Positions 1 through 64,000 of a stretch of 64,000 nt of DNA are shown here, one piece after another. The notes under the pieces were generated by a model. It ran no database searches. It saw only the letters and a program-made list of their open reading frames with translations, and was not told where the DNA came from. The stretch comes from Patescibacteria group bacterium. GTDB taxonomy: Bacteria > Patescibacteriota > UBA1384 > XYA2-FULL-43-10 > 1-14-0-10-43-13. The stretch lies in contig JBAYHC010000001.1 of assembly GCA_041666325.1 (NCBI GenBank), positions 201,708 through 265,707 on the forward strand, written 5' to 3'. Numbering within the stretch: position 1 is the first letter of the stretch; the number at the start of each line of letters is the position of its first letter. Made by a program: the position numbers and the translations under genes.

Positions 1-186
1 AACATTCTCCAGCTCTAGAAGCGTTTCCCAAAGTTGCAGCCAGGACAGATCTCTGATGAACCAAAGCATTCTCTGATCTTTTGCAGCTCTTAGTTTTGAA
101 CATATTGACCCGTACCATTTCAAATAAGAGTATGCTATCATCATTGTAATAATGTACAAGTTGTAACCGTTGGTTACATATTTTGT

Positions 187-705
187 ATGACAAAGTATGC
201 ACCTACCAAAGATAATATAGTAAGAAGAAGGAGAGATATGGAGAACGATATAGATACAATTATTGGCCTCAATGTGATTCTCAAGGGAAACATTAAAAAC
301 AAAGGGTCAATCCAGGTAAATGGAACTATTGAGGGTGAGGTTCGTAGCGATGAGCACATTAACATAGGCGAAACAGCTAAGGTTAAGGGTCCTGTAATCG
401 CTAAAACAGTAGAGGTTTCCGGAGAGGTTTCTGGCCTCATCGAAGCCTCAGAGCGGCTGGAAATTCACCCAACCGGTAGAGTTACAGGAGATATTAACGC
501 CAAGAGCTTAATCATCCAGAACGGCGCTATATTTGTTGGCAAGAGCATCATGCCTTCGAAGGGATCAGTCGGAGATTTAGGCAAGGCTGAGACAACAATC
601 GAAGAAGTTTTCGCAGACTCAGACAAAGAAGACAAGAAGGATAAGGGACAGGAAGAGGACAAAGAGGAGAAAGAAAAAGACCCTCTTGGATTTTTCCGGA
701 AATAA
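187..705 (+). CDS. Bactofilin (polymer-forming cytoskeletal protein, DUF583 repeats) with acidic K/E/D-rich C-terminal tail
   Basis: Repeated beta-helix-like motifs (NVILKGNIKNKGSIQVNGTIEGEV / ETAKVKGPV / VEVSGEVSGLIEA / TGRVTGDINAKSLIIQNGAIFVG) typical of bactofilins; recognised from sequence only. Confidence 0.7.
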   Translation: MTKYAPTKDNIVRRRRDMENDIDTIIGLNVILKGNIKNKGSIQVNGTIEGEVRSDEHINIGETAKVKGPVIAKTVEVSGEVSGLIEASERLEIHPTGRVTGDINAKSLIIQNGAIFVGKSIMPSKGSVGDLGKAETTIEEVFADSDKEDKKDKGQEEDKEEKEKDPLGFFRK

Positions 706-776
706 AGGATATTAACCTCGGGGCACCGTTCGATCCTGAGCAACTCACGGTCAAGGGAAGCCCCGAACCCCTGGAA

Positions 777-817
777 CGTCCCGACAATTATCGGGACGGG
801 GTATTAAACCCTTTTTT
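777..817 (+). terminator. Tandem GC hairpins (gtcccgacaattatcgggac; gggtattaaaccc) followed by a T6 run: intrinsic terminator or attenuator
   Basis: Stem-loops plus U-tract read directly from the sequence, downstream of the bactofilin stop and about 150 nt upstream of the next plus-strand gene. Confidence 0.55.
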
Positions 818-974
818 ACGAGCTGGAAACTCCCTGTGGGCACTGATTCTACGGCTATCTGTATCTTGTAATAACAAGCTAACTAGGCGAAAGGCGAGAA
901 GCGAAAGTGTAGTCGCAATTGTTGTTAATGGATTTGTTTCTTGCGCCTGATAACTTACGCCTCTCCAATATCTT

Positions 975-1751
975 GTGTACTACTATATTTTTGATATAAG
1001 AAAATGCAATAAGCGCTCTCAAGTTGAGGACATCAAAACTTATCTTGGGGGGCTGGGGATCTCAGGGGAGTTCACCTATCCAACAGCTGCTCAAGCACCA
1101 GAAGAGCTAGTTGACTTGGCTTTGGCTAAACGCTACTCAACCATCGTAGCTATCGGGGGAGATGATCTCGCGACAGCTATCGCCAACCGCCTACTCGGCA
1201 GAAAAGAAGCATTGGGTATAATTCCTCTTGGAGCATCGGAGTATCTCTCTGAGCTGATCGGCACCAGTAATTGGCGAGAAGCAGCAGAGGCACTGCGTTT
1301 TCGTAAAATTTCAGAAATCAGGATGGGTCAAACAGCTGCCGGAAATTCCTTCTTAACACACATAGATCTCGATATTGGTTACCCCATAGAAGTAACGCTC
1401 GAATTTAAGGATTTTCTAGTTCAAACCAAAGCCGAGAATCTGATAGTGGCAAATGTTTACCCTGGCGTTAAAAAGAGAGGCATCGACTATCTCGATGTCC
1501 TTATCAAGAGTGCAGAACCAAAGGATGGGCCAATGCTCTCTCGCCTCGCCTCAATCTTTGGAGCAAAGAAAAACAATAAAGACAAATTAATTTCATTGTT
1601 TAGGGCCAGATCACTTCGGATTTTTACCAAAACACCATTAGCACTGATAAGCAACGGCAAAACGATTGCCAAGACTCCGCAACTAGTAGAAAGCTCCGAT
1701 GAGCCTCTCCGACTGATAACAGCCCGAAAAGGGGCACATCCGTGGGAGTGA
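975..1751 (+). CDS. Diacylglycerol-kinase-family (DAGK_cat / YegS-like) lipid kinase homolog with a degenerate GGDG motif (GGDD)
   Basis: IVAIGGDDLATAIANRLL...LGIIPLGASEYLSELIG matches the IVAxGGDGT...LGIIPxGTGNDFAR signature in divergent form. The N-terminus is short, so the start is uncertain. Confidence 0.5.
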   Translation: MYYYIFDIRKCNKRSQVEDIKTYLGGLGISGEFTYPTAAQAPEELVDLALAKRYSTIVAIGGDDLATAIANRLLGRKEALGIIPLGASEYLSELIGTSNWREAAEALRFRKISEIRMGQTAAGNSFLTHIDLDIGYPIEVTLEFKDFLVQTKAENLIVANVYPGVKKRGIDYLDVLIKSAEPKDGPMLSRLASIFGAKKNNKDKLISLFRARSLRIFTKTPLALISNGKTIAKTPQLVESSDEPLRLITARKGAHPWE

Positions 1752-1819
1752 AAAAGTAGAGGGTAGAGAGCAGATAGTAGAAGGGAGAAAGGAGAAAGTA
1801 GAGGGGGCGACTGTGCAAG

Positions 1820-2176
1820 CTACTTGTTCTTTCTATAGCTAATAAATGCAGAGATCTGACTTGCTACTTGCTCAAGTTTGGTGCTTAGTTCAATGTACTG
1901 TGATTGAGAACAGTATCCTAATTCTTTGGCTAAAACTAGTAATGTATCCAACTCATTGCAAGACCCCAGTGAGATATAGAGAAATTGTATCAGCTCTTTA
2001 TTTCCATTCCTGCCATATCCTTCGGCTATGTTTACCGGAATAGAAACCACCGCTCTATTTATTTGAGAAGCCAAACCATATATCTCTGAATGAGGAAATT
2101 GTCTGGTAATTTTGTAGCACAAGAGAACAAGGCCAATGCCTTCTTGCCATATTTTTAGATCTTTGTATCCCCTCAT
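1820..2176 (-). CDS. Four-helix-bundle protein (TIGR02436, 23S rRNA intervening-sequence protein family)
   Basis: About 118 aa with KIWQEGIGLVLLCYKIT...IAEGYGR...LYISLGSCNELDTLL, characteristic of this family. Confidence 0.6.
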   Translation of the reverse strand: MRGYKDLKIWQEGIGLVLLCYKITRQFPHSEIYGLASQINRAVVSIPVNIAEGYGRNGNKELIQFLYISLGSCNELDTLLVLAKELGYCSQSQYIELSTKLEQVASQISAFISYRKNK

Positions 2177-2227
2177 TTCTCACTGCTCTTTCCTTTCTAC
2201 CTTCTCCCCTCTCCCTTCCACCTTCTA

Positions 2228-3901
2228 CTATTTAAGCTGTAGTACCGCTCCCTCCCCCTCATGCTCATCGAGAGGTTTTTCTTTAAGAATAGGCAGCGAG
2301 AAGAAAAATTCCGTTCCCTTGCCCTCACCCTCACTCTCAAACCAAATCTTGCCTTTGTGTAGTTCGATTAGATTTTTGGAAATATACATACCAAGCCCAG
2401 TACCCTTGACTTGGTCCTTCAAAACATCAACCTGAGAGAATTTCTGAAAAATTCGATCGCGCTTCTCCTTGGGCACTCCGCAGCCGTTGTCCTTGACTGA
2501 CACGACAATATTGTCGCCTTCTTTCCAGGCCCGAACTTTAATTTTGCCACCCGGATCAGTGTATTTGATAGAGTTGCCCAGCATATTGATAACAACCTCG
2601 GTGATTCTGGTCTTGTCAAACCAGGTCTTGGGCAGGGCATCTTCGGACTTGTCATAAACCAATGTGTGCCGCATCTCCTTCACCTTAGACCCAACCTCCA
2701 TTACAGCCTGGTTGATGATATCCTCCATCTGCGACTCCTCGTAAATAAGATGAACTCTGTTCGACTCTATCCTGGAGACATTGAGCAGATCTCGCACAAG
2801 TGAGGCCAGTCTTTTGGACGAAGTATAGACACTGTCAAGATATTTCTTGGCTTGATCCGGAATCTTGCCGCCCATGCCCTCATCCAAAATCATAGAAAGA
2901 TAACCCTCGATAGCAGCTATTGGAGTATTGAGCTCGTGCGATGCCATCGACATAAAGTTGTCCTTGGCCTTGTCCAAATCCTGCAAATGTTTATTAGCCT
3001 CATCGAGCCTTTTAGCTAATTTTGAAATGTCTTCCTTCTGTTTTATCTCACGCTGGACGCTCCTAACTAGCTGATACCCACTGTAGCTTGCGGTAAACCA
3101 TATGAAAAAATTGATTGCTCCCTCAGTCATGCTCTCCGATATTACCATCCGAACCAGCAGAGCGAGAGATAACACGATAACAATCGCCTCCGTCGCAATC
3201 ACTTTAATGTCAAACAGGTGATGCTTCGTGATTGCATAAGCAGTAAACCCAAGCATGAAAACAACAGAGTAGTCCCCCAGCCAATAATAGTTATCGCCAG
3301 GTCTGAAAACCGGCCAAATCACGTTGAAAATTGTGTTAAAAAATGCCACTGCAATCACACCGTACGAAAATAATCTTATTTGCGATTTTTCGTTCAAGCT
3401 AGCCAACTTGTATGATTTGACTAAGCGCCATATGACTAACAATGCGGTTATCACCGCGTAAGCATAGAAGATTAGTTCATATTCACCCATGGTCCAAACT
3501 AATAGGCTATTAGACAAATTCATATCTGCAACAATAAGATTTGTTGCGGCAGATACAATAGCAAACGACACACCGACAGAAACAAAAAGCAGATCGACAG
3601 TTCTCCATCTTGCTTGGTTTTTCGGGAAATTAAGAATAAACGCATAAATTGAAACCAGGAATAAGGCAACGGAGGCAAAATTTAGCCTAGCTAACAACAG
3701 AGAAAACCGGGATAGGCTCGGGTAATATACCAAAAAACCGAGACTGGCCCAAAGCAAAACCGCCAATGACGTTAGAAAGAAATAACGATTTTGAGGCTGA
3801 CGCTTATTTGTGTGGTAAACAGCAAAGCCAAGCAACAATGAGGCTAAAGCAACAGCCGCAAGCACAAACTCCTGAATCAGTTTTATGTCAATTTTTTCCA
3901 T
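2228..3901 (-). CDS. Sensor histidine kinase with a multi-pass membrane sensor domain plus HisKA/HATPase_c
   Basis: About 7 N-terminal hydrophobic helices; H-box MSMASHELNTPIAAIEGY; N/G boxes NMLGNSIKYT, DNGCGVP, GTGLGMYISKNLIELHKG. The start was moved to the internal MEKIDIK to avoid overlap with the upstream gene. Confidence 0.8.
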   Translation of the reverse strand: MEKIDIKLIQEFVLAAVALASLLLGFAVYHTNKRQPQNRYFFLTSLAVLLWASLGFLVYYPSLSRFSLLLARLNFASVALFLVSIYAFILNFPKNQARWRTVDLLFVSVGVSFAIVSAATNLIVADMNLSNSLLVWTMGEYELIFYAYAVITALLVIWRLVKSYKLASLNEKSQIRLFSYGVIAVAFFNTIFNVIWPVFRPGDNYYWLGDYSVVFMLGFTAYAITKHHLFDIKVIATEAIVIVLSLALLVRMVISESMTEGAINFFIWFTASYSGYQLVRSVQREIKQKEDISKLAKRLDEANKHLQDLDKAKDNFMSMASHELNTPIAAIEGYLSMILDEGMGGKIPDQAKKYLDSVYTSSKRLASLVRDLLNVSRIESNRVHLIYEESQMEDIINQAVMEVGSKVKEMRHTLVYDKSEDALPKTWFDKTRITEVVINMLGNSIKYTDPGGKIKVRAWKEGDNIVVSVKDNGCGVPKEKRDRIFQKFSQVDVLKDQVKGTGLGMYISKNLIELHKGKIWFESEGEGKGTEFFFSLPILKEKPLDEHEGEGAVLQLK

Positions 3902-4721
3902 TGATTTGATATATAAAAAACACAAGCGCCCAAATGAAATATTCGAGATCAATTAACAATGAAGAATAGGACTTATTGGCTCTGGACCAAAATAATTCAC
4001 AGGAACTAGCTAATATAGGCACGAGTATTAACACAGACGCAAGCGGCATAAAGCGGAGCAACACTGCAACTATTATTATAAATGCGCCAAGTCCATTTAG
4101 CAATTGTAAAACGAGGAATAGTCTATCGCCTCCGAGTACAGTAGCGAAGGTCTTCAGCCCCTTTTCTTTATCCTCGTCCATATCTTTAAGATCATAATAT
4201 GAAGTATTCATCAGGTCGCGGATAAATACTAAAACCATAATGATGATTACAGCATAATTAAACGGAAGAGAATAATAAAAGACATAAAATGGAATGATTA
4301 AATTCCAACCAACCGCCACGTAGAAATCTTTGAAACCAAGTATATAGTGCGTTAGTCCTTTAAACAAAACTGTATACAGAAGACCCCAAACCATTATTAG
4401 GATTGCTATCGATAATCCAATCGAATTGCCATGAACGCCTACAAACCAGAGCGTTCCAACGGTGAAACAAAGAATAAACAGCGTGAAAATAATATGCTTG
4501 TGCAGAGTACTTTCATAAACATCTTTTGCCTCCCACCTTCTCGGCTCCTCGAAATAATTGAAAAGATAAACTGCTGTGGGAATCAGGAACATAATAAACA
4601 AAAAGTCCCACTCGAGGGGACCTGACAACAAGAATGACACAGCGTATATTTCCGCCATCGCGCCAAGGGCAGTGACCAGGGCAATCTTAATGTGTCTGAA
4701 TGTTTTATTTTCCTTCGTCAT
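3888..4721 (-). CDS. UbiA-superfamily-like polytopic membrane protein (paralog 1). Second Asp-rich motif YDLKDMDEDKEKGLKT is present; the first motif is degenerate
   Basis: 8-9 predicted TM helices and a YDxxDxxxDxxxGxKT motif; a clear paralog of the ORF at 6949-7797. Confidence 0.45.
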   Translation of the reverse strand: MTKENKTFRHIKIALVTALGAMAEIYAVSFLLSGPLEWDFLFIMFLIPTAVYLFNYFEEPRRWEAKDVYESTLHKHIIFTLFILCFTVGTLWFVGVHGNSIGLSIAILIMVWGLLYTVLFKGLTHYILGFKDFYVAVGWNLIIPFYVFYYSLPFNYAVIIIMVLVFIRDLMNTSYYDLKDMDEDKEKGLKTFATVLGGDRLFLVLQLLNGLGAFIIIVAVLLRFMPLASVLILVPILASSCELFWSRANKSYSSLLIDLEYFIWALVFFIYQINGKN

Positions 4722-4737
4722 CAGCTGTAAACCTTAA

Positions 4738-5010
4738 TCACTTGTCTCTCCCATGTTTTAGGTAGCCTATCCCAAGCAAAAATACTCCCGGAACGTTAAT
4801 CACCCCAACAACAATAATCGGCCATTCGGTTAATGCAAGACCATAATTCAGCCAAGCCAACTCATTAATAATTAATGCGATTACTAATGGCCCGCTAAAA
4901 TCTTCGGCGCTCTTTGTGCGCCATATTTTTATGACCTGCATGTAGAGACCAAATGTAATAATGATGCTCGCAACAAGAGTTATGATTCGACTTGTGTCAA
5001 GATAATTCAT
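4738..5010 (-). CDS. SemiSWEET / PQ-loop (MtN3) family small sugar transporter
   Basis: 90 aa with 3 TM helices; MQVIKIWRTKSAEDFS resembles the LPQVxRVxxTKSTxDIS PQ-loop motif of bacterial SemiSWEETs. Confidence 0.6.
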   Translation of the reverse strand: MNYLDTSRIITLVASIIITFGLYMQVIKIWRTKSAEDFSGPLVIALIINELAWLNYGLALTEWPIIVVGVINVPGVFLLGIGYLKHGRDK

Positions 5011-5143
5011 ATTGAGTTTAGCTTTATTGCCTTCGCCAGCATTCCTTATCGTGTTTTTATCATTCTAACCCCCAAAGCGCACATTTTGCAAGCGATTACG
5101 AATAAAGTAATTGCTTGTTTATGATGATATAATGGTCACAACC

Positions 5144-6952
5144 ATGGCCAAACTGCTCTCTCAAATTAAATCACCTAAGGACTTAAAAAAATTATCGCTA
5201 AGTCAACTTGATGATTTGGCTGTGGAAATACGTTCATTTCTCTTGCAAACACTCGCTCAAAATGGCGGCCACTTGGCCCCGAACCTAGGAACAGTTGAAC
5301 TAACCTTGGCATTGCACTATTTTTATAACTCGCCCAAAGACAAAATGATCTGGGATGTTGGTCACCAGGCTTACACCCACAAAATAATCACGGGCAGACT
5401 CAATGATTTCGCCACCCTGCGCAAGATGGGCGGGCTGAGCGGATATCTCAAGATTACAGAAAGCAAGCACGATTCCTTTGGCGCCGGACACGCCGGTACC
5501 TCGATTTCGGCCTCACTCGGTTTCGCCGAAGCCAGAGATCGTTTAAAAAAGAATCATCAGGTTGTTGCCATTATCGGAGACGGAAGTCTAAACTGCGGAC
5601 TAGCCTATGAGGGTCTAAACAACATTGGAAGCCTCAACTCAAATATCACCGTAATACTAAACGACAATAAGTGGTCTATCTCAAAGAACGTCGGTGGCAT
5701 GGCAAAATACCTGGAAAAACTCTCTGGTATTGATGTAGCAAAGAAGAAAAACGCGGATATCGAGTCGATCTTTGAGTCTCTTGGCTTCAAATACTTCGGT
5801 CCGATCAACGGCCACAACATTGAGGAACTAGTTAACGCATTTCAGAAAGCTAGTATCACACCAGGACCAAAGCTGATACACGTCATAACCAAAAAGGGCG
5901 CCGGCTACAGCCACTCAGAGAACATGCCCGACAAATATCATTCAGTGAACCCCTTCATTCTTGAGTCTGGTGAAAGCATAAAGCGAACAAACAGCCTCAC
6001 ATTCACTAACGCTTTTGCTGATGCGCTAATACGAATAGCAACGACAAACAAGAAAGTCATCGCAATTACAGCAGCCATGCCTGCCGGTACGGGCGTTGAT
6101 AAGTTCGCGGAGAAATTTCCTGATCATTTTTATGATACTGGAATCGCAGAAGAACACGCTGTCATATTCGCTGCTGCACTCGCCCTCGAAGGCTTCATCC
6201 CGGTAGTAGCAATTTATTCAACTTTTCTCCAGCGCGCCTACGATCAAATAATCCACGATGTCGCGTTGCAAAAAATCCCTGTCATCTTTGCTATCGATCG
6301 AGCAGGCATTGTCGGGGCTGATGGCCCCACACATCATGGCATCTTCGACCTGTCTTACCTGCGCCACATTCCAAATCTTGTCGTGCTGGCACCAAAAAAC
6401 GAGAACGAATTACAACACATGCTTTATTCTGCCACTATGTACAAAGAGGGTCCGATCGCAATTCGATATCCGCGCGGCAGCGGAGCAGGACAAGTCTTGA
6501 GCTCAGAGCTAAGCATGATAGCAATAGGTAAAGCAGAAAAAATGACCAACGGATCTGATGTTGCAATCCTTGCGATAGGCTCTATGGTTTACCCTTCACT
6601 GGAAGCGGCAGAAATGCTAAGAAGCGAAAACATCCACGCTACAGTCTATAATGCCCGCAGCGCAAAACCGATTGATCCGAAGATGATTCAGGAAGCGCTC
6701 AAAATTGGAACCATTATCACTGCAGAAGAAAACATCCTTGAGGGTGGATTTGGCTCGGCAGTCTTAGAGGAACTCGAGAAGTCGGGGCACCTCTCAAACA
6801 TATCGGTGCGCCGGCTGGGCATTGAGAAATTTATTGAGCACGGAGAGGTAGGCGAACTCAAGGAGAAATATGGCCTTACAAGCAATCGAATTTACCTAGA
6901 AGCCAGAGACCTAATCTCTTCAAGGAATCAAACATCCGTCTTTTCGGCCTAA
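5144..6952 (+). CDS. dxs: 1-deoxy-D-xylulose-5-phosphate synthase
   Basis: N-terminus MAKLLSQIKSPKDLKKLS, GHQAYTHKIITGR, the TPP motif IIGDGSL and full-length transketolase-like architecture. The start was chosen at the internal Met matching the canonical DXS N-terminus. Confidence 0.9.
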   Translation: MAKLLSQIKSPKDLKKLSLSQLDDLAVEIRSFLLQTLAQNGGHLAPNLGTVELTLALHYFYNSPKDKMIWDVGHQAYTHKIITGRLNDFATLRKMGGLSGYLKITESKHDSFGAGHAGTSISASLGFAEARDRLKKNHQVVAIIGDGSLNCGLAYEGLNNIGSLNSNITVILNDNKWSISKNVGGMAKYLEKLSGIDVAKKKNADIESIFESLGFKYFGPINGHNIEELVNAFQKASITPGPKLIHVITKKGAGYSHSENMPDKYHSVNPFILESGESIKRTNSLTFTNAFADALIRIATTNKKVIAITAAMPAGTGVDKFAEKFPDHFYDTGIAEEHAVIFAAALALEGFIPVVAIYSTFLQRAYDQIIHDVALQKIPVIFAIDRAGIVGADGPTHHGIFDLSYLRHIPNLVVLAPKNENELQHMLYSATMYKEGPIAIRYPRGSGAGQVLSSELSMIAIGKAEKMTNGSDVAILAIGSMVYPSLEAAEMLRSENIHATVYNARSAKPIDPKMIQEALKIGTIITAEENILEGGFGSAVLEELEKSGHLSNISVRRLGIEKFIEHGEVGELKEKYGLTSNRIYLEARDLISSRNQTSVFSA

Positions 6953-7797
6953 ACAAAGAGGTAGTGCGAGAAGACCAATATCGGAAACCATAACAAGTAC
7001 TCCCCATCACAGTAAACATAGGAAAATATGGTCAGGTCTCTCTCTCCTTTTGATTTCTCAACATAGTAGGAGAAATAGGGCACGATCAATAATATCATTA
7101 GAGAATAATACGGCAACTGATTTTCGTAGACTCCAAATATTATCGGCAGAGCAGAGAGTAAATTGATGGCATTAATGAAGGTATAAAATTTCTGTCGAGG
7201 CAAAATTACCGCAAAAGTTTTAAGTTTTTTTCGACCATCATCAACCACATCCTTCAAGTCATAGAAAACAGTTGCAACAAAAAGCCTTATATATATAAAA
7301 ATGATCAATGAGACTGCCGCGTAGTCGACCCGAACGTGGGCATGAACGTTGTAGGCAAAAAGCAATAGCAGGTAGACCGCCGGCACAAAAAAATCTTTGA
7401 AACCGGTAATTTTGCGGCTAAGTTGTTTGAAGTACACACCGTAAGCAAAGCCGAGTGCATACATAGTTAGCCACAAGCCGATCACTGCGATTTTCCCCTG
7501 ATACGCCAGTATGCCCAGCGAACCTAAGAAGTATCCAATGATCATCACCTGAGTCAGTATTTTGTGTTTCAAAAGATAGTCAGCCCTCCCTGGATTGGTA
7601 CAAATATCTGACTTTATCTCTTTGTATCTATCGAAAAGATAAATCGAATGAACACCGAAGTATGTAATCAGAAGATAAAGGCTGTCAGGGGCCCGATCGA
7701 GCATAAGAGAATAGCTGCCGACAATGCATGCTGCACCCAAAGACATGATGTGACCACCAAAAATAAACTCATCTTTAATTCTCTTAAAGATATTCAT
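6949..7797 (-). CDS. UbiA-superfamily-like polytopic membrane protein (paralog 2); motif YDLKDVVDDGRKKLKT
   Basis: Shares GFKDF(F/Y)V and (Y/F)IR...YDLKDxxDDxxKxLKTFA blocks with the 3888-4721 protein; 8-9 TM helices. Confidence 0.45.
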   Translation of the reverse strand: MNIFKRIKDEFIFGGHIMSLGAACIVGSYSLMLDRAPDSLYLLITYFGVHSIYLFDRYKEIKSDICTNPGRADYLLKHKILTQVMIIGYFLGSLGILAYQGKIAVIGLWLTMYALGFAYGVYFKQLSRKITGFKDFFVPAVYLLLLFAYNVHAHVRVDYAAVSLIIFIYIRLFVATVFYDLKDVVDDGRKKLKTFAVILPRQKFYTFINAINLLSALPIIFGVYENQLPYYSLMILLIVPYFSYYVEKSKGERDLTIFSYVYCDGEYLLWFPILVFSHYLFV

Positions 7798-8265
7798 CTT
7801 AGTCCTGTTCGATTAATTATTATCTGTGCACACTCAAAATAACCATCTTCACCTCATGAAATGATTAGTGCCGCAGAACCCTACAGAGATGTTGGAAACA
7901 CCTTACATCTCTACTAAAGTCAGAGGCACTAGGAAAAAATGACGACTTTTTAATGATAGCGTCCAGCATGATCATGATCAAGTGATCGTTATCAACATAC
8001 GGCATTTTCTGAGCAAGCGCTTGATGTTTTGTAATTATTGTTCAACAATCAGCCCCTGATTCGGGCTCTAACGACTCACTGTAACTTTGTCAGCATTGAC
8101 ATACATGAATTTTTATGTTACTATTTATACATATAGTTTTAGATTAATGTTTATGCAACACAGCATAAATGATAATATATAGGCATCAAATCTTTATTGA
8201 GCCCGTGTTAAATTGAACTGCATTTGATAAAGGCCATAATAACTAACCACTAATAGGACTTATCA

Positions 8266-9336
8266 ATGGACGCCAAAACACAACTACAAGAGTACAAGCA
8301 AAAATTAGATATTGAGCTCAATAAATACTTGACCGCAAAAGTTCAAGAGGCAGATAGAATATCTCCACTGACCAGAGAACTAATGGAGTACATTGCCGAC
8401 CTAACGCTCCGTGGCGGAAAGCGAATCAGGGCCGCACTCATGTACTATAGCTATGTTGCCCATGGCGGCAAGAACACTGATGAGGTGCTTTTGGCTTCGA
8501 TGTCGATGGAACTCTCAGAGACATACCTTCTTATCCACGACGACATTATGGATAATGACTCACTACGCCGTGGAGGTATGACGATCAATACGTCATATCG
8601 TCAAATCGGAGAGAACCTTTATCACGACAAGATCAATACACGCAATTTTGGTAATTCCATGGCCATGCTTGCAGGTAATGTTGCTTGTGCTCTCAGCAAC
8701 GAACTCATAGCGCGCTCAAATTTTGACAAAAAAGATATCGTCCGAGCACTAGATGAGCTTAACCGGGTCTATGTTGTCGAGCAGTACGGCCAAATGCTTG
8801 ACGTTCTTTCACAGTTAAGGGAAAACATTACAACCAAAGATGTACTATTGGTTCACCAATTAAAAACTGCCCCCTATACATTTGAGGGTCCACTCAGAAT
8901 CGGGGCCATTTTAGCCGGCGCCGACGAGAAATCACTGCAGAAATTAAGCGACTACGCCATTCCGCTAGGAATTGCGTTTCAAATTCAGGACGATATCCTC
9001 GGCATGTTCGGATCAGAGGAAAAATTAGGCAAACCGGTAATCTCAGATCTAAAGGAGGGCAAAAAAACCCTTCTTATTCTGAAAGCATTGGATAGGGCGA
9101 CAGCCAGGCAGAGAGAGATAATCGAGATCAATCTTGGCAACAAGAAGACTACGATGAATGGACTGAAGGATGTCAGAGAAGTGATCAATCAAACAAAATC
9201 TCTCGACTATTCAAAGGCAATGGCCAAGAAGCTAGTCGAGGAAGCCGTCTCAGCCATGAACTTACTCAAATTAAAAAAAGAAGGAAGTGTATTCCTTCAA
9301 AATATCGCAGATTATATGATTAACCGAGAATACTAG
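8266..9336 (+). CDS. Polyprenyl diphosphate synthase (GGPP/FPP synthase family, IdsA/IspA-like)
   Basis: First Asp-rich motif LIHDDIMDNDSLRRG and second Asp-rich motif FQIQDDILG of trans-isoprenyl diphosphate synthases. Confidence 0.85.
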   Translation: MDAKTQLQEYKQKLDIELNKYLTAKVQEADRISPLTRELMEYIADLTLRGGKRIRAALMYYSYVAHGGKNTDEVLLASMSMELSETYLLIHDDIMDNDSLRRGGMTINTSYRQIGENLYHDKINTRNFGNSMAMLAGNVACALSNELIARSNFDKKDIVRALDELNRVYVVEQYGQMLDVLSQLRENITTKDVLLVHQLKTAPYTFEGPLRIGAILAGADEKSLQKLSDYAIPLGIAFQIQDDILGMFGSEEKLGKPVISDLKEGKKTLLILKALDRATARQREIIEINLGNKKTTMNGLKDVREVINQTKSLDYSKAMAKKLVEEAVSAMNLLKLKKEGSVFLQNIADYMINREY

Positions 9337-9854
9337 TCCTCTTTTTGCTCTCTGAACTGTTTCAGTCTTGGCCAAGCATCCTTGAACCAATAAGTAAAAC
9401 TTTGAGGATTGTTCTCAATCTCTTTCTCTAGTTCATCTGTCGAGACCCATCTCCAGTCTTCGGCCTCTTCTGGATTGGGTTCAGGAGAATCATCGCAAGT
9501 ACCAACAAAAACGTGATCTATCTCATTCTCCGTTAGGTCTCCCAATTCAGCCCTATACGCAAAAACAAACGCTTCACTGAGTGGGCAATCAAAACCCATC
9601 TCTTCTTTTAGCCGGCGATGAGCAGCTAACTCAGTCTTCTCGCCTGGAGACGGATGACTGCAGCATGTGTTTGTCCACAAACCGCCAGAATGATATTTAT
9701 TTATTGCCCGCTGCTGAAGCATCAACTCGTTGGCAGAATTAAAAACAAAGATTGAAAAGGCTCGATGTTGCAATCCTTTTTTGTGAGCCGCCATCTTCTC
9801 CTCTTCTCCAATGGGGGCGTCATCCTCATTAACCAATATAACTTTGTTTTCCAT
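9333..9854 (-). CDS. idi: Isopentenyl-diphosphate delta-isomerase, type 1 (Nudix fold)
   Basis: HRAFSIFVFNSANELMLQQRAINKYHSGGLWTNTCCSHPSPGE...EEMGF matches the type-1 IDI core; the start is placed at MENKVIL. Confidence 0.8.
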   Translation of the reverse strand: MENKVILVNEDDAPIGEEEKMAAHKKGLQHRAFSIFVFNSANELMLQQRAINKYHSGGLWTNTCCSHPSPGEKTELAAHRRLKEEMGFDCPLSEAFVFAYRAELGDLTENEIDHVFVGTCDDSPEPNPEEAEDWRWVSTDELEKEIENNPQSFTYWFKDAWPRLKQFREQKED

Positions 9855-10065
9855 AGTGTATTCTCTGTTAAAAAATGACATATTCTAATACATAATGCAA
9901 CAACATGTTTTGCGCAATTCAATTTGCCGCCATCGGATCAATGACTAGGCCACTTCTGCAATGTTGGATACAATAGCGATGGCACCAATGGCTCAGAAAC
10001 ACTCCGATTGTAGATGCCGCAAAATGGTGGTAAAATTTATTAACCAACCAACCTAGAAAAGCCCT

Positions 10066-10869
10066 ATGTCTATGTCTAAATCCTCCAGCGCCTATCTTTA
10101 TATTTTCTATTATCATTTTTTGACGATTTTGGCGTATCCGTACGAGCTTCTGATTACCGTCATAGAGCCGGCGGCCGAAATTGGCTTTTTGGTTCTATTC
10201 TGGGGCATGGTTGCCAGGGGCTCCAGCCATCCAATAGACTTAATTAGCATGGTTGCTTATTTTATTATGGTACAATTTGTCTCAATCTGGTCGCTCAATC
10301 CTGGCGGACTCAATTTCTCAAACTATATTGGCTACAGGATAAAATCAGGCATACTTTCCCAAAGCTTAATACGCCCGATACGCACCTTGCCTGCCCTATT
10401 ATTCGAGCACAGAGGATACTTTTTTGTTGACATGATTTTCTCTGTCATACTGCTGGCTCTTGCGATTAAACTATTAGGTGGAATAGAGTTGAATCAGCTT
10501 GTGATGTTCATAGTTTTTTCAATTCTCTCGTGCATCATTACATTTTCTCTCTGTGTGTTGATAGGTTCACTCGCATTTATTACCAAAGAGATAAGCAGTA
10601 TTAGACATAGTGTTTCTCATCTGGTACGCATCTTGTCTGGCGCCATGGTTCCCCTCAATTTTTTTCCAGAAGGGATCCGCCACTGGCTGAGCATTACCCC
10701 CTTTCCCAGCATGGTATTCGTACCTATCAGCGTTTTGCAGAACAAGCTTCCGCCCACTGTCCTGCTTTTTAATTTCAAGGTGGCCCTATTTTGGTCATTT
10801 CTTCTCCTCGGGGCGGCACTATTAATCTGGCAACGCAATATGAAAAAATATGAAGCAAACGGTATCTAA
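10066..10869 (+). CDS. ABC-2 family transporter permease subunit
   Basis: About 6 TM helices, located directly upstream of a second permease and an ABC ATPase. Confidence 0.5.
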   Translation: MSMSKSSSAYLYIFYYHFLTILAYPYELLITVIEPAAEIGFLVLFWGMVARGSSHPIDLISMVAYFIMVQFVSIWSLNPGGLNFSNYIGYRIKSGILSQSLIRPIRTLPALLFEHRGYFFVDMIFSVILLALAIKLLGGIELNQLVMFIVFSILSCIITFSLCVLIGSLAFITKEISSIRHSVSHLVRILSGAMVPLNFFPEGIRHWLSITPFPSMVFVPISVLQNKLPPTVLLFNFKVALFWSFLLLGAALLIWQRNMKKYEANGI

Positions 10870-11665
10870 CTTTTTCAAAATTAGAATGAGAATAGTTGGC
10901 ATAAACATCGCCAATACTTTTAATTTAGAAACTTCTTATCCGGCTGAGAATTGGGCCAACGCTTTCTCAACACTGCTGTACACGGCAAGCTATGTTATTT
11001 TTCTAAATGTTATTTTTGGCAACGTTGAAACACTGGCTGGCTACAGCTACAACGATATGTTGTTTTTTTCTCTGTTGAGCCAAACTGCGTTCTACACTCT
11101 ATACACCTGGAGCTTCGACAACATGGACAATCTGGTAAACAGCATCCATCAGGGTGAGCTAGACCTATTGTTAACAAAACCACTTCCAACCCTCTTTTAC
11201 GCAACAACACGAACATTTTCATTGCTTCGGCTTGCCAGAGATGCATTTTTACCGATAGCCATGATCGCTCTCCTGATTAGCTGGTCTGACTTAAATTTGT
11301 CTACAGAGAGAGCTATCGCAGGGCTGATTATATTTATATGCGGACAATGGGTACTGCACGTTTTTCAGTTTCTGCTAATATTGCCCGCTTTCTGGAATGG
11401 ACAATCCCAGGCACTGCTCCGACTGTCATATACGCTAAGTGAGCCCAATGTCCCACTTGAGGGTCTGACAAAGTTCTGGCGATTTTTTCTACTGACCGCG
11501 CTTCCCGTCTGCCTGCCAGTGGCCGCCTCTGTTTCCGTCATCCTTGGGCGCAGTAATGCTGTTCCAATGGTCATATGGTCATTATTTTTGGCCGCAGTAG
11601 CAACCGTAGTTCGTTTTTTCGCTTGGCGCAGAGCACTTCTGGCTTATAACTCAGCCTCATCTTAG
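10850..11665 (+). CDS. ABC-2 family transporter permease subunit (second)
   Basis: Polytopic membrane protein in an operon with the flanking permease and ATPase. Confidence 0.5.
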   Translation: MKQTVSNFFKIRMRIVGINIANTFNLETSYPAENWANAFSTLLYTASYVIFLNVIFGNVETLAGYSYNDMLFFSLLSQTAFYTLYTWSFDNMDNLVNSIHQGELDLLLTKPLPTLFYATTRTFSLLRLARDAFLPIAMIALLISWSDLNLSTERAIAGLIIFICGQWVLHVFQFLLILPAFWNGQSQALLRLSYTLSEPNVPLEGLTKFWRFFLLTALPVCLPVAASVSVILGRSNAVPMVIWSLFLAAVATVVRFFAWRRALLAYNSASS

Positions 11666-11685
11666 TATTAAACAACAAGGTACCA

Positions 11686-12684
11686 ATGAATAACGTGATA
11701 GAGGTAAATAATCTGAAAAAAAGTTTCCGTGTCCGGCAACAGGGCGGAATGCTGAAAGCGATGTTTCGACCGGAGTACAAAACCGTCCATGCAGTCAAGG
11801 ATGTTAGTTTCAAGGTTGCCAAGGGCGAGGCGGTTGCTTTTTTGGGACCAAACGGCGCCGGCAAAACTACCACGATCAAGATGATGACCGGCCTTGTTCA
11901 TCCAAGCGAGGGTACGGTAAGTGTCTTGGACTCTGATCCGTTCCGCAGAAAACCTGAATTCCTACAAAGAATTGGCCTAGTCATGGGAAACAAAGTCGCA
12001 CTAAACTGGGATCTAACTGCCAAACAAAGCTTCAATCTAGTCAAGAATATCTACAACCTTGAATCAGGATTTACCAAGAAACGTATATCAGAGCTTGCCA
12101 AATTATTAGACGTGACAAATCTCCTGGATGTTCAGATACGAAATCTATCTCTTGGAGAGCGAATGAAAATGGAACTAATCGGATCAATTCTCCACAAACC
12201 AGAGATATTGTTTTTGGACGAGCCAACGATTGGTCTCGACATATTAACCAAAAAACGGATCCGACACTTTCTTAAAGATATTCAAAAGAATGAGAGCACT
12301 ACCCTTATCCTAACCAGCCACGACATTGACGACATTGAGGCTGTCTGTGATCGAGTGATTATCATCAATAAGGGAGAGAAGTGCTATGACGACAGTATCG
12401 ATTCTCTTGTAGAAAAATATCAACAAAACCGCTATCTGCGATTTGTTTTGGAGAATCCCCTTGGCAACGACCAGGTTTCCAAACTAAGAAACCTGGGTAC
12501 ACTGGAAAAGAATAGCGATAACGGAGAAACAAACCCTAGTGAAGCGATCTACCTGTTCAAGACAAGCATTACCAACATGGTTCCACTTATCACGCATGTC
12601 TTGACCTCAAATACTGTTCTCGACATGAAAATAGAGTCAGTACCGCTGGAGGACGTGATCGCTGACCTGTTCAGAGCAAGCTAA
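11686..12684 (+). CDS. ABC transporter ATP-binding protein
   Basis: Walker A GPNGAGKTT, signature LSLGERMKM, Walker B LFLDEPTIGLD and the H-loop TSHD. Confidence 0.85.
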   Translation: MNNVIEVNNLKKSFRVRQQGGMLKAMFRPEYKTVHAVKDVSFKVAKGEAVAFLGPNGAGKTTTIKMMTGLVHPSEGTVSVLDSDPFRRKPEFLQRIGLVMGNKVALNWDLTAKQSFNLVKNIYNLESGFTKKRISELAKLLDVTNLLDVQIRNLSLGERMKMELIGSILHKPEILFLDEPTIGLDILTKKRIRHFLKDIQKNESTTLILTSHDIDDIEAVCDRVIIINKGEKCYDDSIDSLVEKYQQNRYLRFVLENPLGNDQVSKLRNLGTLEKNSDNGETNPSEAIYLFKTSITNMVPLITHVLTSNTVLDMKIESVPLEDVIADLFRAS

Positions 12685-12748
12685 TATGCAGAGCGAGGGC
12701 AAGAGTAACAGTTGGCCTCTTTGGCCACATTGGTTATAGAAAGGATAT

Positions 12749-14062
12749 TTGATGGACAAAGTAACCCCAAAGATCCCGGCGGGATTCATGGAACTGCTCC
12801 CGGGCGAGCAGATTGAATTCAACCGGATGTTTGACGTCATTCGAAAAACATACGAATTGTACGGTTTCCTGCCAATTGAAACTCCAGCAATTGAGTATGC
12901 GAGCGTGCTGCTAGCAAAAGCAGGAGGCGAAACCGAAAAGCAAATCTATCGATTCGAACGAGGCGACAAGGAATACTGCCTTCATTTCGATTTGACGATT
13001 CCATTGGCTCGATATGTTGCAGCTCACTATCCTGACCTGACATTTCCATTTCGCCGATACCAGCAGCAAAAGGTGTGGCGGGCAGAAAGGCCACAGCGAG
13101 GCCGCTTTCGAGAATTCTATCAGTGTGACATTGACACAATCGGAACGACTGACCCCTTGGCCGACGCTGAGATTGTCTCTGTTGTCAACGCCGTCTTCTC
13201 TGCCCTGGGCTTTGAGCACTTCACTGTCCATATCAATAATCGCAAAATATTAAACGGGTACATGGAGCATCTTGGTCTCTCAGACAAAAGCCAAGACATA
13301 CTGCGCTTAATCGATAAACTTGAAAAGCAGGGCCAAGAGACAGTGAGAGCAGAGCTGATAAACCTGAAAATCCCAAATGACGTGGCCGATCAAGTTTTGG
13401 AATTTGTTGGTAGCTCTGGCTCACCGGCTGAAACCATTGATTCACTAAAATCACTCAACATAAAGAATGAGATGTTTAGAACAGGTATCAGGGAGCTGGA
13501 AGACCTTCTTCAGGGAATCAAACTTTTTGAGGTTCCAAGCACACGTTACACAGTTGACCTCACAATTGCCCGAGGACTGGATTATTATACAGGAACAGTT
13601 TACGAGACAACGCTCGATGACTACCCAGAAATTGGCAGTGTCTGCTCTGGGGGCCGCTATGACAATCTCGCAAATCACTACACAAACGTCAGCCTGCCAG
13701 GCGTCGGCGCATCCATAGGCTTAACTAGACTATTTGATCAACTCAGGGATGCCGGGCTTCTAAAGGCATCTACTCTCACTGTCGCAAAAGTATTGGTTGT
13801 ACCGATTGAGCCAAAACATTTGCCTCAGGGACTCAAGATCGCTACAGACTTCCGCCAACTTGGCATTCCGACAGAAATACGGACAGCCGAGGCCAAGCTT
13901 GGGGCGCACCTCAAATATGCCAACAAGATGCGATTTCCATTCGTCGCTTTCGTCGGAATGGATGAGTCTGGTATCGATGAGATTATTCTCAAAAACATGA
14001 CAACGACCGAACAACAAACGCTTTCCATCAAACAGGCGGCAGACAAGATCATGCATGAATAA
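12749..14062 (+). CDS. hisS: Histidine--tRNA ligase
   Basis: Class II aaRS motifs and a HisRS-specific N-terminus (GFMELLPGEQIEFNRMFDVIRKTYELYGFLPIETPAIEY); the RYDNL region; a C-terminal anticodon-binding domain. Confidence 0.9.
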   Translation: MMDKVTPKIPAGFMELLPGEQIEFNRMFDVIRKTYELYGFLPIETPAIEYASVLLAKAGGETEKQIYRFERGDKEYCLHFDLTIPLARYVAAHYPDLTFPFRRYQQQKVWRAERPQRGRFREFYQCDIDTIGTTDPLADAEIVSVVNAVFSALGFEHFTVHINNRKILNGYMEHLGLSDKSQDILRLIDKLEKQGQETVRAELINLKIPNDVADQVLEFVGSSGSPAETIDSLKSLNIKNEMFRTGIRELEDLLQGIKLFEVPSTRYTVDLTIARGLDYYTGTVYETTLDDYPEIGSVCSGGRYDNLANHYTNVSLPGVGASIGLTRLFDQLRDAGLLKASTLTVAKVLVVPIEPKHLPQGLKIATDFRQLGIPTEIRTAEAKLGAHLKYANKMRFPFVAFVGMDESGIDEIILKNMTTTEQQTLSIKQAADKIMHE

Positions 14063-14680
14063 TTAGCGGGCATCTAGAAAACCTAAAAAACTTTTACGAT
14101 GCGAGGCAGAGGGACCATTAGATCTAAGTATATCCATGTGGTCCCTGGTACCGTAGCCCTTATTCTGAGCAAATCCGAATCGTGGCATCTCATCATGAAG
14201 CTGGATCATGAGACTGTCTCGATAGACTTTAGCTATAATTGAAGCAGCGGCAATAGATAACGATTTTGACTCGCCTTTTTCGATGCATAAAAAATCATAC
14301 GCAAATTCACCCCCGAAGTGTCGTCCGTCGATCAGAGCAAATTGGCACCCCTTTAGTCCATTCAGAGCCCTCTCGAAGGCCAGAACATTAGCGCGACCAA
14401 CACCAAGTTGATCAATCTCATCGACATCAACTAGCCCGAATGCGAAATCAAGTGCTCTCGCCTTGATTAGTCCAGAGAGCCTCTGCCGTTTGGCTGGAGA
14501 AATCTTCTTCGAGTCATCAACCTCATGTAATAATTCTTCTGTGTCGTTTAGATGATCAAAAACAACCGCAGCCGCAACCAATGGCCCGGCCAGAGAACCC
14601 CTCCCAACTTCATCTACCCCAGCAATTAGATCTATTTGCCGCTCTCGTTTGATTTTATGCTCTATCTCAAAGTTTGGCAT
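14063..14680 (-). CDS. rnhB: Ribonuclease HII
   Basis: The DEVGRGSLAGPLVAAAVV catalytic motif and an RNase HII length of about 205 aa. Confidence 0.9.
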   Translation of the reverse strand: MPNFEIEHKIKRERQIDLIAGVDEVGRGSLAGPLVAAAVVFDHLNDTEELLHEVDDSKKISPAKRQRLSGLIKARALDFAFGLVDVDEIDQLGVGRANVLAFERALNGLKGCQFALIDGRHFGGEFAYDFLCIEKGESKSLSIAAASIIAKVYRDSLMIQLHDEMPRFGFAQNKGYGTRDHMDILRSNGPSASHRKSFLGFLDAR

Positions 14681-14683
14681 GGG

Positions 14684-15859
14684 CTATGGCCTCGATGTCT
14701 CGTCAATCAATCTTTTGTAGAGATTAGGAAAACGATCTAGCGATCTATCCATATCATGTTCCATCATCCCGACTCTCGCAGCATGGCCAAAATCTTTCAG
14801 CAGGTTTTTGTCCTCAAGCAATTTTACAATTTTGCCGGCCATCTCAGAGAAACTATCTGGCGTGAATAGGTAGCCACTTCTAGCGTCAGCGACAAATTCA
14901 GGAAAAGATCCGGCTCTTGCAGCAACAATGGGAAGACCGGCAGCCATAGCCTCAAGCATGACTATGCTCTGCGTTTCAATTTTTGAGGGAGAAGCAAAAA
15001 GGTCAGCGGACTGATAAACACTGCACAACTTTGCAGAGCCATGATCAAAGGAGCCCAAGAAAGAGATATTCTTGCTAGCTCCAACCTCGTGCGCCAACAT
15101 CTTCATCTCTTCTAAACTATCCCCTGCCCCGACAATGGCAAAGTTAACATCCATCCGCTTGGCAACTAGCGGTACGGCGCGAATCAAGACTGCCAAGCTT
15201 TTATCCTTGTCAATCCTGCCGACATAGAGAACGGTTGGTTTGTCGGGAAGACCCAATATCTTCCTCGACTCGGTCTTATCCCCGGGGCAAAATCGTTTGA
15301 TATCGACACCATTAGACATCACTTTTATCTCTGTCTTTGAACCCCACAATTTGATCAGGTTCTCCGCTGTTTCTGACGGCGTGGTAATAATACTGCAACG
15401 GTCATACAACGAGACAATGTTTCTCCTGACCAAAGGGATAATCAGGAAATTTAAAAATTGGAACTTCTTGAGATAAGAGAGAATAAAATCCATACTAAAA
15501 TGATTAGTTACAACAACGGGGAGCTTGCTTTTCTGACAGATCCTCGCAACGAGACGGGAGATGGGGGCAGGATCTTGCAGATGGGCCACATCTGGTTTAA
15601 TGTTAGAAATGAAACTGTTTACCTCGGAGTAAGGGGCCACGGTTATCCTAAAACCCTTGCGAAAAGGATTTGGTAGGGAGCGGAACTTGATCACTTGATA
15701 ACCCAAGCTCCTATCAACTTCTGTCCTAAATCTATCGTTCGATGTAATGACAGTCACCTCATGTTTAGCATCATGAAGATAACCGGCCAAGTTTTTGGCA
15801 AACACTGCAACTCCGGATATATTTGGAGGAAACGATTCACTGCAAATGATAATTTTCAT
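14684..15859 (-). CDS. Glycosyltransferase family 4 (GT-B fold, GT1 domain)
   Basis: N-terminal KIIICSESFPPNISGVAVFAKNL and a C-terminal E-X7-E-like region (LEAMAAGLPIVAARAGSFPEFV). Confidence 0.8.
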   Translation of the reverse strand: MKIIICSESFPPNISGVAVFAKNLAGYLHDAKHEVTVITSNDRFRTEVDRSLGYQVIKFRSLPNPFRKGFRITVAPYSEVNSFISNIKPDVAHLQDPAPISRLVARICQKSKLPVVVTNHFSMDFILSYLKKFQFLNFLIIPLVRRNIVSLYDRCSIITTPSETAENLIKLWGSKTEIKVMSNGVDIKRFCPGDKTESRKILGLPDKPTVLYVGRIDKDKSLAVLIRAVPLVAKRMDVNFAIVGAGDSLEEMKMLAHEVGASKNISFLGSFDHGSAKLCSVYQSADLFASPSKIETQSIVMLEAMAAGLPIVAARAGSFPEFVADARSGYLFTPDSFSEMAGKIVKLLEDKNLLKDFGHAARVGMMEHDMDRSLDRFPNLYKRLIDETSRP

Positions 15860-16008
15860 AGCGTCTCTATCTTACCCAATTCGCTTGAACAGGGCAATGC
15901 ATTGAAATCGCTCGGCATGAAACCGGCTGCGATGCCGCCTTATCATTCCCAGTGTTGACTTTTAACCATAAATTACCTATAATCTTTCAAGGAGGTGAAC
16001 ATAAAAGT

Positions 16009-16326
16009 ATGACACACCAAGATTTGTACAAACTTCTTCAAACAGTTCAAAAAAACGTCCGCTGCCCTCAATGCGGCAAGCAGTATGATTTTGAACAAAT
16101 AAGCATCAGAGGAATTGTTGAATCTGTGATCTTTCTTGAGTTGAACTGCAACGCACATATGCCGCTTCTTGCTACTGTTACGTTGACGAAAGATCCCATG
16201 CCAAAAACCAAAAAACATAAGGCTGGTGAAAAGATCAATCCAAATGACGTTCTCGAAACTTACCAGTTCCTCAAGAACTTCTCGGGCAGCTTAGAACAAA
16301 TTTTTAAAAAAAGCACCCAGAAGTAA
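16009..16326 (+). CDS. Hypothetical small protein with a C-x2-C zinc-ribbon-like motif
   Basis: A strong RBS (aaggagg) 8 nt upstream of the ATG at 16009; CPQCGKQYDF motif; no recognisable family. Confidence 0.4.
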   Translation: MTHQDLYKLLQTVQKNVRCPQCGKQYDFEQISIRGIVESVIFLELNCNAHMPLLATVTLTKDPMPKTKKHKAGEKINPNDVLETYQFLKNFSGSLEQIFKKSTQK

Positions 16327-16390
16327 TCACTTCATTCATTAATATCTAATTTTTTAACAGAAGCCATTAGGCCGATCAAAGAGGAAACCT

Positions 16391-17059
16391 ATGACAGAGT
16401 TCAAACTAGAGGCAAAAACGCGCGAAACAGACGGTCGCAAAACCAGACAAGCCGGCCTCATACCGTGTGTGGTTTATGGAAAAAATATTGAAAATGTTGT
16501 AATCGCCTTTGATAAGGTCAATTTCAATCGACTGTTCCGCGAAGCCGGAACGTCCAATTTGATCGATCTTTCAGTTGACGACAAAACATCTTTTAAAACA
16601 CTTGTGCAAGACGTTCAGCGCAATCCTATCACCCTTGACGTTGTCCATGTGGACCTCTTGAAGATCAACATGAAGGAAAAGATCAGCACAGAAATTCCAT
16701 TGGAGTTTGTTGGCGAATCTCCAGCTGTTGTTGACCTAAGCGGCTCTCTGATCACGGCTAGGGACTCAGTTGAAATTGAATGTCTGCCGGCAGACTTACC
16801 ATCTGAGATCAAAGTTGACATCTCTATCCTTGACGACTTTGAGAAAGATATCCGCATCAAGGATATCGTTGTACCGGCCGGTGTTGAAATTCTAAACGAC
16901 GAAGAAGAAGTGGTTGTCCATGTCGAGCCACCTCGTGATGAGGCAGACATCGAAGCCGATCTCGCAACACCAGTTGAGGAAAACGTTGAAGAAGTTGAAG
17001 TTGAAACAGCGAAAAAGGAAGACGAAGCTGAGGGCGAACAAAAAGAATCCAAAGAGTAG
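16391..17059 (+). CDS. rplY: 50S ribosomal protein L25 / general stress protein Ctc
   Basis: N-terminal EAKTRETDGRKTRQAGLIPCVVYGK and an acidic C-terminal tail. Confidence 0.85.
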   Translation: MTEFKLEAKTRETDGRKTRQAGLIPCVVYGKNIENVVIAFDKVNFNRLFREAGTSNLIDLSVDDKTSFKTLVQDVQRNPITLDVVHVDLLKINMKEKISTEIPLEFVGESPAVVDLSGSLITARDSVEIECLPADLPSEIKVDISILDDFEKDIRIKDIVVPAGVEILNDEEEVVVHVEPPRDEADIEADLATPVEENVEEVEVETAKKEDEAEGEQKESKE

Positions 17060-17062
17060 TTC

Positions 17063-17117
17063 CAAAGCACTAAACAAAAAATCATCCCGAGTTCGGGATG
17101 ATTTTTTGTTTAGTGCT
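17063..17117. terminator. Bidirectional intrinsic terminator between convergent rplY and thrS: a perfect 24-bp inverted repeat (agcactaaacaaaaaatcatcccg / cgggatgattttttgtttagtgct)
   Basis: A GC stem flanked by an A-run and a T-run on both strands, seen directly in the sequence. Confidence 0.7.
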
Positions 17118-17120
17118 CAA

Positions 17121-18908
17121 TTAATATCTAATCTGAATCTCACTTATCAATTTTTCAATAGCCATCGGTCCCTTGTCGCCCTCACCATAACGCCGAACAG
17201 CGACCTTGTTGTCACCGACTTCTTTGTCGCCAACAATTAGCATATAGGGAATCTTCTGTATCTCAGCGTCACGGATCTTGCGTCCGATCGACTCACTTCT
17301 TAAATCTATCTCAACCCTTACGCCTCGCACCTGTAAACTTTCGCCTATACTATTTGCATATTCCTGATGCCGGTCAGCAATCGGCAAGACAATGGCCTGG
17401 ACTGGGGCAAGCCACACCGGAAATGCTCCGGCGTAGTGCTCAATAAGTAAACCGATAAAGCGCTCAAATGAGCCAAACAACGCACGGTGGAGCATATATG
17501 GCTGTTCCTCTTCGCCTTTTTCATTAACAAAGGTCATGTTGAAACGCTCCGGCAAGTTGAAATCGAATTGCAGAGTCGACAACTGCCACTCGCGCCCAAG
17601 AACATCCCGGACCTTGAAATCAAGTTTTGGCCCGTAAAAAGCAGCCTCACCCAACTCCTCTTTGAAGGACAAGCTTTTTTCAGTGGCGACTTCGCGCAAA
17701 ACTTGCTCCGTGAACTCCCAGCCTTCATCGTTTCCGGCATACTTACTCTTATTGGCTGGATCACGAAGCGAGAGATAGACATTGACGGAATCCAAATCGA
17801 AGCCGAATGATTTGTAAATAAACAAAATAAAATCAACGACCCGCTTAAGCTCGCCTTTCACCTGATCTTTGCGGCAAACGATATGAGCATCGTCTTGAGT
17901 AAAGCCACGAACGCGCGTTAGCCCAGAAAGTTCGCCTGTCTTTTCAAATCGATAGACCGTGCCTATCTCAGCCCAACGAAAAGGAAATTCTCGATAAGAG
18001 TGGGGCGAATTCTTGTAAATCTGAACATGAAATGGACAGTTCATCGGCTTCAAAAGATACTCTTCAGATTTTTCCACCTTACGCTCAAGCTGACGGTCTT
18101 CCAGACTCTGACCGGCTTCCATTGGCGGATACATGCTTGAATTATAGAAGCCCCAATGACCTGATTTTTCCCACAAACGACGATTGCCAATATGAGGACT
18201 GCGAACAAGTTGGTACCCATTTTTCAGGTGCTCTTTGTACCAGAAATCCTCGATCACACGCCAAATAATAGCACCTCTTGGGTGCCACAAGACTAGCCCA
18301 AGGCCGACCTCTTCATCAATATGAAATAAGTCAAGCTCTCGTCCAAGTTTACGATGATCCCGTTTCTCCGCTTCCTCACGGTTTTTCAGATATTGCTCAA
18401 TACCTTCCCTTGATTCGAAGGCCAGGCCATAAATCCGGGTCATCATCGAGTTCTTCTCGCTCCCCTTCCAATATGCTCCGGCAATTTTGTCCAATTTCCA
18501 GCCAGCACCCTTGAGGTCCTTGGTCGATTCGACATGAGGACCAGCGCAAAGATCAACAAAATCGCCACTCTGATAAATCGAAACTTCTGTCTCGCCACTT
18601 GCTTCTAAATCTTTAATCAATTCAACCTTATATGGCTGGTTTTCAAACTGCTTACTCGCGGACCTGCTTACAAGCTTACTGGCCTTGAAGCTTGCGCCTG
18701 AATTAATAATCTCCCTCATCTTCTTCTCTAGCTTCGGTAAATCCTCAGCAGATAGCGCCATTGGCAATTCAAAATCATAATAAAAACCTGTATCGATGGC
18801 CGGACCGATCCCAAGTTTGACTTCGGGAAACATGTCCACAACTGCCATAGCCAGAACATGGCTTAATGAGTGACGCACTGTCTCAATTGGATATTTTTTT
18901 TGCTCCAT
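17121..18908 (-). CDS. thrS: Threonine--tRNA ligase (short form lacking the N-terminal TGS extension)
   Basis: Class II core with HRALFGSFERFIGLLIEHYAGAFPVWLAPVQ and a C-terminal anticodon-binding domain. Confidence 0.9.
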   Translation of the reverse strand: MEQKKYPIETVRHSLSHVLAMAVVDMFPEVKLGIGPAIDTGFYYDFELPMALSAEDLPKLEKKMREIINSGASFKASKLVSRSASKQFENQPYKVELIKDLEASGETEVSIYQSGDFVDLCAGPHVESTKDLKGAGWKLDKIAGAYWKGSEKNSMMTRIYGLAFESREGIEQYLKNREEAEKRDHRKLGRELDLFHIDEEVGLGLVLWHPRGAIIWRVIEDFWYKEHLKNGYQLVRSPHIGNRRLWEKSGHWGFYNSSMYPPMEAGQSLEDRQLERKVEKSEEYLLKPMNCPFHVQIYKNSPHSYREFPFRWAEIGTVYRFEKTGELSGLTRVRGFTQDDAHIVCRKDQVKGELKRVVDFILFIYKSFGFDLDSVNVYLSLRDPANKSKYAGNDEGWEFTEQVLREVATEKSLSFKEELGEAAFYGPKLDFKVRDVLGREWQLSTLQFDFNLPERFNMTFVNEKGEEEQPYMLHRALFGSFERFIGLLIEHYAGAFPVWLAPVQAIVLPIADRHQEYANSIGESLQVRGVRVEIDLRSESIGRKIRDAEIQKIPYMLIVGDKEVGDNKVAVRRYGEGDKGPMAIEKLISEIQIRY

Positions 18909-18921
18909 TCCAGTTTCCTTT

Positions 18922-18986
18922 TGTCATCCTGAACTTGATTCAGGATCCACTATCTTATAGATTCCGGATCAAGTCCGGAATGACAC
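18922..18986. repeat. Small palindromic element with terminal inverted repeats TGTCATCC...GGAATGACA, enclosing two hairpins; it lies in the thrS 5' leader
   Basis: The inverted repeats and two inner stem-loops (cctgaacttgattcagg; ccggatcaagtccgg) are seen in the sequence. A second copy lies at 20864-20972. Confidence 0.4.
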
Positions 18987-19257
18987 AGGGCATACAAAAA
19001 GACCCTATGGTACAGGAGTCTCTTGGAGACGGTTCCATCCTGCTTGGGTCTTAATTCACCTGTTCGCTCAGGCCTGCGTTGTGTCTCCAGGTTGGTGAAT
19101 CCTATCAACAACACAAATAATAATGTACTGATACTATACCAACTATCTGACTCAAGTGCAATATTTCGGTTGCAGCAATTAATTAGCATCTAATTAACTC
19201 TTGTAACCGGGCGCCCCGCGGATCGGGGCGCCACGTGATGTGACTTGTCGGCAGCCC

Positions 19258-20415
19258 TTAGTGGGTTGCCTCCTCCACCCGCACCTGCGGGCGTTCTGCT
19301 GGCCTCCAGGCCGGCTTGGTCTTCGACTTGACGGTCGTCATCCAGTCCCCATTGCTGTCCTGGGTGACGTAGATGACGGTACCGTCGACCTTGGCCGGGG
19401 CGATGGAGGCCTTCTTGGTCTTCTTGGCCCCAGGCACCGGTGCGCCAGTGATCCGACTGTCGCGGAGACGGTCCCGCGCGAACTCATCTGGCACCTCGCC
19501 AACCAACTTGTAGTCAAGAGCGTTGGCCGAGGCGCCTTGCCTCGTCTCCTTGGTAATGTAGACGATCACTCCGGCCCAGGCCGGGGTATCGAGACCGTAG
19601 CCACTCGCCTCACCGACCGACTTGACGTTCAGGTGTGTCCAGCCATAGTCGTCGGCCTTAATGCGATAGACCCGATGGTTGTCGACGTCGACGTAGCTGG
19701 GCCACTGTGATAGCGGCAGCCACGGCGACGCAAACCGCTGGTTGTGGGTGGTCAAGAGGTTGATGTCCACACCCTTCCCCACCACCACACCGAACTCGCT
19801 GAGGCCATTGAGCCTGACAGCCGCCTCCTCGAGGCAGCCGACTGGCTCGCGCTCCTGTCCCCAGGACGCCTCAGGCACGCCCTGGCTGCCAGCGGTCGTT
19901 TCGTTCGGCACCGCCCGGCGCAGAGTGGCCACGTTGTTGGTCTGGCCATCGCTCAGGGGCGCGCTCAACGAAAGCTCGATCTCGGTGCTGCCGTCAGCTT
20001 TCCTGCTCTGGCCGATGGCGCGCACCAGGTAGAGATTCCCCCCCATCTTGAGGCCGGCGTAGCGCCCCGCGAAGGGGAACCAACCCGGGCCATCGAACAG
20101 GTCGGCCAGGTCGGGATCGAGTTTGCTGGGGTCTACCACGGTCGTTACCACCTCGACACCACCCTCGCTCGGTTGCCTCTGCAGGTCAACGGCGAAGGTA
20201 GCGGTCAGGTGCTTGTCGCCGACCTGGTTGAAGATGATCAGGTCGCCCTTGACCTTGGGCGCTTCCGGCGAATTCGGCGCGGGCGGCTCAAGGTTGCCGG
20301 AAGCCTGCTGCGGGGTTGGTGCCTTCGGCGCCGTATCCCCAGTTGAACCCTTCTTGCAGCCGGCCGCCAGCGTGGCGGCGGCGATCAGCGGGACAACAAA
20401 CCAGGTGTAACGCAT
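19258..20415 (-). CDS. Lipoprotein of unknown function encoded on a compositionally foreign (about 65% GC) segment
   Basis: Signal peptide plus lipobox (VVPLIAAATLAAGC). The region 19.2-20.5 kb is far more GC-rich than its flanks, and a GC-only hairpin (ggcgccccgcggatcggggcgcc) follows the stop. The start was chosen at the second Met. Confidence 0.55.
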   Translation of the reverse strand: MRYTWFVVPLIAAATLAAGCKKGSTGDTAPKAPTPQQASGNLEPPAPNSPEAPKVKGDLIIFNQVGDKHLTATFAVDLQRQPSEGGVEVVTTVVDPSKLDPDLADLFDGPGWFPFAGRYAGLKMGGNLYLVRAIGQSRKADGSTEIELSLSAPLSDGQTNNVATLRRAVPNETTAGSQGVPEASWGQEREPVGCLEEAAVRLNGLSEFGVVVGKGVDINLLTTHNQRFASPWLPLSQWPSYVDVDNHRVYRIKADDYGWTHLNVKSVGEASGYGLDTPAWAGVIVYITKETRQGASANALDYKLVGEVPDEFARDRLRDSRITGAPVPGAKKTKKASIAPAKVDGTVIYVTQDSNGDWMTTVKSKTKPAWRPAERPQVRVEEATH

Positions 20416-20817
20416 CTCCGATCTCCTTCCCGAACTTCTCACGGTCTCGCCAAGGGGGCGGACCGATGCCTACCGATCAAGTTACTATCGGCCTGCAATA
20501 AGCACGAAGATCGCACTTACGAACAAGCCGATCGTAGTAATTGTCAAAGATCACGAAACCAACCCTCACCAAAAAACCGTATTAGTATATCATACTTTTT
20601 CACTTTTGTCAACATTTGTCACCGTGAACCCAGAAATTGGAGGCTAAAACTTAGCTAATTCCGTCATCCTGAACGAGTGGTAACGAAGTGAAGGATCTAG
20701 CGAAGCGAAATGAAAAAGGCTCAATACACACGGCTGCGCCTAGACTTTTCGCCTCCGGCTCAGAATGACTTAATAAATTGGATCAAATTTCTGAGTTCAG
20801 GGTTGTCAATGTGAAAA

Positions 20818-21005
20818 CCCGTGAATCAAAAAACTGATTGTCTCTGGAGTTGATTTGTTTCTATGTCATCCCAGACTTCCGCCCAGACCTCGGCTCGGTC
20901 TGATCGAGGCGGGTGATCTGGGATCCAGTCTCAAATTGCTTCTGGATCCTCGGGTCAAGCCCGAGGATGACAGCCTGGAAAAGAAAAAGTTTTTAGATTC
21001 ACGGG
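20818..21005. repeat. MITE-like element of about 188 bp, bounded by 18-bp imperfect terminal inverted repeats (cccgtgaatcaaaaaact / agtttttagattcacggg), with an inner TGTCATCC...GGATGACA palindromic module
   Basis: The terminal inverted repeats match 17 of 18 positions as reverse complements. The inner element (20864-20972) is related to the one in the thrS leader. Confidence 0.4.
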
Positions 21006-21059
21006 CAAACCAAAAAATAGCCTGCTTTGAAGCGGCAATAAAATCATGATTAGACCAAT

Positions 21060-21470
21060 CTATTTTTCTTGCAAGACACTCTTAGCAAGAGATCTGTACT
21101 GTTCACGCATTGGCGCGTCTCTCAGCGCGTCTGCATCAAGCCAGGCATACTCGCTGTGCTCATCGCTTAGCCGAACATTACTCAGGTCTGCCTCACACCG
21201 GAAAACCAAGACGATAAATTGATAGTTTGTCGAGTCGACCGTGGCCGCAAAATCCCAAGCATCGATAATGTTTCCCATCACAACGTTATCGACACCCAAT
21301 TCCTCTTGGAATTCTCGCTTCAAGGTTTCTTCGGGGTGCTCTCCAAAGTCAATCCGGCCGCCAGGCAGCTCCCAATTACCCCGTTGATCGCGAACCATGA
21401 AAATGCGACCGTCCTTTTTGACCAGCGCCTTGACTGTAACTCGTTGAATATTGTGATTATTGCTTGTCAT
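21060..21470 (-). CDS. NUDIX hydrolase
   Basis: Nudix box GGRIDFGEHPEETLKREFQEELGV. Confidence 0.8.
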   Translation of the reverse strand: MTSNNHNIQRVTVKALVKKDGRIFMVRDQRGNWELPGGRIDFGEHPEETLKREFQEELGVDNVVMGNIIDAWDFAATVDSTNYQFIVLVFRCEADLSNVRLSDEHSEYAWLDADALRDAPMREQYRSLAKSVLQEK

Positions 21471-22026
21471 ATTTCATGACTTCATCATTAAGCACTTCCA
21501 AATTCACGCCACATTGGGCGAAAACCCGGCGCGATTCTTGTGCATTGTGGTAACGATTTTGGCAAACAACCCGTTTAATGCCAGCATTAACCATCATCTT
21601 GGCACAAACCGGACACGGCTCGAGTTTCATATAGATCGTACCACCATCGATAGAAACACCCTTCTTGGCGGCTTGAGCAATAGCGTTTTGTTCGGCATGG
21701 ACTGTCCGAACACAGTGCTCAGAAACAGAACCGTCCGGATTCAATCGTTTTTGATATTGGTGGCCGGCATCATCACAATGGTCATCGCCAGCAGCAGAAC
21801 CAACATAACCCGTTACCAATATTTGCCTGTCTTTAACAATCACGCAGCCAGTCCGACCGCGATCGCACGTGCCGCGCTGCGAAACAGCATTGACCACTTC
21901 CATAAAATACTCATCCCAAGTAGGACGAACATGTTTGTGTGTCGGTATGTCACTATCTTCTAGCTTGGCTTTTCTCTGCGGCATATGTGCCCTCCAAGTG
22001 AATAATGAGTTATGAATCTTGGACAA
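21457..22026 (-). CDS. comEB: dCMP deaminase (ComEB-like cytidine/deoxycytidylate deaminase)
   Basis: Zinc-binding HAEQNAI and PCPVCAKMM motifs; TWDEYFM N-terminal block. Confidence 0.8.
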   Translation of the reverse strand: MSKIHNSLFTWRAHMPQRKAKLEDSDIPTHKHVRPTWDEYFMEVVNAVSQRGTCDRGRTGCVIVKDRQILVTGYVGSAAGDDHCDDAGHQYQKRLNPDGSVSEHCVRTVHAEQNAIAQAAKKGVSIDGGTIYMKLEPCPVCAKMMVNAGIKRVVCQNRYHNAQESRRVFAQCGVNLEVLNDEVMKYDKQ

Positions 22027-22041
22027 CGGTAATGCTTCGCC

Positions 22042-22584
22042 CTAATTCTTGATTTCAGCAATTAACTTGTCCACTTTTGCGTATAGCTCTTCAATTGTTC
22101 CATCATTAATCAACTCAATGTCAGCTAACTCATAACATCTATTCATGTTCATTGCCCCTTCTTTGCCATCGGCCTGCTTAGCCTCAATCTCCCTCAGCTC
22201 TTCCATGTTTTTGATATCGCCCTCTCGACCACGTTTAATGATTCGGTCGAGTCGCATCTCGATTGGAGCATCGAGTTTAACTAAAACAAAATCGGACCTC
22301 TGACGCAGCACCTCAATCTCGCCCACCTGGCGAATTGAGGTAATAACGGCATCGCTATCACCAATTTCCTCCAAAGCTTTCTGAGTCAAATAGCCATGAC
22401 CCTTTTCGTTGCGCAAATTATTGCCATAACGGGTCATGTTGGGAATATCAATCTCTTCTCCCTCAGACCGCATAATACCTCGCAAAACGTCCGACAGTGA
22501 CACAGCCCTAAATCCCTTGCCGCGCAAGTAATCCAAAACGGTGTCCTTACCCGAAGCAATCGAACCAACGATACCAATTATCAT
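22042..22584 (-). CDS. P-loop nucleotide/nucleoside kinase family protein (dephospho-CoA-kinase / dNMP-kinase-like)
   Basis: P-loop GIVGSIASGKDT; small size of 180 aa; located inside a dTMP-synthesis gene cluster. Confidence 0.45.
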   Translation of the reverse strand: MIIGIVGSIASGKDTVLDYLRGKGFRAVSLSDVLRGIMRSEGEEIDIPNMTRYGNNLRNEKGHGYLTQKALEEIGDSDAVITSIRQVGEIEVLRQRSDFVLVKLDAPIEMRLDRIIKRGREGDIKNMEELREIEAKQADGKEGAMNMNRCYELADIELINDGTIEELYAKVDKLIAEIKN

Positions 22585-22637
22585 AAAACTCCTGTTTACA
22601 AAATCCTAGAACACCAGACGCTAAATTCTTTACAAGA

Positions 22638-23504
22638 TTAAACTTTTCTATATTCCGTGTCTATGCCGGTGGTACCATCAGACATTTTAATCTCCCTGTA
22701 ATCATCAAACAGGTGCGGCGCAATTTCCTTGAGCGCACGATAAACCATAACAGCCAACTTTCTTATTTCAATCTCTGCGTGTTCGCTACCTCGCATCTCG
22801 ATGAAGTGGCGCCAGGCTCTAATATTGGCACTCACAACAATTGGTGCCTCAGCCGCATTCAGCAGCAATGTTCTGGCACACTGCTGGACTTTTTTGCGCA
22901 GATCAGTCTTTCGCTCAGCCGACAGTACTCCGGCGCCATTTGATTGACGGTCCATCAGTTTCTTGGCCAGATCTTCATACGCCCTCGCAGATGCATCAAT
23001 TGATTCCTCAAAAAGAGCATGAAGATCAGCGTCGTCGATAAACTCTGGCCGCTCAACAAAACGCAAAACCGAACCGGAAACATAGCGCTGGCTTACCTGA
23101 GAGTAAGCAAACCCAGAGCGATGACGAACAAGTTCATGGGTGAGGGTGCGGGAAATCCCATAAAACAGGAATGAAACATCGGCATGCTCTAGCACAGAAC
23201 CATGCCCCGACAACTTGATGTTTGTGAAATATTTGCCAGCATCGGCATTGGTTGATCTCTTTGGGCCATAACTAACATAGCAGATTTGGCCCGCTGCCTT
23301 AACTAGCTGCTCGATGTCCGGAATTTTGGTTGGATCGTCGAGATATTTGTCAAATTCAAGATCTTTGTCGAATCCTTGCAAGAACTTGCGCATACCAGAC
23401 AGGTTTGTCTCTGTCTTTGCAATCATTACTACCCCTGGCTCCTTCAGGTATGGTGTGCCGTTTTTTGTTTTATAGACCTTTGTGTGATATGCCGGATAGT
23501 TCAT
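22638..23504 (-). CDS. thyX: Flavin-dependent thymidylate synthase
   Basis: ThyX motif RHRSGFAYSQVSQRY (RHRxxxxxxxS). Confidence 0.9.
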   Translation of the reverse strand: MNYPAYHTKVYKTKNGTPYLKEPGVVMIAKTETNLSGMRKFLQGFDKDLEFDKYLDDPTKIPDIEQLVKAAGQICYVSYGPKRSTNADAGKYFTNIKLSGHGSVLEHADVSFLFYGISRTLTHELVRHRSGFAYSQVSQRYVSGSVLRFVERPEFIDDADLHALFEESIDASARAYEDLAKKLMDRQSNGAGVLSAERKTDLRKKVQQCARTLLLNAAEAPIVVSANIRAWRHFIEMRGSEHAEIEIRKLAVMVYRALKEIAPHLFDDYREIKMSDGTTGIDTEYRKV

Positions 23505-23535
23505 CCTACTCCATTCTTACCCCTAGTTCATAATA

Positions 23536-24780
23536 TTATTCGATGCCTGGCACAGGAAAGGCCTGGGTCATTTCCTGAATTTCTTCCCTTACCTCAGTTA
23601 AGTTTTCCTCATCACTGATGTTTTGTGCTACCTTATTAAACAGTTCGGCAATTCGCTGCATCTCCTTGACCCCCATACCACGAGTAGTTAGGGCAGCTGT
23701 GCCAACCCGAACCCCTGATGTAATTGTGGGCGGCTGCGGATCGCCCGGAACTCCATTTTTGTTGACACTAATACCGGCATTCTCGAGTGCATCCTGATAC
23801 TCCCTACCGGTAATACCCATGCTGCGCAAATCAATCAATATCAGATGGTTGTCAGTACCATCGGTTACAAGGCTGAAATCAAGAGCTTTTAGGGTGTCCG
23901 CGAAGCACTTCATGTTCTCGACAACGTTCTCAATGTACCCTTTGAAAGCAGGCTGTAAAGCCTCCCCAAAGGCCACGGCTTTGGCAGCGATGATATGTTC
24001 AAATGGCCCGCCTTGCAGCATTGGGAAAACCGCCTTGTCAATCTTTTTGGCCAGCTCCGGATCATTAGTCATGATGATACCGGACCGTGGGCCGCGCAAA
24101 GTTTTGTGAGTGGTTGAGGTCACGATATCAGCAATGCCGACAGGAGAAGGATGAACACCTGCAGCAATCAAGCCCGCAATGTGAGCTATATCAGCAAAAA
24201 GATAGGCGCCGACCTCATCGGCGATAATTCTAAACTTCTTGTAATCAAGAGCCCTTGGATACGCAGAGTACCCGGCCATGATTACCTGCGGCTTGACCGC
24301 CTTCGCCATCCTCATTATTTCCTCATAGTCAAGATAACCTGTTTCAGGGTCAACGCCATAGCTATGTGATTCATACCACCTGCCAGAGAAGGAAACCTTG
24401 GCACCATGAGTTAAGTGCCCCCCAGCGTCCATAGCCTGACCAAGAATACGGTCACCCAAATTCAATACGGCAGCATAGGCAGCCATATTAGCTGACGATC
24501 CAGAGTGCGGTTGTACATTGGCATATTTGCAACCAAAAAGCTTCTTCAACCGCTCGATTGCCAGTGTCTCCATTTCGTCGATATATTTACAGCCACCATA
24601 GTAGCGCTTGCCGGGATAACCTTCGGCGTATTTGTTGGTCAGTATTGAACCGGTTGCTTCAAGAACTGCCTCGGACACATAGTTCTCGGACGCAATCATC
24701 TCTAGTCCATCTTTTTGGCGCTGTTTTTCCTTCTCGATGATACCAAAGACCTCTTTGTCTTGTATTTGTAGTTGCTCCAT
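23536..24780 (-). CDS. glyA: Serine hydroxymethyltransferase
   Basis: TNKYAEGYPGKRYYGGC and the PLP-lysine region TTHKTLRGPRSG; the start is set at MEQLQIQDKEVF. Confidence 0.9.
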   Translation of the reverse strand: MEQLQIQDKEVFGIIEKEKQRQKDGLEMIASENYVSEAVLEATGSILTNKYAEGYPGKRYYGGCKYIDEMETLAIERLKKLFGCKYANVQPHSGSSANMAAYAAVLNLGDRILGQAMDAGGHLTHGAKVSFSGRWYESHSYGVDPETGYLDYEEIMRMAKAVKPQVIMAGYSAYPRALDYKKFRIIADEVGAYLFADIAHIAGLIAAGVHPSPVGIADIVTSTTHKTLRGPRSGIIMTNDPELAKKIDKAVFPMLQGGPFEHIIAAKAVAFGEALQPAFKGYIENVVENMKCFADTLKALDFSLVTDGTDNHLILIDLRSMGITGREYQDALENAGISVNKNGVPGDPQPPTITSGVRVGTAALTTRGMGVKEMQRIAELFNKVAQNISDEENLTEVREEIQEMTQAFPVPGIE

Positions 24781-24787
24781 GTGTCTC

Positions 24788-25456
24788 CTATTTGCTAACC
24801 GCAATCGCAGCGGATTGTTTCTTTCGTAATCTCAAACTACCCTTAGATTCAAGAACTTTTTGCAAGTAAGCCCAGATATCCATCTCAATTTGCTCTATTT
24901 TTCTCTCACCGTCAATTAAAACGATTGGATCTTTGCGACGTCGATGCAGCCAAGCGTAAGTATCCCAGGCGATACCAAGCTTCTTCTCTTCTTCAAAAAG
25001 TTCGAATTCGTTCCTGCTTCTTGCGATGCGATTGATGCACTCAGATGGTTTCACCTTGATTAGGAATACGATATCAGGACTGATAAACTGGCCATTTATC
25101 TCTGCCAGCCATTTTCTTTCACAACCCACTGAGCCGAGCGCGATCGAAGAATAATAATACCTATCAGAAATAATAATATTGCCCTTTTCAAGGCTGGGAA
25201 CAATCTCCCGCTGCAGATGATGGGCTCTGTCGGCAGCAAAAAGGAGCTGGAGACACTCCGGTGAAGCCTTCCAGTCCTGAGTAAGAGCGCCCCTTATCAA
25301 GCCGCCAATTAAGTTATTGGTTGGCTCCTTGGTATCAAAAGCAAAATAGCCCAATTTATTTAATTTTTTAGTTAGCAAATCTACTTGGGTTGAAGATCCG
25401 GAGCCATCCAGGCCCTCGAAGGCAATAAAGAGTCCGGGAAATCCATGTTTGTTCAT
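24788..25456 (-). CDS. tmk: Thymidylate kinase
   Basis: P-loop IAFEGLDGSGSSTQ, a DRY-like DRYYYSS motif and a lid region. Confidence 0.85.
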   Translation of the reverse strand: MNKHGFPGLFIAFEGLDGSGSSTQVDLLTKKLNKLGYFAFDTKEPTNNLIGGLIRGALTQDWKASPECLQLLFAADRAHHLQREIVPSLEKGNIIISDRYYYSSIALGSVGCERKWLAEINGQFISPDIVFLIKVKPSECINRIARSRNEFELFEEEKKLGIAWDTYAWLHRRRKDPIVLIDGERKIEQIEMDIWAYLQKVLESKGSLRLRKKQSAAIAVSK

Positions 25457-25878
25457 TTCACCCCCGTCGAACCAAAGCCGCCCTGTCCGCGCAGACTTTC
25501 CGATAATTCACCAACCTCAACGATCTGTGCTGACACAATTGGCTGAATAAGAAGTTGAGCAATTTTATCGCCTCGCTCAAAAGTATGCGGCACTGTCGAT
25601 GAATTATGCATTATGATCCGATACTCGCCTCGATAGGTGTGTTCGATAACTCCGCCCATCGTAGTTATGCCGTATCTGAGCGGAATACTGCTTTTGTCCC
25701 AAACAAGAGAAACATATCCCTCGGGCAGCTCAATAGCAATACCTGTCGGCACAGGCACAATCTTGCCGGGCTCGACAATTGTTTCCTCAACCGCATACAA
25801 ATCCATGCCGGCATCTCCTGGCAGAGCATATTTAGGCAGAATCGCGTCGGGGTGCAGCTTTTTAACTTTAATCTCCAT
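25453..25878 (-). CDS. dut: dUTP diphosphatase
   Basis: GDAGMDLYA, the GVIEHTYRGE region and a C-terminal RGQGGFGSTG motif. Confidence 0.9.
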   Translation of the reverse strand: MEIKVKKLHPDAILPKYALPGDAGMDLYAVEETIVEPGKIVPVPTGIAIELPEGYVSLVWDKSSIPLRYGITTMGGVIEHTYRGEYRIIMHNSSTVPHTFERGDKIAQLLIQPIVSAQIVEVGELSESLRGQGGFGSTGVK

Positions 25879-26101
25879 GAGTCCTCCGATTAATTTTCCG
25901 ACGAAAAAAGCGCCTGTGCGCTTTTGTTTTGGAGTTTTGTTTTGTTTTTGCCCCCAAGTTGCCTGCAGTATTAATTATACTTAGCGAAAAATCAAAAACC
26001 AATAACGGTTTTCCACAACTATACATATTACTATCACCAGACTTAATCTTTTTAATTTTGCCATTAAACAGACTGGTGTTAAAATGAGATAGAATTAACT
26101 A

Positions 26102-26731
26102 TTGAATATTGGAAGAGAAATGAAATCAAAAACCATCCTACTGTCCTTAGCAGTTGTGATACTAATAGCGCCATCGCAAGCGACGGCTGCCAGCAAATCC
26201 GCTTCAACAACCGGCTCACAAGCTAGTAGCGGAGTGACAGCAAAGAAGACATTCAGCGACAAGTGTGCTAATGTGCAAACCAAACTGAAGACAAAAGCTC
26301 AGAATCATGGACTCAGCAAAGAAAAGCACCTTTCTGTCTACAACAATCTTCAGAACAGATTGACCAAATTCGCTGCAAGAGCCAAGAGTGCAGGATATGA
26401 TACAAGCAAGCTCGAATCAGATTTGGTCGAGCTCAAAGCCAGGGTTAACACCTTCAAGCTAAGCACAGAAGAGTATGATAAATCTGTGGCTCAGCTAAAA
26501 ACCAATATTTGTGGTCGCCCAGAGGACACCTTTCGTAATGATTTGAGTCAAACCAAAGAGCTATTAAAAAACGTCCATGCTAATGCTGCGCTTATCAGGA
26601 AGTTTGTCCAGGAAACTATAAAAGTTGATTTACAAGCACTCAAGAAGAGGGAAAGCACCGACAATCAAACCACTACTTCTGGCGCCGCTGCCGGAACATC
26701 AGGCTCGGAAGATGACTCTGACAATAACTAG
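26102..26731 (+). CDS. Secreted hypothetical protein (signal peptide, coiled-coil)
   Basis: N-terminal signal peptide MKSKTILLSLAVVILIAPSQATAAS; no recognisable family. Confidence 0.45.
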   Translation: MNIGREMKSKTILLSLAVVILIAPSQATAASKSASTTGSQASSGVTAKKTFSDKCANVQTKLKTKAQNHGLSKEKHLSVYNNLQNRLTKFAARAKSAGYDTSKLESDLVELKARVNTFKLSTEEYDKSVAQLKTNICGRPEDTFRNDLSQTKELLKNVHANAALIRKFVQETIKVDLQALKKRESTDNQTTTSGAAAGTSGSEDDSDNN

Positions 26732-26758
26732 CCCACGGCACAAAATCAAAGGAATACT

Positions 26759-27286
26759 ATGAATGAACAAATACCACAATCTAACCCGCAGTTCGATGGA
26801 CCAACAAACCCACAGCCAAACCAACAATCACCAGACCCGACAATCCAGCAGGCACCAACAGAGACAATTACTCCTCCGCAGACTGGCCCCTTGTCCGCTT
26901 CCAGCCGTGCTTCAGGAGCGAATTTAGGTAGCCGTATCCAGATTCCTGTAAACTTTGCCAAGAGCTCATCAAGCAAAAGGCCTATCCTGGTTATCGTTCT
27001 GCTCATTGTTTTGCTCGGCGGTGGATATTATGCTTACACAAATGTAGTCAATAAACCGCAAACATCTACCGATACATCAGCAACGCAAGCCCAAGGTGAA
27101 TCAGCCGAATCTGATGACATAACCACGACCGATGCGGCCGGAAAAACTGAAACCAAAAGTACTACATCAAATTCGGTTTCTATCAGCCCGGATAGTGAAA
27201 TCAAAAGCATAGATTCTGCTCTTACTACAATTGATGATGACGACCTAGCAGACAGCTCTCTGTCTGATTCTGAACTAGGTCTCTAG
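26759..27286 (+). CDS. Membrane-anchored hypothetical protein (Pro/Gln/Thr-rich N-terminus, single TM helix)
   Basis: TM segment ILVIVLLIVLLGGGYYAY; low-complexity flanking sequence. Confidence 0.4.
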   Translation: MNEQIPQSNPQFDGPTNPQPNQQSPDPTIQQAPTETITPPQTGPLSASSRASGANLGSRIQIPVNFAKSSSSKRPILVIVLLIVLLGGGYYAYTNVVNKPQTSTDTSATQAQGESAESDDITTTDAAGKTETKSTTSNSVSISPDSEIKSIDSALTTIDDDDLADSSLSDSELGL

Positions 27287-27409
27287 CACGCAGCCCATGC
27301 CGTTGAAAAATAATTGTTTTTTTGCTATAGTTTTTCATGTTGCCAGGTTCAATCTTGGGTAATTGCTTTCGGCCCTTGGCGGAAGTTAGGCAATAAGTAA
27401 TTTCCTAAT

Positions 27410-27486
27410 GCGCCCATAGCTCAGTTGGTTAGAGCGTTACATTGACATTGTAGAGGTCAGAGGTTCGAGTCCTCTTGGGCGCACCA
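27410..27486 (+). tRNA. tRNA-Val (anticodon GAC), CCA encoded
   Basis: Cloverleaf folded by hand: acceptor gcgccca/tgggcgc, D-arm gctc/gagc, anticodon loop ttGACat, T-arm aggttcgagtcct. Confidence 0.85.
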
Positions 27487-27556
27487 TAAAATTACGACAC
27501 TCTAAATATTGCACTACATCGACATTGTCGTGGCCTACACTCTAGGCACCAAAAAT

Positions 27557-27590
27557 ACCCAACCGAAAAAGGTTGGGTATTTTTGTATTT
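27557..27590 (+). terminator. Intrinsic terminator (acccaacc-gaaaaa-ggttgggt followed by a T-run)
   Basis: Hairpin plus U-tract located between the two tRNA genes. Confidence 0.7.
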
Positions 27591-27653
27591 ACAGCCTTTA
27601 TTGATTGAATAATTTAAGGTATTGTTTGTTCAGTGATAGAGAGCGAACATCTT

Positions 27654-27729
27654 GGCCGCTTAGCTCAGTTGGTAGAGCGCTGCATTCACATTGCAGATGT
27701 CACTGGTTCAAGTCCAGTAGCGGCCACCA
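27654..27729 (+). tRNA. tRNA-Val (anticodon CAC), CCA encoded
   Basis: Acceptor ggccgct/agcggcc, anticodon stem ctgca/tgcag, loop ttCACat, T-loop ggttcaagtcc. Confidence 0.85.
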
Positions 27730-27772
27730 TAATACATCCAACCACAACAACCGGACAACCGGTTTTTGCGTC

Positions 27773-28351
27773 TTATCTCGTTAAATCCATTACCGAGGGT
27801 GTAATATACACCTCTATGGCAGCAGAGAGCAGCAATAGCGGCAAGACTATCTTGGCATACTTTGACAAAGATATCTTATACGCGTCGCCAAAAGACTCGC
27901 GGTAAAAAAGCCTGCGAAATGACTTCCCTCCGAGCCAGAGACCATAGCTGGCCGATATAATCAGAGCAATCGATTCAGTAAAACCATGGGGCAACAGTCC
28001 CGACAGGGCAAAGCCAAGATCACGATTCGAGGCAACTATGGCTATCACGAGTCCGATCAGTTTACCGTTTGTGACCAGGAAATATATTGGCAATATTCCA
28101 AAAACAAAACCGAGCGATATTGCAAGCAGTGCCTTGATTGCATTGTTAAGAAATATAAACAAAAAGAGAGTCAAAGGCGGCAATTCGCGCAAAAATCCAA
28201 AGTCGGCAAAGTTTCGAATAACCGTTTCCCTTGCCTGCTCCAAGCCGTTTATCCCAACAATATAGCCAACGATTACCGAAACAAGAAACAGGATAATTGA
28301 TAGGAAATAATATCTTTTATTGATTTTACCCATGCCACTCCCCTGTGCCAA
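27773..28351 (-). CDS. SpoIIM-like / DUF95 family membrane protein
   Basis: Four to five TM helices and SpoIIM-like conserved blocks (IVGYIVG, NNAIKALLAISLGFVFGILPIYFLVTNG). Confidence 0.55.
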   Translation of the reverse strand: MAQGSGMGKINKRYYFLSIILFLVSVIVGYIVGINGLEQARETVIRNFADFGFLRELPPLTLFLFIFLNNAIKALLAISLGFVFGILPIYFLVTNGKLIGLVIAIVASNRDLGFALSGLLPHGFTESIALIISASYGLWLGGKSFRRLFYRESFGDAYKISLSKYAKIVLPLLLLSAAIEVYITPSVMDLTR

Positions 28352-28439
28352 AAGATTCTAAGCCCACAACAGTAACAAAGCAAATCAAAAAGGAAAAGTA
28401 GTGGAGCGAAGCCACTCATTTTTCTAAATATAGTACTAT

Positions 28440-28916
28440 TTAATTAAAATATCGACTTATAGTGCTGCCAACAATGTGCGAAGCAACAACGACAATACCC
28501 AATACCGTTAGATGCTCGAGTACCACTCCAACAGGAGACATCTTTTGCCTTTTGGCAAGACAATAGCTGAAGAAGGCCAAAACTAGCGCTCCCCAAACAA
28601 CACTGGCAATAACCGCCTGATACAGGGGCAGAAGTACCACAGGAATAACAAATGAAAGTGCAAAAATAATCTTCCCAACAAGAGTCGACAGCGTAGAAAG
28701 CCATATCTCTGCGGGGGTATGTTGATTTTCTGACTCCTCAGAGATATGAATACCAAGAGCATCAGACAGGGCATCAGCAACAGCGATTGTGAGTATGCCG
28801 CCGATAACTGCCAGCCTTGACTCTGTCCCTGAGCTCAGCCCGATCAGTAAGCCAAGAGTGGTCACCACACCAGATGTCAAACCGAAACTTAGGCCTGTCT
28901 TGATTGAGTGATTCAT
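28440..28916 (-). CDS. VIT1/CCC1-family (DUF125) membrane protein
   Basis: GLxFGLTSGVVTTLGLLIGL and AVADALSDALG blocks typical of the VIT family. Confidence 0.5.
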   Translation of the reverse strand: MNHSIKTGLSFGLTSGVVTTLGLLIGLSSGTESRLAVIGGILTIAVADALSDALGIHISEESENQHTPAEIWLSTLSTLVGKIIFALSFVIPVVLLPLYQAVIASVVWGALVLAFFSYCLAKRQKMSPVGVVLEHLTVLGIVVVASHIVGSTISRYFN

Positions 28917-29029
28917 ATCCCGCTCTCCTTAGATATTTAATGCTACCATATTGCCATATCAGAACTCATGTGTCTAGACAAAGAAAACCCCTCATTTGAG
29001 GGGTTTTCTTAATTTGATCTTATGCTGGT

Positions 29030-29770
29030 TTACTTCTTGGCTGAAATCTTTAATTTCTGTGTTTTCTGCGGGTGAGCCTTGGGAACGGTAATTGCAAGAA
29101 CTCCGTTTTCCATTTTAGCGTCAGCCTTCTCGGCCACCACGTCAGTCGGCAAGGAGAAACTCCTGGAAAACTTTCCGCTAAAGCTTTCTTTGTAGGTAAA
29201 GCCTTCTTCCTTTTCCTCTTTTTCCTCTTTTTTCTCGCCCGAGATAGTTACAACGCCATCAGAAGAAACCTCGATATCGATCTCCTCCTCCGAGATGCCT
29301 GGCAATTCGGCTCGAATAACAATATCTTCTTTGCGCTCCCTAACATCGATCTTAGGCACGGCCGATACTGCCATTTTGGGCGTAATAAAGCTATCCTCAA
29401 GCAAGCGATCAACTGCGTCGCGGAGAGAAACTGTTTCTCGTATTGGACGCCACATATCAATATCCCCTGGCATATTTTTCTCCTTTCCGGAAGCCAAAGA
29501 TTGGCTCCCTACTATTTTAATATTAACCGATTTTTCATCCGAATTGTTTTGCAACTCGTCTTGCAGATTGAAAAGCTCCTCAAAGGCAAGGTCAAAAAAA
29601 CGGCAAATCGAAACAGCAATTGGCAAAGAAGGCAAAAAACGACCCTGCTCTAAGGCAATTACAGATTGGCGCGAGATCCCTAGCGCATCAGCAAGCTCTT
29701 CTTGACTAAGGGCATGCTCACGCCTAATCTCTTTTAGTTTGTTTTCTAATGAAAAATTATCTTCATCCAT
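29030..29770 (-). CDS. Fusion protein: N-terminal XRE-family HTH domain plus C-terminal Hsp20/alpha-crystallin domain
   Basis: HTH block LKEIRREHALSQEELADALGISRQSVIALEQG; small heat-shock-protein core DIVIRAELPGISEEEIDIEVSSDGVVTISGEK...ENGVLAITVPK. Confidence 0.7.
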   Translation of the reverse strand: MDEDNFSLENKLKEIRREHALSQEELADALGISRQSVIALEQGRFLPSLPIAVSICRFFDLAFEELFNLQDELQNNSDEKSVNIKIVGSQSLASGKEKNMPGDIDMWRPIRETVSLRDAVDRLLEDSFITPKMAVSAVPKIDVRERKEDIVIRAELPGISEEEIDIEVSSDGVVTISGEKKEEKEEKEEGFTYKESFSGKFSRSFSLPTDVVAEKADAKMENGVLAITVPKAHPQKTQKLKISAKK

Positions 29771-29942
29771 AACTATAATGTAAAGTAAACTTTACATTTT
29801 GTCAACCCCCAGGCCTTGCTCTGTTCAAACCCGAATGCGGCCAAAGGATCAAGATCAGAAGTTTCTTGGCCAAAAAACACTGTTGAGATTAAACAAAAAA
29901 AACAGCGCCAAACGCTGTGCTGTCTCCGGCTCTGAACAACCT

Positions 29943-30491
29943 CTATGATTTCTCGTAGAGACGGACAAACGTATCTCTGCCTAAGTTGCGCACTGAGATC
30001 TCCTTCGCTGGCTTGTGTTTGCTGAACAAGAATGACAACGAAACAACTCTGGTTTCACTCGGAATGGTAGCAAAAAACCAGTCTTCAAGTTTGGAGAGAA
30101 CGCTATTCAAAAGGTAAAGATAGACAACATCAGCCTTCTTGAGATAATCCTCTGCGACTTTGAAGTCGCCAAAAAGGATCTTGATCTTATCCTGCTGGCC
30201 CGATAGTCTTACCATCAATATCGATTGTAAGTATGCATACGGAGAACGCTCTACGCCAACGCCTCTGGCGCCAAAATGTTTGGCCGCGATTATCAAGCTT
30301 CTCGCGTTGCCGCAACCCAGATCAACTACGAGCTCGCCCTTTTTGAGACCGGCCAACTCGAAGGCCTCGACCATTGCCTTCTTGTGGGAATAAACTGTTG
30401 GCGCACCCAAAAAGGTGGCATAGATTAGAGACACTTGCCAGAAGATCATGAACAGAAGCAGCAAGATAAGAAGTATTAGTATTGTCATCAT
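29943..30491 (-). CDS. Class I SAM-dependent methyltransferase with an N-terminal TM anchor
   Basis: Motif I VVDLGCGNARSLIIAA. Confidence 0.6.
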   Translation of the reverse strand: MMTILILLILLLLFMIFWQVSLIYATFLGAPTVYSHKKAMVEAFELAGLKKGELVVDLGCGNARSLIIAAKHFGARGVGVERSPYAYLQSILMVRLSGQQDKIKILFGDFKVAEDYLKKADVVYLYLLNSVLSKLEDWFFATIPSETRVVSLSFLFSKHKPAKEISVRNLGRDTFVRLYEKS

Positions 30492-30586
30492 CTAAAATAT
30501 TATACACTTTCATCATTTCGATTGCTACTATCAGAAAAATTAATTTTTCTGTATAATTACAAGCAATAGCTTACCGAGGAATATTT

Positions 30587-30814
30587 ATGGCCGATGACGA
30601 ACTAAAAAAAGCAATTGAGCGTCTCGCTGCACAAGAAAAAAAGCTGGCCTCTCTGCGCTGGAACTTCTGGCGCGGGGCAGCTTACGGATTCGGGTTTATC
30701 GTGGGATCAGCCTTGCTTGTTGCCCTTTTTGTCTGGGCACTTTCACTATTTGACACTGCTCCAATCATCGGTGAATATGTGGCCAAAATTGTTGATATCG
30801 TTAAAGGAAAATAA
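30587..30814 (+). CDS. Small membrane protein, hypothetical
   Basis: 75 aa with one TM helix and coiled-coil-like N-terminus; weak support. Confidence 0.3.
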   Translation: MADDELKKAIERLAAQEKKLASLRWNFWRGAAYGFGFIVGSALLVALFVWALSLFDTAPIIGEYVAKIVDIVKGK

Positions 30815-30962
30815 TCCACTAATCCAGCTCTTGGTCCAACTTACCTAGCCCTCACGCTTTTTCACTGCTCCAACCGGAGCGGTTTTCTTTTGAATGCCGC
30901 ATAGTTCTTGACTGCAGAGCATCTTTGCAGTAATCTTCTATAAGCTCGAAGGAGGTAGAGAC

Positions 30963-31589
30963 ATGCAAGTGCAGAGCCAACTTTACTGGCCGACTGTTTA
31001 CTTCATGAAGCTCGTTCATTTTCTTACGCGGCAGCACACGATTATTGAGGGCGAGTCGAACCTGCCGAAATCAGGCGGGTGTGTCTTCGCACCCAAGCAT
31101 CACTCGAATGGCGATCCACCCAAGCTCATCCAGAGTTTGAAGCGGCACATCTTCTTCATGGGGAAGATCGGGTTGTTCCGGCGAACGATAACCAGATTCT
31201 ATTACCTCCATGCCTCAGTGTTCCCGGTTAATGACAAAAGCAGGCGATCGATTATCGCAGCGTTAGATTTCGCCACTAGCTTGGCTAAAGAGGGCAAGGT
31301 TGTCGGCATCTTTCCCGAGGGCACCAAGACTCCAGGCACACAGCTTGGCAAAATCCATGGCGGCGCAATCAAGGTCTCGCGCGAAGCGAATGTGCCGCTC
31401 GTACCGATCGGCTTGGCCTATAGCGACAATTACCACGCCACATTCTGGAAGCCTCGGCAGCGCATCGCCATCGTTATCGGCAAACCGATTCTGCCCGAGG
31501 AACTTGAGGACACGGACCACCCAACACTTCTTCTTGAGGCGCGCCTTAACCAACTAATGAAGCGCGCGGATCAATTGCTTTCGCGCTAA
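30963..31589 (+). CDS. plsC: 1-acyl-sn-glycerol-3-phosphate acyltransferase
   Basis: The HxxxxD motif KHHSNGD and the FPEGTKT motif. Confidence 0.8.
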   Translation: MQVQSQLYWPTVYFMKLVHFLTRQHTIIEGESNLPKSGGCVFAPKHHSNGDPPKLIQSLKRHIFFMGKIGLFRRTITRFYYLHASVFPVNDKSRRSIIAALDFATSLAKEGKVVGIFPEGTKTPGTQLGKIHGGAIKVSREANVPLVPIGLAYSDNYHATFWKPRQRIAIVIGKPILPEELEDTDHPTLLLEARLNQLMKRADQLLSR

Positions 31590-31739
31590 TACCGACAGAC
31601 GGGCCACCCCGTCTTTTTGTTTCAATCACAAACAACATAGGATTGCGAAACAGCTGCGCAAGAGCTATCATTGAAGAGTGTTTGTTTGAGCAATGGTGCG
31701 ATATTATAACAAGAGCTTGATAACTAAGTCACGAGTGTT

Positions 31740-32576
31740 ATGACCTACCAACCAAAGCACGCCGCAGAAAAAATATATAAAGAGGGCGTTAAACGCATTT
31801 TTGAACATGTCCATATCGGCAAGGCCGATTTGCATATCCATTCAAATTTCTCTGACGCCAAGCCAAGCATCGAAGAGATACTTGAGTGGACTCAGAAAAA
31901 AACCGATCTTGATATCATCGCCATTACCGACCACGACACTATTGACGGCGCTCTTTTGGCTCAAAAAATCGCCAAGACCAAGAAATATCGATTTGAAATT
32001 GTTGTTGGGGAGGAGATCTCGACCAAAGAGGGACACGTTTTAGGACTATTTTTGACCGAAAAGATAAAACCTCACCTCACTGCCCACGAGACACTAAAAC
32101 AAATAAAATCACAGGGTGGTGTCTCTATTGCCGCTCATCCATTCAACTATACGCGCCTGAACGGCGGGAAAATGACGCTCAATGATGGCATCGGAATGAT
32201 TACGCTCTTCAAAGAGAAGGATCTTGTCGATGCGGTCGAGACAGTGAATGCTACCCCGACACGCAACAGGGAGAATTTAAGCGCACAGTTTATGAATGAT
32301 ACAGTGCTCTTCAGGGCAGAAACCGGAGGCAGTGATGCTCACATCCTTGACGCAATTGGCATGGGCCAAACATTGTTTGAGGGGAGACATGCAACGGAGC
32401 TTAAGGATGCACTTTTACACAATCAAACCAAGGCTATCAGCAAGCGCTGGCGTTTGATGGCACTGCTGCGATATCTCTATTTCTTCTTGCCCAAGGGTCT
32501 ACGCCTCTTTTTCTACACACTTTTCCACGGCAGAAGAGCCAAACGACCGGAAATGTTTATCAGCCAGGGGGTTTAG
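31740..32576 (+). CDS. PHP-domain phosphoesterase
   Basis: DLHIHSNFSD...IIAITDHDTIDG...AAHPF histidine/aspartate motifs of the PHP family. Confidence 0.75.
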   Translation: MTYQPKHAAEKIYKEGVKRIFEHVHIGKADLHIHSNFSDAKPSIEEILEWTQKKTDLDIIAITDHDTIDGALLAQKIAKTKKYRFEIVVGEEISTKEGHVLGLFLTEKIKPHLTAHETLKQIKSQGGVSIAAHPFNYTRLNGGKMTLNDGIGMITLFKEKDLVDAVETVNATPTRNRENLSAQFMNDTVLFRAETGGSDAHILDAIGMGQTLFEGRHATELKDALLHNQTKAISKRWRLMALLRYLYFFLPKGLRLFFYTLFHGRRAKRPEMFISQGV

Positions 32577-32625
32577 TCGACCAAAATACTAGGCAGAGCC
32601 AACATTGCTGTCACGAAGCAATCAG

Positions 32626-33015
32626 TCACCTAATAAAATCGAGATAGATTCCAATTATCAGGGCTATGCCAGAGGTGGCAAATATGAATATGTAGTTCCA
32701 TTGCTCTCTGGACGAGACGAGCGTCTCAAGGATATATTTCATCACGGCCTTATCGGCTTCATCTAAACCGTCAAGCCCAGCAACTTTCTTGACGAGTTGG
32801 TGATCGACAATCAATCGCTCTCGTTTTTCCGAGATAGCGTAACGATGAGCAAAATAAAAAATAAATCCGACCGTGCCAATATACCAGGCAACCTTGGTCC
32901 AGATGGGATCATAATTTGTAAGAACTATAATTGATCGATAGACAAAAGTAGCGACAATGCCAATCCAAAAATAGAAGAGCCGTTGATATCTTGAGTGCGG
33001 CTTAACTTCATCCAT
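32626..33015 (-). CDS. Hypothetical membrane protein
   Basis: Three TM helices; no recognised family. Confidence 0.35.
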   Translation of the reverse strand: MDEVKPHSRYQRLFYFWIGIVATFVYRSIIVLTNYDPIWTKVAWYIGTVGFIFYFAHRYAISEKRERLIVDHQLVKKVAGLDGLDEADKAVMKYILETLVSSREQWNYIFIFATSGIALIIGIYLDFIR

Positions 33016-33101
33016 CGTACCCCTCCTGCTAGCAAATAATTAGTGCTATTCTATCATCTTTTTACCAAGAGCGCACAGACAAATGGCAGCAACTCTGAGT
33101 A

Positions 33102-34913
33102 CTACCTGCGATTGCGATATCGTTCAGAGGAACCCAATATCTTCTTCCGGAGTCGCAAGTTTTTGGGAGTTACTTCCAGCAGCTCATCTTCTTCCAAAAA
33201 GTCGATACATTGCTCTAGGCTCATGATAGTTGGTGGCGTCAAGACTGTTGAGATATCAGAGTTAGATGCTCGAACATTTGTAAGCTTCTTTTCCTTGGTA
33301 ACATTTATTTCGATATCATCTTCGCGCAAATTTAGTCCAATAATCATACCCTCATATACTTCAGTTGCTGGCAGAATAAAGGTTGTGCCTCGATTCTGAG
33401 CATTCTCAAGCCCATAGGCAACGGCCTTGCCGCTATCATACGAAATAAGAACTCCATTTCGAAGCTTTGGAATGGCAGGACCTAATGGCTGCCAAGACAA
33501 AAAGAGTGTATTCATCACGGCTGTACCGCGCGAAAGTGTGAGCAGTTGGTTTCTAAGACCGAGCAAGCCACGAGTAGGAATCTCAAATACAAGTCGGGTT
33601 GAAACATCGGAATTTTCAGATTGATGCGTGAGCATTCCACGACGTCTTCCGACTTCACCAGTAATGCTGCTCGAATACTCGGATGGAACATCAACGGTCA
33701 ACTCCTCGACTGGCTCATACTCGACACCGTCGATCTTCTTGGTAATAACGTGGGGCTTACCGACTTGCAGTTCGTATCCCTCGCGACGCAATGTCTCGAT
33801 AAAAACTGAGAGGTGTAACTCTCCCCTGCCTGACAAAATGTATTCACCAGTGTCAGAGGTTGCCATTTTCATTGACACATTTGTCTCTAGCTCTTTCTTG
33901 ATTCGATCAAGCAACTGGCGAGCTGTGACAAACTTTCCCTCGCGTCCTGCGAAAGGTGAAGTATTTGCGTAAACGGCAATGTTTAATGTTGGCTCTTCGA
34001 TAGCAATTGTTGGCAAAGCTTCCGGATTAGAGGCATCAGCAATCGTATCACCAATTGAGGCATTTTTGACACCCGAAAGCGCGATGATATCTCCGGAAAC
34101 AGCATCACTAACATCAACACGGCGAAGTCCCTGGCTGATCATAACTTTCTCAATTCTTGTTGTCTCTGTTACCCCTTTTTCGTTGACCAGAGCGACAGAA
34201 AGTCCGGGCTTAGCTATGCCGCGAGTAATTTTACCGATGACGTACTTGCCAGAGTAGTTATCCCAATCAAGCGCCGAAACAAGTAGCTGGAATTTTCCCT
34301 CTACATCAGAAACAGGCGCTGGGACATGCTCAAGGATAGCGTCCAAAATTGGAGTAAGGTCAGCTGGTGCGGCCTCATCTTCGGGCAATTCATCCCAGGC
34401 CTTACCGTCTCGACCGATGGCATAATAGATCGGGAAATCAAGTTGAGCTTCATCTGTAGCAAGCTCCAGGAATAGATCGTATGTCTTATTGATTGTGGCC
34501 GGAATATCAGCATTAACTTTGTCGATTTTGTTAATAACGACAATTGGTTTCAGTCCAATTTCCAGGGCTTTTTTGAGCACAAATTTTGTTTGCGGCATGG
34601 GACCTTCTTGAGCATCAATAACAAGAATCGCACCCTCTGCCATATTGAGAGTTCGCTCTACTTCGCCACCAAAATCAGCGTGACCAGGAGTATCAATGAT
34701 GTTTACTTTCGTCTCTTTGTAAATAATAGCCGTATTCTTGGCCAAGATGGTAATGCCTCGCTCGCGCTCCTGGTCATTGGAATCCAGAATTAAAGTTTGC
34801 GAAAAAGCCGCTTCGTTTTCACGAAACGTCTTCGACTGTTTCAGGAGTCCGTCAACCAGGGTTGTCTTACCGTGGTCAACGTGGGCGATGATAGCTACAT
34901 TTCTAATATTCAT
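33102..34913 (-). CDS. typA: Translational GTPase TypA/BipA
   Basis: IRNVAIIAHVDHGKTTLVD, DTPGHADF and NKIDK G-motifs; EF-G-like domain architecture of about 600 aa. Confidence 0.9.
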   Translation of the reverse strand: MNIRNVAIIAHVDHGKTTLVDGLLKQSKTFRENEAAFSQTLILDSNDQERERGITILAKNTAIIYKETKVNIIDTPGHADFGGEVERTLNMAEGAILVIDAQEGPMPQTKFVLKKALEIGLKPIVVINKIDKVNADIPATINKTYDLFLELATDEAQLDFPIYYAIGRDGKAWDELPEDEAAPADLTPILDAILEHVPAPVSDVEGKFQLLVSALDWDNYSGKYVIGKITRGIAKPGLSVALVNEKGVTETTRIEKVMISQGLRRVDVSDAVSGDIIALSGVKNASIGDTIADASNPEALPTIAIEEPTLNIAVYANTSPFAGREGKFVTARQLLDRIKKELETNVSMKMATSDTGEYILSGRGELHLSVFIETLRREGYELQVGKPHVITKKIDGVEYEPVEELTVDVPSEYSSSITGEVGRRRGMLTHQSENSDVSTRLVFEIPTRGLLGLRNQLLTLSRGTAVMNTLFLSWQPLGPAIPKLRNGVLISYDSGKAVAYGLENAQNRGTTFILPATEVYEGMIIGLNLREDDIEINVTKEKKLTNVRASNSDISTVLTPPTIMSLEQCIDFLEEDELLEVTPKNLRLRKKILGSSERYRNRR

Positions 34914-34995
34914 AATAAAAATAGAGTGATTATTGTGCGAGAACTTTAAATATCGGACTATGTAATTCTACTTGTTTTGTCTGGTCATGTCAATG

Positions 34996-35982
34996 CTACT
35001 GACTAATCCAGATGTTTAGAAGCTGATCTCGATCCCCTGTCGCAATTTTGGTTTGACCGTTCGCCCGCAAAATTGACCTACCGTCCGAGGTTGCATCCCA
35101 CAAGCTTCCGCGCAGAAAAACATTGAGACCACAGCCAATACCGGCTATCTGCATTTTCCCGGCCATAGCATACTTGAGCCACGCTTCCTTCTCGGTAATG
35201 TTTTTATCGCCATGCCAGGGCTTGTCCCACACTCCCTGAGGCGAGAGATAGGATGGGACTGCGAGCAAGGTGGGCCCTTGAGCCTTAATTATTTCATAGC
35301 TTTTCTCATGCCATGAATCCGCGCATATAAGCACTGCCAGCTTCCCGGCAGAGAGGGAAAACACCGGCAGATCTTCAACTTTGCCTGGAGAAGTGAAGCC
35401 CCTTTCCTCGTCAATCAAGGACGCTTTCCGAATGACCGGACTAATTGCTCCGCCATCCGACCCATAAACAACCGAGGTATTGTAGAGTGACCCCGGAGAA
35501 GAAATTAGCACGCCATCCGATATCGCAGGATTAGACAGAACGATAGAGCCAGCCACGATGGTCACATCATACTTTTTGGCCAAGTAAGAAAAAGTATGAT
35601 TGTAGATTGAGCACATGGAATCTGACTTGAGTAAGAACAAAGCCTTTCTAATATTTCCAGTCTTCAACATCCATCTCCCAAACCCGATTGGATGCTGAAG
35701 GATTACCCGAATAATGACCGAGGATAGATTCTTGTAGTGATAGGCTGAGTCAGGCAGATTAGCTGCTACCAGCCAAGTACCGACATACTCCGGATAAACG
35801 ACAATTGTTTTTGGATTAAGTAATCCAGCTTTCTTCGAGGTCTCGAGATAGCCCTCCATTTTGGCCATATATCGATCGGCGGTCGCATAATCCATCGGTG
35901 AGACACATGGCTGAACACCAAGAATATTACCTTGTTCCGACCTCTCGCTAAAATTAACAATGTTTACGCTCTGCTTCGACAT
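34996..35982 (-). CDS. Carbon-nitrogen hydrolase (nitrilase superfamily) protein
   Basis: The candidate catalytic Cys context KLAVLICADSW; the overall assignment is tentative. Confidence 0.45.
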   Translation of the reverse strand: MSKQSVNIVNFSERSEQGNILGVQPCVSPMDYATADRYMAKMEGYLETSKKAGLLNPKTIVVYPEYVGTWLVAANLPDSAYHYKNLSSVIIRVILQHPIGFGRWMLKTGNIRKALFLLKSDSMCSIYNHTFSYLAKKYDVTIVAGSIVLSNPAISDGVLISSPGSLYNTSVVYGSDGGAISPVIRKASLIDEERGFTSPGKVEDLPVFSLSAGKLAVLICADSWHEKSYEIIKAQGPTLLAVPSYLSPQGVWDKPWHGDKNITEKEAWLKYAMAGKMQIAGIGCGLNVFLRGSLWDATSDGRSILRANGQTKIATGDRDQLLNIWISQ

Positions 35983-36055
35983 AAAATCTCTCTGTTTTTA
36001 CTTTGTCTTAAGTTAAGATAGTATGAAATGTTAAGTATTAGCAATAATTATACCT

Positions 36056-36523
36056 ATGACACTCTCCGGTCACATTGCAGTTACAACCATCACCATACAA
36101 TATATTCCAGATCTGGCCATTCTTCTAGCTGTCAATTTTCTGCTCCACCCCCTACTTGATGCCATACCTCACGCAGAGTGGACAACATTTCGAGATTCAA
36201 AACTAAAAATGATCCTCATCACCCTCATGGATACTGTGGCGGCAATATGGCTTACTCTGCTCGCATTTCAAAATCTGAGGCAACCTGCTTGGCTGATCGT
36301 TACAGCCATCATTATCGGACTCTGGCCAGATCTTCTCGATTTTGTGGCGGGAAAAAGATTAAAGCGTTTCCGCCACTGGCACCAGTTCTTCCACACCTGG
36401 CCGATTGCTCCCAATGATCCAGTTGGCTGGGAAAGAACAGCCACGGGCAATGTCCCCACCTGGTTAAAAGTTCTCTCCCAATCAATTCTGGTAGCACTAG
36501 CTTACTATCTCATAGTCAATTAA
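36056..36523 (+). CDS. Hypothetical membrane protein
   Basis: Four TM helices; no recognised family. Confidence 0.35.
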   Translation: MTLSGHIAVTTITIQYIPDLAILLAVNFLLHPLLDAIPHAEWTTFRDSKLKMILITLMDTVAAIWLTLLAFQNLRQPAWLIVTAIIIGLWPDLLDFVAGKRLKRFRHWHQFFHTWPIAPNDPVGWERTATGNVPTWLKVLSQSILVALAYYLIVN

Positions 36524-36684
36524 TCGACCAAAATAATTCAATTATCTCACCCTGGCAATCGGTTATTTTTTAACCGATTGCTTGATACTAGAAACAATCA
36601 GAAGCTTTATTTATAATAGCTTGGGGTATAAAAACCCATGGATGATAGCATTATCCATTATTTTATTTTTAACTGGCAATTATC

Positions 36685-37581
36685 ATGAAGCTAAGCATTA
36701 TCGGGACGATCGGATTAGATGATGTAAGGTCTCCCTTCGGAGAGGTGAACGGCGCTCTTGGCGGAAGCGGGGTGTACGCATCTTGCGCTGCCTCGTTTTT
36801 TGTCTCTCCTGCTCTCATTAGTATTATGGGAAAAGACATGCCGGAGGTATCACTGGCTACCCTCAAAAAAAGAGGTATCAATCTTGACGGCGTTGCGATA
36901 AGTGAAAAAACATTCCGCTGGACCGGCTCGTACGAATATGACATGAATGAAGCTAAAACACATAGAACCGAGCTCAACTCCCTGCAAGAATTCAAGCCCA
37001 CCCTTCTGCCAGCACACAAGGAGTCTGAGTTTCTTTTCTTGGGCAATATCGATCCCGATCTCCAACTCGAGGCTCTAAATCAAGTTTCGAGCAAGCCCTT
37101 CGTTGTAATTGACACGATGAACTACTGGATTTCAAGCAAGAAGGACGCACTCATTGAGGTAATAAAAAGGGTGAACTGCGTGGTTCTGAATGAGGGCGAG
37201 GCACGACAGCTCTTCGACACGCCCAACCTGATCAAAGCTGGCAAAGCGCTCCTGGAGCTTGGTCCAGAGTATGCCATTATCAAAAAAGGCGAACACGGAG
37301 CCCTACTCTTTTCCTTCAATGATTTCTTTTCTGCGCCAGGATACCCCCTCGAAGAGGTCAAGGACCCAACCGGTGCCGGAGATTCCTTCGCCGGAGGCAT
37401 GATCGGATACCTTGCAAAGATAGGCACGGTCACACCCCAAGAGATGAGAAAAGCGATTATCTATGGCAGTGCTATTGCCTCTTTCTGCGCCGAGGATTTT
37501 AGTCTTAACTACTTAGACAAAACTACTAATAAAGATGTAAAGGAGCGGTATGACACCTTCAAAAGTATTAGAAAGTTCTAA
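36685..37581 (+). CDS. PfkB-family carbohydrate/nucleoside kinase (possible adenosine kinase)
   Basis: PfkB signature [17 protein letters not shown]; adjacent to ahcY. Confidence 0.75.
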
Positions 37582-38893
37582 CTTCTCTGAAAAGATTGGA
37601 CGGTATAAAGTTCGAGATATCGCTCTTGCCGATTGGGGCAGAAAAGAGCTGATTTTGGCAGAGAAAGAGATGCCTGGACTTATGGCGCTCCGCAAAAAGT
37701 ATGCCGCCAAGAAGCCACTCGAGGGCGCTAGAATTAGCGGCTGCCTTCACATGACTATCCAGACCGCAGTTTTGATTGAGACGCTTGTAGAGCTAGGAGC
37801 GGAGGTTCGCTGGAGCAGCTGCAATATCTACTCAACCCAAGACCATGCTGCCGCCGCGATCGCCGCTGTTGGCATTCCAGTTTTTGCCTGGAAAGGCGAG
37901 ACAGAAGATGAATACTGGTGGTGTGTTGAAGAGTCATTGAAGTTTGGTGGAGGCAAAGGCCCGAACATGCTCCTAGATGATGGCGGCGACCTGACTTTGA
38001 TCGTTAATGATAAATACCCAGAAATGGCCGGGCAGACAATCGGGGTGTCCGAGGAAACAACGACTGGCGTTCATCGCCTCTATCAAATGATGGAAAAAGG
38101 CACGCTTAAGATGCCTGCCATTAATGTCAACGATTCCGTAACCAAATCAAAATTCGATAATAAATATGGCTGCCGCGAAAGCTTGGCAGATGGAATCAAA
38201 CGAGCAACAGACATCATGATCGCCGGCAAAACTGTGGTTATCGCTGGCTTTGGAGATGTTGGCAAGGGCTGCGCACAAAGTATGAGAGGCTTCGGCGCCA
38301 GAGTACTCGTAACGGAGATAGACCCGATCAATGCCCTTCAGGCAGCAATGGAAGGTTATGAAGTTGTCACAATGGAGACAGCAGCGCCGATGTCCGATAT
38401 TTTTGTCACCACAACCGGATGCTGCGATGTAATCACGGGCAAACATATGACGAAAATGAAGGATGGAGCCATAGTCTGCAACATAGGGCACTTCGATAGC
38501 GAAATAGATGTGAAGTGGCTCGAAAGCCAAGATGACATCAACGAGCAAAACATAAAGCCACAAGTAGACAAATTTATTTGGAAAAATGGTAAGTGCTTGA
38601 TACTTCTATCGCGCGGGCGCCTCGTAAATCTTGGCAACGCCCATGGTCACCCCAGCTTCGTGATGAGTACTTCATTTACCAATCAATGCCTAGCTCAAAT
38701 TGCTCTTTACACTGAAACTAATAAATACGAACGCGGCACGGTGTATACTCTGGCAAAAGAGCTCGATGAAGAAGTCGCGCGTCTGCATCTAGACAAATTA
38801 TCCGTCAAGCTAACAACCCTGACAGCTAAACAAGCCAAGTATCTTGGCCTCTCCCCGAAGGGTCCATTCAAGCCAGACCACTACCGATACTAA
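37550..38893 (+). CDS. ahcY: Adenosylhomocysteinase
   Basis: [26 protein letters not shown] and the NAD-binding [28 protein letters not shown]. Confidence 0.9.
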
Positions 38894-39030
38894 ATACCTG
38901 CCGTAATCCAGAAAAATAAAAAGACCGTACTCGGTCAGCGAGCCTTTCGGCTAGTTCTTGCCGCTATGATCTCGGACCCGAGACTATAGCGGACGGGTTA
39001 CAGAGCAACACGCAATCTCGCGCGCCCTCT

Positions 39031-39570
39031 CTATTGTCGACGGAAATCCCGCCACTTGGGAACGAAGATATCTGTTACCACCTGTGCGATGGCCGGATTG
39101 ACAAGACCTTCGATCGACCGACCCTCGACCAGACAATCCCGAACTTCACTTGCCGAAATCTTCGGGCTGGCAACACCGTCATACCTATTGATGATCTCGA
39201 ACTGACGACTAGCTGAAATGAAGAACTCGATATCTCCCCTTGAACCGCCAAAGAAGGTGGCTTCATGAAATGGATCAATGCCGCATGTCTCCAAGATATC
39301 ATCAAGGGCTAAGAGCCACTCTTCGTCACTCTGATAGTCCGGAAGACCGAGCACCTTGAGATTCGGATAGAGATGACGCAAAAGGTCACGCCTCTCTTTG
39401 TAAGAAAAGAAATGACGCATGGAAATCGGATGGTTGCAACTGCCAACAACAACCAAGCTGTTCGCTTCACCGCAAACATCTATCATGTGCGAAATGACCA
39501 CCTCGTGACCGGCGTGAACCGGCGAGAAACGCCCGACGTACACACCCTTCTTCGGCTGTGCCATGGTTTT
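39031..39570 (-). CDS. Nicotinamide/nicotinate mononucleotide adenylyltransferase (cytidylyltransferase fold)
   Basis: The (H/T)xGH motif GRFSPVHAGH and a C-terminal ISASEVRD (ISSTxIR-like) motif. Confidence 0.7.
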   Translation of the reverse strand, partial: KTMAQPKKGVYVGRFSPVHAGHEVVISHMIDVCGEANSLVVVGSCNHPISMRHFFSYKERRDLLRHLYPNLKVLGLPDYQSDEEWLLALDDILETCGIDPFHEATFFGGSRGDIEFFISASRQFEIINRYDGVASPKISASEVRDCLVEGRSIEGLVNPAIAQVVTDIFVPKWRDFRRQ

Positions 39571-39661
39571 CCCTTCCTCTGACAGGATGGCTCTATGGGA
39601 AGCCATCAGAAAGTGATTGTATTGTACCTATTTTTTCATAATTGTCAACCAAGATAAACAA

Positions 39662-39688
39662 GCACCGGATAAATCCGGTGCATTTTTC
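39662..39688 (+). terminator. Intrinsic terminator-like hairpin (gcaccggataaatccggtgc followed by attttt) at the left edge of the AT-rich island
   Basis: Seen in the sequence. Confidence 0.45.
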
Positions 39689-39885
39689 GTGGAGGACTTT
39701 GTTAAAATTATTGAACACTTTCTTTGGGAAACCTGTGGGAACGTTTGTATATATTCACTAATTCGATAACTTCTTGAGGTATAATTACTGCCAAAAGAGA
39801 CCGATTAATTTTAGTTTGCCTGTTTGGCCCGTTGAGACCTAGTGAATAGAGGAACTTTTTTGATTCGAAAATTAGGCACACATAC

Positions 39886-40221
39886 TCAGACACCCTTCCA
39901 GGTTGAAGTGTGGTTGTAGCTATTTTTAACATAAGGCAAAAGTTTAATCACGCTATCGGTATCAAATGGGATTTTTATCTTAAAGCCAATGGTTTTGTTG
40001 CCGATAATCTCCGGACCTGCTTGCCAATCTTGTTCTAGAATTTTTCGGTCTTCCGGAGTGACACGGGAAAGAATGAGAAAGTCGCCGTCAATCGAGGCAA
40101 ATTCACGGCCATTCACATAATATCTGGTCCGGCTCAGTTGCTTCTTCCGGGTTACACCTGGCCAGCGATACACTTCATTTTCAAAAATCCGCTGAGCTTT
40201 TATTGTCATGGTGTGCACCAT
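39886..40221 (-). CDS. Hypothetical protein
   Basis: An ORF of 111 aa with a plausible coding composition; no family recognised. Confidence 0.4.
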   Translation of the reverse strand: MVHTMTIKAQRIFENEVYRWPGVTRKKQLSRTRYYVNGREFASIDGDFLILSRVTPEDRKILEQDWQAGPEIIGNKTIGFKIKIPFDTDSVIKLLPYVKNSYNHTSTWKGV

Positions 40222-40337
40222 ACATAGCTATTTCAAGACAATTCTATCACAGCTACATCTGGTTGTATAAAACAGCAGGAGATGATGACCTTCGGGACAA
40301 TTTGATTGGGTGGGAACGCCGAAATACATTCGTATTT

Positions 40338-40380
40338 CCACCAAAAAATGACCTCAAATTTTGAAGTCATTTTTTGGTGG
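40338..40380. repeat. 43-nt near-perfect palindrome (ccaccaaaaaatgac...gtcattttttggtgg) downstream of the OLD-family gene
   Basis: The 15-bp arms are exact reverse complements and the central spacer is itself palindromic. Confidence 0.6.
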
Positions 40381-40587
40381 ACACGGGCGATAATTTTTGG
40401 AACACTTTCTTCGAAAAGATTTTTGAATGGGCTCCGCTGTTGCGCCAGATTAACCACACACAGAATATCCCAATTCTGGCCAGATAATCAGCCACCAGAT
40501 GCAAATAGAACACAGTATAGATATATTTAGCTTATCTAGATACGATCCCAAAGTTGTTGCCAATCTTCTCTGAAGGTATCAGCTCTA

Positions 40588-42582
40588 TCAATCTTTGAGC
40601 ACGTATTTCAAAATTTCTCTAATCGGTTTTTTGATTCCCCTGGCAGAGTTTAATGATTTCACTATCCCTATCGCAAATTCCACTTTATCGGTAACCGAAC
40701 CGCCCCCAGAAAAGCAATTTTCCAAACAGCCATTTTCTAGAACAAAAATCATTTCCTGTTCTCTAAGATTTTTAAGGAGGTTTTTAATATTGGCAGATAA
40801 GATAATTCTTTTTCTGATAGAAATTGCCCTGGTTTTGATAATTTTATCTGTAAGAGAATCAACTGCTTTTAGAAAATCTTCTTTTGGAAGCTCTTTTTTG
40901 GTTTTAATTAGATTAAACAAGCTAGCTCCGTCATAACTTCTAATCAGAACGTCCTTTAGTTTGGTAGTATTAAGACTATACAAATTATCGATCTCAGTAG
41001 ATATTGAGCTAAGTTCGGTCTTAATCTGATCGGATTGCAACAATGACCTTTCTTTTGATAAGTCCTTTAAAATATCAAGGTCTGCCACGATGTAGTTTTT
41101 AATTTTCCAGGTGTTCAGGAACTTTCTATACTTTAAAAGGTTATTTTTGCTTCCAACTGGCAATACCTCAATGACCTCATCGGATCGATGAACTCCTCTA
41201 AGCAATGAAAGCGACTTGGAAAATACCAGCTGGTCAGAGATGCCCTCCACGAGGATGACCTTATCAGCAAAGAAAACTTTTTCGTTGTTCGAAGAATTAA
41301 TTATTTGCAGAAGGTCTTTTACTGATGAACTATCGAGTAGTGACTTATTCGGCTTCAGAATCTTGCTACAATCATTATGTTTGTATATACGATATGTTGA
41401 CTGAATAATCGGCGGTACGATGATCTGAGGTGAATGAGTAATAATCAAGAATTGCAAATTGTACGTAACTGAAAGCTCTTGTATTAAATCTGTCAGCACC
41501 TTTTGCCACTGTGTGTGTTGGTGCAGCTCTGGCTCGTCTAGCAAAACCAAACCGTCTTTCAGTTCTGAAAGAACAATCCCCGAGATTAAACTAAAAAATT
41601 CTTTCTCGCCAGAACTCAATTTGATCGGCATTCCATTTAGGCGAAAGAATCGTAAACGATATTCGTGATGATAAATAATTTTTTGATCGATTACCTCGAA
41701 AGACATTGAGAGGTATCTCTCTAGCACTTTTCTGAATGCAGTCAAAATTTTACTGTTTTTATTTTGGTCATACAATCTAACGATGTGCTGGTAACTAGTA
41801 TCAACTATGCCGATATAAGTATCCTTGGACTGGTTTAGACCTTTTGCAAAATTCTTGTCAATATTGTTCTGTGTTAAATCAACAACGATTTCTTTCTGAA
41901 CCTGATTTACGTTTCGGTGGGGACCTATGTATCTAAAATTTGGAGCAATTTTAATATTGCTTGAGAGAGCCGATATCTCGTACAAAACATTAAAGTATGG
42001 AAGAATTTCAAAAAACCGTTGAACAATTTCCGACAACTCTGGCTTGTCAGAATAAGCGCCAATAATTGAGTTGCTAGCTATCACAATTTTTAAAGTAGTT
42101 CCAATCAAAGATTCAAAGACATCATCGTAAAAAAATCTCTCGATACTGTTGGCCACCTGTCCCGAATCTTGGAAATCCTTTTTAAGAAATAAAACTAAGT
42201 CTTCCTTAAATTTCGCAATTTCTTTCAAAATATTGATGTCTTCTTCCTTAATTGAAAAATATAGTTCCAGCGATGACTCTTCGGAGGTATGAGAGTAGTG
42301 CCTTTCAAACATCTCTGCAATTAGGTTGGGATCCCAATTATCAAACTGTAGCTTATAATGATAACCATAGTTAGCTGAGTTCGGGTTGGCCCGTTCTGTG
42401 TTATAAGTGATCGTAACGTGCTTATAGATTACTGAAGAAATCGCCCCTTGTATTAATTCAAACAGATTGCTCTTACCTCCACCGTTTGGTCCAACGAAAA
42501 CGTTGAGTCCGTCTCCAAAAAGTACCTCTTCGGCTGGATAGTAGCTTTTCAGGTTTTTGACAATCGCCCTATTTAGTTTCAT
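40588..42582 (-). CDS. OLD-family nuclease: N-terminal ABC-type ATPase (AAA_21-like) fused to a C-terminal Toprim domain
   Basis: Walker A GPNGGGKSNLFE, Walker B LVLLDEPELHQH, H-loop ITHSP; Toprim motifs ILVEGISDQ and VADLD. Confidence 0.75.
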   Translation of the reverse strand: MKLNRAIVKNLKSYYPAEEVLFGDGLNVFVGPNGGGKSNLFELIQGAISSVIYKHVTITYNTERANPNSANYGYHYKLQFDNWDPNLIAEMFERHYSHTSEESSLELYFSIKEEDINILKEIAKFKEDLVLFLKKDFQDSGQVANSIERFFYDDVFESLIGTTLKIVIASNSIIGAYSDKPELSEIVQRFFEILPYFNVLYEISALSSNIKIAPNFRYIGPHRNVNQVQKEIVVDLTQNNIDKNFAKGLNQSKDTYIGIVDTSYQHIVRLYDQNKNSKILTAFRKVLERYLSMSFEVIDQKIIYHHEYRLRFFRLNGMPIKLSSGEKEFFSLISGIVLSELKDGLVLLDEPELHQHTQWQKVLTDLIQELSVTYNLQFLIITHSPQIIVPPIIQSTYRIYKHNDCSKILKPNKSLLDSSSVKDLLQIINSSNNEKVFFADKVILVEGISDQLVFSKSLSLLRGVHRSDEVIEVLPVGSKNNLLKYRKFLNTWKIKNYIVADLDILKDLSKERSLLQSDQIKTELSSISTEIDNLYSLNTTKLKDVLIRSYDGASLFNLIKTKKELPKEDFLKAVDSLTDKIIKTRAISIRKRIILSANIKNLLKNLREQEMIFVLENGCLENCFSGGGSVTDKVEFAIGIVKSLNSARGIKKPIREILKYVLKD

Positions 42583-42599
42583 TATTTCTCTCAGAATGA

Positions 42600-43442
42600 T
42601 TAATGGACGTAGATTTCTTTGCTTTTTATTCTATCTTTTAGATTTACTCTCTCAACGACACTTCTCAACAGTTGCTCGCTATGGGAATATACAAATCGGT
42701 CACAATTTAAGGCAACGTTATCGTTGATATGGCGACAATGTCTTCTGTCTGCTTTGTAAAAGGCAACATCCTTTCCCTCATCAAACATAGCAAGATAGAA
42801 ACTCTTTGAAAGCGGAATTGCTTTCACGGCACCTTTTGTAATAACGCCAACCCCACGATAAGGGCTGTTTTCAACGGGCGAAAACAAGACAAATGGATTA
42901 TCTGAAGTAATGTATGCACTGCTTTGAGGAGCAAAAATAATTCTCCAGCTCATATGCGCAAAATACGAAGCCATTTCAGCGCTGATCTCTAGTAAAAGCT
43001 TTATTTCATATTCTCTGCTCTGTTCAACCTTCACTTCAAGCCTATTGCCACCAGGCCTCTCAAACATTTGAGCCAATTTGGTTAATGCCGCTTCAGATAG
43101 TTCTTTGGTATGCTTTGAAAAATAAGGGACACGGTTCTTTTGCAAGGCGACGAAAAACGATAATTGTGCTTTTTCTTTTTCGCTCAGTGACTCACTCTTT
43201 TCGATTTTGCCGATGACGGCACTGGCGTCACCCTCAATTTCTGAAAACTTTTTCTCTAGATCATAGTGATACTTGCCATCTTCCCCAAGATAGCGATAGT
43301 AATTTGAAATAACAGCTGTGTCCTTAATGCCCAAGTGCTTATATTCATTTGTGGTCCTATCATAAACCCAAATATACCCATCTGTTGCAAAACGAGATAG
43401 GACCATTTGCGGTAAGAAATGATGTCTTTTTGGTTCACCCAT
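42600..43442 (-). CDS. DUF4238-family protein
   Basis: About 280 aa with an N-terminal HHFLPQ motif typical of DUF4238 (HHY[IV]PQ); lies 17 nt upstream of the OLD-family gene on the same strand. Confidence 0.55.
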   Translation of the reverse strand: MGEPKRHHFLPQMVLSRFATDGYIWVYDRTTNEYKHLGIKDTAVISNYYRYLGEDGKYHYDLEKKFSEIEGDASAVIGKIEKSESLSEKEKAQLSFFVALQKNRVPYFSKHTKELSEAALTKLAQMFERPGGNRLEVKVEQSREYEIKLLLEISAEMASYFAHMSWRIIFAPQSSAYITSDNPFVLFSPVENSPYRGVGVITKGAVKAIPLSKSFYLAMFDEGKDVAFYKADRRHCRHINDNVALNCDRFVYSHSEQLLRSVVERVNLKDRIKSKEIYVH

Positions 43443-43524
43443 AGGTTAATTCAGCAACAAGGAACGAAATAAGCGCTTACTCTAATTTGGTTTTTGTATT
43501 ACTAAGCATTCCGATTGCTAGCCG

Positions 43525-44112
43525 CTACTCATACAGCTTTAATCTAATGGAGTCAATTTTCCTCAGTAGGTCGTGTTGAGTCGAAACCATTTGCTGAATT
43601 TGAAGCTCTGTATATCTAGCCCTTCTGTTTTTGAAGGGATCATTTGTGACAGCCATCTTGTATTTCAGGAAGCAATTTTCAAGATTATCATCGAAGCAAA
43701 AATCTTCAATAATTTTCGCTTCTGTGAATTTTTTTATATCGTTAAGCTGATGCATTGCGCAGTTGAAATCGTAGTCAACTCGCCCTGCTTTTTGATCTGA
43801 CGGGTTGCTGGTGTAATCATTCGCTGAATTCAAAGTTTTTTCAATTGCACTGCGAAAATCTGCCAAGAATCCCAAAACAATTTCTTTTTTCTTGGAACTA
43901 TCACTTACACTCTCACTTATATAGTGGGTCACAAACAAGGCGACAATAATCGTTACAAGCAGATTAAGCAAGTTGGAAAAAGAAAAATCCCAGAACTTAT
44001 CTGGCAAAATATTCCATCGAAGCACAAGAGCAGAAATGACAAAGCCAATAACAAAAAAGATAAAGGAAAGCGATATTCGAGCCGAATTTTTCCTGATTAT
44101 CCTTTTCATCAA
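43525..44112 (-). CDS. Hypothetical protein with two N-terminal TM helices
   Basis: TM helices ISLSFIFFVIGFVISALVL and LLNLLVTIIVALFVTHYI; its start overlaps the stop of the upstream STAS-like gene. Confidence 0.45.
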   Translation of the reverse strand: MMKRIIRKNSARISLSFIFFVIGFVISALVLRWNILPDKFWDFSFSNLLNLLVTIIVALFVTHYISESVSDSSKKKEIVLGFLADFRSAIEKTLNSANDYTSNPSDQKAGRVDYDFNCAMHQLNDIKKFTEAKIIEDFCFDDNLENCFLKYKMAVTNDPFKNRRARYTELQIQQMVSTQHDLLRKIDSIRLKLYE

Positions 44113-44414
44113 GCATTCTCTATATAACTTTCTATCTCGCGTTTTAGAATCGAATTTGTTGTGATTAAATTTATTCTGTTCTGCACTGCATTCTTGTCTT
44201 TAATCACCCTGACAAGGCCGCCGAAGGCCTCCTCGAAGAAGGAAGTCGGGTATCCTGCTAAGCCATCCAGATATACGTTGATAATTTCGTTTGATTTTGT
44301 TTGGAATAATGGCTCGAGAAATTTTTCTCTGAATTCCTCACCAGAAAAATCACTCTTTTGCTTAAATCTTCCACCAGGAGAAATCGTAAAATCTTTAATG
44401 AAGACGTTTTTCAT
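44109..44414 (-). CDS. DUF4325 (STAS-like, anti-sigma-factor-antagonist-like) protein
   Basis: About 100 aa with VYLDGLAGYPTSFFEEAFGGLV resembling the STAS-like DUF4325 core; lies directly downstream of a GHKL ATPase. Confidence 0.5.
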   Translation of the reverse strand: MKNVFIKDFTISPGGRFKQKSDFSGEEFREKFLEPLFQTKSNEIINVYLDGLAGYPTSFFEEAFGGLVRVIKDKNAVQNRINLITTNSILKREIESYIENA

Positions 44415-44430
44415 TTCAAAATTCCTAAAA

Positions 44431-45441
44431 TTAAAGTTGAAAATCCCACGAAAACAAAGTTCCTCGAAAGCCTTCTTTTATAGAGATGTGTTGGCTAAAG
44501 TGCACAGCACTAATAAAACCACGATTGGATACTATTTTCAAATTATCTATTTTCTTTCTATTCGAAATCTCATATATTTGGGGCAGCCCCTTACCTCTAT
44601 TTTTTTGTTTGGTTCTAGATCTCTTGAATTTTCCCTCAAGCGCGGATCTAATTAAGTCGGCGTCAGATCTAATAAGATATTTGAGTACAATTTCAGCAAA
44701 GTTCTTTCTCACGGTTGTCGGAATCCCTTGTCCATTATCCAGGAACGCAAAACTTATCTTGCGAATATCTGCGTTGTAATATGCAGCGGTCCACCATTTG
44801 GGAAGCGGCGAATCAGATAGATACGCGTGCTCGTTGGTGTTATTCATTAGTTCAACAAGCGTTTCATATATTCCTTCCGTGGACCTCTTGGGACCATTCA
44901 TTTTGCTTGCAACAAATTCAACAACCTTTAAGACAACGGCGCCCTGTGTCCTCTCGCCTGATTGTATTGAAAAGATATCATCATTCATTCGAGGGGGATC
45001 CCCTCTTACGAGTTTGACGAATTTATAGAATCCGGAATCACGGAATATCATCCTGCATTTTTCCTCTCGCGGCTCATTCCCCTGAATGCTAGGGGCCACC
45101 CGTTTAGTGCCGAAAAACTCGAGGAGAGACAGGAGATACAGGATTGCGTCAAGGGTAATTTCACTCACAACCGAAAGATCAAGAAAAACAGAATAGCCCT
45201 TGTTGACGTTATTCTCAATTCTTCCACAAAATTCCAGAAAATGTTGGTGATCATTCAAGATACTGAAAACAGAAGGGGCGATAACTCTCTTGAAAATTCG
45301 AGATAGTTTAGTTGCTTTAATAAGTCCACGCTTCTTGCGCTTTCTTATTAAGTTCTTTTTAGCGATTATCCTAGATCGCTTCTTCCATTTTTCGGTGACC
45401 TTTTTCATTTGGTATAATAGTATCAAACGAGGGCTAGTCAT
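44431..45441 (-). CDS. GHKL (HATPase_c) ATPase with a basic N-terminal extension
   Basis: N-box ELMNNTNEHA, G1 DNGQGIP, G2 GKGLPQI. Confidence 0.65.
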   Translation of the reverse strand: MTSPRLILLYQMKKVTEKWKKRSRIIAKKNLIRKRKKRGLIKATKLSRIFKRVIAPSVFSILNDHQHFLEFCGRIENNVNKGYSVFLDLSVVSEITLDAILYLLSLLEFFGTKRVAPSIQGNEPREEKCRMIFRDSGFYKFVKLVRGDPPRMNDDIFSIQSGERTQGAVVLKVVEFVASKMNGPKRSTEGIYETLVELMNNTNEHAYLSDSPLPKWWTAAYYNADIRKISFAFLDNGQGIPTTVRKNFAEIVLKYLIRSDADLIRSALEGKFKRSRTKQKNRGKGLPQIYEISNRKKIDNLKIVSNRGFISAVHFSQHISIKEGFRGTLFSWDFQL

Positions 45442-45469
45442 ACTACCTAACTAACCCATTTGTCTTCTT

Positions 45470-46000
45470 ATGCAATGCCAATTTGAAAAATCAGACGGTA
45501 AGCAGTGTGGGGGCTACTCAGTGAGCAGCAGCCATTTTTGCTTTTCGCACGATCCAAAAAGCAAGAAAAAGCACTTGAGGGCAGCTAAGAAGGGTGGATT
45601 GGCTTTGAAGAGTAATAGTACTGTTTTAGCGGAAGAAATTGATCTAAGTTCGTCTGAAGGGCTAGAGAACGTACTAAAAGATACGCTTAGCAGAGTAAGA
45701 CGCGTAAACCCTGATGGCTCAATCGAATTAAAAGCGGCTTATTGTATAACCCTCATTGTGTCAAAACTTCAAGAAATACATCTGAAAAGCTACCCAGAAG
45801 ACAGGCTTAAGGAAATTGAACGCAGAGAATTTGAACTAAGGGAGCAAGAGCGCGCAAGAGAAGCATCACACCAGAGACATAGTCGGCTTTGGGAAGAAAA
45901 CCCAGAAAAAGCAGCCGAAGAGATAATGGTTCACACTAACCTGCTGCTGAAACGCGCGTTAAGAGACCGTGAGTCAAGAAAACTCGGTATGAATATATAA
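45470..46000 (+). CDS. Hypothetical protein: N-terminal Cys/His cluster and charged coiled-coil C-terminus
   Basis: CQFEKSDGKQCGGYSVSSSHFCFSHD and an ERREFELREQERAREA-type charged segment. Confidence 0.4.
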   Translation: MQCQFEKSDGKQCGGYSVSSSHFCFSHDPKSKKKHLRAAKKGGLALKSNSTVLAEEIDLSSSEGLENVLKDTLSRVRRVNPDGSIELKAAYCITLIVSKLQEIHLKSYPEDRLKEIERREFELREQERAREASHQRHSRLWEENPEKAAEEIMVHTNLLLKRALRDRESRKLGMNI

Positions 46001-46004
46001 ACCT

Positions 46005-46607
46005 TTAATCCAATTCCTGAATAGCACTCTTTAGGGCTTCCGCGTTTACTGATTTGATGCCCTCCCTCATCAAAGCTTTCAATGAAATGCTTTTCTTGTT
46101 TTTGATAAGCTCGATTAGCCTATCCTTTGTGAAGACGAAAAATTCCCATTGAGTGAGATCTAAGGGGTTAGCCGTATCGTGGGAGTCTGCCGAGAAGTAA
46201 CAAATAACGAATAAATCCGCATTAAAGCTTGGCGTCTCTTCCATAATCCCCGTCAATGGGTTCCATTTACGGGTTGGAGATAGAGCTACTTTAGGCTCAG
46301 ATAACCGCTTTTGAGCCCACGCCTGGAGTTGAGACATTGTTTTGATTTCAATGGTTTTGCCCTCTTTTGTTTTGAGATCGTACGCATCCCAAGGGATTCT
46401 TGGTTTATCATCACAACCCAAAAGAACAGCCACAACATATTCAGCAAGCACTGCTCTCGTAGTGTTTTGCATTAAGTCAGAGTACGCCCATTGCCAAAAA
46501 TCAACGATAGTTCGGTTTAAGCAATTGCTTGTTTCGTTATTATAAAAAGCAGAACCACATTCCAGTTTAGAGACTGGCTTTGGGGTCAGTAAAAGATCTT
46601 TATTCAT
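46005..46607 (-). CDS. PD-(D/E)xK nuclease-fold-like protein, hypothetical
   Basis: Candidate motif WDAYDL...(x11)...IEIKT, i.e. D...ExK; otherwise unrecognised. Confidence 0.45.
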   Translation of the reverse strand: MNKDLLLTPKPVSKLECGSAFYNNETSNCLNRTIVDFWQWAYSDLMQNTTRAVLAEYVVAVLLGCDDKPRIPWDAYDLKTKEGKTIEIKTMSQLQAWAQKRLSEPKVALSPTRKWNPLTGIMEETPSFNADLFVICYFSADSHDTANPLDLTQWEFFVFTKDRLIELIKNKKSISLKALMREGIKSVNAEALKSAIQELD

Positions 46608-46917
46608 TTTTTCCTTGGTCGGATTTGTTTTGTGGCAGAGAGCAAAAAGCCCGCCGCCACTAGCAGCCCCGTAGGGCTACACGTACATCTTTCGATGCAC
46701 GACCGACCAAGGTCCGTGACGACGAGCTCACTACCTTGGTCGGAATTTTCCACCGTGCTCACTATTATCTAATGAGGTTAGGTGGTTTCTCGGTTGTGTT
46801 AACGACAGGAATTATAAAATTCCCTTATGCTTAATATAGCAGAAATTAGTCATTCCCTCAACCTTATCCACAGATATCAGTTTGAATATATTTATACATT
46901 AATGTATAAATTAAATA

Positions 46918-47682
46918 ATGGAAAAAGAAGGCACTGAAAAATTTAGCGATTTATGTAAGAAAAAATACTCGGCCAAAGAGGTTGGCATCTCTTATAGAAT
47001 TTTAAGCAGCTGGAGCTCTCTTGGCCTAATCAACCACCTGAGAGACAAAGAAAATGATTGGCATCGTTTTTCGGCTTTTGATCTGATTGAGATAAGAGTA
47101 TATGACGAGCTTCGGCAGGTTGGCTTTTCTGTGGAGAAGCTCTTAAAAATCAAGAAATTTTTACGCGCACAGTCAGTTCTAGCCATATTTTTCTCTGATT
47201 CGAATTTATCAAAAGAGTACGTCGAGGACCTTGGCAAGTCTACAATATTAGTTGAATCAATCTTGAGAACTGCAGCAGGAGAAAACATTTTTCTTGTTAT
47301 TGATAAAGATGCAGCAAATCCTATGTTTGCAGAAGAAACGATCGTGTATGAATTATTAGCGCAAGCGAATTCTATTTATAATGAGTATGGTGGCAACTAT
47401 TTGGTTCTGAGTGTCCGAACAATTCTTGAGAATGTTAGTGTACCATACGAAAAATCTAATCATAAGCTCGGAAAAGTGCTGACAGCAATTCTTGATTCCG
47501 AAGAACAATCAGAGATTAAACTTTTCGTTCAAGACTGTGAATTAAAGAAAGCAAAGCATACTCTATATGATGTTCCCCTTGGTACGAATATTACAGCTCT
47601 TATAAAACAACCCAACAGAAAAACTTCATTCAGCTCCAACAATAACGGTTCCGTCAAAATGAAAATTGAAGCTGAACTATAA
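46918..47682 (+). CDS. MerR-family HTH protein (possible excisionase or regulator of the element)
   Basis: YSAKEVGISYRILSSW...FSAFDLIEIRVYDELRQVGFSVEKLLKI resembles a MerR HTH; located upstream of the recombinase. Confidence 0.5.
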   Translation: MEKEGTEKFSDLCKKKYSAKEVGISYRILSSWSSLGLINHLRDKENDWHRFSAFDLIEIRVYDELRQVGFSVEKLLKIKKFLRAQSVLAIFFSDSNLSKEYVEDLGKSTILVESILRTAAGENIFLVIDKDAANPMFAEETIVYELLAQANSIYNEYGGNYLVLSVRTILENVSVPYEKSNHKLGKVLTAILDSEEQSEIKLFVQDCELKKAKHTLYDVPLGTNITALIKQPNRKTSFSSNNNGSVKMKIEAEL

Positions 47683-47761
47683 AAACTAGAATCCCTAGTT
47701 TCTTTTACCAACAGTTCAAGTAGCAGCGATCCTACTACGCGATCGAATCTGGTATGAGAAA

Positions 47762-47902
47762 ATGTTATCAATCGACGAGTGTAGAGATTATTTAAAAGAA
47801 TATAATTTAAGCGACGAAGAGATCGAAAGAATGAGGAACAATCTGCAAGGAATAGTTGAAAGTGTACTCGATTCCTATATCGAAGGATTCAAAAATGATT
47901 AA
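47762..47902 (+). CDS. Possible small acidic helical ORF (46 aa) overlapping the recombinase start
   Basis: MLSIDECRDYLKEYNLSDEEIERMRNNLQGIVESVLDSYIEGFKND; found by hand and not in the ORF track; weak support. Confidence 0.25.
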   Translation: MLSIDECRDYLKEYNLSDEEIERMRNNLQGIVESVLDSYIEGFKND

Positions 47903-49487
47903 CGATACAAACAAGGCACTAATTTATTGTCGGGTTTCTTCCCCGCGCCAGATTAAGGAGGGTCACGGCTTAGAAAACCAAGAACACAGGTGTAGACAGT
48001 ACGCAGTGGAGAAGAAGCTCAAAGTTGTCGAGGTATTCTCTGAAGACGAGAGCGCTAGCGGTGGCCTTTTTGACCGTCCTGCAATGAAAGAACTGCTCAA
48101 TTTTCTTGACAGGAATCAGTCAGAAAGATACTTCGTAATATTCGATGATCTAAAACGTTTTGCGAGAGATGTAGAGGTTCATTTTAGACTAAAGACTGAA
48201 TTGGTTAAACTGCGTGCAGTAAAGCTACGCTGTCTCAATTTTAATTTCGACGACAGCCCTGAAGGCAGGTTCGTTGAAACTATGTTTGCAGCCTGTGCTC
48301 AGCTCGAAAGAGAACAAAATAAGAGGCAGGTAATACAAAAACAAAAAGCACGACTGGAAAATGGCTACTGGACTTTTTATCCGCCAGCTGGCTATGAGTA
48401 TAAAAAATCGAGGGTGCACGGCAAGCTTCTATACCAAGTGCATCCATTGGCAGAAACGTTAGGCAAGGTCATCGAAGACTTCGCGACGAATCGTCTAATT
48501 GGGAAGGTAGACGTCGTCAGAAGGCTTGTAGAACTAGGTATTCTAAAAGAAAGTGCACCAGAAACAACTAATTTTAATTTTGTTAGAAGATTGCTAAGTA
48601 ATCCCATCTATGCGGGATTCATTGAATATAAACCTTGGCAAGTTCCAATAAGGAAAGGCCATCACAAGGCAGTTATTACCGAGGAAGTACACAGATTAGC
48701 TTTAAATAAAATGGAGAAACCTGAAAGAATGCCAAGGAATACTGATTCTTTGGAATGGCCATTAAGGAGACTGGTCGATTGCTCCATTTGTGGTAAACAA
48801 TACACCGGGAGTGCAAACCGAAGTAAGAATCCCGACAAACACTATCCGCATTATACGTGTAATAATAAATATTGCACTGCTAGTCCTAAAAACATCACTA
48901 AAGAAATCGTAGAGGAAAAATTCCTTAAACTTCTCAAGTCAATCGGGGCAGACAAACCTGTATTGGATTTGGCGAGGGCAATGATACTTCAGATGTGGAA
49001 GGAAAAGGAAAAAAATTTCAATACAAAGAAATCAAATGGTCTTAAGAGGATCGGGCAGATTGATGTAGAAATTGAGAGCTTTTTAAGCAGAATTCCGAAG
49101 GCAAAATCAGAGTCACTAGTTGCACTATATGAATCAAAAATTGACAAACTCGAGAATGAGAAAAAAGAAATTGAAAAAAGCTTGAAAAACAAAAAAGAAC
49201 CCAACCTAAACGAAGCAATAGATTTGGTTCTTAATTTCCTTGGAACACCCGCTGAATTCTGGAAATATGCAGACCTAGAAAGAAAAATATTAATTCATAG
49301 CCTGATTTTCATTAAAAACCCAGAATTCTCTCTAGAAACAGGTTTTGGAACACCTAATTTGTCTCTACCATTCTACATAAAGCACTATGTAATGGACCAG
49401 GATGATACGTTGGTGGAGGTGGAGGGAGTTGCACCCTCGTCCAAGAGGTTAAAAACTGCCTATTGTAGCAAGCTTAGCTCCGGTTGA
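47895..49487 (+). CDS. Large serine recombinase (resolvase domain, recombinase domain and zinc ribbon)
   Basis: Catalytic ALIYCRVSSPRQ; a recombinase-domain region; a C-terminal CSICGK...CNNKYC zinc ribbon. The start is set at the ATG preceded by aagga. Confidence 0.85.
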   Translation: MINDTNKALIYCRVSSPRQIKEGHGLENQEHRCRQYAVEKKLKVVEVFSEDESASGGLFDRPAMKELLNFLDRNQSERYFVIFDDLKRFARDVEVHFRLKTELVKLRAVKLRCLNFNFDDSPEGRFVETMFAACAQLEREQNKRQVIQKQKARLENGYWTFYPPAGYEYKKSRVHGKLLYQVHPLAETLGKVIEDFATNRLIGKVDVVRRLVELGILKESAPETTNFNFVRRLLSNPIYAGFIEYKPWQVPIRKGHHKAVITEEVHRLALNKMEKPERMPRNTDSLEWPLRRLVDCSICGKQYTGSANRSKNPDKHYPHYTCNNKYCTASPKNITKEIVEEKFLKLLKSIGADKPVLDLARAMILQMWKEKEKNFNTKKSNGLKRIGQIDVEIESFLSRIPKAKSESLVALYESKIDKLENEKKEIEKSLKNKKEPNLNEAIDLVLNFLGTPAEFWKYADLERKILIHSLIFIKNPEFSLETGFGTPNLSLPFYIKHYVMDQDDTLVEVEGVAPSSKRLKTAYCSKLSSG

Positions 49488-49959
49488 TTTATTCGAACAG
49501 GAGATAAGACCGGAACGGAAATCTACTGCTCTATCTCGAGTATATCTTAGGGCTTCACGCTAGAGAATCGATTGCCCGCAACTCGAAGTATGACACTCAT
49601 ACCCTCTAGTCGAGTAGCTAGAGGATGAGCGGTTGCCGTTATTTAAGCAGCAACTGGCGCAAGAGCAAAGCCGCTAAAAGCTGCTTTAACTCTGCTAACA
49701 AGTGAGTTTGCACTTGAGATTTTCCGGCAATTAAGGCTGCCAAGATCACCTGCTTGCTAGATCAGTTTTTAAAGTTCCTATTGTCGAAGCTAATACACCC
49801 CCGAACACATCTTATTATACCTAATATTGACAAAAAATCAACTTGCTCGACTCCGATTCTTGCAGTGGTCAAACCAAAACTAGACAATGTCGTTTCGAAA
49901 TGGTATAAATCTGTGGGCAGCAGAATACCTACTATTCTGCTGGATGAAGGAGAGACAAA

Positions 49960-50442
49960 GTGGGAAAAAGACAGACATATGGCAATCTTCCGCCAGATGC
50001 ACGCTTTAAGTCGCCCGAAGAGCGCCGCCGATTTGCAGAAGATCAGGTTGAGACTTTGGTTGCATTGGGACTTTCTGATCACCATGCTCGCCGCATTCTC
50101 CGCGGTGCCGGCCCCAGCGAAGCAGTTATGGTGGGCCGGTGGATTATAGATATCCAAACAAAGATTGATGGAGGCAGGGTCAGCGCTAGCGCACTGCGAT
50201 CCAATCTTACCCTGTTCTTGAGCAGCGATGATTGTGATGATGTTCTTGGCAATATCTGTTTGCTTGGCATAGAAGCCCCCTGCTGCCATCCAAACGCAGC
50301 ATATCGATATGTCCGCGCCCTCCGGGCATACATGGATTCCGAGTACAATGTTACCGAGGCAGTTCAAGATCACCGAATGCGATCACAGTCACGACGCCAA
50401 CCCTGGGGCACTTATGTTCCAGACCGTAGCCCGTGGTTGTAG
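49960..50442 (+). CDS. Hypothetical protein on a locally GC-richer (about 50%) segment
   Basis: The ORF is followed immediately by a strong intrinsic terminator. Overlapping opposite-strand ORFs also exist, as expected for a GC-rich stretch. Confidence 0.35.
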   Translation: MGKRQTYGNLPPDARFKSPEERRRFAEDQVETLVALGLSDHHARRILRGAGPSEAVMVGRWIIDIQTKIDGGRVSASALRSNLTLFLSSDDCDDVLGNICLLGIEAPCCHPNAAYRYVRALRAYMDSEYNVTEAVQDHRMRSQSRRQPWGTYVPDRSPWL

Positions 50443-50458
50443 GCGCCATTTTGTCCCA

Positions 50459-50486
50459 GAGTGGGTTTCCCCCACTCGTTTTTTTT
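50459..50486 (+). terminator. Intrinsic terminator (gagtgggtttcccccactc followed by T8)
   Basis: Seen in the sequence. Confidence 0.7.
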
Positions 50487-50498
50487 ACAGATGACCGC

Positions 50499-50933
50499 TT
50501 ACGCATCCTTGGTCGTTGGCCGGTGTCGATCCAGGACCTCTGAAACTTTTTTGATCACATCAATCGGCAAAACGTCTGACTTGACAATGAACTCGTCAGC
50601 GCCAAGTTCTTTGGCTTTGGCGTACTTGTCAGCCTCAAGTAGAACCGTATAAATTATGACCGGAATATCCTTCGTCACATCACTCTGCTTTAGAACTTGC
50701 AGAACCTCAAAGCCATTCAGACCGGGCATCATTATATCAAGGATGATCAAATGCGGATGGTTTTCCTCGGCCATCCGTACTGCTTCCTTGCCATCATGAG
50801 CCACCTCAACGATTGCTCCTTCCTGCTTGAATCTGTCTGCGTACATCTCAAGAAGTGTTAGGTCATCGTCTGCAATCAGAATTACTTTTCCATCCAACAT
50901 AGGACCTCCTAAAATTTGCTTTGACAATAACAC
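50499..50933 (-). CDS. Stand-alone response-regulator receiver (CheY-like) protein
   Basis: LIADDD...ILDIMMPGLNG...K; the phospho-acceptor Asp and conserved Lys are in context. Confidence 0.8.
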   Translation of the reverse strand: MLLSKQILGGPMLDGKVILIADDDLTLLEMYADRFKQEGAIVEVAHDGKEAVRMAEENHPHLIILDIMMPGLNGFEVLQVLKQSDVTKDIPVIIYTVLLEADKYAKAKELGADEFIVKSDVLPIDVIKKVSEVLDRHRPTTKDA

Positions 50934-51032
50934 TCCGCTAGTATAAAATCAAATACCACCAATAATTCGGCGGGGCAATAACAATAGCTTAAAGAATGAG
51001 TAGGCAGAGTTACCCGCGCCTTATCCTTCATC

Positions 51033-51989
51033 ATGAACCATACACCAGTATTATTAAATGAGGTCCTGAATATATTTAGCTATCTCAACGCGAGAGATGG
51101 TTATTTTGTTGATGGAACACTCGGTGCTGGCGGACATAGTATCGCAATAGCAAAGCAAATGCTGGGCAGAAGAAGCAAGGCGAAAGTTATAGGGATAGAC
51201 AAAGATAGCAGCGCGCTCGAACTTGCAAAGAAAAATATTGAGAACGCTGGATTATCGAGCTTATTCACCTTCGTCCATGATGATTTTTGGAATATTAGGC
51301 AAATTCTCAGTAGCCTGGACATAGATAAGATCGAGGGTGCACTGATAGATCTTGGCGTTTCATCGATGCAGCTCGATCAACCGGAGCGAGGATTCACCTT
51401 CCAGGATGAAAGCGCACCACTCGATATGCGTATGGATCAAAGTCAATCCAGGGACGCTGCCTATATCGTCAACAATTACACTCACGGCGAATTAGAAAAA
51501 CTATTTTCTGAGATTGGCGAAGAACGATATGCCAGATCAATAGCCAAGAATATTACAACCTCCCGCAAGAACAACCAAATACAAAATGTCGGTGATCTGT
51601 TGGCTATAATCAAGCTCTCTGTTCCGCCGAAAGTCCGCTTCGGCAGCAAAAAACACTTTGCAACTAATGTCTTTCGCGCACTCCGGATAGAGGTGAACGA
51701 AGAACTCACGCATCTCGACAAAGCAGTAGAAGAATACGTTGATTTGATGACCCCAGGCGCAAGACTGGCTATCATAACATTTCATTCAAGCGAGGACAGG
51801 ATTATCAAGGAAGTATTTCGCCGGCTTGACAACCCGTGCATCTGTCCACCAGATATGCCAACGTGCGGTTGCGGACGCAAACCAACCGTCTCGCTACTCA
51901 AGAAAAAACCGATTGAACCGAGCGAAGAGGAGGTGCGTGAAAACCCACGATCACGCAGTTCAAAGATGAGGGTAATAGAAAAGCTATAG
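51033..51989 (+). CDS. rsmH: 16S rRNA (cytosine1402-N4)-methyltransferase
   Basis: HTPVLLNEVL, DGTLGAGGHS and ITFHSSEDRI motifs. Confidence 0.85.
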   Translation: MNHTPVLLNEVLNIFSYLNARDGYFVDGTLGAGGHSIAIAKQMLGRRSKAKVIGIDKDSSALELAKKNIENAGLSSLFTFVHDDFWNIRQILSSLDIDKIEGALIDLGVSSMQLDQPERGFTFQDESAPLDMRMDQSQSRDAAYIVNNYTHGELEKLFSEIGEERYARSIAKNITTSRKNNQIQNVGDLLAIIKLSVPPKVRFGSKKHFATNVFRALRIEVNEELTHLDKAVEEYVDLMTPGARLAIITFHSSEDRIIKEVFRRLDNPCICPPDMPTCGCGRKPTVSLLKKKPIEPSEEEVRENPRSRSSKMRVIEKL

Positions 51990-52051
51990 CCGGTTCTCAC
52001 CATAACTATTCTCAGAAATGCACTTTGTAATCTGATGACCGGACAAAAGAC

Positions 52052-52666
52052 ATGACCGAAATCGCAGAAAATAATACCCCTAAGCCGACATTGTTATTAC
52101 ACGCCTGCTGTGCACCGTGCTCAACTTCGGTGTACGAAAGACTATCGAATAACTACGACCTCACGGTTTATTGGTATAACCCGAATATATTTCCGTTTGA
52201 CGAACACAACAAGCGCCTCGAAGAAATCAAAAAACTGTCCGGCATTTTTGATTTCGCCCTTGTCATAGATCCCGAGACTACCAATCATCAGCAGTGGAAC
52301 AGCGAGACAGTACAACGGCTATCAACTGCTCCCGAGGGCGGCGCCAGGTGCTGGCTATGTTATCACATGCGCCTAGAAAAAGTTGCCAAATACGCGGTCG
52401 AAAAAGGATTTAGCTACTTTTCTTCAACCCTGTCGGTTTCCCCTCACAAAAATGCAGCGAAGATAATTGAGATTGGCAAATCGATAGAGACTAAAACAGG
52501 CCCCCGCTTCTTGGCAGAGGATTTTAAAAAGAAGGATGGCTATAAACGCTCAATCGAGATCTCAAAAGAGCTGAATCTATATCGTCAAGATTACTGCGGC
52601 TGTGAATACAGCCTCGCCCTCACATCAAAAACGAACCAGCAACCAAGGGTAGCACCGCTGACCTAA
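52052..52666 (+). CDS. queH: Epoxyqueuosine reductase QueH (DUF208)
   Basis: LLLHACCAPCS and CGCEYS cysteine motifs. Confidence 0.8.
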   Translation: MTEIAENNTPKPTLLLHACCAPCSTSVYERLSNNYDLTVYWYNPNIFPFDEHNKRLEEIKKLSGIFDFALVIDPETTNHQQWNSETVQRLSTAPEGGARCWLCYHMRLEKVAKYAVEKGFSYFSSTLSVSPHKNAAKIIEIGKSIETKTGPRFLAEDFKKKDGYKRSIEISKELNLYRQDYCGCEYSLALTSKTNQQPRVAPLT

Positions 52667-52701
52667 ACGCAATAAAGACCAAAAGATAGCACTAATTGTG
52701 G

Positions 52702-53133
52702 TTATACGCTTGAACTCTTGGAGCTTTTGTCTTGGTTGATAAATTTTTCATAGGACTCTTTGTCGTTGTATTCCAAAAAAGTCTCATGATGCGGCGGAGT
52801 GTGTCCACCACTATCTCTGTGCTTGATGGCACACCAATACTTCTCTGTTTCGCCAGCTATTCTGGTGGCGTATGGCATGAAACCATTGGCGTAACCGCAA
52901 TAAGTACACCAAATTTTATCAACAAAACTGAGGTAGGACAGCTTTTGTCGATCAATCTTAATGTAGTAGCTCCGCTTGATCAAAGGGATCCCGTAGAGGG
53001 GGAAAGCAGCATGGTGATAGACCTCAATGCAGATATCAAGGATTGCTATCGGTACAACCATACCCAAGATAAACGGCATAGCAAGCACGTGCCGCAAACG
53101 CTTGTAACGAAGTTTTGAGACCTTGTTGTACAT
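52702..53133 (-). CDS. Hypothetical membrane protein with a Cys/His cluster
   Basis: An ORF with one or two TM helices and WCTYCGY...HTPPHH; no family recognised. Confidence 0.35.
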   Translation of the reverse strand: MYNKVSKLRYKRLRHVLAMPFILGMVVPIAILDICIEVYHHAAFPLYGIPLIKRSYYIKIDRQKLSYLSFVDKIWCTYCGYANGFMPYATRIAGETEKYWCAIKHRDSGGHTPPHHETFLEYNDKESYEKFINQDKSSKSSSV

Positions 53134-53389
53134 GTACGAGCTATACTAAACTATCTTGAGGCTAAAATCAACTATCTAGATCGGCCGGAAGTCTTGACAC
53201 ACCCGAGAGCGTGCCACCAACCGAGAACGAAAACAGGTTTCTGTCAGAGCAAACACAGCGACGCCGCTTCCTGGAAAACGCCTATACACGCGCTGGCTTA
53301 TCCATCACACTTGCGATGGCCCTATGTGTTAGCCGCAACTTGCAGCAACTTCACAACTAGCGCCCCGACCACAGATCGCCTCTCTGGCA

Positions 53390-53418
53390 GCACTCCGCTC
53401 GAGTGCCATTATTTTTTA
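53390..53418 (+). terminator. Intrinsic terminator (gcactccgctcgagtgc followed by a T-run) ending a GC-rich non-coding segment
   Basis: Seen in the sequence. Confidence 0.5.
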
Positions 53419-53516
53419 TGAGCTTATCTCCGGACACAGGGTTTTTTGAACCCAAAAATTACTTTTATGTACGAAAATAGCACAAAAAAGTAAGATGGGA
53501 GTAACGAACTAGAATA

Positions 53517-53678
53517 CTATTTTTCGTTTTTTTCGACGAACTTCTTGATTGCTTCGATATTCTCTAGAACTAATTTAGCCTTCTTGATGCCAAACTGAAA
53601 TGGATACTTATCCTCTTCATCAGCTTTCAAAACAATCATTGGATTGCCTTTGAACTCGGACTCTTCAACAATAGCCAT
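53517..53678 (-). CDS. Small protein (53 aa), hypothetical
   Basis: A perfect RBS aggagga 7 nt upstream of the ATG; MAIVEESEFKGNPMIVLKADEEDKYPFQFGIKKAKLVLENIEAIKKFVEKNEK; found by hand and below the ORF-track size cutoff. Confidence 0.45.
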   Translation of the reverse strand: MAIVEESEFKGNPMIVLKADEEDKYPFQFGIKKAKLVLENIEAIKKFVEKNEK

Positions 53679-53858
53679 AACAAATCCTCCTAAAAATGTT
53701 CTTCAAATTTTACCCTATCCCATCATACCAAAAATATTGCGATGAGTTTAGCCATCTATAACGTTGATAAACTACCGAGCCATATAGCCGCTACCGCAGA
53801 ACGATGATTCGGCAAAGTGAATACGACCTTCTCGCCCAACTTATAAAAGACAACATCA

Positions 53859-54227
53859 TTGCTCGCGTATAAGTTTGGCAATTGCAAGATGTGGAGTATA
53901 ATATACATAAATATCAATGGAGGGGAAATGAAAAGTTCTAAATCAGTTAATTACGCTAAGCGTGGCTGGTTGTGGCTAGCAGCGACGATTCTTTTGTATT
54001 TTCTTTATTGGCTCGCAGCACTCCTGGCATCACAGTATTGGAGAGAAGAAAACTTTAAGTTAATAGTTGTTGCACTCATCTATATAGCTGTTACCACAAC
54101 CTTTTTATCTCTTCTCAATTTTATAGTCACCGCCAAGAGTAGACCTGTCTACTACCTGCTAGTGCTACTAAATATGGTCCTAATAACAATTCTGGTCTGG
54201 ATTTCTTTGATCGCACGCTCCTATTAG
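53859..54227 (+). CDS. Hypothetical membrane protein
   Basis: Three TM helices. Confidence 0.4.
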   Translation: MLAYKFGNCKMWSIIYININGGEMKSSKSVNYAKRGWLWLAATILLYFLYWLAALLASQYWREENFKLIVVALIYIAVTTTFLSLLNFIVTAKSRPVYYLLVLLNMVLITILVWISLIARSY

Positions 54228-57200
54228 TCCTCTTTTGAGAGTCTTTTTATCAATGCCAATATCGATGGCTTGCTTTTGATGATTACGAGGCCGCCGAAGA
54301 ACCACCCGACAGATCCAAAGATCACCCCAAAGAGGATAACAGTGTATATCGGAGGATTTTTGGAGGGCGGACCAGATGAAACAAGCGGGTCAACAACATT
54401 TTCCGCCCTCTCCGGTTCAGCATCGCCGGATCTCTTGTATCCCTTATCCTCTGCCCTGGCAGTAGCCGGATCAACAGAGACTGCTTCAGTAATCAAGTTA
54501 GCCACTGCAGCCTCGGCTGACGAGACAAGTGATTCAACGATCATTTCACTTGACTGGCCCTTGTTTGACACCGAAGAATCTGACTGAACTTGCGTCTGCC
54601 CCTGAGCTTGTGCCTGTTCCTGGTCTTGACTGGGTGCAATTGACGCCGGCTGATCAACTTTCTCGACAATGCCGGAAGGACAACTTTTGCTAAAGCGAAC
54701 CACTGTCTCAGATTTATTGCCCGCAAGATCAATAACAATCAATTTGAGAGTGCCATCACCTGCGTCAACATCGGACAAAGAAAGATGCTTAGAAAATTTA
54801 CCGGAAGCCACGTCAGCACCGTCTATGTACTCATCGTTCACGAATACTCCAATAGGCTCAGCACCAAGTGAACCGCTATACTTTCCCTCAATCTGGATAT
54901 CGTCACAGAAAATCCCTCCGCTCAAAGGACTTGCCAAACTTAGCGCCGGAGGCTGAAAAAAGTTACTTACATCAATAGAATATTTTTTCTCAGCAATATT
55001 ACCAAACGCATCCTCAGCAAGCAGGGTCAATACATGACTGCCGCTCGGATAAAGAGAAAAATTTACAGTATTGTCGAAACCGTCACTGGCGGTAGTATCA
55101 TCAAAGAGGATTGTTTGATCGTCCAGGTAGCCGGAGACTGTCAGAGTTTTGTTGTTGTCAACCGAATTGATTTGAAGCAATACAGATCCGCTTAGGCCCA
55201 CTAGCTCTGTCGGGGCAGCCAATTCAACCACGGGCTTTTCTGTATCAGCGTTAATCTCTGTCGAGAGAGTATAGAGCGAAAAGTGGCTAAGTGAAGCAAG
55301 TACTTTCTTGTTTGCTTTATCAATGTCGCTCGCAACTTTGTTCCAGGAATTGCTTATCGCATCGAATGTGAAGACAGATAGAGCATCCTCATTCGTAACC
55401 AAATCGGACGCGCTATAGTCAATCTCCAGATTCGCACTTGAGTCAGAATCAAGTGCGCCCTCAAAGTTGTAGACGGGTGACAAATACCCACCTGCCGGAG
55501 CAGGCACAAGCAGGCCATTTATGTCCTTCGTCTCAGCCCTGAATTCACCGGTTGTTTTGGCAGAGATCGAGGCGCTAGCAAGATCAACCTTCTTCTCTCC
55601 GGCCAGAACGATGTCCGTGTTTTCGACCATGTTTACAAATATTGGTTGTGACCAAGATTTTTTACCTCCTTTGTTCTCGGCCTCGATACGCACATAGATC
55701 TCGCTACCTTCAGGCTGGTATGAGCTACCCAATGAATCATTAACTTCCTTCAGGATTTCCCCTCCCCTACCTATGAAGCGGATCGTGCCCATCTCACCCA
55801 TGGCAGCACTGATGACTCCGCTATCGGTGGAGATCTTAATTCTTGGTGCATCAGTCCCCTGTAGGGCGTAAAAATTACCCAACTTCATATTGGACATGAT
55901 CTCGTCCTGGGTATTTTCCCTGGCGAACACTGCCACAGAGGCCCCATCAAAACCCGGATTTCGAGGTGTAAAGTCGTCCCCCGCCGTTGCCCATACTTTC
56001 TTGCGAGCGACGAGCAACTTATCCCATTTTTTAAATGCACTAGCCCGTCCATGAGCATCACGACCTAAAACTTCTGGTACCTCGAGATATTTCCCTGCAG
56101 CATCTATCCCACTATTATATGCCTCGATTGCATGATAGCCGTTCAGATTGATTAATTCACCAAAACTCCAATTATAGTAGAAAGAATCAGGATGCGCTAA
56201 GCTAACAAATCCATCCTGAGCATAAAACTGGTCGATTCGAGTTTGGCTTTCCGCTGTTTCATCGGCCCCTTCGCTAATTCCAACACCCAAGATATGAGTA
56301 CCGAAATATCCTTGTGTATCCTCCTCACTATTTTCGATGAACGTGATGCCGGGGATATTTGGGTTGGATGCGATCTCATTGTGCTCTGTGAGCGCAATGA
56401 AGTCATATCCCGCATCCCGATACTTCTTAACCGTAAATTCCGGCTTGATGTTTTTCTTTCCAATATCCGGAATGTAGTGACTGTGAGTTTGGCCGATGTA
56501 TTCCTCATAATCATCGCCGGACTGGTAGGGGCTATTGAGCTCTATGCGCGAATCTGCCACCACTGTTGTCGGGCCCGAGGACAGGGCGTAGATGTTGCGG
56601 TAATTATAGTCAGCAGCAAGGAAGAGACCATCAGCATGGATCAAATGAAGCAATCCGGTATTTTCCGCTACGGGATAGGTCTTAATTGAACCATCCGTCG
56701 TAAGCACTTCATAAATTTTGTTTTTGTCAACGAAGTACAGCCTGTCATCAACCTTCACAACATCAACCCGTGTATCGATCTTAAAATCAGATGCTATCGA
56801 TTTCTCAATAATTTTTTGACCTGTCTTATAGTTATAAGAGTTGAAAAAAGTCTGCTTCGGATTAGAAAACACGCTTTGAGTAAAGAAGTAGACCTTATCA
56901 TCAGCGATAATCGGCATAGTCGACTGAGTGTTGTTCTGTAATCCGGGAAGACTTAGGGTACTCGATCCGGTAGCTAAATCAATCTTAGTAATATAGCCCT
57001 TATTGTCGGCAATCAAGCCGAAGCCATCAGGTGTAATCGCAACCGAGCTATTTGGCTTTCGTCCATTCTTCCTAAACTCCCAATTCATCACTCCGTCGGA
57101 CAGACGATAGCTTTGCACCAGGATATGGCTGCCCTTGTCTGATGTTGTAATAATACTCTCACCCCAAATGCTCAGGGGTAGCGTATTGGCTGGAATATCA

Positions 57201-57745
57201 ACGCTCCAGCTCAAGCTCCCGTCCGTCAAACCCCTTGACTCTAGCACCATCGCTTTTGTAGCCGTAGATTGCCGCACAACATAAATCGCGTCACCTCCCA
57301 CAACCGGGTTGGTAAAAACTTGATTACTGCCAGCACTTTTCCTCCAAACTTCCTCTCCGCTTGATGATTTAAGAAGCGCAAGATCACTGCTTGGCACGAC
57401 CAGGAATTCACCCGACACAACCACCGAAGACTCCATGTCGCCAACGCCAGTTTTTCTCCACTGCTCTTGGCCTGTGTTTTTGTCGAAAGCATAGACAAGC
57501 CAGTCATCGGTTGAAATATTGTTTTCAGCAAAATAGAGAATACCGTTCTGATAAGCAGGCATCAAAAAATTAACCAAACCGGGGGTTTTGTTCCATTGAT
57601 GTTTGAGTTCCACACCCGTACCCTCACTAGCAAAAACAACACTCTCTTGGTCACCGCTGTTACCCAAATACAAACCAATCGAAATGTGATTTAGTGAGAT
57701 CCACAGAATTATAATGAGAGCGAATACTCTTCGCATTGAATACAT
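54224..57745 (-). CDS. Giant cell-surface protein: signal peptide, PQQ-like beta-propeller repeats, a PHP phosphoesterase domain, Ig-like/beta-rich repeats, a low-complexity linker and a C-terminal TM anchor
   Basis: N-terminal signal MRRVFALIIILWISL; a PHP-like IALTEHNE block; the C-terminal TM segment IYTVILFGVIFGSVGWFFGGLVII. Confidence 0.65.
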   Translation of the reverse strand: MYSMRRVFALIIILWISLNHISIGLYLGNSGDQESVVFASEGTGVELKHQWNKTPGLVNFLMPAYQNGILYFAENNISTDDWLVYAFDKNTGQEQWRKTGVGDMESSVVVSGEFLVVPSSDLALLKSSSGEEVWRKSAGSNQVFTNPVVGGDAIYVVRQSTATKAMVLESRGLTDGSLSWSVDIPANTLPLSIWGESIITTSDKGSHILVQSYRLSDGVMNWEFRKNGRKPNSSVAITPDGFGLIADNKGYITKIDLATGSSTLSLPGLQNNTQSTMPIIADDKVYFFTQSVFSNPKQTFFNSYNYKTGQKIIEKSIASDFKIDTRVDVVKVDDRLYFVDKNKIYEVLTTDGSIKTYPVAENTGLLHLIHADGLFLAADYNYRNIYALSSGPTTVVADSRIELNSPYQSGDDYEEYIGQTHSHYIPDIGKKNIKPEFTVKKYRDAGYDFIALTEHNEIASNPNIPGITFIENSEEDTQGYFGTHILGVGISEGADETAESQTRIDQFYAQDGFVSLAHPDSFYYNWSFGELINLNGYHAIEAYNSGIDAAGKYLEVPEVLGRDAHGRASAFKKWDKLLVARKKVWATAGDDFTPRNPGFDGASVAVFARENTQDEIMSNMKLGNFYALQGTDAPRIKISTDSGVISAAMGEMGTIRFIGRGGEILKEVNDSLGSSYQPEGSEIYVRIEAENKGGKKSWSQPIFVNMVENTDIVLAGEKKVDLASASISAKTTGEFRAETKDINGLLVPAPAGGYLSPVYNFEGALDSDSSANLEIDYSASDLVTNEDALSVFTFDAISNSWNKVASDIDKANKKVLASLSHFSLYTLSTEINADTEKPVVELAAPTELVGLSGSVLLQINSVDNNKTLTVSGYLDDQTILFDDTTASDGFDNTVNFSLYPSGSHVLTLLAEDAFGNIAEKKYSIDVSNFFQPPALSLASPLSGGIFCDDIQIEGKYSGSLGAEPIGVFVNDEYIDGADVASGKFSKHLSLSDVDAGDGTLKLIVIDLAGNKSETVVRFSKSCPSGIVEKVDQPASIAPSQDQEQAQAQGQTQVQSDSSVSNKGQSSEMIVESLVSSAEAAVANLITEAVSVDPATARAEDKGYKRSGDAEPERAENVVDPLVSSGPPSKNPPIYTVILFGVIFGSVGWFFGGLVIIKSKPSILALIKRLSKED

Positions 57746-57906
57746 TTCCCCTCTGCAACGGTTCTCTTCTATACAACCATTACTAACACAACAAAAATTT
57801 TATAACAACACCCAAAGCCATCTTTTTTGATCTTTAGCTTTATCTGTTCCAGCGCTTTGTGCTAAACTGCTTACGAGCTATCTAACTTAATCTGGAGAAC
57901 TAATCG

Positions 57907-58203
57907 ATGAGAGAAACTTCTAATGAAAATTGTTGCGATCATAAAAAAAGGGCTTTATTAAATTTCAAAAAAGCCCAAAGCCACATAGGCAAAATTGCAA
58001 AAATGATTGAGGATGACAATTACTGCATCGATATTATGCAGCAAAACCTTGCCGTGATTGGACTCCTGCGTTCTGCCCATGACTATCTTATGGAAGGTCA
58101 CTTAAATACTTGCTTTAAGAGAGCAATTGATTCCAACAATGACAAAAAGAAAAGAGAGATGATAGAAGAGATCTTGAGCGTAGCAAAACTACACAGAAAG
58201 TAA
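57907..58203 (+). CDS. CsoR/RcnR-family (DUF156) metal-sensing transcriptional repressor
   Basis: A Cys...His/Cys ligand pattern (CCDHKKR...YCIDIMQQ...H...C). Confidence 0.7.
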   Translation: MRETSNENCCDHKKRALLNFKKAQSHIGKIAKMIEDDNYCIDIMQQNLAVIGLLRSAHDYLMEGHLNTCFKRAIDSNNDKKKREMIEEILSVAKLHRK

Positions 58204-58273
58204 GACACAAGCAACAAAGGGGTTGGGCAAAGTAAAAACAATCGAGAGCAAATCTCGACCATCTTGTGGCTTG

Positions 58274-58717
58274 CTAATAGTTCTTCATCTTACGACCAAT
58301 CTCTCGCTCTTGGTCTTTTTTCTTGAGATTTTCCCGTTTGTCAAACTTCTTCAGGCCCTTGCCCACACCAAGCTCAATTTTTGCCTTTCCCCTTGTCAAA
58401 TATAGCTTCAAGGGCAGAAGCGCCATGCCCTGTTCTTGTGATTTGCCGACCAAACGCCTGATTTGCTCTTTGTGCAAAAGTAACTTTCTAGTTCTTTGGG
58501 TGTCATCCGGCAAATTAAAGGTTGCACCAATCCAAAAGATCTCACCACTGATTACCTTGGCATATGAGCTTGTCATATTAACTCGACCCGCACGAATAGC
58601 CTTGATTTCATCCCCTGTTAGAGAGATTCCAACCTCAAGTGTCTCTAGAATTTCATAATCGAATCGAGCTTTTTTGTTGAAAAATTCAACTTTTTTTCTT
58701 TTGGTATCGTTCATCAA
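58274..58717 (-). CDS. smpB: SsrA-binding protein
   Basis: NKKARFDYEILETLEVGISLTGDEIKAIR...LLLHKEQIRRL. Confidence 0.9.
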   Translation of the reverse strand: MMNDTKRKKVEFFNKKARFDYEILETLEVGISLTGDEIKAIRAGRVNMTSSYAKVISGEIFWIGATFNLPDDTQRTRKLLLHKEQIRRLVGKSQEQGMALLPLKLYLTRGKAKIELGVGKGLKKFDKRENLKKKDQEREIGRKMKNY

Positions 58718-58790
58718 TTTATTATAGACAAAAAATTATTTAACTGAATACACAGTTAGGCGTTATTAGTATTCAACTCACCCTGACTGG

Positions 58791-59795
58791 CTATGGCTTC
58801 TTAATGCTTCTCTTAACCGTTGGCCATTCCTGAGCCACAACTGAGATTGAAGCAGCAAGAGGGACAGCAAGTATTGCACCAACAAGCCCGAAGAGCTTTG
58901 CCCCAACAAGGAAGGCAAAAATTACAATCACAGGAGATAGGCCAACCGCTTTTTGCATTACCTTGGGAACAATGAAAGCGCTCTCCAGCTGCTGAACGGC
59001 AAAGTAAAAGACGATAATGAGCAAAGCCTGAAGTGGAGACTCGGTGAAAGCAACTGCAGCAGCCAGAACGCCCGCAATAATTGGTCCTATCGTTGGAACA
59101 AGCTCCAATATACCTGATATCACTGCCAGAACCAAAGCGAATGGTATACCAATAATCAATAAACCGACCAGATCAATCAAAGCAATGATTCCGCCCAGCA
59201 GCAATTGGCCACGGAACCAGCTACCAAGCTTCTGACCGATCTTATTAAAAAGATCTACAATTTTATCTTTTTGCTCGACAGGAAAAAGTGAAACGACAAA
59301 GTTGGAGAACCCTTCTTTGTCAATCAGGAGATAGGCAGTCAAAACAAAGGCCATCAACAGCGTGATGATTCCGCCGAATATGCCCGCGGTTATCGAGAAA
59401 AGATTCTCAGTAACTTTAGTCAAGGATTGCGAAATATTAGAAAGATTTTTTTCAAAAGCGGGAAGAAAGTCTCTCAGTTGGTCAAAGCGCTCAGAATAAA
59501 CAGGCAGTTGTCCGACAAGCTGAGAGAACTGGGCCACAACAGGAGGAACAACCAGGTAGATAACAACCGAGGAAATGAGGAGAATTATGGCAAACATAAG
59601 TACAACAGCCAGAGATCGGTTCATCTTCTTTTCCCACCTATTGATCACAGGATTGAAGGTAGCAACAAGAATAGTAACGAAGAAAAAAAGAGCGAGTATG
59701 TCTCGAATTAAGAAAAGGAAATAAAAAATAAGCAATATTACAATCGTTTTTGCGATAGCCCAAATCGAAATATCAAGCTTTATTCTCTCCTCCAT
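58791..59795 (-). CDS. AI-2E family transporter (PerM-like)
   Basis: An eight-TM topology and an AI-2E family length and profile. Confidence 0.7.
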   Translation of the reverse strand: MEERIKLDISIWAIAKTIVILLIFYFLFLIRDILALFFFVTILVATFNPVINRWEKKMNRSLAVVLMFAIILLISSVVIYLVVPPVVAQFSQLVGQLPVYSERFDQLRDFLPAFEKNLSNISQSLTKVTENLFSITAGIFGGIITLLMAFVLTAYLLIDKEGFSNFVVSLFPVEQKDKIVDLFNKIGQKLGSWFRGQLLLGGIIALIDLVGLLIIGIPFALVLAVISGILELVPTIGPIIAGVLAAAVAFTESPLQALLIIVFYFAVQQLESAFIVPKVMQKAVGLSPVIVIFAFLVGAKLFGLVGAILAVPLAASISVVAQEWPTVKRSIKKP

Positions 59796-59861
59796 ACGTG
59801 CTCCTTTCTAGTTTGTACATGTTGTGTCTGACAATGAGACAGCTAGTTGAAAAATTAATCA

Positions 59862-60506
59862 CTATTCAACCACTATCTTAGCATATTGGAATAAAGGTAT
59901 GTTAGTGCCGCTGATCGTCATGTTTTCTATCTCTGAAATAGAGATCTTGGTGTTCTTGTCTGAGATTTGATCGACAATACCACCCTTGCGCTCCATGGCA
60001 GATTTTAGCAATTTACTGTTGCCCATAACTTTTATCTCGTAGTTTTCGAGACTTGCAAATTGGCTCAAGCTATCGCTCAAAACCAACCGCTTGTCGTTGA
60101 CAGAGATAATGTCAGCTCCAATATTTTTGATCGCATTGATTAAGTCAATCACCTGGGGGGCAGCAAGTCTTCCGTTGATACTTATCGAGATACCTTGACC
60201 GGTCATTCCCTCTTCGCCGGTAATAATCGAAAGGCGTCGGGCGTCGCTCTGGTACTTCTCGTATGAGCTCTGCTTTGAAAAAGCAGCATCCTTATAAACG
60301 GAAAGGTCGTGCGTTAAGTCAAAAACCTCACGCCTTAAATCGGCGTTATTTTTGGTCAGCTTTGCCACCTCTAGGGCAATCACTTCGTTGTTTTCCGGCT
60401 GCACCACCTTACGATACTCACTGCCCGAGTAGAACTGAGAGACAATAAATACGCCAAGAGAGAAACAGGTCACAGAAAGGATAATAATATCTATTTTCTT
60501 AAACAT
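59862..60506 (-). CDS. DUF881-family protein
   Basis: An N-terminal TM helix plus the DUF881 core; paired with an upstream paralog. Confidence 0.55.
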   Translation of the reverse strand: MFKKIDIIILSVTCFSLGVFIVSQFYSGSEYRKVVQPENNEVIALEVAKLTKNNADLRREVFDLTHDLSVYKDAAFSKQSSYEKYQSDARRLSIITGEEGMTGQGISISINGRLAAPQVIDLINAIKNIGADIISVNDKRLVLSDSLSQFASLENYEIKVMGNSKLLKSAMERKGGIVDQISDKNTKISISEIENMTISGTNIPLFQYAKIVVE

Positions 60507-60507
60507 A

Positions 60508-61224
60508 TCAATTTAGATTTGTTTTAACTTCGAAACTACCATCATACACTGGCAAGGTAATGTCCTGGTTTTTTGAAATTTCAAAAATTAAACCCTGGTC
60601 CCTCTTGCGGTCATGGACAGAGGTCAGAATTCGTGGATTTGAGATTTGGCTGTAAAGTTCATCCGGATTGCCGATTGCTTCGATCCTGAATGGATTCGAA
60701 ATTCTAGTATTGTTTACAAGGATAGTATTAACAATACAGTCTATGGCAGTATTGGTGACGATTCTTTGACCATTGATGGAAATACCCTCGGCGCCCGCCC
60801 CCCAAAGAGCATTAACAGTATCACGCAGATCACCAGCATGAACAATGGAATCAGCAGACAAAGACCCATAGCTACTATCATCGTAAGTAATAATTAGCCC
60901 TGCCCCGTTTAATTTTGTTAGCCCAGCTTGGGCTTTCTTGTAATTTAGCTCTGATATTTGTTGCTTGCTAAGGCCGATGTCCTCACTGTCCTTCTGCGCT
61001 CTTTCGATCTGAAGTTGGAGGTCTTTGATCTCGGATTTCAATTGATCCTGCTCCTCATAGAGAGCCTCTTTCGTTTCCTTCAGGCTGGAGTAGGGAGCTA
61101 TCGGGTTAGAAACACGAACTGGGAGTGATCGCCACTGGGCTGCAATCAGAACACCTATCATCAGCCCGAGTGCCACCATCAAAGATCGTGACGCAATCAT
61201 TTTTGCTCGCTTGTGTTTGTCCAT
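60508..61224 (-). CDS. DUF881-family protein
   Basis: GLIITYDDSSYGSL and an ISINGQRIV-type block. Confidence 0.55.
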   Translation of the reverse strand: MDKHKRAKMIASRSLMVALGLMIGVLIAAQWRSLPVRVSNPIAPYSSLKETKEALYEEQDQLKSEIKDLQLQIERAQKDSEDIGLSKQQISELNYKKAQAGLTKLNGAGLIITYDDSSYGSLSADSIVHAGDLRDTVNALWGAGAEGISINGQRIVTNTAIDCIVNTILVNNTRISNPFRIEAIGNPDELYSQISNPRILTSVHDRKRDQGLIFEISKNQDITLPVYDGSFEVKTNLN

Positions 61225-61532
61225 GCATGTGAGTGAATCAGGTTTATCTCACCGATAATGACTATCCCTGACTCGCGGTATTATCAATTATATGGTACCC
61301 CCAGTAAGATTTGCACTTACGACCTTTCCCTTAGGACGGGACTGCTCTATCTGCTGAGCTATGGGGGCAAAAGTTATCTAACTTGGCCAACCTGCACTAA
61401 TCAATTTCTGACCCGATCTACGGGTACAAGCAAGACAGAAAGGAACAATTTCCTGTTCTTTCTTTCTGTTATCGAACGCTTTCGTCGCACTTTGATTTAC
61501 TATACCAGATATGATATATTTTTTCGAGAGCT

Positions 61533-61609
61533 CGGGGTGTAGCGTAGCCTGGTAGCGCGCAGGATTCGGGTTCCTGAGGTCGAGAGTTCAAATCTCTCCA
61601 CCCCGACCA
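61533..61609 (+). tRNA. tRNA-Pro (anticodon CGG), CCA encoded
   Basis: Acceptor cggggtg/caccccg, anticodon stem cagga/tcctg, loop ttCGGgt, T-arm gagag-ttcaaat-ctctc. Confidence 0.85.
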
Positions 61610-61800
61610 CAAAATCAAGATTTGAACCAGGAAGGGGTCGGGAAATCTTTCGTAGATGACCCTGTGGGCATGAGTTTCCTGCTCGAGGAAGGTTGGGAAA
61701 CCGAGGGTTTCCCAAAGCGAGACTTAGAAACGAGCTTGTGAAAATCTCTCCACCCGACCGAATATGGTCTCGAGCAATCTAGGCCATTTTTTGAACCGTA

Positions 61801-61833
61801 AAACAAAAAGTCACCCGCACTATTGAGGGTGAC
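61801..61833 (-). terminator. Intrinsic terminator of hup (gtcaccctcaatagtgcgggtgac followed by a T-run on the minus strand)
   Basis: Seen in the sequence. Confidence 0.6.
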
Positions 61834-61852
61834 CCTTTGTTGTAAACGATTA

Positions 61853-62125
61853 TTACTTAATCGTTGAGCGAAGAGATCTGCTTGGTTTGAATCTAGGCAT
61901 CTTGGTCGCCGCAATGTTTATGGGCTGACCAGTGCGTGGGTTAACTCCCGTTCTGGCTTTTCGTTGTCCGACATCGAAGGTTCCGAAACCAGTAAGTGTT
62001 ACTTTTTTATTCTGAGATAATTCACTTGAAATTGCATCGAGCATTGTCTGGATACCAACCTCTGCTTCGCGACGAGAAAGACCAGTTTTTCGTGCTACTT
62101 CATTGATTAATTCACTTTTATTCAT
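61853..62125 (-). CDS. hup: HU-family DNA-binding protein
   Basis: MNKSELINEVA...GFGTF...RTGRNPRTG-like arm. Confidence 0.9.
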   Translation of the reverse strand: MNKSELINEVARKTGLSRREAEVGIQTMLDAISSELSQNKKVTLTGFGTFDVGQRKARTGVNPRTGQPINIAATKMPRFKPSRSLRSTIK

Positions 62126-62162
62126 TGTAACTATTCACCTCCTCTCAGTGACATCTAATAAC

Positions 62163-62969
62163 TTACACCGGATAAACGCAGGAAATCCTTTCAACGGTTA
62201 TAGCCTTTTTCGTTTCTCTATCTATAGATACGAGCACGGCGTTGAAAATGCTATCTCCACTTGCCACTTTATGTGATTTAGATAGCTGTGTCAAGAACTT
62301 TTCAATAATGATTTCCTTGTCCATCCCGATAACGGAGTCGTATGCGCCGCACATGCCCGCATCGGTGATGAATGCCGTTCCTTTGCCGAGAATTCTCTCG
62401 TCGGCTGTTTGAACATGTGTGTGGGTACCAACTACAGCCGAGACAAACCCATCGAGATAGTTCGCTAAAGCAATTTTCTCGCTCGTCGCCTCAGCATGAA
62501 AGTCAACAAATATTAGACTACCCGCAGCCTTTTCTGCAATACCCTTACCCCAGGTAAAAGGATCCTCAACCTCATCCTTCATAAACACACGACCGATTAA
62601 ATTAACTATTGTGATCTTCTCACCATCAACGGTCAGCTCGATCACACCTCTCCCGGGTGCACTTTCTGGGTAATTGGCAGGTCTTGCCACATAGGTCTTT
62701 TCATCGTTTAGATATGGTATAAACTCAACTTTATCCCAGATGTGATTACCGGAGGTAAAAACGTCGACACCAGCTCGACTCATCTCCTCATATTTACTGA
62801 ACGTCATGCCAAAACCAGCGGCTAGATTTTCACCGTTGGCAATCACCAGATTGACCCCTCTCTCTTTGCGAATTTTTGGAAGCAAGTCAGCAACCGCTCT
62901 TCTGCCTGGCCGGCCGACTATGTCGCCAAGGAATAAGATTTTAAAATCTTTCTTTTCTGTCACAATCAA
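62163..62969 (-). CDS. ymdB: YmdB-like (TIGR00282) metallophosphoesterase
   Basis: ILFLGDIVGRPGRRAV and GNHIWD motifs. Confidence 0.8.
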   Translation of the reverse strand: MIVTEKKDFKILFLGDIVGRPGRRAVADLLPKIRKERGVNLVIANGENLAAGFGMTFSKYEEMSRAGVDVFTSGNHIWDKVEFIPYLNDEKTYVARPANYPESAPGRGVIELTVDGEKITIVNLIGRVFMKDEVEDPFTWGKGIAEKAAGSLIFVDFHAEATSEKIALANYLDGFVSAVVGTHTHVQTADERILGKGTAFITDAGMCGAYDSVIGMDKEIIIEKFLTQLSKSHKVASGDSIFNAVLVSIDRETKKAITVERISCVYPV

Positions 62970-63045
62970 ACTTCTTTCTGATTAAAACTGCAGCCCAAAA
63001 TATATCACAACATATCATACTTTTGATATTTTCTGGAGTCCTCTA

Positions 63046-64000
63046 TTATTTGGCGTATTCAATAGCCCGAGTCTCACGGATAACGGTTATTTTGACCTGG
63101 CCTGGATATTGAACCTCGTCCTCGATCTTCTTGGCGATGTCCCTCGACATCTTCTCTGCTGTCAAGTCATCAATTTCTTGTGGAATAACTATTACCCTAA
63201 CCTCGCGACCGGCCTGGACAGCATAAGACTTTTCGACACCTGAGAAAGAATTGGCAACTCGCTCCAGCTCCTGTAACCGCTTAACATAAAGTTCGAAAGA
63301 TTCGCGCCTTGAACCGGGACGTGAAGCTGATATAGCATCAGCAACCTGAACAAGTATGGCGGCAATACTCTCTGGCTGAACATCCTCGTGGTGAGCTTCA
63401 ACTGCGTGTATTAGATCAGCAGGAAGCTTAAATTTGCGACAGATATCAGCAGAGATAACAGCATGAGAGCCTGGCACCTCATGGTCAACTGCTTTACCAA
63501 GATCGTGCAAGAGACATGCTTTTTTAACAAGCGTGACATCGGCGCCCACTTCTTCGGCGAGCAATGCCCCAATACGCGCTACCTCCAACGAGTGATGAAG
63601 TTGGTTTTGACCAAAAGAAGTTCTAAACTTCAATCGCCCGAGTATCTGCATAATCTCTTGTGGCAGGCCAGTCACACCCACCTCATAGCAGGCCTCTTCA
63701 CCGGATTTTTTAATATCGGCAGCGACAACTTTCTTCGACTTCTCAAAAACCTCCTCAATTCGGGAAGGATGGATTCGCCCGTCAGATACAAGTTCCATAA
63801 GTGTTACTCTGGCAACTTGACGTCGGACAGGATCGAATGTCGAGATTACAACGGCTTCTGGGGTATCGTCAATAATGAGATCAACTCCCGTCACCTTCTC
63901 GAAGGTCTGAATGTTTCTTCCTTCTTTGCCAATTATGCGACCCTTCATCTCCTCACTTGGCAAATGAATGGCAGAGATCGTCGCTTCGGAAGCTGTTTCC
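63046..64000 (-). CDS. rny: Ribonuclease Y, C-terminal KH and HD domains; the 5' part of the gene lies beyond the window end
   Basis: A KH motif IIGKEGRNIQ and HD-domain HHSLEVA...LLHDLGK; the ORF continues past coordinate 64000. Confidence 0.8.
   Translation of the reverse strand, partial: ETASEATISAIHLPSEEMKGRIIGKEGRNIQTFEKVTGVDLIIDDTPEAVVISTFDPVRRQVARVTLMELVSDGRIHPSRIEEVFEKSKKVVAADIKKSGEEACYEVGVTGLPQEIMQILGRLKFRTSFGQNQLHHSLEVARIGALLAEEVGADVTLVKKACLLHDLGKAVDHEVPGSHAVISADICRKFKLPADLIHAVEAHHEDVQPESIAAILVQVADAISASRPGSRRESFELYVKRLQELERVANSFSGVEKSYAVQAGREVRVIVIPQEIDDLTAEKMSRDIAKKIEDEVQYPGQVKITVIRETRAIEYAK

Follow-up and report, generated by a model that had tools for sequence, protein, structure and literature searches.

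A clade of UbiA-like membrane proteins coupled to 7TM sensor histidine kinases in Patescibacteria and Archaea

Introduction

This locus raises the question of what two UbiA-like membrane proteins, encoded among genes of isoprenoid precursor synthesis, are made for in a member of the Patescibacteria. Proteins of the UbiA superfamily are intramembrane, Mg2+-dependent enzymes which ionise prenyl diphosphates. The locus lies on a 687-kb contig of a Patescibacteria MAG, and the window is the whole stretch of 64 kb that was analysed.

Gene content of the window

The first-pass annotation had described a cluster at 3888-9881 in which two paralogous UbiA-like proteins, here called A and B, are found with dxs, a prenyl-diphosphate synthase and a type-1 idi. 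All ORFs which it named are present where it had placed them, and the clustering is confirmed by the ORFs together with their profile scores. The listed genes are real; however, the left edge excludes a 7TM histidine kinase gene which overlaps the gene for A.

The dxs gene (5111..6952, plus strand) encodes 1-deoxy-D-xylulose-5-phosphate synthase, the entry to the MEP pathway, and scores 726.6 bits with TIGR00204 (cutoff 466). Only in the window and in locus L052 does dxs adjoin a member of the family. The type-1 isopentenyl-diphosphate isomerase gene idi (9333..9881, minus strand) passes both NF002995 (164.2 bits, cutoff 127) and TIGR02150 (127.1 bits, cutoff 105.8). Between B and idi a short-chain trans-prenyl diphosphate synthase is encoded (8266..9336, plus strand; PF00348, 190 bits), for which the best NCBIfam matches are GGPP synthase-type models, every one below its cutoff. 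Its Tyr at -5 and Leu at -4, followed by an uninterrupted DDIMD, form a GGPP/FPP-synthase-like pattern. Directly upstream of A and on the same strand lies a gene for a SemiSWEET-type small transporter (4738..5010, minus strand; PF03083, 34.8 bits; NF037968, 46.4 bits). No homologue of it could be identified in the other loci compared, and it is peculiar to the window and does not belong to the conserved cassette.

The kinase gene (2228..3901, minus strand) encodes an N-terminal HisKA_7TM domain (PF16927, 38.9 bits, GA 28.6), followed by HisKA (PF00512, 64.4 bits) and HATPase_c (PF02518, 102.9 bits); an H-box SHELNTP and G-boxes are found in the translation. The ORF can be extended to a TTG at 3952, but the alignment of its homologues begins at the ATG of 3901 and fixes the start there. 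From this ATG the kinase gene overlaps the 3' end of the gene for A by 14 nt, or by 65 nt if the TTG is used. It is the single kinase found in the window, and the sole REC protein found in these 64 kb is a receiver-only response regulator of 144 aa without output domain (50499..50933, minus strand; PF00072, 83.2 bits), which we infer to be the kinase's only plausible partner.

Two members of a distinct UbiA-like clade

Paralog A (3888..4721, minus strand, 277 aa) and paralog B (6949..7797, minus strand, 282 aa) pass the Pfam model UbiA (PF01040) narrowly, with 36.7 and 36.8 bits, respectively, against a gathering score of 34.2. The membership in the superfamily is also supported by the fold of B, as its AlphaFold model (pLDDT 88.6) is matched by Foldseek to AfUbiA (4tq3) with a TM-score of 0.70. 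The homology of A and B extends along the entire proteins (28% identity, E 7e-26), and the shared motif quoted in the first-pass annotation is found in both, as YYDLKDMDEDKEKGLKT in A and FYDLKDVVDDGRKKLKT in B. The HMM search which had been proposed placed neither protein in a subfamily, as neither reaches a curated DGGGPS, MenA, UbiA or heme-O-synthase model. A and B are not ordinary MenA, UbiA or CyoE proteins.

A profile search revealed instead a distinct, large clade, which comprises 357 clusters (50% identity) with E<1e-30. Almost all of them have a length close to 280 aa, and their hosts are found among the Patescibacteria, Methanobacterium, Methanocella and the Thermoplasmatales. A (E 1e-74) and B (E 3e-97 against the family profile) are members of this uncharacterised clade of the UbiA superfamily. 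K124, K134, D180, K182, D183, D187 and T194 (numbering of B) are invariant in 70 family sequences; D64 is found in 65 of them, N or D at position 56 in all 70, and E or D at position 60 in 63. The second Asp-rich motif (motif II) corresponds position by position to the DxxDxxxD found in DGGGPS, UBIAD1 and chlorophyll synthase and, as the first-pass annotation had stated, is present in A and B. As DGGGPS likewise has DxxDxxxD, a cyclase and a transferase cannot be told apart by these motifs.

The description of the first Asp-rich motif as degenerate holds for A, in which the third Asp is missing, and fails for B, whose D56-x3-E60-x3-D64 is a conservative variant of the consensus (N/D)xxx(E/D)xxxD of the family. 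B carries the full catalytic signature of the family (D56/E60/D64, N68, R71, Y119, K124, K134, D180/K182/D183/D187, T194). A retains the central Y/K residues; of motif I only N-x3-E is left, and D64, N68, R71 and the N-terminal E-F-x-Y-G-G-H are missing, which of the two paralogs applies only to A. It is therefore possible that A is catalytically altered. The lack of the third Asp and of the N-terminal motif is common to a small conserved clade of A-type proteins (loci L074-L079). A did not arise by a recent duplication of B; its best matches are kinase-linked members of other genomes. In our neighbour-joining tree, which like the other trees of this study carries no support values, B groups in a clade without adjacent kinase together with locus L001, where no kinase is encoded within about 9 kb.

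Coupling to a sensor histidine kinase

For 50 of 75 family ORFs a kinase gene of this type is encoded no more than 400 bp away, in 32 of these 50 directly downstream and then mostly overlapping or within about 10 bp, and the histidine kinase cluster is represented in 56 of 70 family loci. For Methanobacterium and for Methanocella arvoryzae this arrangement is also documented by Pfam records. The pairing occurs across two domains of life and in three orientations (downstream, upstream and divergent). For the reverse direction 80 metagenome loci were retrieved with the 7TM domain of the kinase, of which 71 had enough upstream sequence. A prenyl-diphosphate-ionising enzyme is encoded immediately upstream of the kinase in 69 of these 71 loci, which came from one sequence pattern and are related to each other by descent. 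In 48 loci this is a UbiA-like gene. The coupling of the clade to the HisKA_7TM sensor kinase, which was absent from the first-pass annotation, is near-obligate. Gene adjacency indicates a functional link without a direction; instead of sensing a product, the kinase might control the enzyme, or the two might have no more in common than an operon. In this window it is the fully conserved copy B that does not adjoin the kinase.

The remaining 21 of these 69 loci encode a soluble class-I terpene-synthase-like protein upstream of the kinase. Two of them are canonical PF19086 terpene synthases; the other 19 are proteins of about 330 aa with DDxxD and N-x3-(S/T)-x3-E motifs. This family is borderline to Pfam, as of three proteins scanned one passes PF19086 (25.6 bits, threshold 23.7), one scores 19.5 and one has no match, and a sequence search of the PDB gave no match. 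The kinases of these loci interleave with the UbiA-coupled kinases in the neighbour-joining tree. A terpene-synthase-like gene thus replaces the UbiA-like gene in the same position, which was likewise absent from the first-pass annotation.

The adjacency might be nothing but inherited synteny, with the UbiA-like proteins having a lineage-specific role apart from the kinase, e.g. in the modification of a polyprenyl-phosphate carrier as by DPPR synthase. Related Patescibacteria indeed supply many of the loci, a membrane phosphoribosyltransferase (8j8j) is among the fold matches, and undecaprenyl phosphate requires a prenyl synthase and idi anyway. We regard this as the least probable of the readings discussed here, since the pairing is retained across both domains and all three orientations, and outlasts the exchange of the enzyme for a non-homologous protein with the same chemistry.

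Overlapping or abutting genes, as found in most bacterial loci, fit a stoichiometric co-production of both proteins. The UbiA-like protein, at least the A-type, could be a co-sensor or pseudo-enzyme and act mainly as an accessory sensor in the membrane which binds FPP, GGPP or an undecaprenyl-PP carrier and relays its occupancy to the kinase by contact, by analogy to BceAB-BceS, LiaF-LiaS, UhpC-UhpB, or to UBIAD1 sensing GGPP for HMG-CoA reductase. Although its motif I no longer has a third Asp and the N-terminal motif is gone, the A-type clade is conserved and always found beside the kinase; in one clade the cassette lies directly upstream of the dcw cell-wall cluster, and UBIAD1-HMGCR (8djk) is among the Foldseek matches. 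We consider such a role unlikely nevertheless. Most kinase-linked family members retain all metal-binding residues, and a helix-to-helix contact in the membrane is hard to reconcile with a soluble protein in the same position. No fusion of a UbiA-like protein to a kinase is evident among the best 150 family members, judged by length, and the tailoring genes described below imply a product.

Recurrent neighbours and the ether-lipid reading

A census of neighbours covered 148 related loci of tiny symbiotic bacteria and of methanogenic archaea. Prenyl synthase and/or idi are found near the cassette in 44 of them and may do no more than provide undecaprenyl phosphate as a housekeeping pathway; in most of about 40 cassette synthases compared, the residue at -5 from DDxxD is aromatic, as in short-chain enzymes. 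The other recurrent neighbours all belong to isoprenoid chemistry or signalling. REC-only regulators of about 144 aa flank the cassette in 30 loci. A flavoprotein of the geranylgeranyl-reductase (GGR) family is encoded in 20, and in those loci that derive from genomes its gene immediately precedes the UbiA-like one; two of three scanned reach 140-156 bits with TIGR02032 (cutoff 158.8). Eight loci contain a CMAS/UbiE/GPP-methyltransferase-like SAM methyltransferase.

The GGPP-type synthase and the GGR-family gene would also suit DGGGPS-like O-prenyltransferases, which could build archaeal-type or mixed ether lipids in a bacterium unable to make fatty acids, and one Parcubacteria genome is reported to encode both GGGPS and DGGGPS homologues (PMC7852524), which counts in favour of this reading. 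A and B resemble DGGGPS in the UbiA fold of about 280 aa, the identical spacing D-x-x-D-x-x-x-D of motif II and a probable C20 donor. The best Foldseek E-values were obtained with DGGGPS structures (6m31, 3.8e-5; 7bpu, 4.5e-5), as was the best PDB profile match (E 4e-4). The TM-scores of B to these structures, however, are lower (0.54-0.56) than to AfUbiA, and the identity is 10-17%. Curated DGGGPS models do not match A or B at E <= 1, contrary to the suggestion of the first-pass annotation; such models are among the weak NCBIfam matches of their relatives, with 16-45 bits far below the cutoffs of 278-353. Neither GGGP synthase nor G1P dehydrogenase, the two partners expected from that suggestion, could be identified in roughly 45 scanned ORFs of the window or among the recurrent neighbours of the 148 loci, and the genomic partner is a sensor kinase instead of lipid genes. 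Methanogens are expected to carry their own DGGGPS for archaeal lipid synthesis, and in these hosts the clade would be additional to it. A tight tie to a low-abundance regulator and the replacement by terpene-synthase-like proteins do not fit a bulk-lipid enzyme. We therefore hold the ether-lipid reading to be quite improbable.

A further candidate is the prenylation of a scavenged aromatic head group. The lipid so formed would be quinone-, tocopherol- or phenazine-like, and the kinase would monitor its redox state in the way in which ArcB and RegB monitor quinones. The proteins share superfamily and metal-binding logic with MenA, UbiA and COQ2, MenA and homogentisate phytyltransferase (HPT) models are among the weak matches, the neighbouring methyltransferases also resemble UbiE, MenG and UbiG, and GGR-family enzymes saturate quinone side chains (MenJ match). 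The MenA and HPT scores of 13-20 bits are, however, far below the cutoffs of 226-277, and no quinone or aromatic-precursor genes were found in the window or in the related neighbourhoods. Patescibacteria, Methanobacteriales and Methanocellales are not known to have respiratory quinones. This makes an aromatic acceptor very unlikely.

Discussion

With roughly even confidence we favour the reading that the UbiA-like proteins make a membrane terpenoid from a C15-C20 prenyl diphosphate, which the 7TM kinase senses or controls. The UbiA-like clade would be the enzymatic half of the cassette and the sensor histidine kinase with HisKA_7TM input the other. From these data we infer substrate, acceptor or its absence, product and sensing as follows. 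C5 units from dxs and idi would be converted by the adjacent synthase to a C15-C20 prenyl diphosphate, most likely GGPP. B, and probably A, would bind the diphosphate via motif I (N/D-x3-E/D-x3-D) and motif II (D-x-K-D-x3-D) and then release it. The allylic cation might be quenched intramolecularly or by water, as in a terpene synthase, or by an acceptor, as in a transferase, and either mode would yield a hydrophobic terpenoid retained in the membrane. The kinase whose gene directly follows that of A may use its 7TM domain to sense this product or the enzyme flux, and signal via the receiver-only response regulator. In some lineages the GGR-family flavoprotein or the SAM methyltransferase would tailor substrate or product.

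The pairing recalls the ComQ-ComX-ComP-ComA system of Bacillus, where a prenyl-diphosphate-using enzyme is encoded beside a polytopic kinase detecting an isoprenylated signal, with a response regulator nearby. As in the cassette, the enzyme gene adjoins that of a polytopic membrane histidine kinase. ComQ has a soluble polyprenyl-synthase fold and modifies the ribosomal peptide ComX, whereas the cassette has an enzyme of the UbiA or terpene-synthase type, and its regulator lacks an output domain. There is no space for a peptide gene between cassette enzyme and kinase because their genes overlap. BceS-BceAB and LiaS-LiaF are intramembrane-sensing kinases with accessory membrane proteins, and they share with UBIAD1-HMG-CoA reductase, as with the proposed cassette, an isoprenoid-lipid-binding polytopic protein tied genetically or physically to a regulator of the same pathway. 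BceAB and LiaF, however, are transporters or small membrane proteins and not UbiA enzymes, and the regulation by UBIAD1 is eukaryotic and without a kinase.

UbiA-type intramembrane terpene synthases (Fma-TC, EriG, Tps1A/Tps2A) need no second substrate for the ionisation of FPP or GGPP, have the motifs Nxxx(G/A)xxxD and a three-Asp DxxDxxxD, and cluster with tailoring enzymes such as methyltransferases (PMC9835599). They are comparable to the cassette, whose UbiA-like position can be filled by a class-I terpene-synthase-like gene. Compared by motif, the clade has E/D at the centre of motif I where these enzymes have G/A, and F/L instead of Q before motif II. The known cases are fungal and a few bacterial, none of them known to be paired with a kinase, and our literature search found no paper describing a cassette of UbiA-like protein and 7TM kinase. 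Due to the kinase coupling and the terpene-synthase-like replacement, the likely role of these proteins is no longer in bulk lipid chemistry but in a two-component system linked to a terpenoid, and the cassette points to an undescribed isoprenoid-based sensing rather than to ordinary quinone or archaeal-lipid synthesis.

Genes of the cluster and a neighbouring histidine kinase

All genes named in the first-pass annotation could be found in the ORF list of the window. These are dxs (5111-6952, plus strand; TIGR00204, 726.6 bits, cutoff 466), a polyprenyl synthase gene (8266-9336, plus strand; PF00348, 190 bits), a type-1 idi (9333-9881, minus strand; NF002995, 164 bits, cutoff 127) and the genes of two UbiA-like proteins, here called A (3888-4721, minus strand; 277 aa) and B (6949-7797, minus strand; 282 aa). 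The paralogy proposed for A and B is borne out by a full-length alignment with 28% identity (E 7e-26), and the stretch YDLKDxxDD/ExxKxLKT is present in both. Missed at that stage was a partner of A, a histidine kinase encoded directly downstream and overlapping it (2228-3901, or 3952 when counted from a TTG start; minus strand). This protein comprises a HisKA_7TM sensor domain (PF16927, 38.9 bits; gathering score 28.6) as well as the HisKA (PF00512, 64.4 bits) and HATPase_c (PF02518, 102.9 bits) domains.

Related loci fetched from genomes and metagenomes carry L numbers, and coordinates following such a number refer to that locus. The recurrent arrangement found in them, a UbiA-like or terpene-synthase-like gene with a 7TM kinase, often accompanied by a prenyl synthase, idi and a REC-only regulator, is in the following called the cassette. 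It is split in the genome of the window. On the minus strand, a SemiSWEET gene is joined with A and the kinase gene in a single overlapping unit, B is located among dxs, the synthase and idi, and the sole REC protein of the window (50499-50933) is encoded 46 kb away next to mraW (51033-51989), from which it is divergent. Between 1700 and 10100 promoter-like matches (18) equal the expectation from shuffled sequence (18.1) and terminator-like matches are weakly above it (12 compared to 7.0 +/- 2.6), so that the transcription units are defined by gene overlaps only.

Just past the 3' end of the kinase gene are genes for a DAGK_cat-type lipid kinase (975-1751, plus strand) and a 23S-rRNA-intervening-sequence protein (1820-2176, minus strand). 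On the other side, 185 bp past idi, begins an ABC-2 type transporter (10066-12684, plus strand) consisting of two PF06182 permeases and an ATPase. No homologue of this transporter occurs in the related loci, and it is therefore probably not part of the cassette.

Assignment of A and B within the UbiA superfamily

Both proteins pass the Pfam gathering score of PF01040 (34.2 bits) by a narrow margin, with 36.7 bits for A and 36.8 bits for B, yet the fold together with the family profile is decisive for their membership in the superfamily. With eight homologues as input, AlphaFold gave a model of B with a pLDDT of 88.6 and a pTM of 0.87, which shows the all-helical intramembrane UbiA fold with about nine helices. 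A Foldseek comparison of this model with the PDB returned exclusively UbiA-family structures as top matches (10-17% identity). The best E-values were obtained for the DGGGPS structures 6m31 and 7bpu, but with TM-scores of 0.54-0.56 only, while the best TM-score (0.70) belongs to AfUbiA (4tq3). Family profiles gave marginal matches to PDB sequences of DGGGPS (4e-4), UBIAD1 (2e-3) and chlorophyll synthase (2e-3).

An HMM assignment to one of the known subfamilies had been suggested earlier. The superfamily is confirmed, and no curated subfamily model claims A or B. The best NCBIfam match of both is PRK13591 ('prenyltransferase'), which reaches about 21 bits (cutoff 238). The MenA model NF004749 gives 12.8 bits for A and 19.7 bits for B (cutoff 277) and the homogentisate phytyltransferase model 16 bits (cutoff 226). 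Neither protein is matched by the 4-hydroxybenzoate prenyltransferase models of NCBIfam, and heme O synthase (CyoE/CtaB) models match neither A or B at E <= 1 nor ten relatives at E <= 0.01.

The first-pass annotation had named a DGGGPS-like role in archaeal-type ether-lipid synthesis as one candidate. DGGGPS is the nearest structural relative of the clade, and DGGGPS-like UbiA homologues have been noted in bacteria, including one Parcubacteria genome (PMC7852524). The DGGGPS-named models (NF009521, NF009522, NF009512) do not match A or B at E <= 1, and DGGGPS-type models reach 16-45 bits on the ten relatives, far below their cutoffs of 278-353. Neither GGGP synthase nor G1P dehydrogenase could be detected in the approximately 45 scanned ORFs of the 64-kb window or among the recurrent neighbours in 148 loci. 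The same window ORFs, among which housekeeping genes were found, include no genes for menaquinone or ubiquinone synthesis. We consider ether-lipid synthesis very improbable for these proteins.

Judged from their sequences, A and B belong to a clade of considerable size that is coherent and has no name. When 1.84 billion representative proteins were searched with a profile, 357 clusters were obtained at E<1e-30 and 909 at E<1e-10; almost all have a length of about 280 aa and align end to end. Named members are only generically annotated and originate from Patescibacteria, Dojkabacteria, Methanobacterium and Methanocella. A word-index protein search with A as query found A itself as the only match.

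Conservation of the catalytic residues

The two Asp-rich metal-binding motifs of the superfamily were tabulated over 70 family sequences. Motif I reads (N/D)-x3-(E/D/G)-x3-D, with N in 41 and D in 29 sequences at the first position, E in 38, D in 25 and G in 5 at the second and D in 65 at the third. It is followed by (T/S)-N-x-E-R, in which N and R are each found in 65 sequences. Motif II reads D180-x-K182-D183-x-x-S-D187, followed by T194; apart from the Ser (61/70) these positions are invariant, as are K124 and K134, and Y119 is present in 69/70. In HMMER alignments motif II corresponds residue for residue to the DxxDxxxD of DGGGPS, UBIAD1 and chlorophyll synthase. Fungi are known to possess intramembrane terpene synthases of the UbiA type whose motif II contains three Asp (PMC9835599). 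Compared to these enzymes, the family shows (N/D)xxx(E/D, G in 5/70)xxxD and (F/L)DxKDxxSD, with the three Asp of motif II present and the Gln absent.

It had been noted before that the second motif is present in both window proteins, which is correct, and that the first is degenerate in both, which applies to A. B retains all signature positions, including D56-x3-E60-x3-D64 and D180-x2-D183-x3-D187, and its motif I is a conservative variant. In A, motif II and the central residues are intact, while motif I is reduced to N-x3-E with a Trp at the position of D64; N68, R71 and the N-terminal E-F-x-Y-G-G-H are missing. The same reduced motif I is common to five metagenomic proteins (L074-L079) which are 29-34% identical to A, and thus does not reflect decay in one genome. 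All of these A-type proteins are encoded upstream of kinases closest to the window kinase. The closest matches of A are kinase-linked members from other genomes and not B, which groups with a protein of L001, a Saccharibacteria MAG with wider synteny to the window. The main alternative to the function proposed below is that UbiA-like proteins, especially those of the A-type, act as substrate-binding co-sensors of the kinase, which we regard as unlikely.

Synteny with the HisKA_7TM kinase

The first relatives inspected had the same kinase neighbour in bacteria and archaea, and 63 genome loci were therefore fetched with the family alignment. All their ORFs were scored with profiles built from the window proteins. 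A kinase is located within 400 bp of 50 of the 75 family ORFs. In 32 of these 50 cases the kinase gene follows directly downstream in the same orientation, usually with an overlap of 4 or about 40 nt; in 11, from archaea, it lies upstream on the same strand with gaps of about 120-150 bp, and in seven it is divergent. When all neighbours were clustered in an unbiased way, 56 of the 70 loci contained a member of the kinase cluster. Two archaeal loci that appeared negative (L008 and L010) have adjacent kinase-type genes according to Pfam records; these kinases contain a HisKA_2-type core and were for this reason missed by the profile derived from the window.

Methanocella arvoryzae, which we take to be a cultured strain, carries the pair as Q0W8D7 (UniProt) and a kinase whose gene overlaps that of Q0W8D7. 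Its locus (L010 6083-9837, AM114193) comprises the kinase (PAS/HisKA_2), the UbiA-like gene and a PF04240 'carotenoid biosynthesis' membrane protein, with mevalonate-pathway genes beside them. The idea taken from this locus that HisKA_7TM is a relative of the carotenoid CruF-like PF04240 was dropped (hhalign probability 0.1%; PF04240 in no other locus), as was remote homology between the 7TM domain and UbiA (0.5%). A single-sequence model of the 7TM domain was of low quality (pLDDT 51.5, pTM 0.31). Six tandem stand-alone HisKA_7TM-like membrane proteins without kinase domains are encoded in L095 (807-6863), and stand-alone copies are also found in L013, L018, L039, L046 and L104.

At the systems level the nearest analogue is ComQXPA, in which a prenyl enzyme is likewise found beside a polytopic kinase. 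Unlike in ComQXPA, there is no small precursor-peptide gene between enzyme and kinase of the cassette: in the 32 directly downstream cases the genes overlap or are separated by at most 11 bp, which leaves no room for one.

Other recurrent neighbours

Counted over 148 non-duplicate loci, the kinase is present in 134 and the UbiA-like gene in 117, followed by prenyl synthase / idi (44), the REC-only regulator (30), YjbQ (22), a GGR-family flavoprotein (20), terpene-synthase-like genes (19), an Asx-tRNA synthetase (17) and a methyltransferase (8). The recurrent enzymes besides these UbiA-like and terpene-synthase-like ones serve only isoprenoid supply or tailoring; no recurrent enzyme of glycerol-phosphate or aromatic-precursor metabolism was found among the 148 loci. 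Many bacterial loci have the stand-alone receiver protein beside the cassette, and the order receiver, synthase, UbiA, kinase is seen in L003, L022, L028, L030 and L034. In eight loci the geranylgeranyl-reductase-family flavoprotein is encoded directly upstream of the UbiA-like gene; two of three scanned proteins reach 140-156 bits with TIGR02032 (cutoff 158.8) and 250-272 bits with PRK11445 (cutoff 303). In L013, L014 and L017 the UbiA-like gene and the kinase gene are separated by one for a SAM methyltransferase similar to CMAS, UbiE and GPP methyltransferase.

The YjbQ-family gene (TIGR00149, 93 bits) adjoins the prenyl synthase / idi part, for instance in L001 (9259-9699) and L014 (5469-5915). 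In one patescibacterial clade (L007 8001-16855, L016, L029) the genes for UbiA, kinase and synthase run into the dcw cluster (mraZ, mraW, PBP, murE). A general link of the cassette to this cell-wall cluster was rejected, as it holds only in these three loci.

Genes preceding the kinase

In the reverse direction, metagenome contigs were searched with the 7TM domain of the kinase alone (alignment A4) and the gene upstream of each kinase was examined in those 71 of 80 loci with at least 900 bp of upstream sequence. Among these loci, which like the others were found by means of sequence patterns and in part share a common descent, a UbiA-like gene immediately precedes the kinase in 48. In 19 of the other 23 the same slot is taken by a hydrophilic protein of about 330 aa with an invariant LLDDxADK (DDxxD) and, some 140 residues on, GNWxSTWERE (N-x3-S/T-x3-E), which together are the metal-binding signature of class-I terpene synthases. 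One member scores 25.6 bits with PF19086 (Terpene_syn_C_2; gathering score 23.7) and another 19.5 bits; the family has no match among PDB sequences and no NCBIfam name. Two further loci, both GC-rich, contain canonical PF19086 terpene synthases upstream of the kinase (48.7 and 34.6 bits).

UbiA-like and terpene-synthase-like genes are thus interchangeable in this position. By their motifs, 69 of the 71 kinases are preceded by a predicted enzyme of Mg2+-assisted prenyl-diphosphate ionisation, either UbiA-type or class-I-type. In L094 (3099-6656) a UbiA-like gene, a terpene-synthase-like gene and a 7TM kinase follow each other in series; no other locus was found to contain the two enzyme types together. 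A tree of the 7TM domains, like all trees calculated here by neighbour-joining, distributes the kinases coupled to terpene-synthase-like genes over at least three groups, between which UbiA-coupled kinases are interspersed; the tree has no support values and the interleaving is tentative.

The prenyl donor

The window synthase has a Tyr at -5 and a Leu at -4 before an uninterrupted DDIMD, and Tyr or Phe is found at -5 in 35 of about 41 full-length cassette synthases. Following the chain-length rules of trans-prenyl synthases, an aromatic residue at -5 (type-I GGPP-synthase pattern) leads to a product of C20 or shorter. The residue pattern therefore points to a cassette product of that length, and the chain described earlier as C20 or longer is better given as C15-C20. 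The best NCBIfam similarities of the window synthase are GGPP-synthase-type models, all below cutoff, and together with the geranylgeranyl-reductase-family neighbour they fit such a product.

Other features of the window

A low-GC island (40000-49800; GC 0.38-0.41 compared to about 0.44 elsewhere) contains an OLD-family nuclease (40588-42582), a DUF4238 protein (42600-43442), a LOOT RNA (46662-46784, minus strand; RF03000, 71.5 bits against 46.4) and a large serine recombinase (47856-49487), which abuts the tmRNA gene (49411-49802, minus strand; Rfam). It looks like a mobile or defence element integrated at the tmRNA site. The Rfam matches of the window are tRNAs, a tmRNA and the LOOT RNA. A GC-rich stretch (18000-22000; GC 0.51-0.53) is without rRNA according to Rfam, and its ORF 19258-20442 (minus strand, 394 aa) has no Pfam match and competes with ORFs on the opposite strand.

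Proposed function and implications

Two observations favour a terpene-synthase-like reaction, in which the UbiA-like enzyme would convert FPP or GGPP to a terpene without a second substrate: its exchange against class-I synthases, which do not require such a substrate, and the lack of a conserved acceptor pathway. Support for this predicted reaction is indirect and comes from the class-I terpene-synthase-like genes that can occupy the operon position of the UbiA-like gene. The nearest mechanistic precedent are the UbiA-type terpene synthases. The enzyme would ionise a C15-C20 prenyl diphosphate to give a membrane-resident terpenoid, the 7TM domain of the kinase would most plausibly sense this product or the enzyme's flux, and the kinase would signal to the receiver-only regulator. 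For this chain as a whole we see an even chance. Possible, and rather doubtful at present, is a further-reaching reading in which UbiA-type or class-I synthase, C15-C20 terpenoid, dedicated 7TM kinase and CheY-like regulator form a self-contained signal and receptor, a prokaryotic analogue of terpenoid hormone-receptor systems common to episymbiotic Patescibacteria and methanogens, which might serve communication between cells or between symbiont and host.

The cassette is not described in the literature that we searched (UbiA or terpene synthase with histidine kinase, HisKA_7TM, UbiA gene neighbourhoods, isoprenoid genes of candidate phyla). Archaeal censuses mention HisKA_7TM only as a sensor domain with unknown ligand (PMC5847659), and the lipid-divide literature already cautions that homologues of UbiA may serve different functions (PMC7852524). 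UbiA homologues of candidate phyla should not be counted as evidence for DGGGPS or archaeal-type lipids before they are checked for membership in the A/B clade. With their small size, the UbiA-like enzymes lend themselves to heterologous expression.

The genomes of Patescibacteria are tiny and encode very few regulatory systems. As the cassette is kept across many of their classes, and is shared with methanogens, it is probably of importance to these bacteria. If the proposed function is true, the proteins would define a functional clade that is new to the UbiA superfamily and the widespread HisKA_7TM domain would receive a first functional clue, namely the reading of isoprenoid chemistry; this would suggest that terpenoids can serve bacteria and archaea as dedicated signalling ligands.

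Follow-up and report, generated by a model that had tools for sequence, protein, structure and literature searches.

Within the 64,000-nucleotide stretch of Patescibacteria DNA analyzed here (the window), a GC-rich island carrying one gene lies between a nucleotide-metabolism gene cluster and the threonine-tRNA ligase gene, thrS, and we consider it likely that this island is real, of foreign origin and the product of a single-gene horizontal acquisition. The case is built on the base composition of the island, the codon choice and amino-acid make-up of its gene, the absence of the gene from syntenic relatives, and the agreement of different pipelines across both junctions.

The island occupies 19207..20530 (1324 bp, with no strand of its own) and is 64.4% GC, in contrast to 43.8% for the rest of the window. 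Measured per 200 nt, GC rises from 0.42 (19000-19199) to 0.66 (19200-19399), holds at 0.59-0.69 as far as ~20499 and falls to 0.405 at 20500-20699, while at 1-kb resolution it is nowhere else above 0.49 in the 64 kb. The remaining 1324-bp windows average 43.7% GC (sd 3.0, maximum 49.2%), which places the island 6.9 sd out. A sequence-only reading of this DNA had described an abrupt change to roughly 65% GC over about 1.3 kb; recalculation confirms the step and its non-uniformity, whereas the 40% GC that it gave for the host is corrected to ~44%. The left edge is sharp, with AACCG directly followed by GGCGCCCC at 19207/19208 (in longer context, TGTAACCG meeting GGCGCCCC), and the right edge is gradual, GC decaying over ~60 nt across 20470-20530. 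Between the edges lie the ORF, the ~115 bp that precede it and a G+C hairpin. The dinucleotide delta* of the island is 84 versus 68 +/- 21 for host pieces, a comparison for which the island is too short to be informative.

The only stop-free frame across the island lies on the minus strand (19258-20442) and yields a CDS at 19258..20415 for a 385-aa exported protein, predicted to be a lipoprotein, as supported by the ORF, its GC3 and homology to a remote relative described below (P0002). An alternative GTG start at 20442 would extend the product to 394 aa and the ORF to 19258-20442; the ATG at 20415 is the likelier start because GGAAGGAG lies 7 nt upstream of it. The Shine-Dalgarno core, AAGGAG at 20423..20428 on the minus strand, sits within the GC-rich DNA, and the gene is probably translated via this sequence of its own. 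The protein is identical to MFA5926922.1 and MFA6531452.1, annotated at NCBI as 'hypothetical protein WCT32_01080, Patescibacteria group bacterium'.

Codon usage sets the gene clearly apart from its surroundings. Its GC1/GC2/GC3 values of 0.635/0.488/0.818 are the pattern of a genuine coding frame of a GC-rich genome, compared with a GC3 of 0.44-0.53 in the neighboring genes (n=6), and regressions attributed to Muto and Osawa and to Lawrence and Ochman reportedly predict a GC3 near 0.8 for a genome of 65-67% GC. For Lys, Thr, Val, Pro and Ser, synonymous preferences run opposite to those of the host: Lys is encoded by AAG in 91% of cases (49% in host genes), Thr by ACC in 64% (26%) and Val by GTT in 8% (53%). 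The codon comparison proposed by the sequence-only reading thus comes out as foreign. A GARP/FYMINK ratio of 1.80, versus 0.74-1.04 for host proteins, extends the high-GC history to the protein itself, and the codon choice and amino-acid composition of a GC-rich proteome together indicate long evolution in a high-GC genome. The third codon positions have not drifted toward the host, which we take as no detectable amelioration. Two long plus-strand ORFs (19240-19710 and 19744-20346) follow the antisense frame in which the first codon position is opposite the sense third position; they are shadow ORFs, and the earlier description of the opposite-strand ORFs as spurious was correct.

The first residues of the protein form a signal peptide, MRYTWFVVPLIAAATLAAG, ending at a lipobox Cys (20356..20415, minus strand, with the Cys20 codon at 20356-20358, as read from sequence). 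This N-terminus has one basic residue and a hydrophobic core of 13 residues before Cys20; its lipobox is TLAAG followed by Cys, and the mature protein begins CKKGS and continues into a Pro/Ala-rich linker of ~35 residues. Bacterial lipoproteins are processed by the Lgt/LspA pathway, and their lipobox is captured by the PROSITE profile PS51257. The parts of the island signal, M-R-YTW, FVVPLIAAATLAA and G-C20, fit a relaxed PROSITE-type pattern with Cys within the first 40 residues, a pattern matched by no other ORF of the 64-kb window, with the variation that position -3 is Ala rather than the commonest Leu, which instead occupies -4. Among the window's multi-TM proteins, those of suitable size that were tested were UbiA-family or matchless and included neither Lgt nor LspA, a survey covering 64 kb out of a contig of at least 687 kb; because of this, lipidation in the host is unproven. 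The minus-strand ORF with a signal and an LAAGC lipobox is therefore as first described (19258-20415, Cys20), with lipidation as a prediction only.

The protein has almost no relatives. A word-indexed search of 5.8 billion clusters returned the query protein alone, and exhaustive phmmer against 1.84 billion cluster representatives found two remote relatives of 28-34% identity, P0002 (293 aa, E = 1.4e-12) and P0003 (298 aa, E = 5e-4), each on one 2-3 kb Logan contig. The P0002 alignment covers residues 115-383, approximately the whole mature domain, at 28% identity (pairwise E = 2e-21), and the motifs LRxAVPNxTT, EFG and WP...VYR...A...G(W/Y)T are invariant in all three members. Both relatives begin with a hydrophobic signal or anchor that lacks a lipobox, indicating that the family is exported and that only the island copy has the predicted lipid anchor and the Pro-rich tether. 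Their contigs are not high in GC (about 50%); the two genes are 8-12 GC points above their own flanks, with GC3 values of 0.57 and 0.52 versus 0.31-0.47 in flanking genes.

A profile built from the three members retrieved no further relatives. The island protein had no significant match in Pfam (best MelC1, E = 0.39) and none in NCBIfam, PHROG, PADLOC or among plasmids, phages and viral contigs, and showed no similarity to PDB sequences (profile search E = 1.3). AlphaFold2 models were unusable (pLDDT 38.9 with one sequence, 44.6 with three), and Foldseek against PDB gave nothing below E = 0.02, with TM-scores normalized to query length of at most 0.18 that we treat as meaningless. The cargo is an exported orphan family with three members known among ~15 billion predicted proteins. 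A homology search had been suggested as the way to name the donor, and this failed: neither a donor nor a close homologue, and nothing above 34% identity, was found among the ~15 billion proteins, so the high-GC origin is inferred from composition alone.

The DNA on either side belongs to the host. Downstream of the island gene lies thrS (17121..18908, minus strand); upstream is a NUDIX hydrolase gene of host-like composition (21060..21470, minus strand), which shares 14 nt with the overlapping dCMP deaminase gene and leads into a kinase, ThyX, SHMT, thymidylate kinase and dUTPase. The genes identified, and the GC3 of 0.44-0.53 in six neighboring genes, agree with the earlier assignment of thrS and of the Nudix and dTMP genes to an AT-rich host. 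Between thrS and the island, a promoter recognized by eye (TTGCAC, 17 nt, TGGTATAGT) and leader of thrS lie at 19031..19160 on the minus strand, where 19031-19141 matches the thrS leader of a relative, L166, at 73% identity over 112 nt (E = 6e-10). From this sequence conservation, the putative thrS promoter and leader belong to the host and mark the limit of the insertion toward thrS. No T-box was detected on the leader, even at E <= 10.

Three palindromic elements surround the island, their strand unassigned. An imperfect repeat with GTCATCCTGAAC termini lies between the thrS leader and the thrS start (18917..18990), a repeat running from GTCATCCTGAAC to GCTCAGAATGAC is on the Nudix side (20660..20770), and a third, GTCATCC ... 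GGATGAC, is at 20864..20975, where the 64-aa ORF called over it is probably spurious. Rfam returned only chance miRNA-like matches, on the palindromes.

Signals for expression are present on both sides of the ORF. A sigma-70-like promoter on the minus strand (20584..20612; TTGACA, 17 nt, TATACT with a TG extension, 11/12 consensus positions) lies in the AT-rich, host-like flank and is directed into the gene ~165 nt upstream of the ATG, a position that gives a 5' UTR of ~165 nt; the promoter scan found 2 sites versus 1.2 in shuffles. From these motifs, transcription of the island gene probably starts at a strong sigma-70-type promoter in the flank. At the other end, 25 nt past the stop, is a G+C hairpin with a 9-bp perfect stem and a 5-nt loop (19210..19232, minus strand; GGCGCCCCG-CGGAT-CGGGGCGCC), abutted by an AT-rich hairpin (19167..19209, minus strand) located exactly at the island/host junction. 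Folded together (19167-19232), the tandem hairpins reach -40.4 kcal/mol with z = -3.3. Of the features of an intrinsic (Rho-independent) terminator, the G+C-rich stem-loop is present and a U-tract directly past the stem is absent, the transcript continuing with CGGUUACAAGAG, in line with the terminator-like hairpin lacking a U-tract that had been noticed originally. A terminator scan detected no minus-strand site. Transcription probably ends at these tandem hairpins of the junction.

To place the site in context, we consider the NUDIX-thrS interval in relatives. The closest ThrS in a protein search is 74% identical, and scans of GTDB genomes and JGI metagenomes gave at most 70% identity among the matches listed, which in the JGI scan did not include the window's own JGI contig. 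Of nine look-ups or loci that were inspected, four lacked synteny. The genome with the 74% identical ThrS, L166 (GCA_022705465.1), has the gene order ThyX-kinase-dCMP deaminase-[X]-thrS-...-L25-(104 aa)-GT4, as in the window, where [X] stands for three opposite-strand ORFs of 245, 245 and 286 aa that are unrelated to the island gene and have no Pfam match. At 54-56% GC and a GC3 of 0.58-0.65, these ORFs exceed the 42-46% GC of their genome, and thus two lineages carry different GC-elevated cargo in the dcd-thrS interval. On an ERZ1426827 contig with a 70% identical ThrS, the order is dUTPase-Tmk-ThyX-SHMT-kinase-deaminase-acetyltransferase-NUDIX and then thrS, with a 1-bp gap between the NUDIX end and thrS. 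In three further loci (L063, L064 and L129) thrS comes directly after the dCMP deaminase gene, at a distance of 270-645 bp.

The island gene is missing at the orthologous site in all syntenic relatives found. Because these relatives are only 52-74% identical in ThrS, the empty site is established at family level rather than strain level. Between the nucleotide-metabolism cluster and the thrS promoter, the relatives have either nothing or other ORFs, and this interval is therefore variable. Among 170 fetched loci, a relative of the lipoprotein was found in none besides the window's own contigs and the loci L004 and L005.

The exact protein is encoded on three contigs produced by different pipelines: ENA ERZ27249449 k141_115123 (687,172 bp, with a MEGAHIT-style k141 name), JGI 3300037810 Ga0376277_0001220 (110,209 bp, a contig also in NCBI) and Logan SRR6484324_3732609 (1,711 bp, present in 2 runs). 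Wherever they overlap the window, all three match it at 100% identity, both junctions included. The JGI sample was taken in 2017 from groundwater well GW1 at a landfill in Southern Ontario (bioRxiv 10.1101/2024.05.30.596742), and the source of the island organism is a leachate-impacted groundwater well. The 2016 samples of this site have SRA sample numbers of the same period as SRR6484324, and judging from the era of its accession, that run may be one of them, in which case the island would have lasted for a year or more.

These assemblies bear on the alternative raised by the sequence-only reading, that an assembler spliced a fragment of a high-GC organism into a Patescibacteria contig, as a chimera or contamination. 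The abruptness of the GC step would suit this explanation, as would the dispersed palindromic repeats 130-220 bp from the island, at which the Logan assembly breaks (its contig ends inside the element 18917-18990 and at the edge of the element 20660-20770), and the assemblies could stem from the same or sister read sets or libraries. Against it, three pipelines using different software agree base for base over both junctions, two NCBI protein records hold the same protein, and the Logan contig (window 18959-20669) spans both GC transitions with 248 and 139 bp of AT-rich flank, so that the repeats fall outside the junctions. The left flank of that contig is homologous to a relative's thrS leader and is therefore the lineage's own DNA, to which the island is physically joined. 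Assembly chimeras normally join contig ends, whereas the piece found here comprises precisely one intact gene and its signals, placed in an intergenic gap and running in the direction of its neighbors, and the relative L166 has other GC-elevated cargo at the same interval. A chimeric island is very unlikely, and the main practical lesson is that 'cleaning' the MAG of this GC step as if it were contamination would be a mistake.

Two explanations accept the island as real and account for it differently. The gene could be the cargo of a decayed mobile element or phage, or could have been captured through the flanking palindromic repeats acting as recombination sites; we regard this as unlikely, while noting that it is compatible with the main reading of a single-gene acquisition. 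The different cargo in the dcd-thrS interval of L166 would fit, as would the clustering of palindromes with GTCATYCYGARC termini at the island locus only within the 64-kb window, the elevated GC of the two remote homologues, as if the family travels, and the capacity of this genome to take integrative elements elsewhere, where a serine recombinase island sits at the tmRNA gene. Yet the island edges show no target-site duplication, terminal inverted repeats or direct repeat, there is no integrase, transposase or tRNA/tmRNA target at the island, the protein matches no PHROG, PADLOC, phage, plasmid or viral-contig entry, and the palindromic elements lie 130-220 bp beyond the compositional boundary. 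Still less probable, at a level similar to that of the chimera, is a long-resident gene whose high GC is intrinsic and maintained in the family. All three family members are indeed GC-richer than their own flanks, but selection at the protein level cannot hold a GC3 of 0.82 in a host with a GC3 near 0.47, GC3 in the other two members is no higher than 0.52-0.57, the gene is absent in every syntenic relative, and no related copy occurs in the other Patescibacteria loci fetched.

We therefore return to horizontal acquisition of a single gene from a high-GC donor, which had also been proposed from the sequence and which the GC3, codons, amino acids and absence in relatives support; the qualifier 'recent' in that proposal stands solely on the lack of amelioration. 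In this reading, ~1.3 kb from a genome of ~65% GC would have been inserted between NUDIX and thrS, immediately upstream of the thrS promoter. The likeliest route would be illegitimate recombination of imported DNA, because no mobile-element machinery came along, and the transfer would be recent, the third codon positions showing no shift toward the host. CPR bacteria live in dependence on other cells and are believed to take up DNA. The product would be exported by Sec and, provided that Lgt and LspA are encoded by the host, anchored by a lipid at Cys20 on the outer face of the cytoplasmic membrane, where the Pro/Ala-rich tether (~35 residues) may hold out a beta-rich ectodomain of ~330 residues. 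The architecture suggests a cell-surface binding role as the most likely function of this ectodomain. We place much lower confidence in this functional part than in the acquisition itself.

A further elaboration, which we think improbable, is that the gene came from the high-GC organism hosting this episymbiont, that the lipid-anchored product is displayed to bind that host, and that the interval is a lineage-wide landing pad with a resident promoter. If the gene were host-captured, the composition of the island and its orphan family would be a handle to identify the episymbiont's host; if the interval were a landing pad, DNA taken up from the host would become fixed there with no help from mobile-element machinery, and an outward-facing resident promoter would drive its expression. 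Apart from this elaboration, the island is a clean, well-bounded case of fresh foreign DNA in an ultra-small CPR bacterium with a reduced genome. Its donor, if identified, might point to a partner organism, and the event is otherwise a routine single-gene transfer.

Comparison with known systems places the island protein near Lgt/LspA lipoproteins, which it resembles in its short n-region with a basic residue, its hydrophobic core of 13 residues, the small residues that precede Cys20 and the flexible Pro/Ala-rich tether that follows it. It is unlike them in having Ala at -3 (Leu at -4), in a mature part that fits no known lipoprotein family, and in two remote homologues with a plain signal or anchor and no lipobox. 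The locus as a whole resembles an integron cassette in its single compact ORF, 3' hairpin, lack of a mobility gene of its own and apparently outside promoter, but the 23-nt perfect G+C hairpin has neither the R''/L''-L'/R' architecture nor a GTTRRRY core. An integron cassette was rejected as a candidate, there being no attC-like imperfect palindrome, no integron integrase within 10 kb and no cassette array nearby.

The closer parallel is with acquired genomic islets, which, in the amelioration framework credited to Lawrence and Ochman, are said to be recognized by atypical base composition and codon usage. Like these, the island has a sharp GC step with foreign GC3, codons and amino-acid composition, is absent at the relatives' syntenic site and occupies a variable interval between conserved gene blocks. 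Unlike the usual islets, it consists of one gene only, without an integrase, tRNA target, direct repeats or identifiable donor, and it resides in a Patescibacterium with a reduced genome, not in a free-living bacterium. CPR/Saccharibacteria, reduced-genome episymbiont lineages, have been reported to gain single genes from diverse sources (PMC7427843); those transfers were recognized from phylogeny and taxonomic best hits, whereas the signal of the island is purely compositional and syntenic. Islets of atypical GC are textbook knowledge, and CPR bacteria are documented to gain genes (PMC7427843), while what is new here is a three-member orphan cargo with no donor candidate among ~15 billion proteins, at a site where a relative hints at a shared landing site.

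The surroundings of thrS and of the GC island that carries the predicted lipoprotein gene contain imperfect palindromic elements that measure 55-110 nt and have termini of the GTCATYCYGARC type (17064-17120, 18917-18990, 20660-20770 and 20864-20975); within the 64-kb window they cluster only around these two features. Both breaks of the 1711-bp Logan contig from SRR6484324 that spans the island junctions fall inside two of these elements. An element with the same terminus is present immediately upstream of thrS at the Berkelbacteria locus L063 (5972-5983), and an Rfam search with the palindromic elements returned only chance matches to miRNA-like hairpins. Public annotations place a 64-amino acid ORF between the NUDIX gene and the GC island (20855-21049, plus strand); its whole length lies over a palindromic repeat, and the call is probably spurious.

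The dcd-thrS interval of the closest syntenic relative, L166, holds three ORFs on the opposite strand (2249-4854), with lengths of 245, 245 and 286 amino acids. These are of membrane and coiled-coil character, have no match in Pfam, and are 54-56% GC (GC3 0.58-0.65) in a genome of 42-46% GC. Only two proteins were found to be remotely homologous to the lipoprotein. They are encoded on the short Logan contigs L004 (237-1118) and L005 (1567-2463), in both cases by a gene with a GC content 8-12 points above that of its own flanks. As approximately 50 residues at the C-terminus of the L005 protein, P0003, resemble out-of-frame sequence, this gene copy may be decaying; the gene that follows it (2460-2753) is 57% GC.

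Elsewhere in the window, a block of low GC content (40300-49800; 37-41% compared to 44%) encodes an OLD-family nuclease with AAA_15 and OLD-like TOPRIM domains (40588-42582), a DUF4238 protein (42600-43442), a MerR-like protein (46918-47682) and a large serine recombinase (47856-49487). At their 3' ends, the recombinase gene and the tmRNA gene ssrA (49411-49802, minus strand) overlap, and the block has the appearance of an integrative or defence island with ssrA as its insertion site.

The promoter and leader of thrS (19031-19160, minus strand) have a counterpart in L166 (4940-5070), whose ThrS is 74% identical. The promoter is conserved as TTGCAC-17 nt-TGGTATAGT, and the shared leader of approximately 110 nt is 73% identical at the DNA level, a value higher than that of the adjacent coding DNA. 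No Rfam family matched the leader, even at E <= 10. This conserved segment may represent an undescribed thrS regulatory leader, and it contains GGAUGGAACC, which resembles the T-box motif.

Follow-up and report, generated by a model that had tools for sequence, protein, structure and literature searches.

Archaeal viruses with tyrosine integrases of the SSV1 type carry attP inside int; the integrase gene is split when the virus integrates into a tRNA gene and is made whole again on excision. The usual view, stated in the Islander paper, is that serine integrases do not use tRNA or tmRNA genes as targets. Dehalococcoides carries ssrA-specific islands with a serine recombinase, DsiB (McMurdie et al. 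2011, PMC3146451), whose gene, the authors speculated, is perhaps complete only on the circle. Small cargo elements at tRNA and tmRNA genes have also been described in Prochlorococcus as tycheposons, and in that study a large serine recombinase is encoded by 27 of 937 elements, a total that pools tycheposons with cryptic elements (bioRxiv 10.1101/2020.12.28.424599). Here we describe an island in a Patescibacteria group bacterium, found in a stretch of 64,000 nucleotides (the window) to whose first letter all positions refer. From its sequence we consider it likely to be an IME-like defense element of ~9 kb that targeted the extreme 3′ terminus of the tmRNA gene and, on insertion, split its own recombinase gene. 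We call it IME-like because the island lacks genes for its own transfer: a Pfam search of the island ORFs found none for type IV secretion or coupling proteins.

The island is a compositionally foreign block. Its GC content is 0.386 (40382-49410) versus 0.451 in the remaining window, the lowest value among 148 other 9-kb windows being 0.423, and all 13 of the lowest-GC 2-kb windows in the 64 kb lie within 39.5-49.5 kb. The tetranucleotide L1 distance between island and rest is 0.266, and no other 9-kb window exceeds 0.149. Taken with the terminal large serine recombinase and the defense-type cargo, this composition supports an integrative island. An earlier note on this DNA had proposed an AT-rich integrative island here, and both GC and tetranucleotide composition, which are not uniform across the window, bear it out. 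The note had GC falling over 39.9-49.5 kb from flanks of 40%; the drop is indeed seen (0.32-0.41 across ~39.6-49.5 kb), but the flanks measure ~0.45-0.53. Its limits of 39700-50490 were too wide, taking in the host tmRNA gene and DNA of GC 0.53 (49960-50442) on the right, outside the island, and on the left a 111-aa ORF just beyond the left core (39886-40221) with a host-like GC3 of 0.46. We place the island instead at 40374-49417 (9.04 kb), bounded by two copies of TTGGTGGA. The neighbors named previously were recovered, with CTP_transf_like (nadM-like) and AdoHcyase (ahcY) genes to the left and RsmH (Methyltransf_5) and QueH to the right. What had been missed was ssrA as the target, the exact ends, and the location of the att site within the recombinase frame. 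The features of the locus are collected in Table 1; the tmRNA gene, 46-aa ORF, LOOT RNA, and recombinase tail do not appear in the earlier note.

Table 1. Features of the island and its integration target, in window coordinates.
Feature	Position	Strand	Basis or remark
Palindrome of 22+1+22 nt (A-tract, hairpin, T-tract), ending in left core	40337-40381		95% complementarity
attL common core TTGGTGGA	40374-40381	+	Identical to 49410-49417
Detached recombinase 3′ end, 37 codons + TAA, encoding LVDTGDNFWNTFFEKIFEWAPLLRQINHTQNIPILAR	40374-40487	+	Tail profile, tblastn
OLD-family ATPase-TOPRIM nuclease, 664 aa	40588-42582	-	AAA_15, OLD-like_TOPRIM, PADLOC
DUF4238 protein, 280 aa	42600-43442	-	PF14022, E 1.4e-44
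195-aa ORF, hydrophobic N-terminus	43525-44112	-	No family match (Pfam, PHROG searches)
STAS-like DUF4325 protein, 101 aa	44109-44414	-	PF14213, E 8e-11
GHKL-ATPase-like protein, 336 aa, partner of DUF4325 gene	44431-45441	-	phrog_3364, E 1e-42
176-aa ORF	45470-46000	+	ORF call; no match (Pfam, NCBIfam, PHROG)
200-aa ORF	46005-46607	-	Weak precomputed PF26887 match (T4 endonuclease IV)
LOOT RNA (RF03000)	46662-46784	-	71.5 bits vs gathering score 46.4, E 1.7e-13
Perfect 22-bp palindrome, arms ATTTATACATT and AATGTATAAAT	46890-46911		Candidate operator before MerR-like gene
254-aa protein, weak MerR-type HTH at residues 19-75	46918-47682	+	MerR_1 below cut-off
Conserved 46-aa ORF, stop overlapping recombinase start	47762-47902	+	Profile in related loci
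Large serine recombinase, integrated form, 531 aa	47892-49487	+	Pfam, NCBIfam
attR common core TTGGTGGA	49410-49417	+	Last 7 nt of tmRNA gene + 1 nt
tmRNA gene ssrA, intact, host integration target	49411-49802	-	ARAGORN + Rfam RF00023

The tmRNA gene covers the full RF00023 model at 93.7 bits, has a predicted tag of ANSLVSRVKAAFSGFALAPVAA (ARAGORN), is preceded by a promoter-like site at 49841-49814, and adjoins the recombinase end of the island, a signature feature in Islander. The recombinase frame runs across the right core as TTG GTG GA, which is complementary to TCCACCA, the end of the tmRNA, and one further base, and continues into the gene, so that its last 23 codons are antisense tmRNA sequence and the two genes overlap by 77 nt. 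Because the att site thus falls within the recombinase reading frame, insertion splits the recombinase gene. The common core is just 8 bp and has no significance by itself. On the left, however, the detached tail frame starts with these 8 nt, and tail segments of related loci start with the same core, in which GTGGA is invariant. The long palindrome that ends in the left core is probably host DNA, the putative original terminator of the tmRNA gene and the B arm of attL; related loci also have a hairpin and T-run immediately left of the core.

The recombinase has the RVSSPRQ motif and zinc ribbon that the earlier note ascribed to it, with matches to Resolvase (PF00239, E 7.4e-26 over residues 21 to 170) and Zn_ribbon_recom (PF13408, 26.6 bits against a cut-off of 25.3), a marginal one to the Recombinase domain (PF07508, 20.5 bits versus a cut-off of 21.1), and the motif YCRVSSPRQ; an alternative TTG start lies at 47856. 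In a recombinase alignment (A1), the catalytic residues R14, S16, R89, and R92 are conserved, R14, V15, S16, and S17 occupy nearly invariant columns, and the zinc-ribbon cysteine columns C297, C300, C323, and C328 are invariant. The enzyme would be expected to act through a serine nucleophile. We built a profile from eight database recombinase C-terminal tails, leaving the window out. In a six-frame search of the window its sole match was at 40374-40454 (E 2.8e-12), the next best having an E value of 2.1. By tblastn, the detached tail matched the tail of a database homolog, P0008 (E 2e-4), and positions 1601 to 1687 of a related locus, L188 (E 2.5e-6). Across 14 aligned tails (A4), 26 columns are without gaps and V2, W9, N10, and W19 are invariant; the 37-codon tail in the window retains every invariant residue and has no internal stop. 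When eight genomic tail segments are compared pairwise, nucleotide identity is 0.45 at the first, 0.58 at the second, and 0.39 at the third codon position, a pattern that argues for coding constraint. Among the top 120 database homologs, a WN-type tail is the real C-terminus in 9, while ~89 have tDNA-antisense tails. A possible recombinase remnant at 46519-46602 (E 0.037) was rejected, since it lies on the strand opposite the N-terminal part of a full-length ORF and lacks colinearity with the other match.

Given this layout, we propose the following course of events. On the free circle, the recombinase gene would read through the core into the conserved W-N...W tail of ~30 aa, giving a product of 543 aa. 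Recombination with the tmRNA 3′ end would take place inside the 8-bp common core and leave the tmRNA gene intact, while the tail codons would be displaced by 9 kb to the left end of the island. The integrated recombinase ORF would then continue antisense into the tmRNA gene and gain an unrelated tail of 23 aa. Since the left core opens a 37-codon frame matched by the tail profile, excision would fuse the tail in frame and yield the 543-aa form; and as insertion would detach the last 37 codons to the far end, the full gene would be rebuilt by excision only. The tail profile maps the far end of such islands to the nucleotide even where a long direct repeat is lacking, and repeat-based island finders would miss them.

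In described layout, the system closest to this one appears to be the Dehalococcoides ssrA islands. There too, a large serine recombinase of ~540 aa lies at the island end adjoining ssrA, its 3′ end always overlaps the att site or ssrA by ~70 bp with the stop codon outside the island, the elements are small and IME-like, and tandem arrays occur. A 20-bp repeat puts the insertion point of the Dehalococcoides islands in the T-loop; the core of the present island measures 8 bp and lies at the CCA end. The Dehalococcoides islands also have a second, small serine recombinase (DsiA) and a ParB/Mom/RecF module, which the island described here lacks (Pfam), no second Resolvase-domain ORF occurring among its ORFs; it has the 46-aa ORF instead. 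Host phylum and cargo differ as well. The conserved tail found in frame at the far end of the present island is not described for the Dehalococcoides islands, and a split gene could account, at the level of sequence, for the observation left open in 2011. SSV1-type integrases likewise have the att site within the integrase ORF, but they belong to an unrelated recombinase family, and their split removes a large part of the enzyme, whereas only ~34 C-terminal codons would be exchanged here. Tycheposons, compared by description, have mostly tyrosine recombinases, and the portion of their account used for the comparison reports no split recombinase gene. The best curated matches of the recombinase, to NCBIfam XisF (E 1.5e-25) and CcrB (E 1.3e-15), fall far under the equivalog cut-offs (90 versus 375 bits and 57 versus 900 bits). 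XisF, CcrB, and CcrC share its domain order, but their targets are protein-coding genes or orfX rather than tDNA.

The element may well still be mobile. The predicted empty site (attB) is GAAGTCATTTT-TTGGTGGA-GGTGGAGGGAGTTGC (search string TTGAAGTCATTTTTTGGTGGAGGTGGAGGGAGTTGCACC) and the predicted circle junction (attP) is GATGATACG-TTGGTGGA-CACGGGCGATAA (search string GGATGATACGTTGGTGGACACGGGCGATAATTTTTGG); neither string occurs in IMG/VR. Exact look-ups of the recombinase returned the source contig only and no empty site. When metagenomes were scanned with RsmH, matches did not exceed 56% identity and showed no synteny with a tmRNA gene, and a search for NadM-like homologs found the same island in a second sample (L162), other relatives being ~50% identical and non-syntenic. 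The earlier note would have defined attL and attR by comparison with island-free relatives; the search for such relatives found no empty site, and the ends were set by the TTGGTGGA cores instead. The island could have entered by the same route and since become a fixed relic, its recombinase idle or in another role. The lack of an empty site or circle, the presence of the same island in two independent samples (ERZ27249449 and SRR6484324), and the absence of transfer genes favor this, yet the module is intact in its catalytic residues, 46-aa ORF, stop-free tail, and identical cores, and we regard a relic as unlikely.

We consider it improbable, and distinctly more so than a relic, that crossover took place in the tmRNA T-loop, with a displaced fragment of 20 nt later deleted and the tail segment internal to the island. 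The Dehalococcoides ssrA islands are a precedent (PMC3146451), and five more distant loci (L032, L034, L038, L043, and L073) have tDNA repeats of 15 to 20 nt that end in the T-loop and sit 137 to 570 nt outside the tail segment, which counts against a crossover in the core. In the window, however, the tail begins exactly at the core, and the far end is marked by this tail, not by a displaced tmRNA fragment. Across the 64 kb, no displaced tDNA 3′ fragment was found as a far-end direct repeat, only the 8-bp TTGGTGGA being repeated, and the best longer match to a tmRNA-like fragment was 15/24; at the left end, neither a symmetric P′ arm nor a displaced tmRNA fragment was found beyond chance. Furthermore, the attP-form recombinases of L188 and L189 have only TTGGTGGAC in common with tDNA and no T-arm sequence. 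The 10-mer TGGCGGGAGT, common to the tmRNA T-arm and to upstream sites in L182 and L184, was rejected because chance alone would supply ~0.3 such matches in each locus, and the identity step between L184 and L186 at the junction could not be used to locate the crossover, the hosts being too diverged. We give almost no credence to 40374-40487 being a remnant of an older tandem element's recombinase rather than the left arm of the present element, since tandem arrays do exist (L188 and L034) but homology of the tail to recombinases ends exactly at the core, with the hairpin and no recombinase coding sequence upstream, and the tail-at-core arrangement recurs in 17 loci.

An insertion that splits the recombinase gene at the core is also consistent with the related loci. 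In 62 of 80, the recombinase gene terminates within an antisense tRNA (47) or tmRNA (15) gene, and 58 of 63 junctions share one codon phase, counted from the discriminator base. The tail profile gave 21 matches over all loci beyond the window's own, all on the recombinase strand; the only ones that do not lie left of the recombinase are the P-P′ junction copies of L188 and L189. The closest structural analog, L046, has the same module of MerR-like gene, small ORF, and recombinase, and its 21-nt repeat ends at TGGTGGA/CA, as in the window. Its left arm is identical to that of the window at 26 of 51 positions without gaps, a level reached at just 16 of 127,898 window positions. Genes for type IV secretion and for coupling proteins adjoin the closest recombinase homologs; in phage and plasmid records, recombinase relatives reach at most 29% identity, and IMG/VR holds only three family members. 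One serine recombinase family targets tRNA and tmRNA genes almost without exception; many of its loci are in Patescibacteria, a phylum in which mobile elements have been little characterized.

The tail swap could alter recombinase activity or directionality, and the split-gene layout gives a hypothesis of how a serine integrase could sense its integrated state. We tentatively suggest, at somewhat less than even odds, that exchange of the C-terminus is a built-in switch of activity or directionality in a large, unrecognized family of tRNA/tmRNA-targeting serine recombinases in Patescibacteria. The W-N...W tail may be made from the circle only and the antisense-tDNA tail from the integrated form, and the switch might be strengthened by the 46-aa protein or by the antisense overlap with tmRNA, an abundant transcript. 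Such a family may range from 3-kb defense islets to T4SS-bearing ICEs, with relatives in Alphaproteobacteria. Its short att sites and universally conserved target may interest integrase prospectors.

A MerR-type HTH gene had been noted beside the recombinase. The gene is present, while the MerR assignment of its 254-aa product is weak, MerR_1 scoring below threshold (E 8.7e-4, 19.8 bits versus a cut-off of 21.6). Its one homolog among the fetched loci, in L046, is 32% identical and is placed alike with respect to the recombinase. It is instead the 46-aa ORF between the two genes that is the recombinase's conserved partner: in 47 of 78 loci, a set that takes in nearly all Patescibacteria-type loci, its profile matches just upstream of the recombinase gene. 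JGI calls this ORF as a gene (P0137); it has no family match in Pfam, NCBIfam, or PHROG, and a protein-database search returned only itself. We regard its product as a candidate accessory or directionality factor.

The cargo was described previously as defense-like. Of the families named, those recovered are the OLD protein (AAA_15, E 5e-21; OLD-like_TOPRIM, E 4e-15; PADLOC Old, E 1e-26), the DUF4238 protein, and the DUF4325 protein, which also matches the C-terminal part of phrog_5816 (E 6e-11). The GHKL assignment of the 336-aa protein is thinner, with HATPase_c at E 0.15, N-box, G1, and G2 motifs read by eye, and no match in a PDB sequence search. A PD-(D/E)xK call for the 200-aa ORF found no support, as the ORF has a single weak precomputed match to T4 endonuclease IV and none in Pfam, NCBIfam, PHROG, or PDB; nor is all cargo on the minus strand, the 176-aa ORF being on the plus strand. 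Capsid, tail, terminase, and lysis genes were absent from the Pfam and PHROG matches, and the island does not qualify as a prophage. The OLD family and DUF4238 are the anti-phage families in the cargo with experimental support, a DUF4238 protein having conferred strong resistance to T7 (preprint 10.1101/2021.01.21.427644).

The LOOT RNA upstream of the MerR-like gene is absent in 10 related loci, and we do not count it as a component of the element. It has a promoter-like site at 46861-46833 and a terminator-like site at 46667-46653.

The island ends at a full-length tmRNA gene, ssrA (49411-49802, minus strand; ARAGORN and Rfam agree), and the final 77 nt of the recombinase open reading frame (ORF; stop at 49487) overlap its 3′ end in antisense. 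No displaced tmRNA fragment was found anywhere in the 64-kb window (best match, 15/24; the sole better match was tRNA-Pro itself). Only TTGGTGGA was repeated, at 40374-40381 (attL) and 49410-49417 (attR). Read from 40374 in the recombinase frame, the window encodes LVDTGDNFWNTFFEKIFEWAPLLRQINHTQNIPILAR followed by a stop, and this peptide matches both the genuine C terminus of the database homolog P0008, LVDLDLEIWNTFCEIALEWEPKLRQVYDQLESDQV, and a segment 8.4 kb upstream of the P0008 recombinase on the same contig. Most likely, the element carries its attachment site within the recombinase ORF, whose own 3′ end has been split off as a 37-codon tail.

Several lines of evidence address this tail. 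The same C terminus, with its conserved W-N...W pattern (WN tail), ends 9 of the top 120 database homologs, and about 89 of the 120 have tDNA-antisense tails. An alignment of 14 tails is gap-free over 26 columns and has V2, W9, N10, and W19 invariant. Among eight genomic copies, nucleotide identity was 0.45 at the first codon position, 0.58 at the second, and 0.39 at the third, the pattern that coding sequence should show. A profile built from eight database tails alone matched the six-frame window once, at 40374-40454 (E = 2.8e-12; next best E = 2.1). Across all loci it produced 21 matches beyond the window's own, in 17 related loci and L189, the second contig of the L188 element. All 21 share the strand of the recombinase. 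They are situated to its left, apart from the copies at P-P′ junctions in L188 and L189, in which the tail is the recombinase's own C terminus. A GTGGA-containing core opens each tail segment shown, and a hairpin and T-run immediately precede the core in the loci inspected, including the window. L046, the only locus sharing the MerR-like gene, has a 21-nt repeat ending at the same point as in the window (TGGTGGA/CA); the 51 nt beyond are 26/51 identical to the window in a single preset register, a value attained at only 16 of 127,898 window positions. Five more distant loci have, 137 to 570 nt outside the tail segment and separated from it by a GC-rich stub, a 15- to 20-nt repeat of the tDNA 3′ end that stops in the T-loop; this repeat may be the trace of an older element stub, or the boundary may differ in that clade.

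Given the tail at the left end, the core repeat, and the pattern of profile matches in relatives, we place the island on sequence grounds at 40374/40382 to 49417 (9.04 kb core to core) rather than at the 39700-50490 proposed in the earlier note. Relatives' islands delimited by the same approach span 3.3 to 10.7 kb. The AT richness that had suggested an island was borne out: GC falls from 0.44-0.53 to 0.32-0.41 over ~39.6 to 49.5 kb, a stretch containing all 13 of the lowest-GC 2-kb windows, and is 0.386 in 40382-49410 versus 0.451 in the remaining window (0/148 other 9-kb windows below 0.423). By tetranucleotide composition, this segment lies at an L1 distance of 0.266 from the rest, compared with ≤0.149 for any other 9-kb window. 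A 111-aa ORF at 39886-40221 has host-like GC3 (0.46), consistent with a position outside the island.

In the circle form, the gene would read ...DDT-LVD-TGDNFWNTF... and encode 543 aa. Recombination with the tmRNA end would occur within the 8-bp common core, leaving the tmRNA gene intact (its acceptor stem, as read from the sequence, still pairs, including G3-U) and shifting the tail codons to the left end of the island. The recombinase ORF would then enter the antisense tmRNA, acquiring the tail VEGVAPSSKRLKTAYCSKLSSG; excision would undo the exchange. By analogy with the enzyme family, we infer that the recombinase attacks with a serine nucleophile, cuts with a 2-bp stagger, and rotates its subunits, and we hypothesize that the tail swap has a functional effect. 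Neither an empty site nor a circle junction was found in related genomes, metagenomes, or IMG/VR, so that the island still moves is a hypothesis.

The overlap extends well beyond the window. Homologs of the recombinase number >1,000, mostly from Patescibacteria metagenome-assembled genomes, and their aligned C termini resemble translated tRNA ends (e.g., LVE..G[VFL][AE]P). A scan of representative genomes with the recombinase returned 80 loci, at 41 to 53% identity in Patescibacteria and 36 to 41% in Alphaproteobacteria and other groups. An antisense tRNA or tmRNA gene begins within or beside the recombinase 3′ end in 62 (Ala, 30; tmRNA, 15; Thr, 6; Met, 3; Leu, 3; Tyr, 2; Ser, 2; Lys, 1); most of the other 18 are contig ends or retain a visible tDNA-like tail. 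Counted from the discriminator base, 58/63 junctions share one codon phase (chance expectation, one third). Judged from these sequences, the overlap is a property of the recombinase family. In L006 (11511-13799) and L020 (11494-13058), the element sits at the tRNA-Ala gene of a 16S/tRNA-Ile/tRNA-Ala ribosomal spacer. Recombinase genes of L015, L019, L020, and L025 carry frameshifts near the 3′ end or mid-gene and are likely decaying copies or assembly errors. Many contigs (L004, L009, L013, L016, L017, L019, L187, and others) break either inside the element or no more than ~50 nt from the recombinase/tDNA junction, the pattern expected of insertions polymorphic in the sampled population.

SSV-type tyrosine integrases have genes that are partitioned upon integration. 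Dehalococcoides ssrA islands share the layout of the window island: the DsiB gene always overlaps the att site, with its stop codon outside the island, and its authors suggested that it is perhaps complete only on the circle (PMC3146451). Those islands differ in having a 20-bp repeat that lies in the T-loop, and in carrying, beside DsiB, a second recombinase and further genes; the likeness noted here is one of layout. According to the Islander paper, no serine integrase is known to target tDNAs; a few tycheposon-type elements (bioRxiv 10.1101/2020.12.28.424599) and one Paracoccus phage use serine recombinases at tRNA genes. Our literature search turned up no publication on elements of this kind from Patescibacteria, nor any that describes the conserved detached tail.

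Features of the island and T-loop-ending repeats in related loci
Feature	Position	Strand	Remark
OLD-family ATPase-TOPRIM	40588-42582		cargo
DUF4238 protein	42600-43442		cargo
DUF4325 (STAS-like)	44109-44414	-	
336-aa partner of DUF4325 ORF	44431-45441	-	phrog_3364, E 1e-42; HATPase_c, only E 0.15
LOOT RNA (RF03000)	46662-46784	-	71.5 bits
Weak MerR-type HTH protein	46918-47682		below Pfam cutoff
46-aa ORF	47762-47902		between MerR-like gene and recombinase; stop overlaps recombinase start
Large serine recombinase	47892-49487		
T-loop-ending repeat and tail	L032 5782-5980		
T-loop-ending repeat and tail	L034 4753-4996, 5622-5831		
T-loop-ending repeat and tail	L038 2662-2895		
T-loop-ending repeat and tail	L043 5442-5674		
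T-loop-ending repeat and tail	L073 599-1256		

Most of the earlier gene calls stood (OLD, DUF4238, DUF4325/STAS-like, and the recombinase), with the MerR assignment weak. The supposed GHKL protein matches a phage family strongly and HATPase_c poorly, the 200-aa ORF called PD-(D/E)xK-like has no support for that fold, and one cargo gene is on the plus strand, not all on the minus strand as claimed. The tmRNA gene, the 46-aa ORF, and the LOOT RNA had gone unrecognized. OLD nucleases are an established defense family. The GHKL-like/DUF4325 pair is also seen among phage protein families (PHROG); the DUF4325 ORF aligns with the C-terminal portion of phrog_5816, a profile of 441 positions, so the two appear to be fused in some phage proteins. 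A DUF4238 protein conferred strong T7 resistance in one study (preprint 10.1101/2021.01.21.427644). In 47/78 loci, a conserved counterpart of the 46-aa ORF immediately precedes the recombinase, and a longer ORF bearing a related motif is present in alphaproteobacterial loci; the 46-aa ORF matched no known family in Pfam, NCBIfam, and PHROG searches, and we hypothesize that it encodes a directionality factor. The LOOT RNA, absent from the 10 related loci searched, lies upstream of the 200-aa ORF with a promoter-like site (46861-46833) and a terminator-like hairpin (46667-46653). A perfect 22-bp palindrome, ATTTATACATT/AATGTATAAAT (46890-46911), 6 nt ahead of the MerR-like ORF, is a candidate operator.

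The closest recombinase homologs (50 to 54% identity, mostly also at tmRNA) terminate ICE-like blocks with genes for a coupling protein (TrwB/VirD4-like), a VirB2-type pilin (TrbC/VirB2), TrbL, PrgI, a VirB4-like ATPase, and an M23 peptidase; judged by these predicted genes, they represent Patescibacteria conjugative elements that have integrated at tmRNA or tRNA-Ala. The window island has no coupling protein, pilin, TrbL, PrgI, VirB4-like, or M23 gene and, lacking type IV secretion genes, best fits the term IME-like. Type III restriction-modification systems and a SMODS-like nucleotidyltransferase occur in other small relatives that could be delimited. Downstream of WN-tail recombinases, an HTH gene (HTH_3) on the minus strand and a PLDc_2 nuclease gene form a conserved module, which fits P-P′ junctions within tandem arrays or circles; the module follows every P-P′ junction examined (L188 11603-12600, L190 3567-4586, and the contig of homolog P0073). 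The ICE-like blocks lie ~8 kb upstream of the recombinase in L004, L011, L012, L013, L019, L025, and L182-L185, and in L182 (2090-3595) a bAvd-like gene and a reverse transcriptase (DGR-like cassette) adjoin the block.

What the first reader, a model, noticed from the sequence alone, without database searches (positions are those of the whole stretch)
40588..43442. Fused OLD-family ATPase-Toprim nuclease paired with a DUF4238 protein: candidate two-gene anti-phage module
Seen in the sequence: a 664-aa protein with complete ABC-ATPase motifs (GPNGGGKS; LLDEPE; ITHSP) and a C-terminal Toprim (ILVEGISDQ; VADLD). It sits 17 nt downstream of a 280-aa HHFLPQ-containing DUF4238-like protein on the same strand, inside an AT-rich island that carries a serine recombinase.

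Established knowledge: OLD-family ATPase plus Toprim nucleases are the effectors of P2 Old, Gabija GajA, PARIS AriAB and Septu-like systems. Their partners are normally helicases (UvrD-like GajB) or DUF4435, not DUF4238. DUF4238 has itself been noted in defence islands; I recall an association with the Dazbog system but am not certain.

Inference: this pairing looks like an undescribed OLD-variant defence or abortive-infection system.
Basis: partly seen in the sequence, partly recalled or inferred. Interest (0 to 1): 0.85.

Follow-up and report, generated by a model that had tools for sequence, protein, structure and literature searches.

The report
Two separate defence genes, not a pair
The two genes are real and are probably both anti-phage genes, but relatives of each are almost never found next to the other, so they look like two independent single-gene defence cassettes stacked in a mobile island, not a new two-gene system.

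Summary
A 664-aa OLD-family ABC-ATPase/Toprim nuclease (40588-42582, minus strand) lies 17 nt downstream of a 280-aa DUF4238 protein (42600-43442, minus strand). Both sit in a low-GC island of about 9.5 kb, next to a large serine recombinase and the tmRNA gene of a Patescibacteria MAG.

- None of 85 loci encoding OLD relatives has a DUF4238 gene in the fetched flanks (up to 8 kb each side). This includes the 71% and 61% identical homologues.
- Only 2 of 100 DUF4238 loci have an OLD-like gene nearby. One is a canonical GajA+GajB Gabija. In the other a further gene separates the two.
- Neither family has any conserved neighbour.
- The 71% homologue shares DNA homology with the window that stops 5 nt upstream of the OLD start codon. 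In a related island, restriction-modification genes occupy the slot that holds DUF4238 here.

Best reading: a stand-alone (Class 1-type) OLD nuclease and a stand-alone DUF4238 gene, a family already shown to work as a single-gene anti-T7 system, placed side by side as island cargo.

In passing: the adjacent GHKL-like/DUF4325/membrane-protein triad is conserved as a triad, and a LOOT RNA lies in the island.

The parts
40588..42582 (-). Stand-alone (Class 1-type) OLD-family nuclease, 664 aa. It has an N-terminal ABC ATPase with an inserted domain (about residues 50-320) and a C-terminal OLD-type Toprim plus helical region.
   Evidence: ORF. Pfam AAA_15, AAA_21 and OLD-like_TOPRIM. Best PADLOC model is 'Old', 1e-26. 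Catalytic motifs are invariant in clade alignment A1. The AF2 model's best PDB match is TsOLD 6p74, E 9e-13. A 100% identical protein is annotated in a Patescibacteria MAG.
42600..43442 (-). DUF4238 (PF14022) protein, 280 aa. It belongs to a family with a validated single-gene anti-phage member. It lacks an internal helical segment of about 30 aa that all close relatives have.
   Evidence: Pfam 1.4e-44. PADLOC DUF4238-Pers 2.9e-7, partial match. 4134 representative clusters at E<=1e-3. Alignments A2 and A3 show the conserved H8, D181, P183 and N240 and the internal deletion. AF2 model pLDDT 94.8.
42583..42599 (-). 17-nt spacer between the DUF4238 stop codon and the OLD start codon. A purine-rich GAGAGAA lies 4 nt upstream of the ATG. 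Co-transcription is likely but was not shown.
   Evidence: Sequence. A sigma-70-like site (TTGAGA-16-TAGAAT) lies at 42655..42628 inside the DUF4238 3' end, but such sites are not enriched over shuffles.
39900..49410 (.). Low-GC genomic island (approximate bounds) that carries the cargo genes. The left boundary is set by composition only.
   Evidence: GC profile. No att-type direct repeat was found. That is expected for a serine recombinase, which has a short crossover site.
47856..49487 (+). Large serine recombinase (integrase) of the island. Its last 77 nt overlap the 3' end of the tmRNA gene on the opposite strand.
   Evidence: Pfam Resolvase, Recombinase and Zn_ribbon_recom. phrog_95 integrase 3e-68. 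NCBIfam XisF-like.
49411..49802 (-). tmRNA gene (ssrA), the probable integration target that bounds the island.
   Evidence: ARAGORN. Rfam RF00023, 93.7 bits.
43525..45441 (-). Separate three-gene cassette directly upstream on the same strand. It consists of a 336-aa GHKL-like ATPase, a 101-aa DUF4325 (STAS-like) protein and a 195-aa protein with an N-terminal hydrophobic (probable transmembrane) segment. It is part of the cargo and is not part of an OLD/DUF4238 unit.
   Evidence: The triad is conserved in all 3 homologue loci examined (L188, L189, L190).

Best explanation
The locus holds two independent single-gene anti-phage cassettes. They were placed side by side as cargo in a serine-recombinase island next to the tmRNA gene of a Patescibacteria genome.

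Gene 1 is a stand-alone, Class 1-type OLD nuclease. By analogy with characterised Class 1 OLDs, it is inferred to form a homodimer through the domain inserted in its ABC ATPase. ATP binding or hydrolysis would then license the C-terminal two-metal Toprim nuclease once an infection cue appears. The nuclease would cut nucleic acid and stop phage replication, probably at the cost of the cell. The known substrates of relatives are DNA (nicking or 5'-3' degradation by TsOLD and VcOLD) and tRNA anticodon stems (P2 Old).

Gene 2 is a DUF4238 protein acting on its own. One family member protects E. coli against T7 as a single gene. Its biochemical activity is unknown. The confident model shows a beta-sheet core with an inserted helical bundle, and conserved His, Asp and Asn residues (H8; D181-N182-P183; N240) that could form a catalytic or ligand-binding site.

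The 17-nt spacing reflects compact packing of cargo and probably read-through transcription. It does not indicate a functional partnership.

Shown here: domain identities, intact motifs, absence of conserved partners, and the modular island context. Inferred: defence function in this host, the substrates and the triggers.
For: Identity of the two genes.

No coupling, seen from the OLD side:
- A DUF4238 HMM finds the window's own gene at 2e-101 as a positive control.
- The same HMM hits none of 84 OLD-relative loci with flanks up to 8 kb, 40 of them full-length clade members. L183, the 61% homologue, adds a further locus without DUF4238, giving 0 of 85.
- The 71% homologue P0002 lies between a divergent HTH_17 gene with restriction-modification genes and DUF4411/M78 genes.
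- The 61% homologue P0004 is flanked by SocA_Panacea and HTH genes.
- The 39% homologues have unrelated neighbours.
- All-against-all clustering of neighbours finds no family shared by more than 5 of 40 loci. The largest cluster is a generic ABC transporter.

No coupling, seen from the DUF4238 side:
- Of 97 loci, 58 have at least 2.2 kb on one side. Only L145 and L091 contain an OLD-like gene.
- L145 reads YgjP, DUF4238, GajA, GajB (UvrD), Mrr-like. That is a complete Gabija next door.
- L091 has an unrelated 274-aa gene between the two.
- Three annotated plasmid loci have none.
- The closest homologue (56%) has no OLD start in the 168 nt downstream.
- Another homologue sits inside a type I restriction-modification operon.
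- No neighbour family is shared by more than 3 loci.

Modularity: DNA homology between the window and L001 covers the OLD gene and ends 5 nt upstream of its ATG. A second shared block is the 176-aa gene. Between these two anchors the window carries the triad plus DUF4238, whereas L001 carries ResIII, a methyltransferase and HTH_17.

Literature: DUF4238 is a single-protein system active against T7 (PMC9122126). Class 1 OLDs are defined as single-gene systems (PMC10568477; PMC12392090). P2 Old cleaves tRNA anticodon stems (PMC12445682).
Against: - The same strand, the 17-nt gap and the absence of a convincing terminator or promoter between the genes fit an operon, so a local functional link cannot be excluded from sequence alone.
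- The window's DUF4238 has a unique internal deletion of about 30 aa. This could be lineage-specific adaptation or decay.
- The sampling is limited. At most 80 loci were returned per scan, many metagenome contigs are short, and only the window's own genome carries this exact pair. A rare, young pairing would therefore escape a conservation test.
- Structural discrimination between OLD classes is marginal (E 9e-13 for Class 1 TsOLD against 4e-12 to 8e-12 for Class 3 and Class 2 structures).
- No experimental data exist for either protein, and none for any Patescibacteria defence gene of these families.
Confidence: 0.8

Rival explanations
1. The pair is a genuine, lineage-specific two-gene system. 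DUF4238 would act as sensor or regulator, or as a second effector, for the OLD nuclease. The two would be co-transcribed and mutually dependent, in the way GajA depends on GajB or AriA on AriB.
For: Same strand, a 17-nt gap and no clear terminator between the genes. OLD nucleases do recruit varied partners in Classes 2-4 (PMC10568477; PMC12392090). One other locus (L145) has DUF4238 directly upstream of an OLD-family gene on the same strand.
Against: - 0 of 85 OLD-relative loci have DUF4238, including the 71% and 61% identical homologues.
- Only 2 of 100 DUF4238 loci have any OLD-like gene. The directly adjacent case is a complete GajA-GajB Gabija that needs no third partner.
- No fusion proteins were found.
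- DNA homology to the closest OLD relative stops at the OLD start codon.
- DUF4238 works alone in E. coli (PMC9122126).
Confidence: 0.06
2. One or both genes are decaying or non-defence cargo. For example, the internally deleted DUF4238 may be inactive, or the OLD-like ATPase-nuclease may serve island maintenance or DNA repair instead of phage defence.
For: The window's DUF4238 lacks a segment of about 30 aa that is present in all 20 closest relatives. No experimental evidence exists for defence by Class 1 OLDs in Patescibacteria. The review notes that only a few Class 1 OLDs have shown defence.
Against: - Both ORFs are full length with every invariant family residue intact.
- The DUF4238 model is very confident (pLDDT 94.8), and the deletion falls in a loop between helices.
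- The contexts of relatives are consistently defence-type or mobile: restriction-modification, Gabija, HEPN, toxin-antitoxin genes and integrases.
- Class 1 OLDs have now been shown to defend in V. cholerae, and E. coli YbjD gives anti-phage phenotypes.
Confidence: 0.12

Closest known systems
Class 1 OLD family nucleases (P2 Old, Thermus scotoductus OLD PDB 6P74, Vibrio cholerae OLD, E. coli YbjD)
   Same: A single polypeptide with an N-terminal ABC ATPase carrying an inserted domain and a C-terminal OLD-type Toprim. The Walker A, Walker B, signature and H-loop motifs and the Toprim E/DxD motifs are intact. No conserved partner gene is present. The best PDB fold match is TsOLD.
   Different: The protein is longer (664 aa against 528 for TsOLD, the length recorded for that PDB chain). 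Sequence similarity to solved OLDs is very low (phmmer E 9e-6 to 6p74 over residues 342-481 only). The host is a Patescibacteria MAG. Substrate, trigger and defence activity are untested. The review says Class 1 genes are typically not near other defence genes, whereas this one sits in a cargo-rich island.
DUF4238 single-gene anti-phage system (Rousset et al. 2022, P2 hotspot; PADLOC 'DUF4238-Pers')
   Same: The same Pfam family, PF14022, matched end to end. It is a stand-alone gene with variable neighbours on mobile elements.
   Different: It is only distantly related to the validated E. coli subfamily (PADLOC model 2.9e-7, 28 bits, residues 138-234 only). It is about 30 aa shorter than its relatives because of an internal deletion. 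Activity is untested.
Gabija (GajA Class 2 OLD + GajB UvrD-like helicase)
   Same: The ATPase-Toprim architecture. GajA HMMs match the C-terminal half at 1e-17 to 1e-12. GajA structures are among the top fold matches.
   Different: No helicase gene lies downstream or anywhere in the island. The best profile is 'Old', not GajA. The one DUF4238 locus directly next to an OLD-family gene (L145) is a true GajA-GajB pair, and it shows what Gabija looks like.
PARIS (AriA ABC ATPase + AriB DUF4435/Toprim; fused AriAB forms)
   Same: An ABC ATPase of the AAA_15/AAA_21 type. AriA and AriAB models match at 4e-21 and 3e-17.
   Different: The Toprim matches the OLD-like PF20469 model, and no DUF4435 hit was obtained. 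The AriA match covers only the generic ATPase part.

Membership tests
OLD family nucleases (general) | N-terminal ABC-type ATPase with Walker A, signature, Walker B and H-loop motifs | tested here: met
   Pfam AAA_15 5e-21, AAA_21 4e-16 and SMC_N 1e-11. G31/K37, LSSGE322-326, D349-E350 and H383 are invariant in A1.
OLD family nucleases (general) | C-terminal OLD-type Toprim domain with the catalytic Glu and DxD acidic residues | tested here: met
   PF20469 4e-15 at residues 437-503. E446, D450 and D501 are invariant, and D503 is conserved at 90% or more.
OLD family nucleases (general) | Overall fold like solved OLD proteins | tested here: met
   AF2 model pLDDT 85. Foldseek top hits are 6p74 TsOLD (9e-13), the retron Eco8 OLD and GajA.
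Class 1 OLD | Single-gene system with no conserved partner gene in the neighbourhood | tested here: met
   No neighbour family is shared by more than 5 of 40 clade loci. The neighbours of the 71%, 61% and 39% homologues all differ.
Class 1 OLD | Nuclease and ATPase activity; anti-phage or abortive-infection phenotype | not testable with these tools
   This needs biochemistry and phage assays.
Class 2 OLD / Gabija | [quoted passage not shown] | tested here: not met
   Downstream of the OLD stop codon lie about 350 nt without a convincing gene, then a 111-aa ORF with no Pfam hit. No helicase domain occurs in any island protein.
Class 3 OLD / retron I-B | Adjacent reverse transcriptase and retron ncRNA | tested here: not met
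   None of the ten island proteins has an RT domain. Rfam finds only the tmRNA, tRNAs and a LOOT RNA in the window.
Class 4 OLD / PARIS | AriB-type DUF4435 Toprim, separate or fused, with an AriA ATPase | tested here: not met
   The Toprim matches PF20469, and no DUF4435 hit was obtained at E<=0.01. The AriA and AriAB PADLOC hits are weaker than 'Old' and cover the generic ATPase.
DUF4238 (PF14022) | Profile match above the gathering score over the full domain, including the N-terminal HHxLPxxYL and central SDNPF motifs | tested here: met
   153 bits against a cutoff of 27, profile positions 1-280 of 281. H8, L15, F18, D181, P183 and N240 are invariant in 65 sequences.
DUF4238 single-gene defence system (Rousset 2022 / PADLOC DUF4238-Pers) | Membership of the experimentally validated subfamily | tested here: inconclusive
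   The PADLOC model hit is weak and partial (2.9e-7, residues 138-234). Viral-contig relatives are only 21-32% identical.
DUF4238 single-gene defence system (Rousset 2022 / PADLOC DUF4238-Pers) | Acts alone: no conserved partner gene | tested here: met
   No neighbour family is shared by more than 3 of 97 loci. It is described as a single-protein system in PMC9122126.
Proposed new OLD+DUF4238 two-gene system | Recurrent adjacency of the two genes across genomes | tested here: not met
   0 of 85 OLD loci. 2 of 100 DUF4238 loci; in one the adjacent OLD is the GajA of a complete Gabija, and in the other a gene separates the two.
Dazbog | Match to DzbA/DzbB models | tested here: not met
   At E<=0.01 the only PADLOC family hit by the 280-aa protein is DUF4238-Pers. 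I assumed that PADLOC-DB v2 contains Dazbog models and did not verify this.

The most novel reading that the evidence does not exclude
In this Patescibacteria lineage the internally shortened DUF4238 protein has been recruited as a partner (sensor or modulator) of a Class 1-type OLD nuclease. That would be a very young two-gene system that conservation tests cannot yet detect. Separately, DUF4238 appears to have a fold with no solved relative, so its mechanism could be of a new kind.
Probability: 0.06. Interest if true: 0.6.

Novelty: new member of a known kind. Interest (0 to 1): 0.22.

Why it matters
If the pairing had been real, it would have added a fifth partner class to the OLD nuclease family. 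The evidence says it is not, so the locus is mainly a catalogue entry: a divergent stand-alone OLD nuclease and a divergent DUF4238 gene in an ultra-small-genome (Patescibacteria) bacterium.

It has modest value in three ways.
- It shows that tiny CPR genomes spend an island of about 9.5 kb on stacked defence cargo, mobilised by a serine recombinase at the tmRNA gene.
- It documents a variable cargo slot between two conserved island genes.
- It confirms with a high-confidence model that DUF4238 has no structural relative in the PDB. DUF4238 therefore remains an uncharacterised defence protein worth biochemical study.

The neighbouring conserved GHKL-like/DUF4325/membrane-protein triad is the better candidate for a new multi-gene module.

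Tried and rejected
- att-site search: I looked for direct repeats of the tmRNA 3' end at the far end of the island (repeat finder; blastn-short). Nothing exceeded chance, so the left boundary rests on GC content only.
- Rosetta-stone fusions: the long DUF4238 proteins P0214 (667 aa), P0171 and P0232 carry no OLD or ATPase domain.
- The metagenome scan with the 65-sequence alignment A2 failed for lack of a conserved block. I repeated it with the 21-sequence A3.
- tblastn of DUF4238 against the annotated phage collection gave no match.
- Promoter and terminator scans around the junction were not enriched over shuffles, so they do not settle co-transcription.
- The largest shared neighbour cluster of the OLD clade (5 loci) turned out to be a generic ABC transporter and not a partner.
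- Canonical GajA, a retron effector and PARIS were considered and rejected (see the membership tests).
Full report
**1. Observation**

The ORF list shows a 664-aa ORF at 40588..42582 and a 280-aa ORF at 42600..43442, both on the minus strand and separated by 17 nt (sequence).

The 664-aa protein:
- It matches Pfam AAA_15 (5e-21), AAA_21 (4e-16), SMC_N, and OLD-like_TOPRIM PF20469 at residues 437-503 (4e-15).
- In a 33-sequence alignment of its clade, all ABC-ATPase motifs and the Toprim acidic residues are invariant or nearly so. These are G31/K37, LSSGE322-326, D349-E350, H383, E446, D450 and D501, plus D503 at 90% or more.

The 280-aa protein matches PF14022 DUF4238 over the whole profile (1.4e-44).

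GC drops to 0.37-0.42 between about 40 and 50 kb. A 543-aa large serine recombinase (47856..49487) lies against the tmRNA gene (49411..49802, minus strand). A 100% identical OLD protein is on record from a Patescibacteria MAG with a 687-kb contig.

**2. What the two proteins are**

For the OLD protein, the best PADLOC model is 'Old' (1e-26), ahead of AriA, GajA and the retron I-B ATPase-Toprim. Its AlphaFold model (pLDDT 85) matches T. scotoductus OLD (6p74, Class 1) best, at E 9e-13. The retron Eco8 OLD and GajA follow at 4e-12 to 8e-12. So it is clearly an OLD-family fold, but fold comparison alone barely separates the classes.

OLD classes are defined by gene context (PMC10568477; PMC12392090):
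- Class 1 is a single gene.
- Class 2 has a downstream UvrD-like GajB.
- Class 3 is linked to a retron reverse transcriptase and ncRNA.
- Class 4 is PARIS AriA/AriB.

The island has no helicase, reverse transcriptase or DUF4435 protein.

**3.

*From the OLD side*
- I built a DUF4238 HMM from 65 relatives. It recovers the window's own gene at 2e-101.
- I scanned four loci of close homologues plus 80 genome loci encoding OLD relatives, with flanks up to 8 kb. There were no DUF4238 hits.
- The 61% homologue (L183) also lacks DUF4238, which makes 0 of 85 loci.
- The 71% homologue (L001) is preceded by a divergent HTH_17 gene and a methyltransferase/ResIII pair.
- The 61% homologue is preceded by HTH and SocA_Panacea genes.
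- All-against-all clustering of neighbours in 40 full-length clade loci finds no family in more than 5 loci. The largest is a generic ABC transporter.

*From the DUF4238 side*
- I examined 97 loci: 80 metagenomic, 15 viral and 2 from exact look-ups. Of these, 58 have at least 2.2 kb on one side.
- Only two contain a match to the OLD HMM.
- L145 reads YgjP-like, DUF4238, GajA (638 aa), GajB UvrD helicase (673 aa), Mrr-like. That is a complete Gabija system sitting next door.
- In L091, a prophage contig, a 274-aa gene separates an OLD-like gene from DUF4238.
- Three annotated plasmid loci have no OLD gene.
- The closest DUF4238 homologue (56%) has 168 nt downstream with no OLD start.
- Another homologue sits inside a type I restriction-modification operon between hsdS and hsdR.
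- No neighbour family recurs in more than 3 DUF4238 loci.
- None of the unusually long DUF4238 proteins is fused to an ATPase or a Toprim.

**4. Direct evidence of modularity**

DNA homology between the window and L001 spans window 40643-42587. It therefore stops 5 nt upstream of the OLD start codon. A second shared block is the 176-aa gene (45469-45821). Between these two shared anchors the window carries GHKL-like, DUF4325, the 195-aa gene and DUF4238. L001 carries ResIII, N6_N4 methyltransferase and HTH_17 in the same slot.

The HTH_17 gene next to the OLD homologue in L001 is 55% identical to the HTH_17 gene next to the closest DUF4238 homologue in L182. Related islands therefore carry either gene without the other. 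Several OLD loci and one DUF4238 locus also carry large serine recombinases.

**5. Positive control for the method**

The three genes just upstream of DUF4238 are the 336-aa GHKL-like ATPase, the 101-aa DUF4325 protein and the 195-aa protein with an N-terminal hydrophobic segment. They are conserved as a triad, in the same order, in all three homologue loci I looked up (L188, L189, L190). The third genes align end to end. A true multi-gene module in this same island is thus readily detected, whereas DUF4238-OLD is not.

**6. Mechanism (best explanation)**

The locus holds two independent single-gene defence cassettes.

The OLD protein most likely works like other Class 1 OLDs. It would dimerise through the ATPase insertion, and ATP would license a two-metal Toprim nuclease that cuts DNA or tRNA after an infection cue. 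Relatives nick or degrade DNA (TsOLD, VcOLD) or cut tRNA anticodon stems (P2 Old; PMC12445682).

DUF4238 most likely acts alone. Its chemistry is unknown. The conserved His, Asp and Asn residues on a fold with no solved relative suggest an enzymatic or ligand-binding site. All functional statements for this locus are inferences. What is shown is identity, intactness, lack of coupling and mobile context.

The tight spacing probably means co-transcription. In a compact genome, that is not evidence of partnership.

**7. Rivals**
- A young, lineage-specific partnership cannot be excluded by conservation tests. I give it about 6%.
- One or both genes may be inactive or may not serve defence. I give this about 12%. 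The intact motifs and the defence-type contexts of relatives argue against it.

**8. Novelty and score**

Both genes are new, divergent members of known kinds (Class 1-type OLD; DUF4238 single-gene system). The proposed new system is not supported. Interest is low (0.22). What remains of interest is the CPR host, the cargo-slot architecture, the lack of any solved structural relative for DUF4238, and the side observations (the conserved triad and the LOOT RNA).

Noticed in passing
window 43525-45441 (-); also L188 4001-5900, L189 4001-5926, L190 4001-5838: A three-gene cassette is conserved as a triad, in the same order, in all 3 homologue loci examined. It consists of a 336-aa protein, a 101-aa DUF4325 STAS-like protein and a 195-aa protein. 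The 336-aa protein has GHKL-like N, G1 and G2 boxes by eye (phrog_3364 1e-42) but no Pfam hit. The 195-aa protein has an N-terminal hydrophobic (probable transmembrane) segment. One of the three loci lies next to phage terminase genes. No PADLOC v2, Pfam (other than DUF4325) or NCBIfam hit was found. A PHROG profile (phrog_5816, 441 positions) matches the DUF4325 protein at its C-terminal end, so it may represent a longer protein that ends in this domain. This is a candidate undescribed kinase/STAS partner-switching-like module with a membrane component.
   Followed up: partly
window 46662-46784 (-); L001 94-223 (+); L009 2837-2959 (-): A full-length LOOT RNA (Rfam RF03000, 71.5 bits against a gathering score of 46.4) lies inside the island, 55 nt upstream of the 200-aa ORF 46005-46607. 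The same RNA occurs in two other Patescibacteria loci that carry OLD homologues. A model built from the three copies shows 17 of 33 pairs with compensatory changes. That model finds no other copy in about 180 further loci, apart from one weak hit in L177. The downstream genes differ in all three loci, so its role is unclear. It may be a component of this island family.
   Followed up: partly
window 49411-49487: The last 77 nt of the serine recombinase ORF (plus strand) overlap the 3' end of the tmRNA gene (minus strand). This suggests that the island inserted into ssrA and supplies the gene's present 3' end. No direct repeat marks the other island end.
   Followed up: partly
window 45470-46000 (+) and L001 1139-1660 (-): A 176-aa protein with no family match is 54% identical to a gene in the related island L001. 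Together with the OLD gene it brackets a slot whose contents differ between the two islands (triad plus DUF4238 against a ResIII/methyltransferase restriction-modification system). This is a defence cargo hotspot in Patescibacteria islands.
   Followed up: partly
window 42600-43442 (-), residues about 127-143: The window's DUF4238 lacks a segment of about 30 residues between two helices of the helical insertion, which all 20 closest relatives have. Public annotation of the identical protein (P0121, 268 aa) starts at Met13. That start would remove the conserved HHFLPQ motif, so the longer start is probably the correct one.
   Followed up: partly
L006 214-8509: A DUF4238 homologue (34% identical), split into two ORFs by a frameshift or a gene-calling artefact, sits inside a type I restriction-modification operon between hsdS and hsdR. 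Abortive-infection genes such as PrrC occupy the same position in other such operons (the PrrC comparison is from my own knowledge; the locus data are).
   Followed up: no
window 46005-46607 (-): A 200-aa ORF has no family hit. It has a D...EIK-type motif (YDLKTKEGKTIEIKT) reminiscent of PD-(D/E)xK nucleases. It lies directly downstream of the LOOT RNA.
   Followed up: no
window 19001-21000: A GC-rich stretch (0.54-0.60 against about 0.44 elsewhere). It is not rRNA according to the Rfam gathering scan. I did not examine it further.
   Followed up: no
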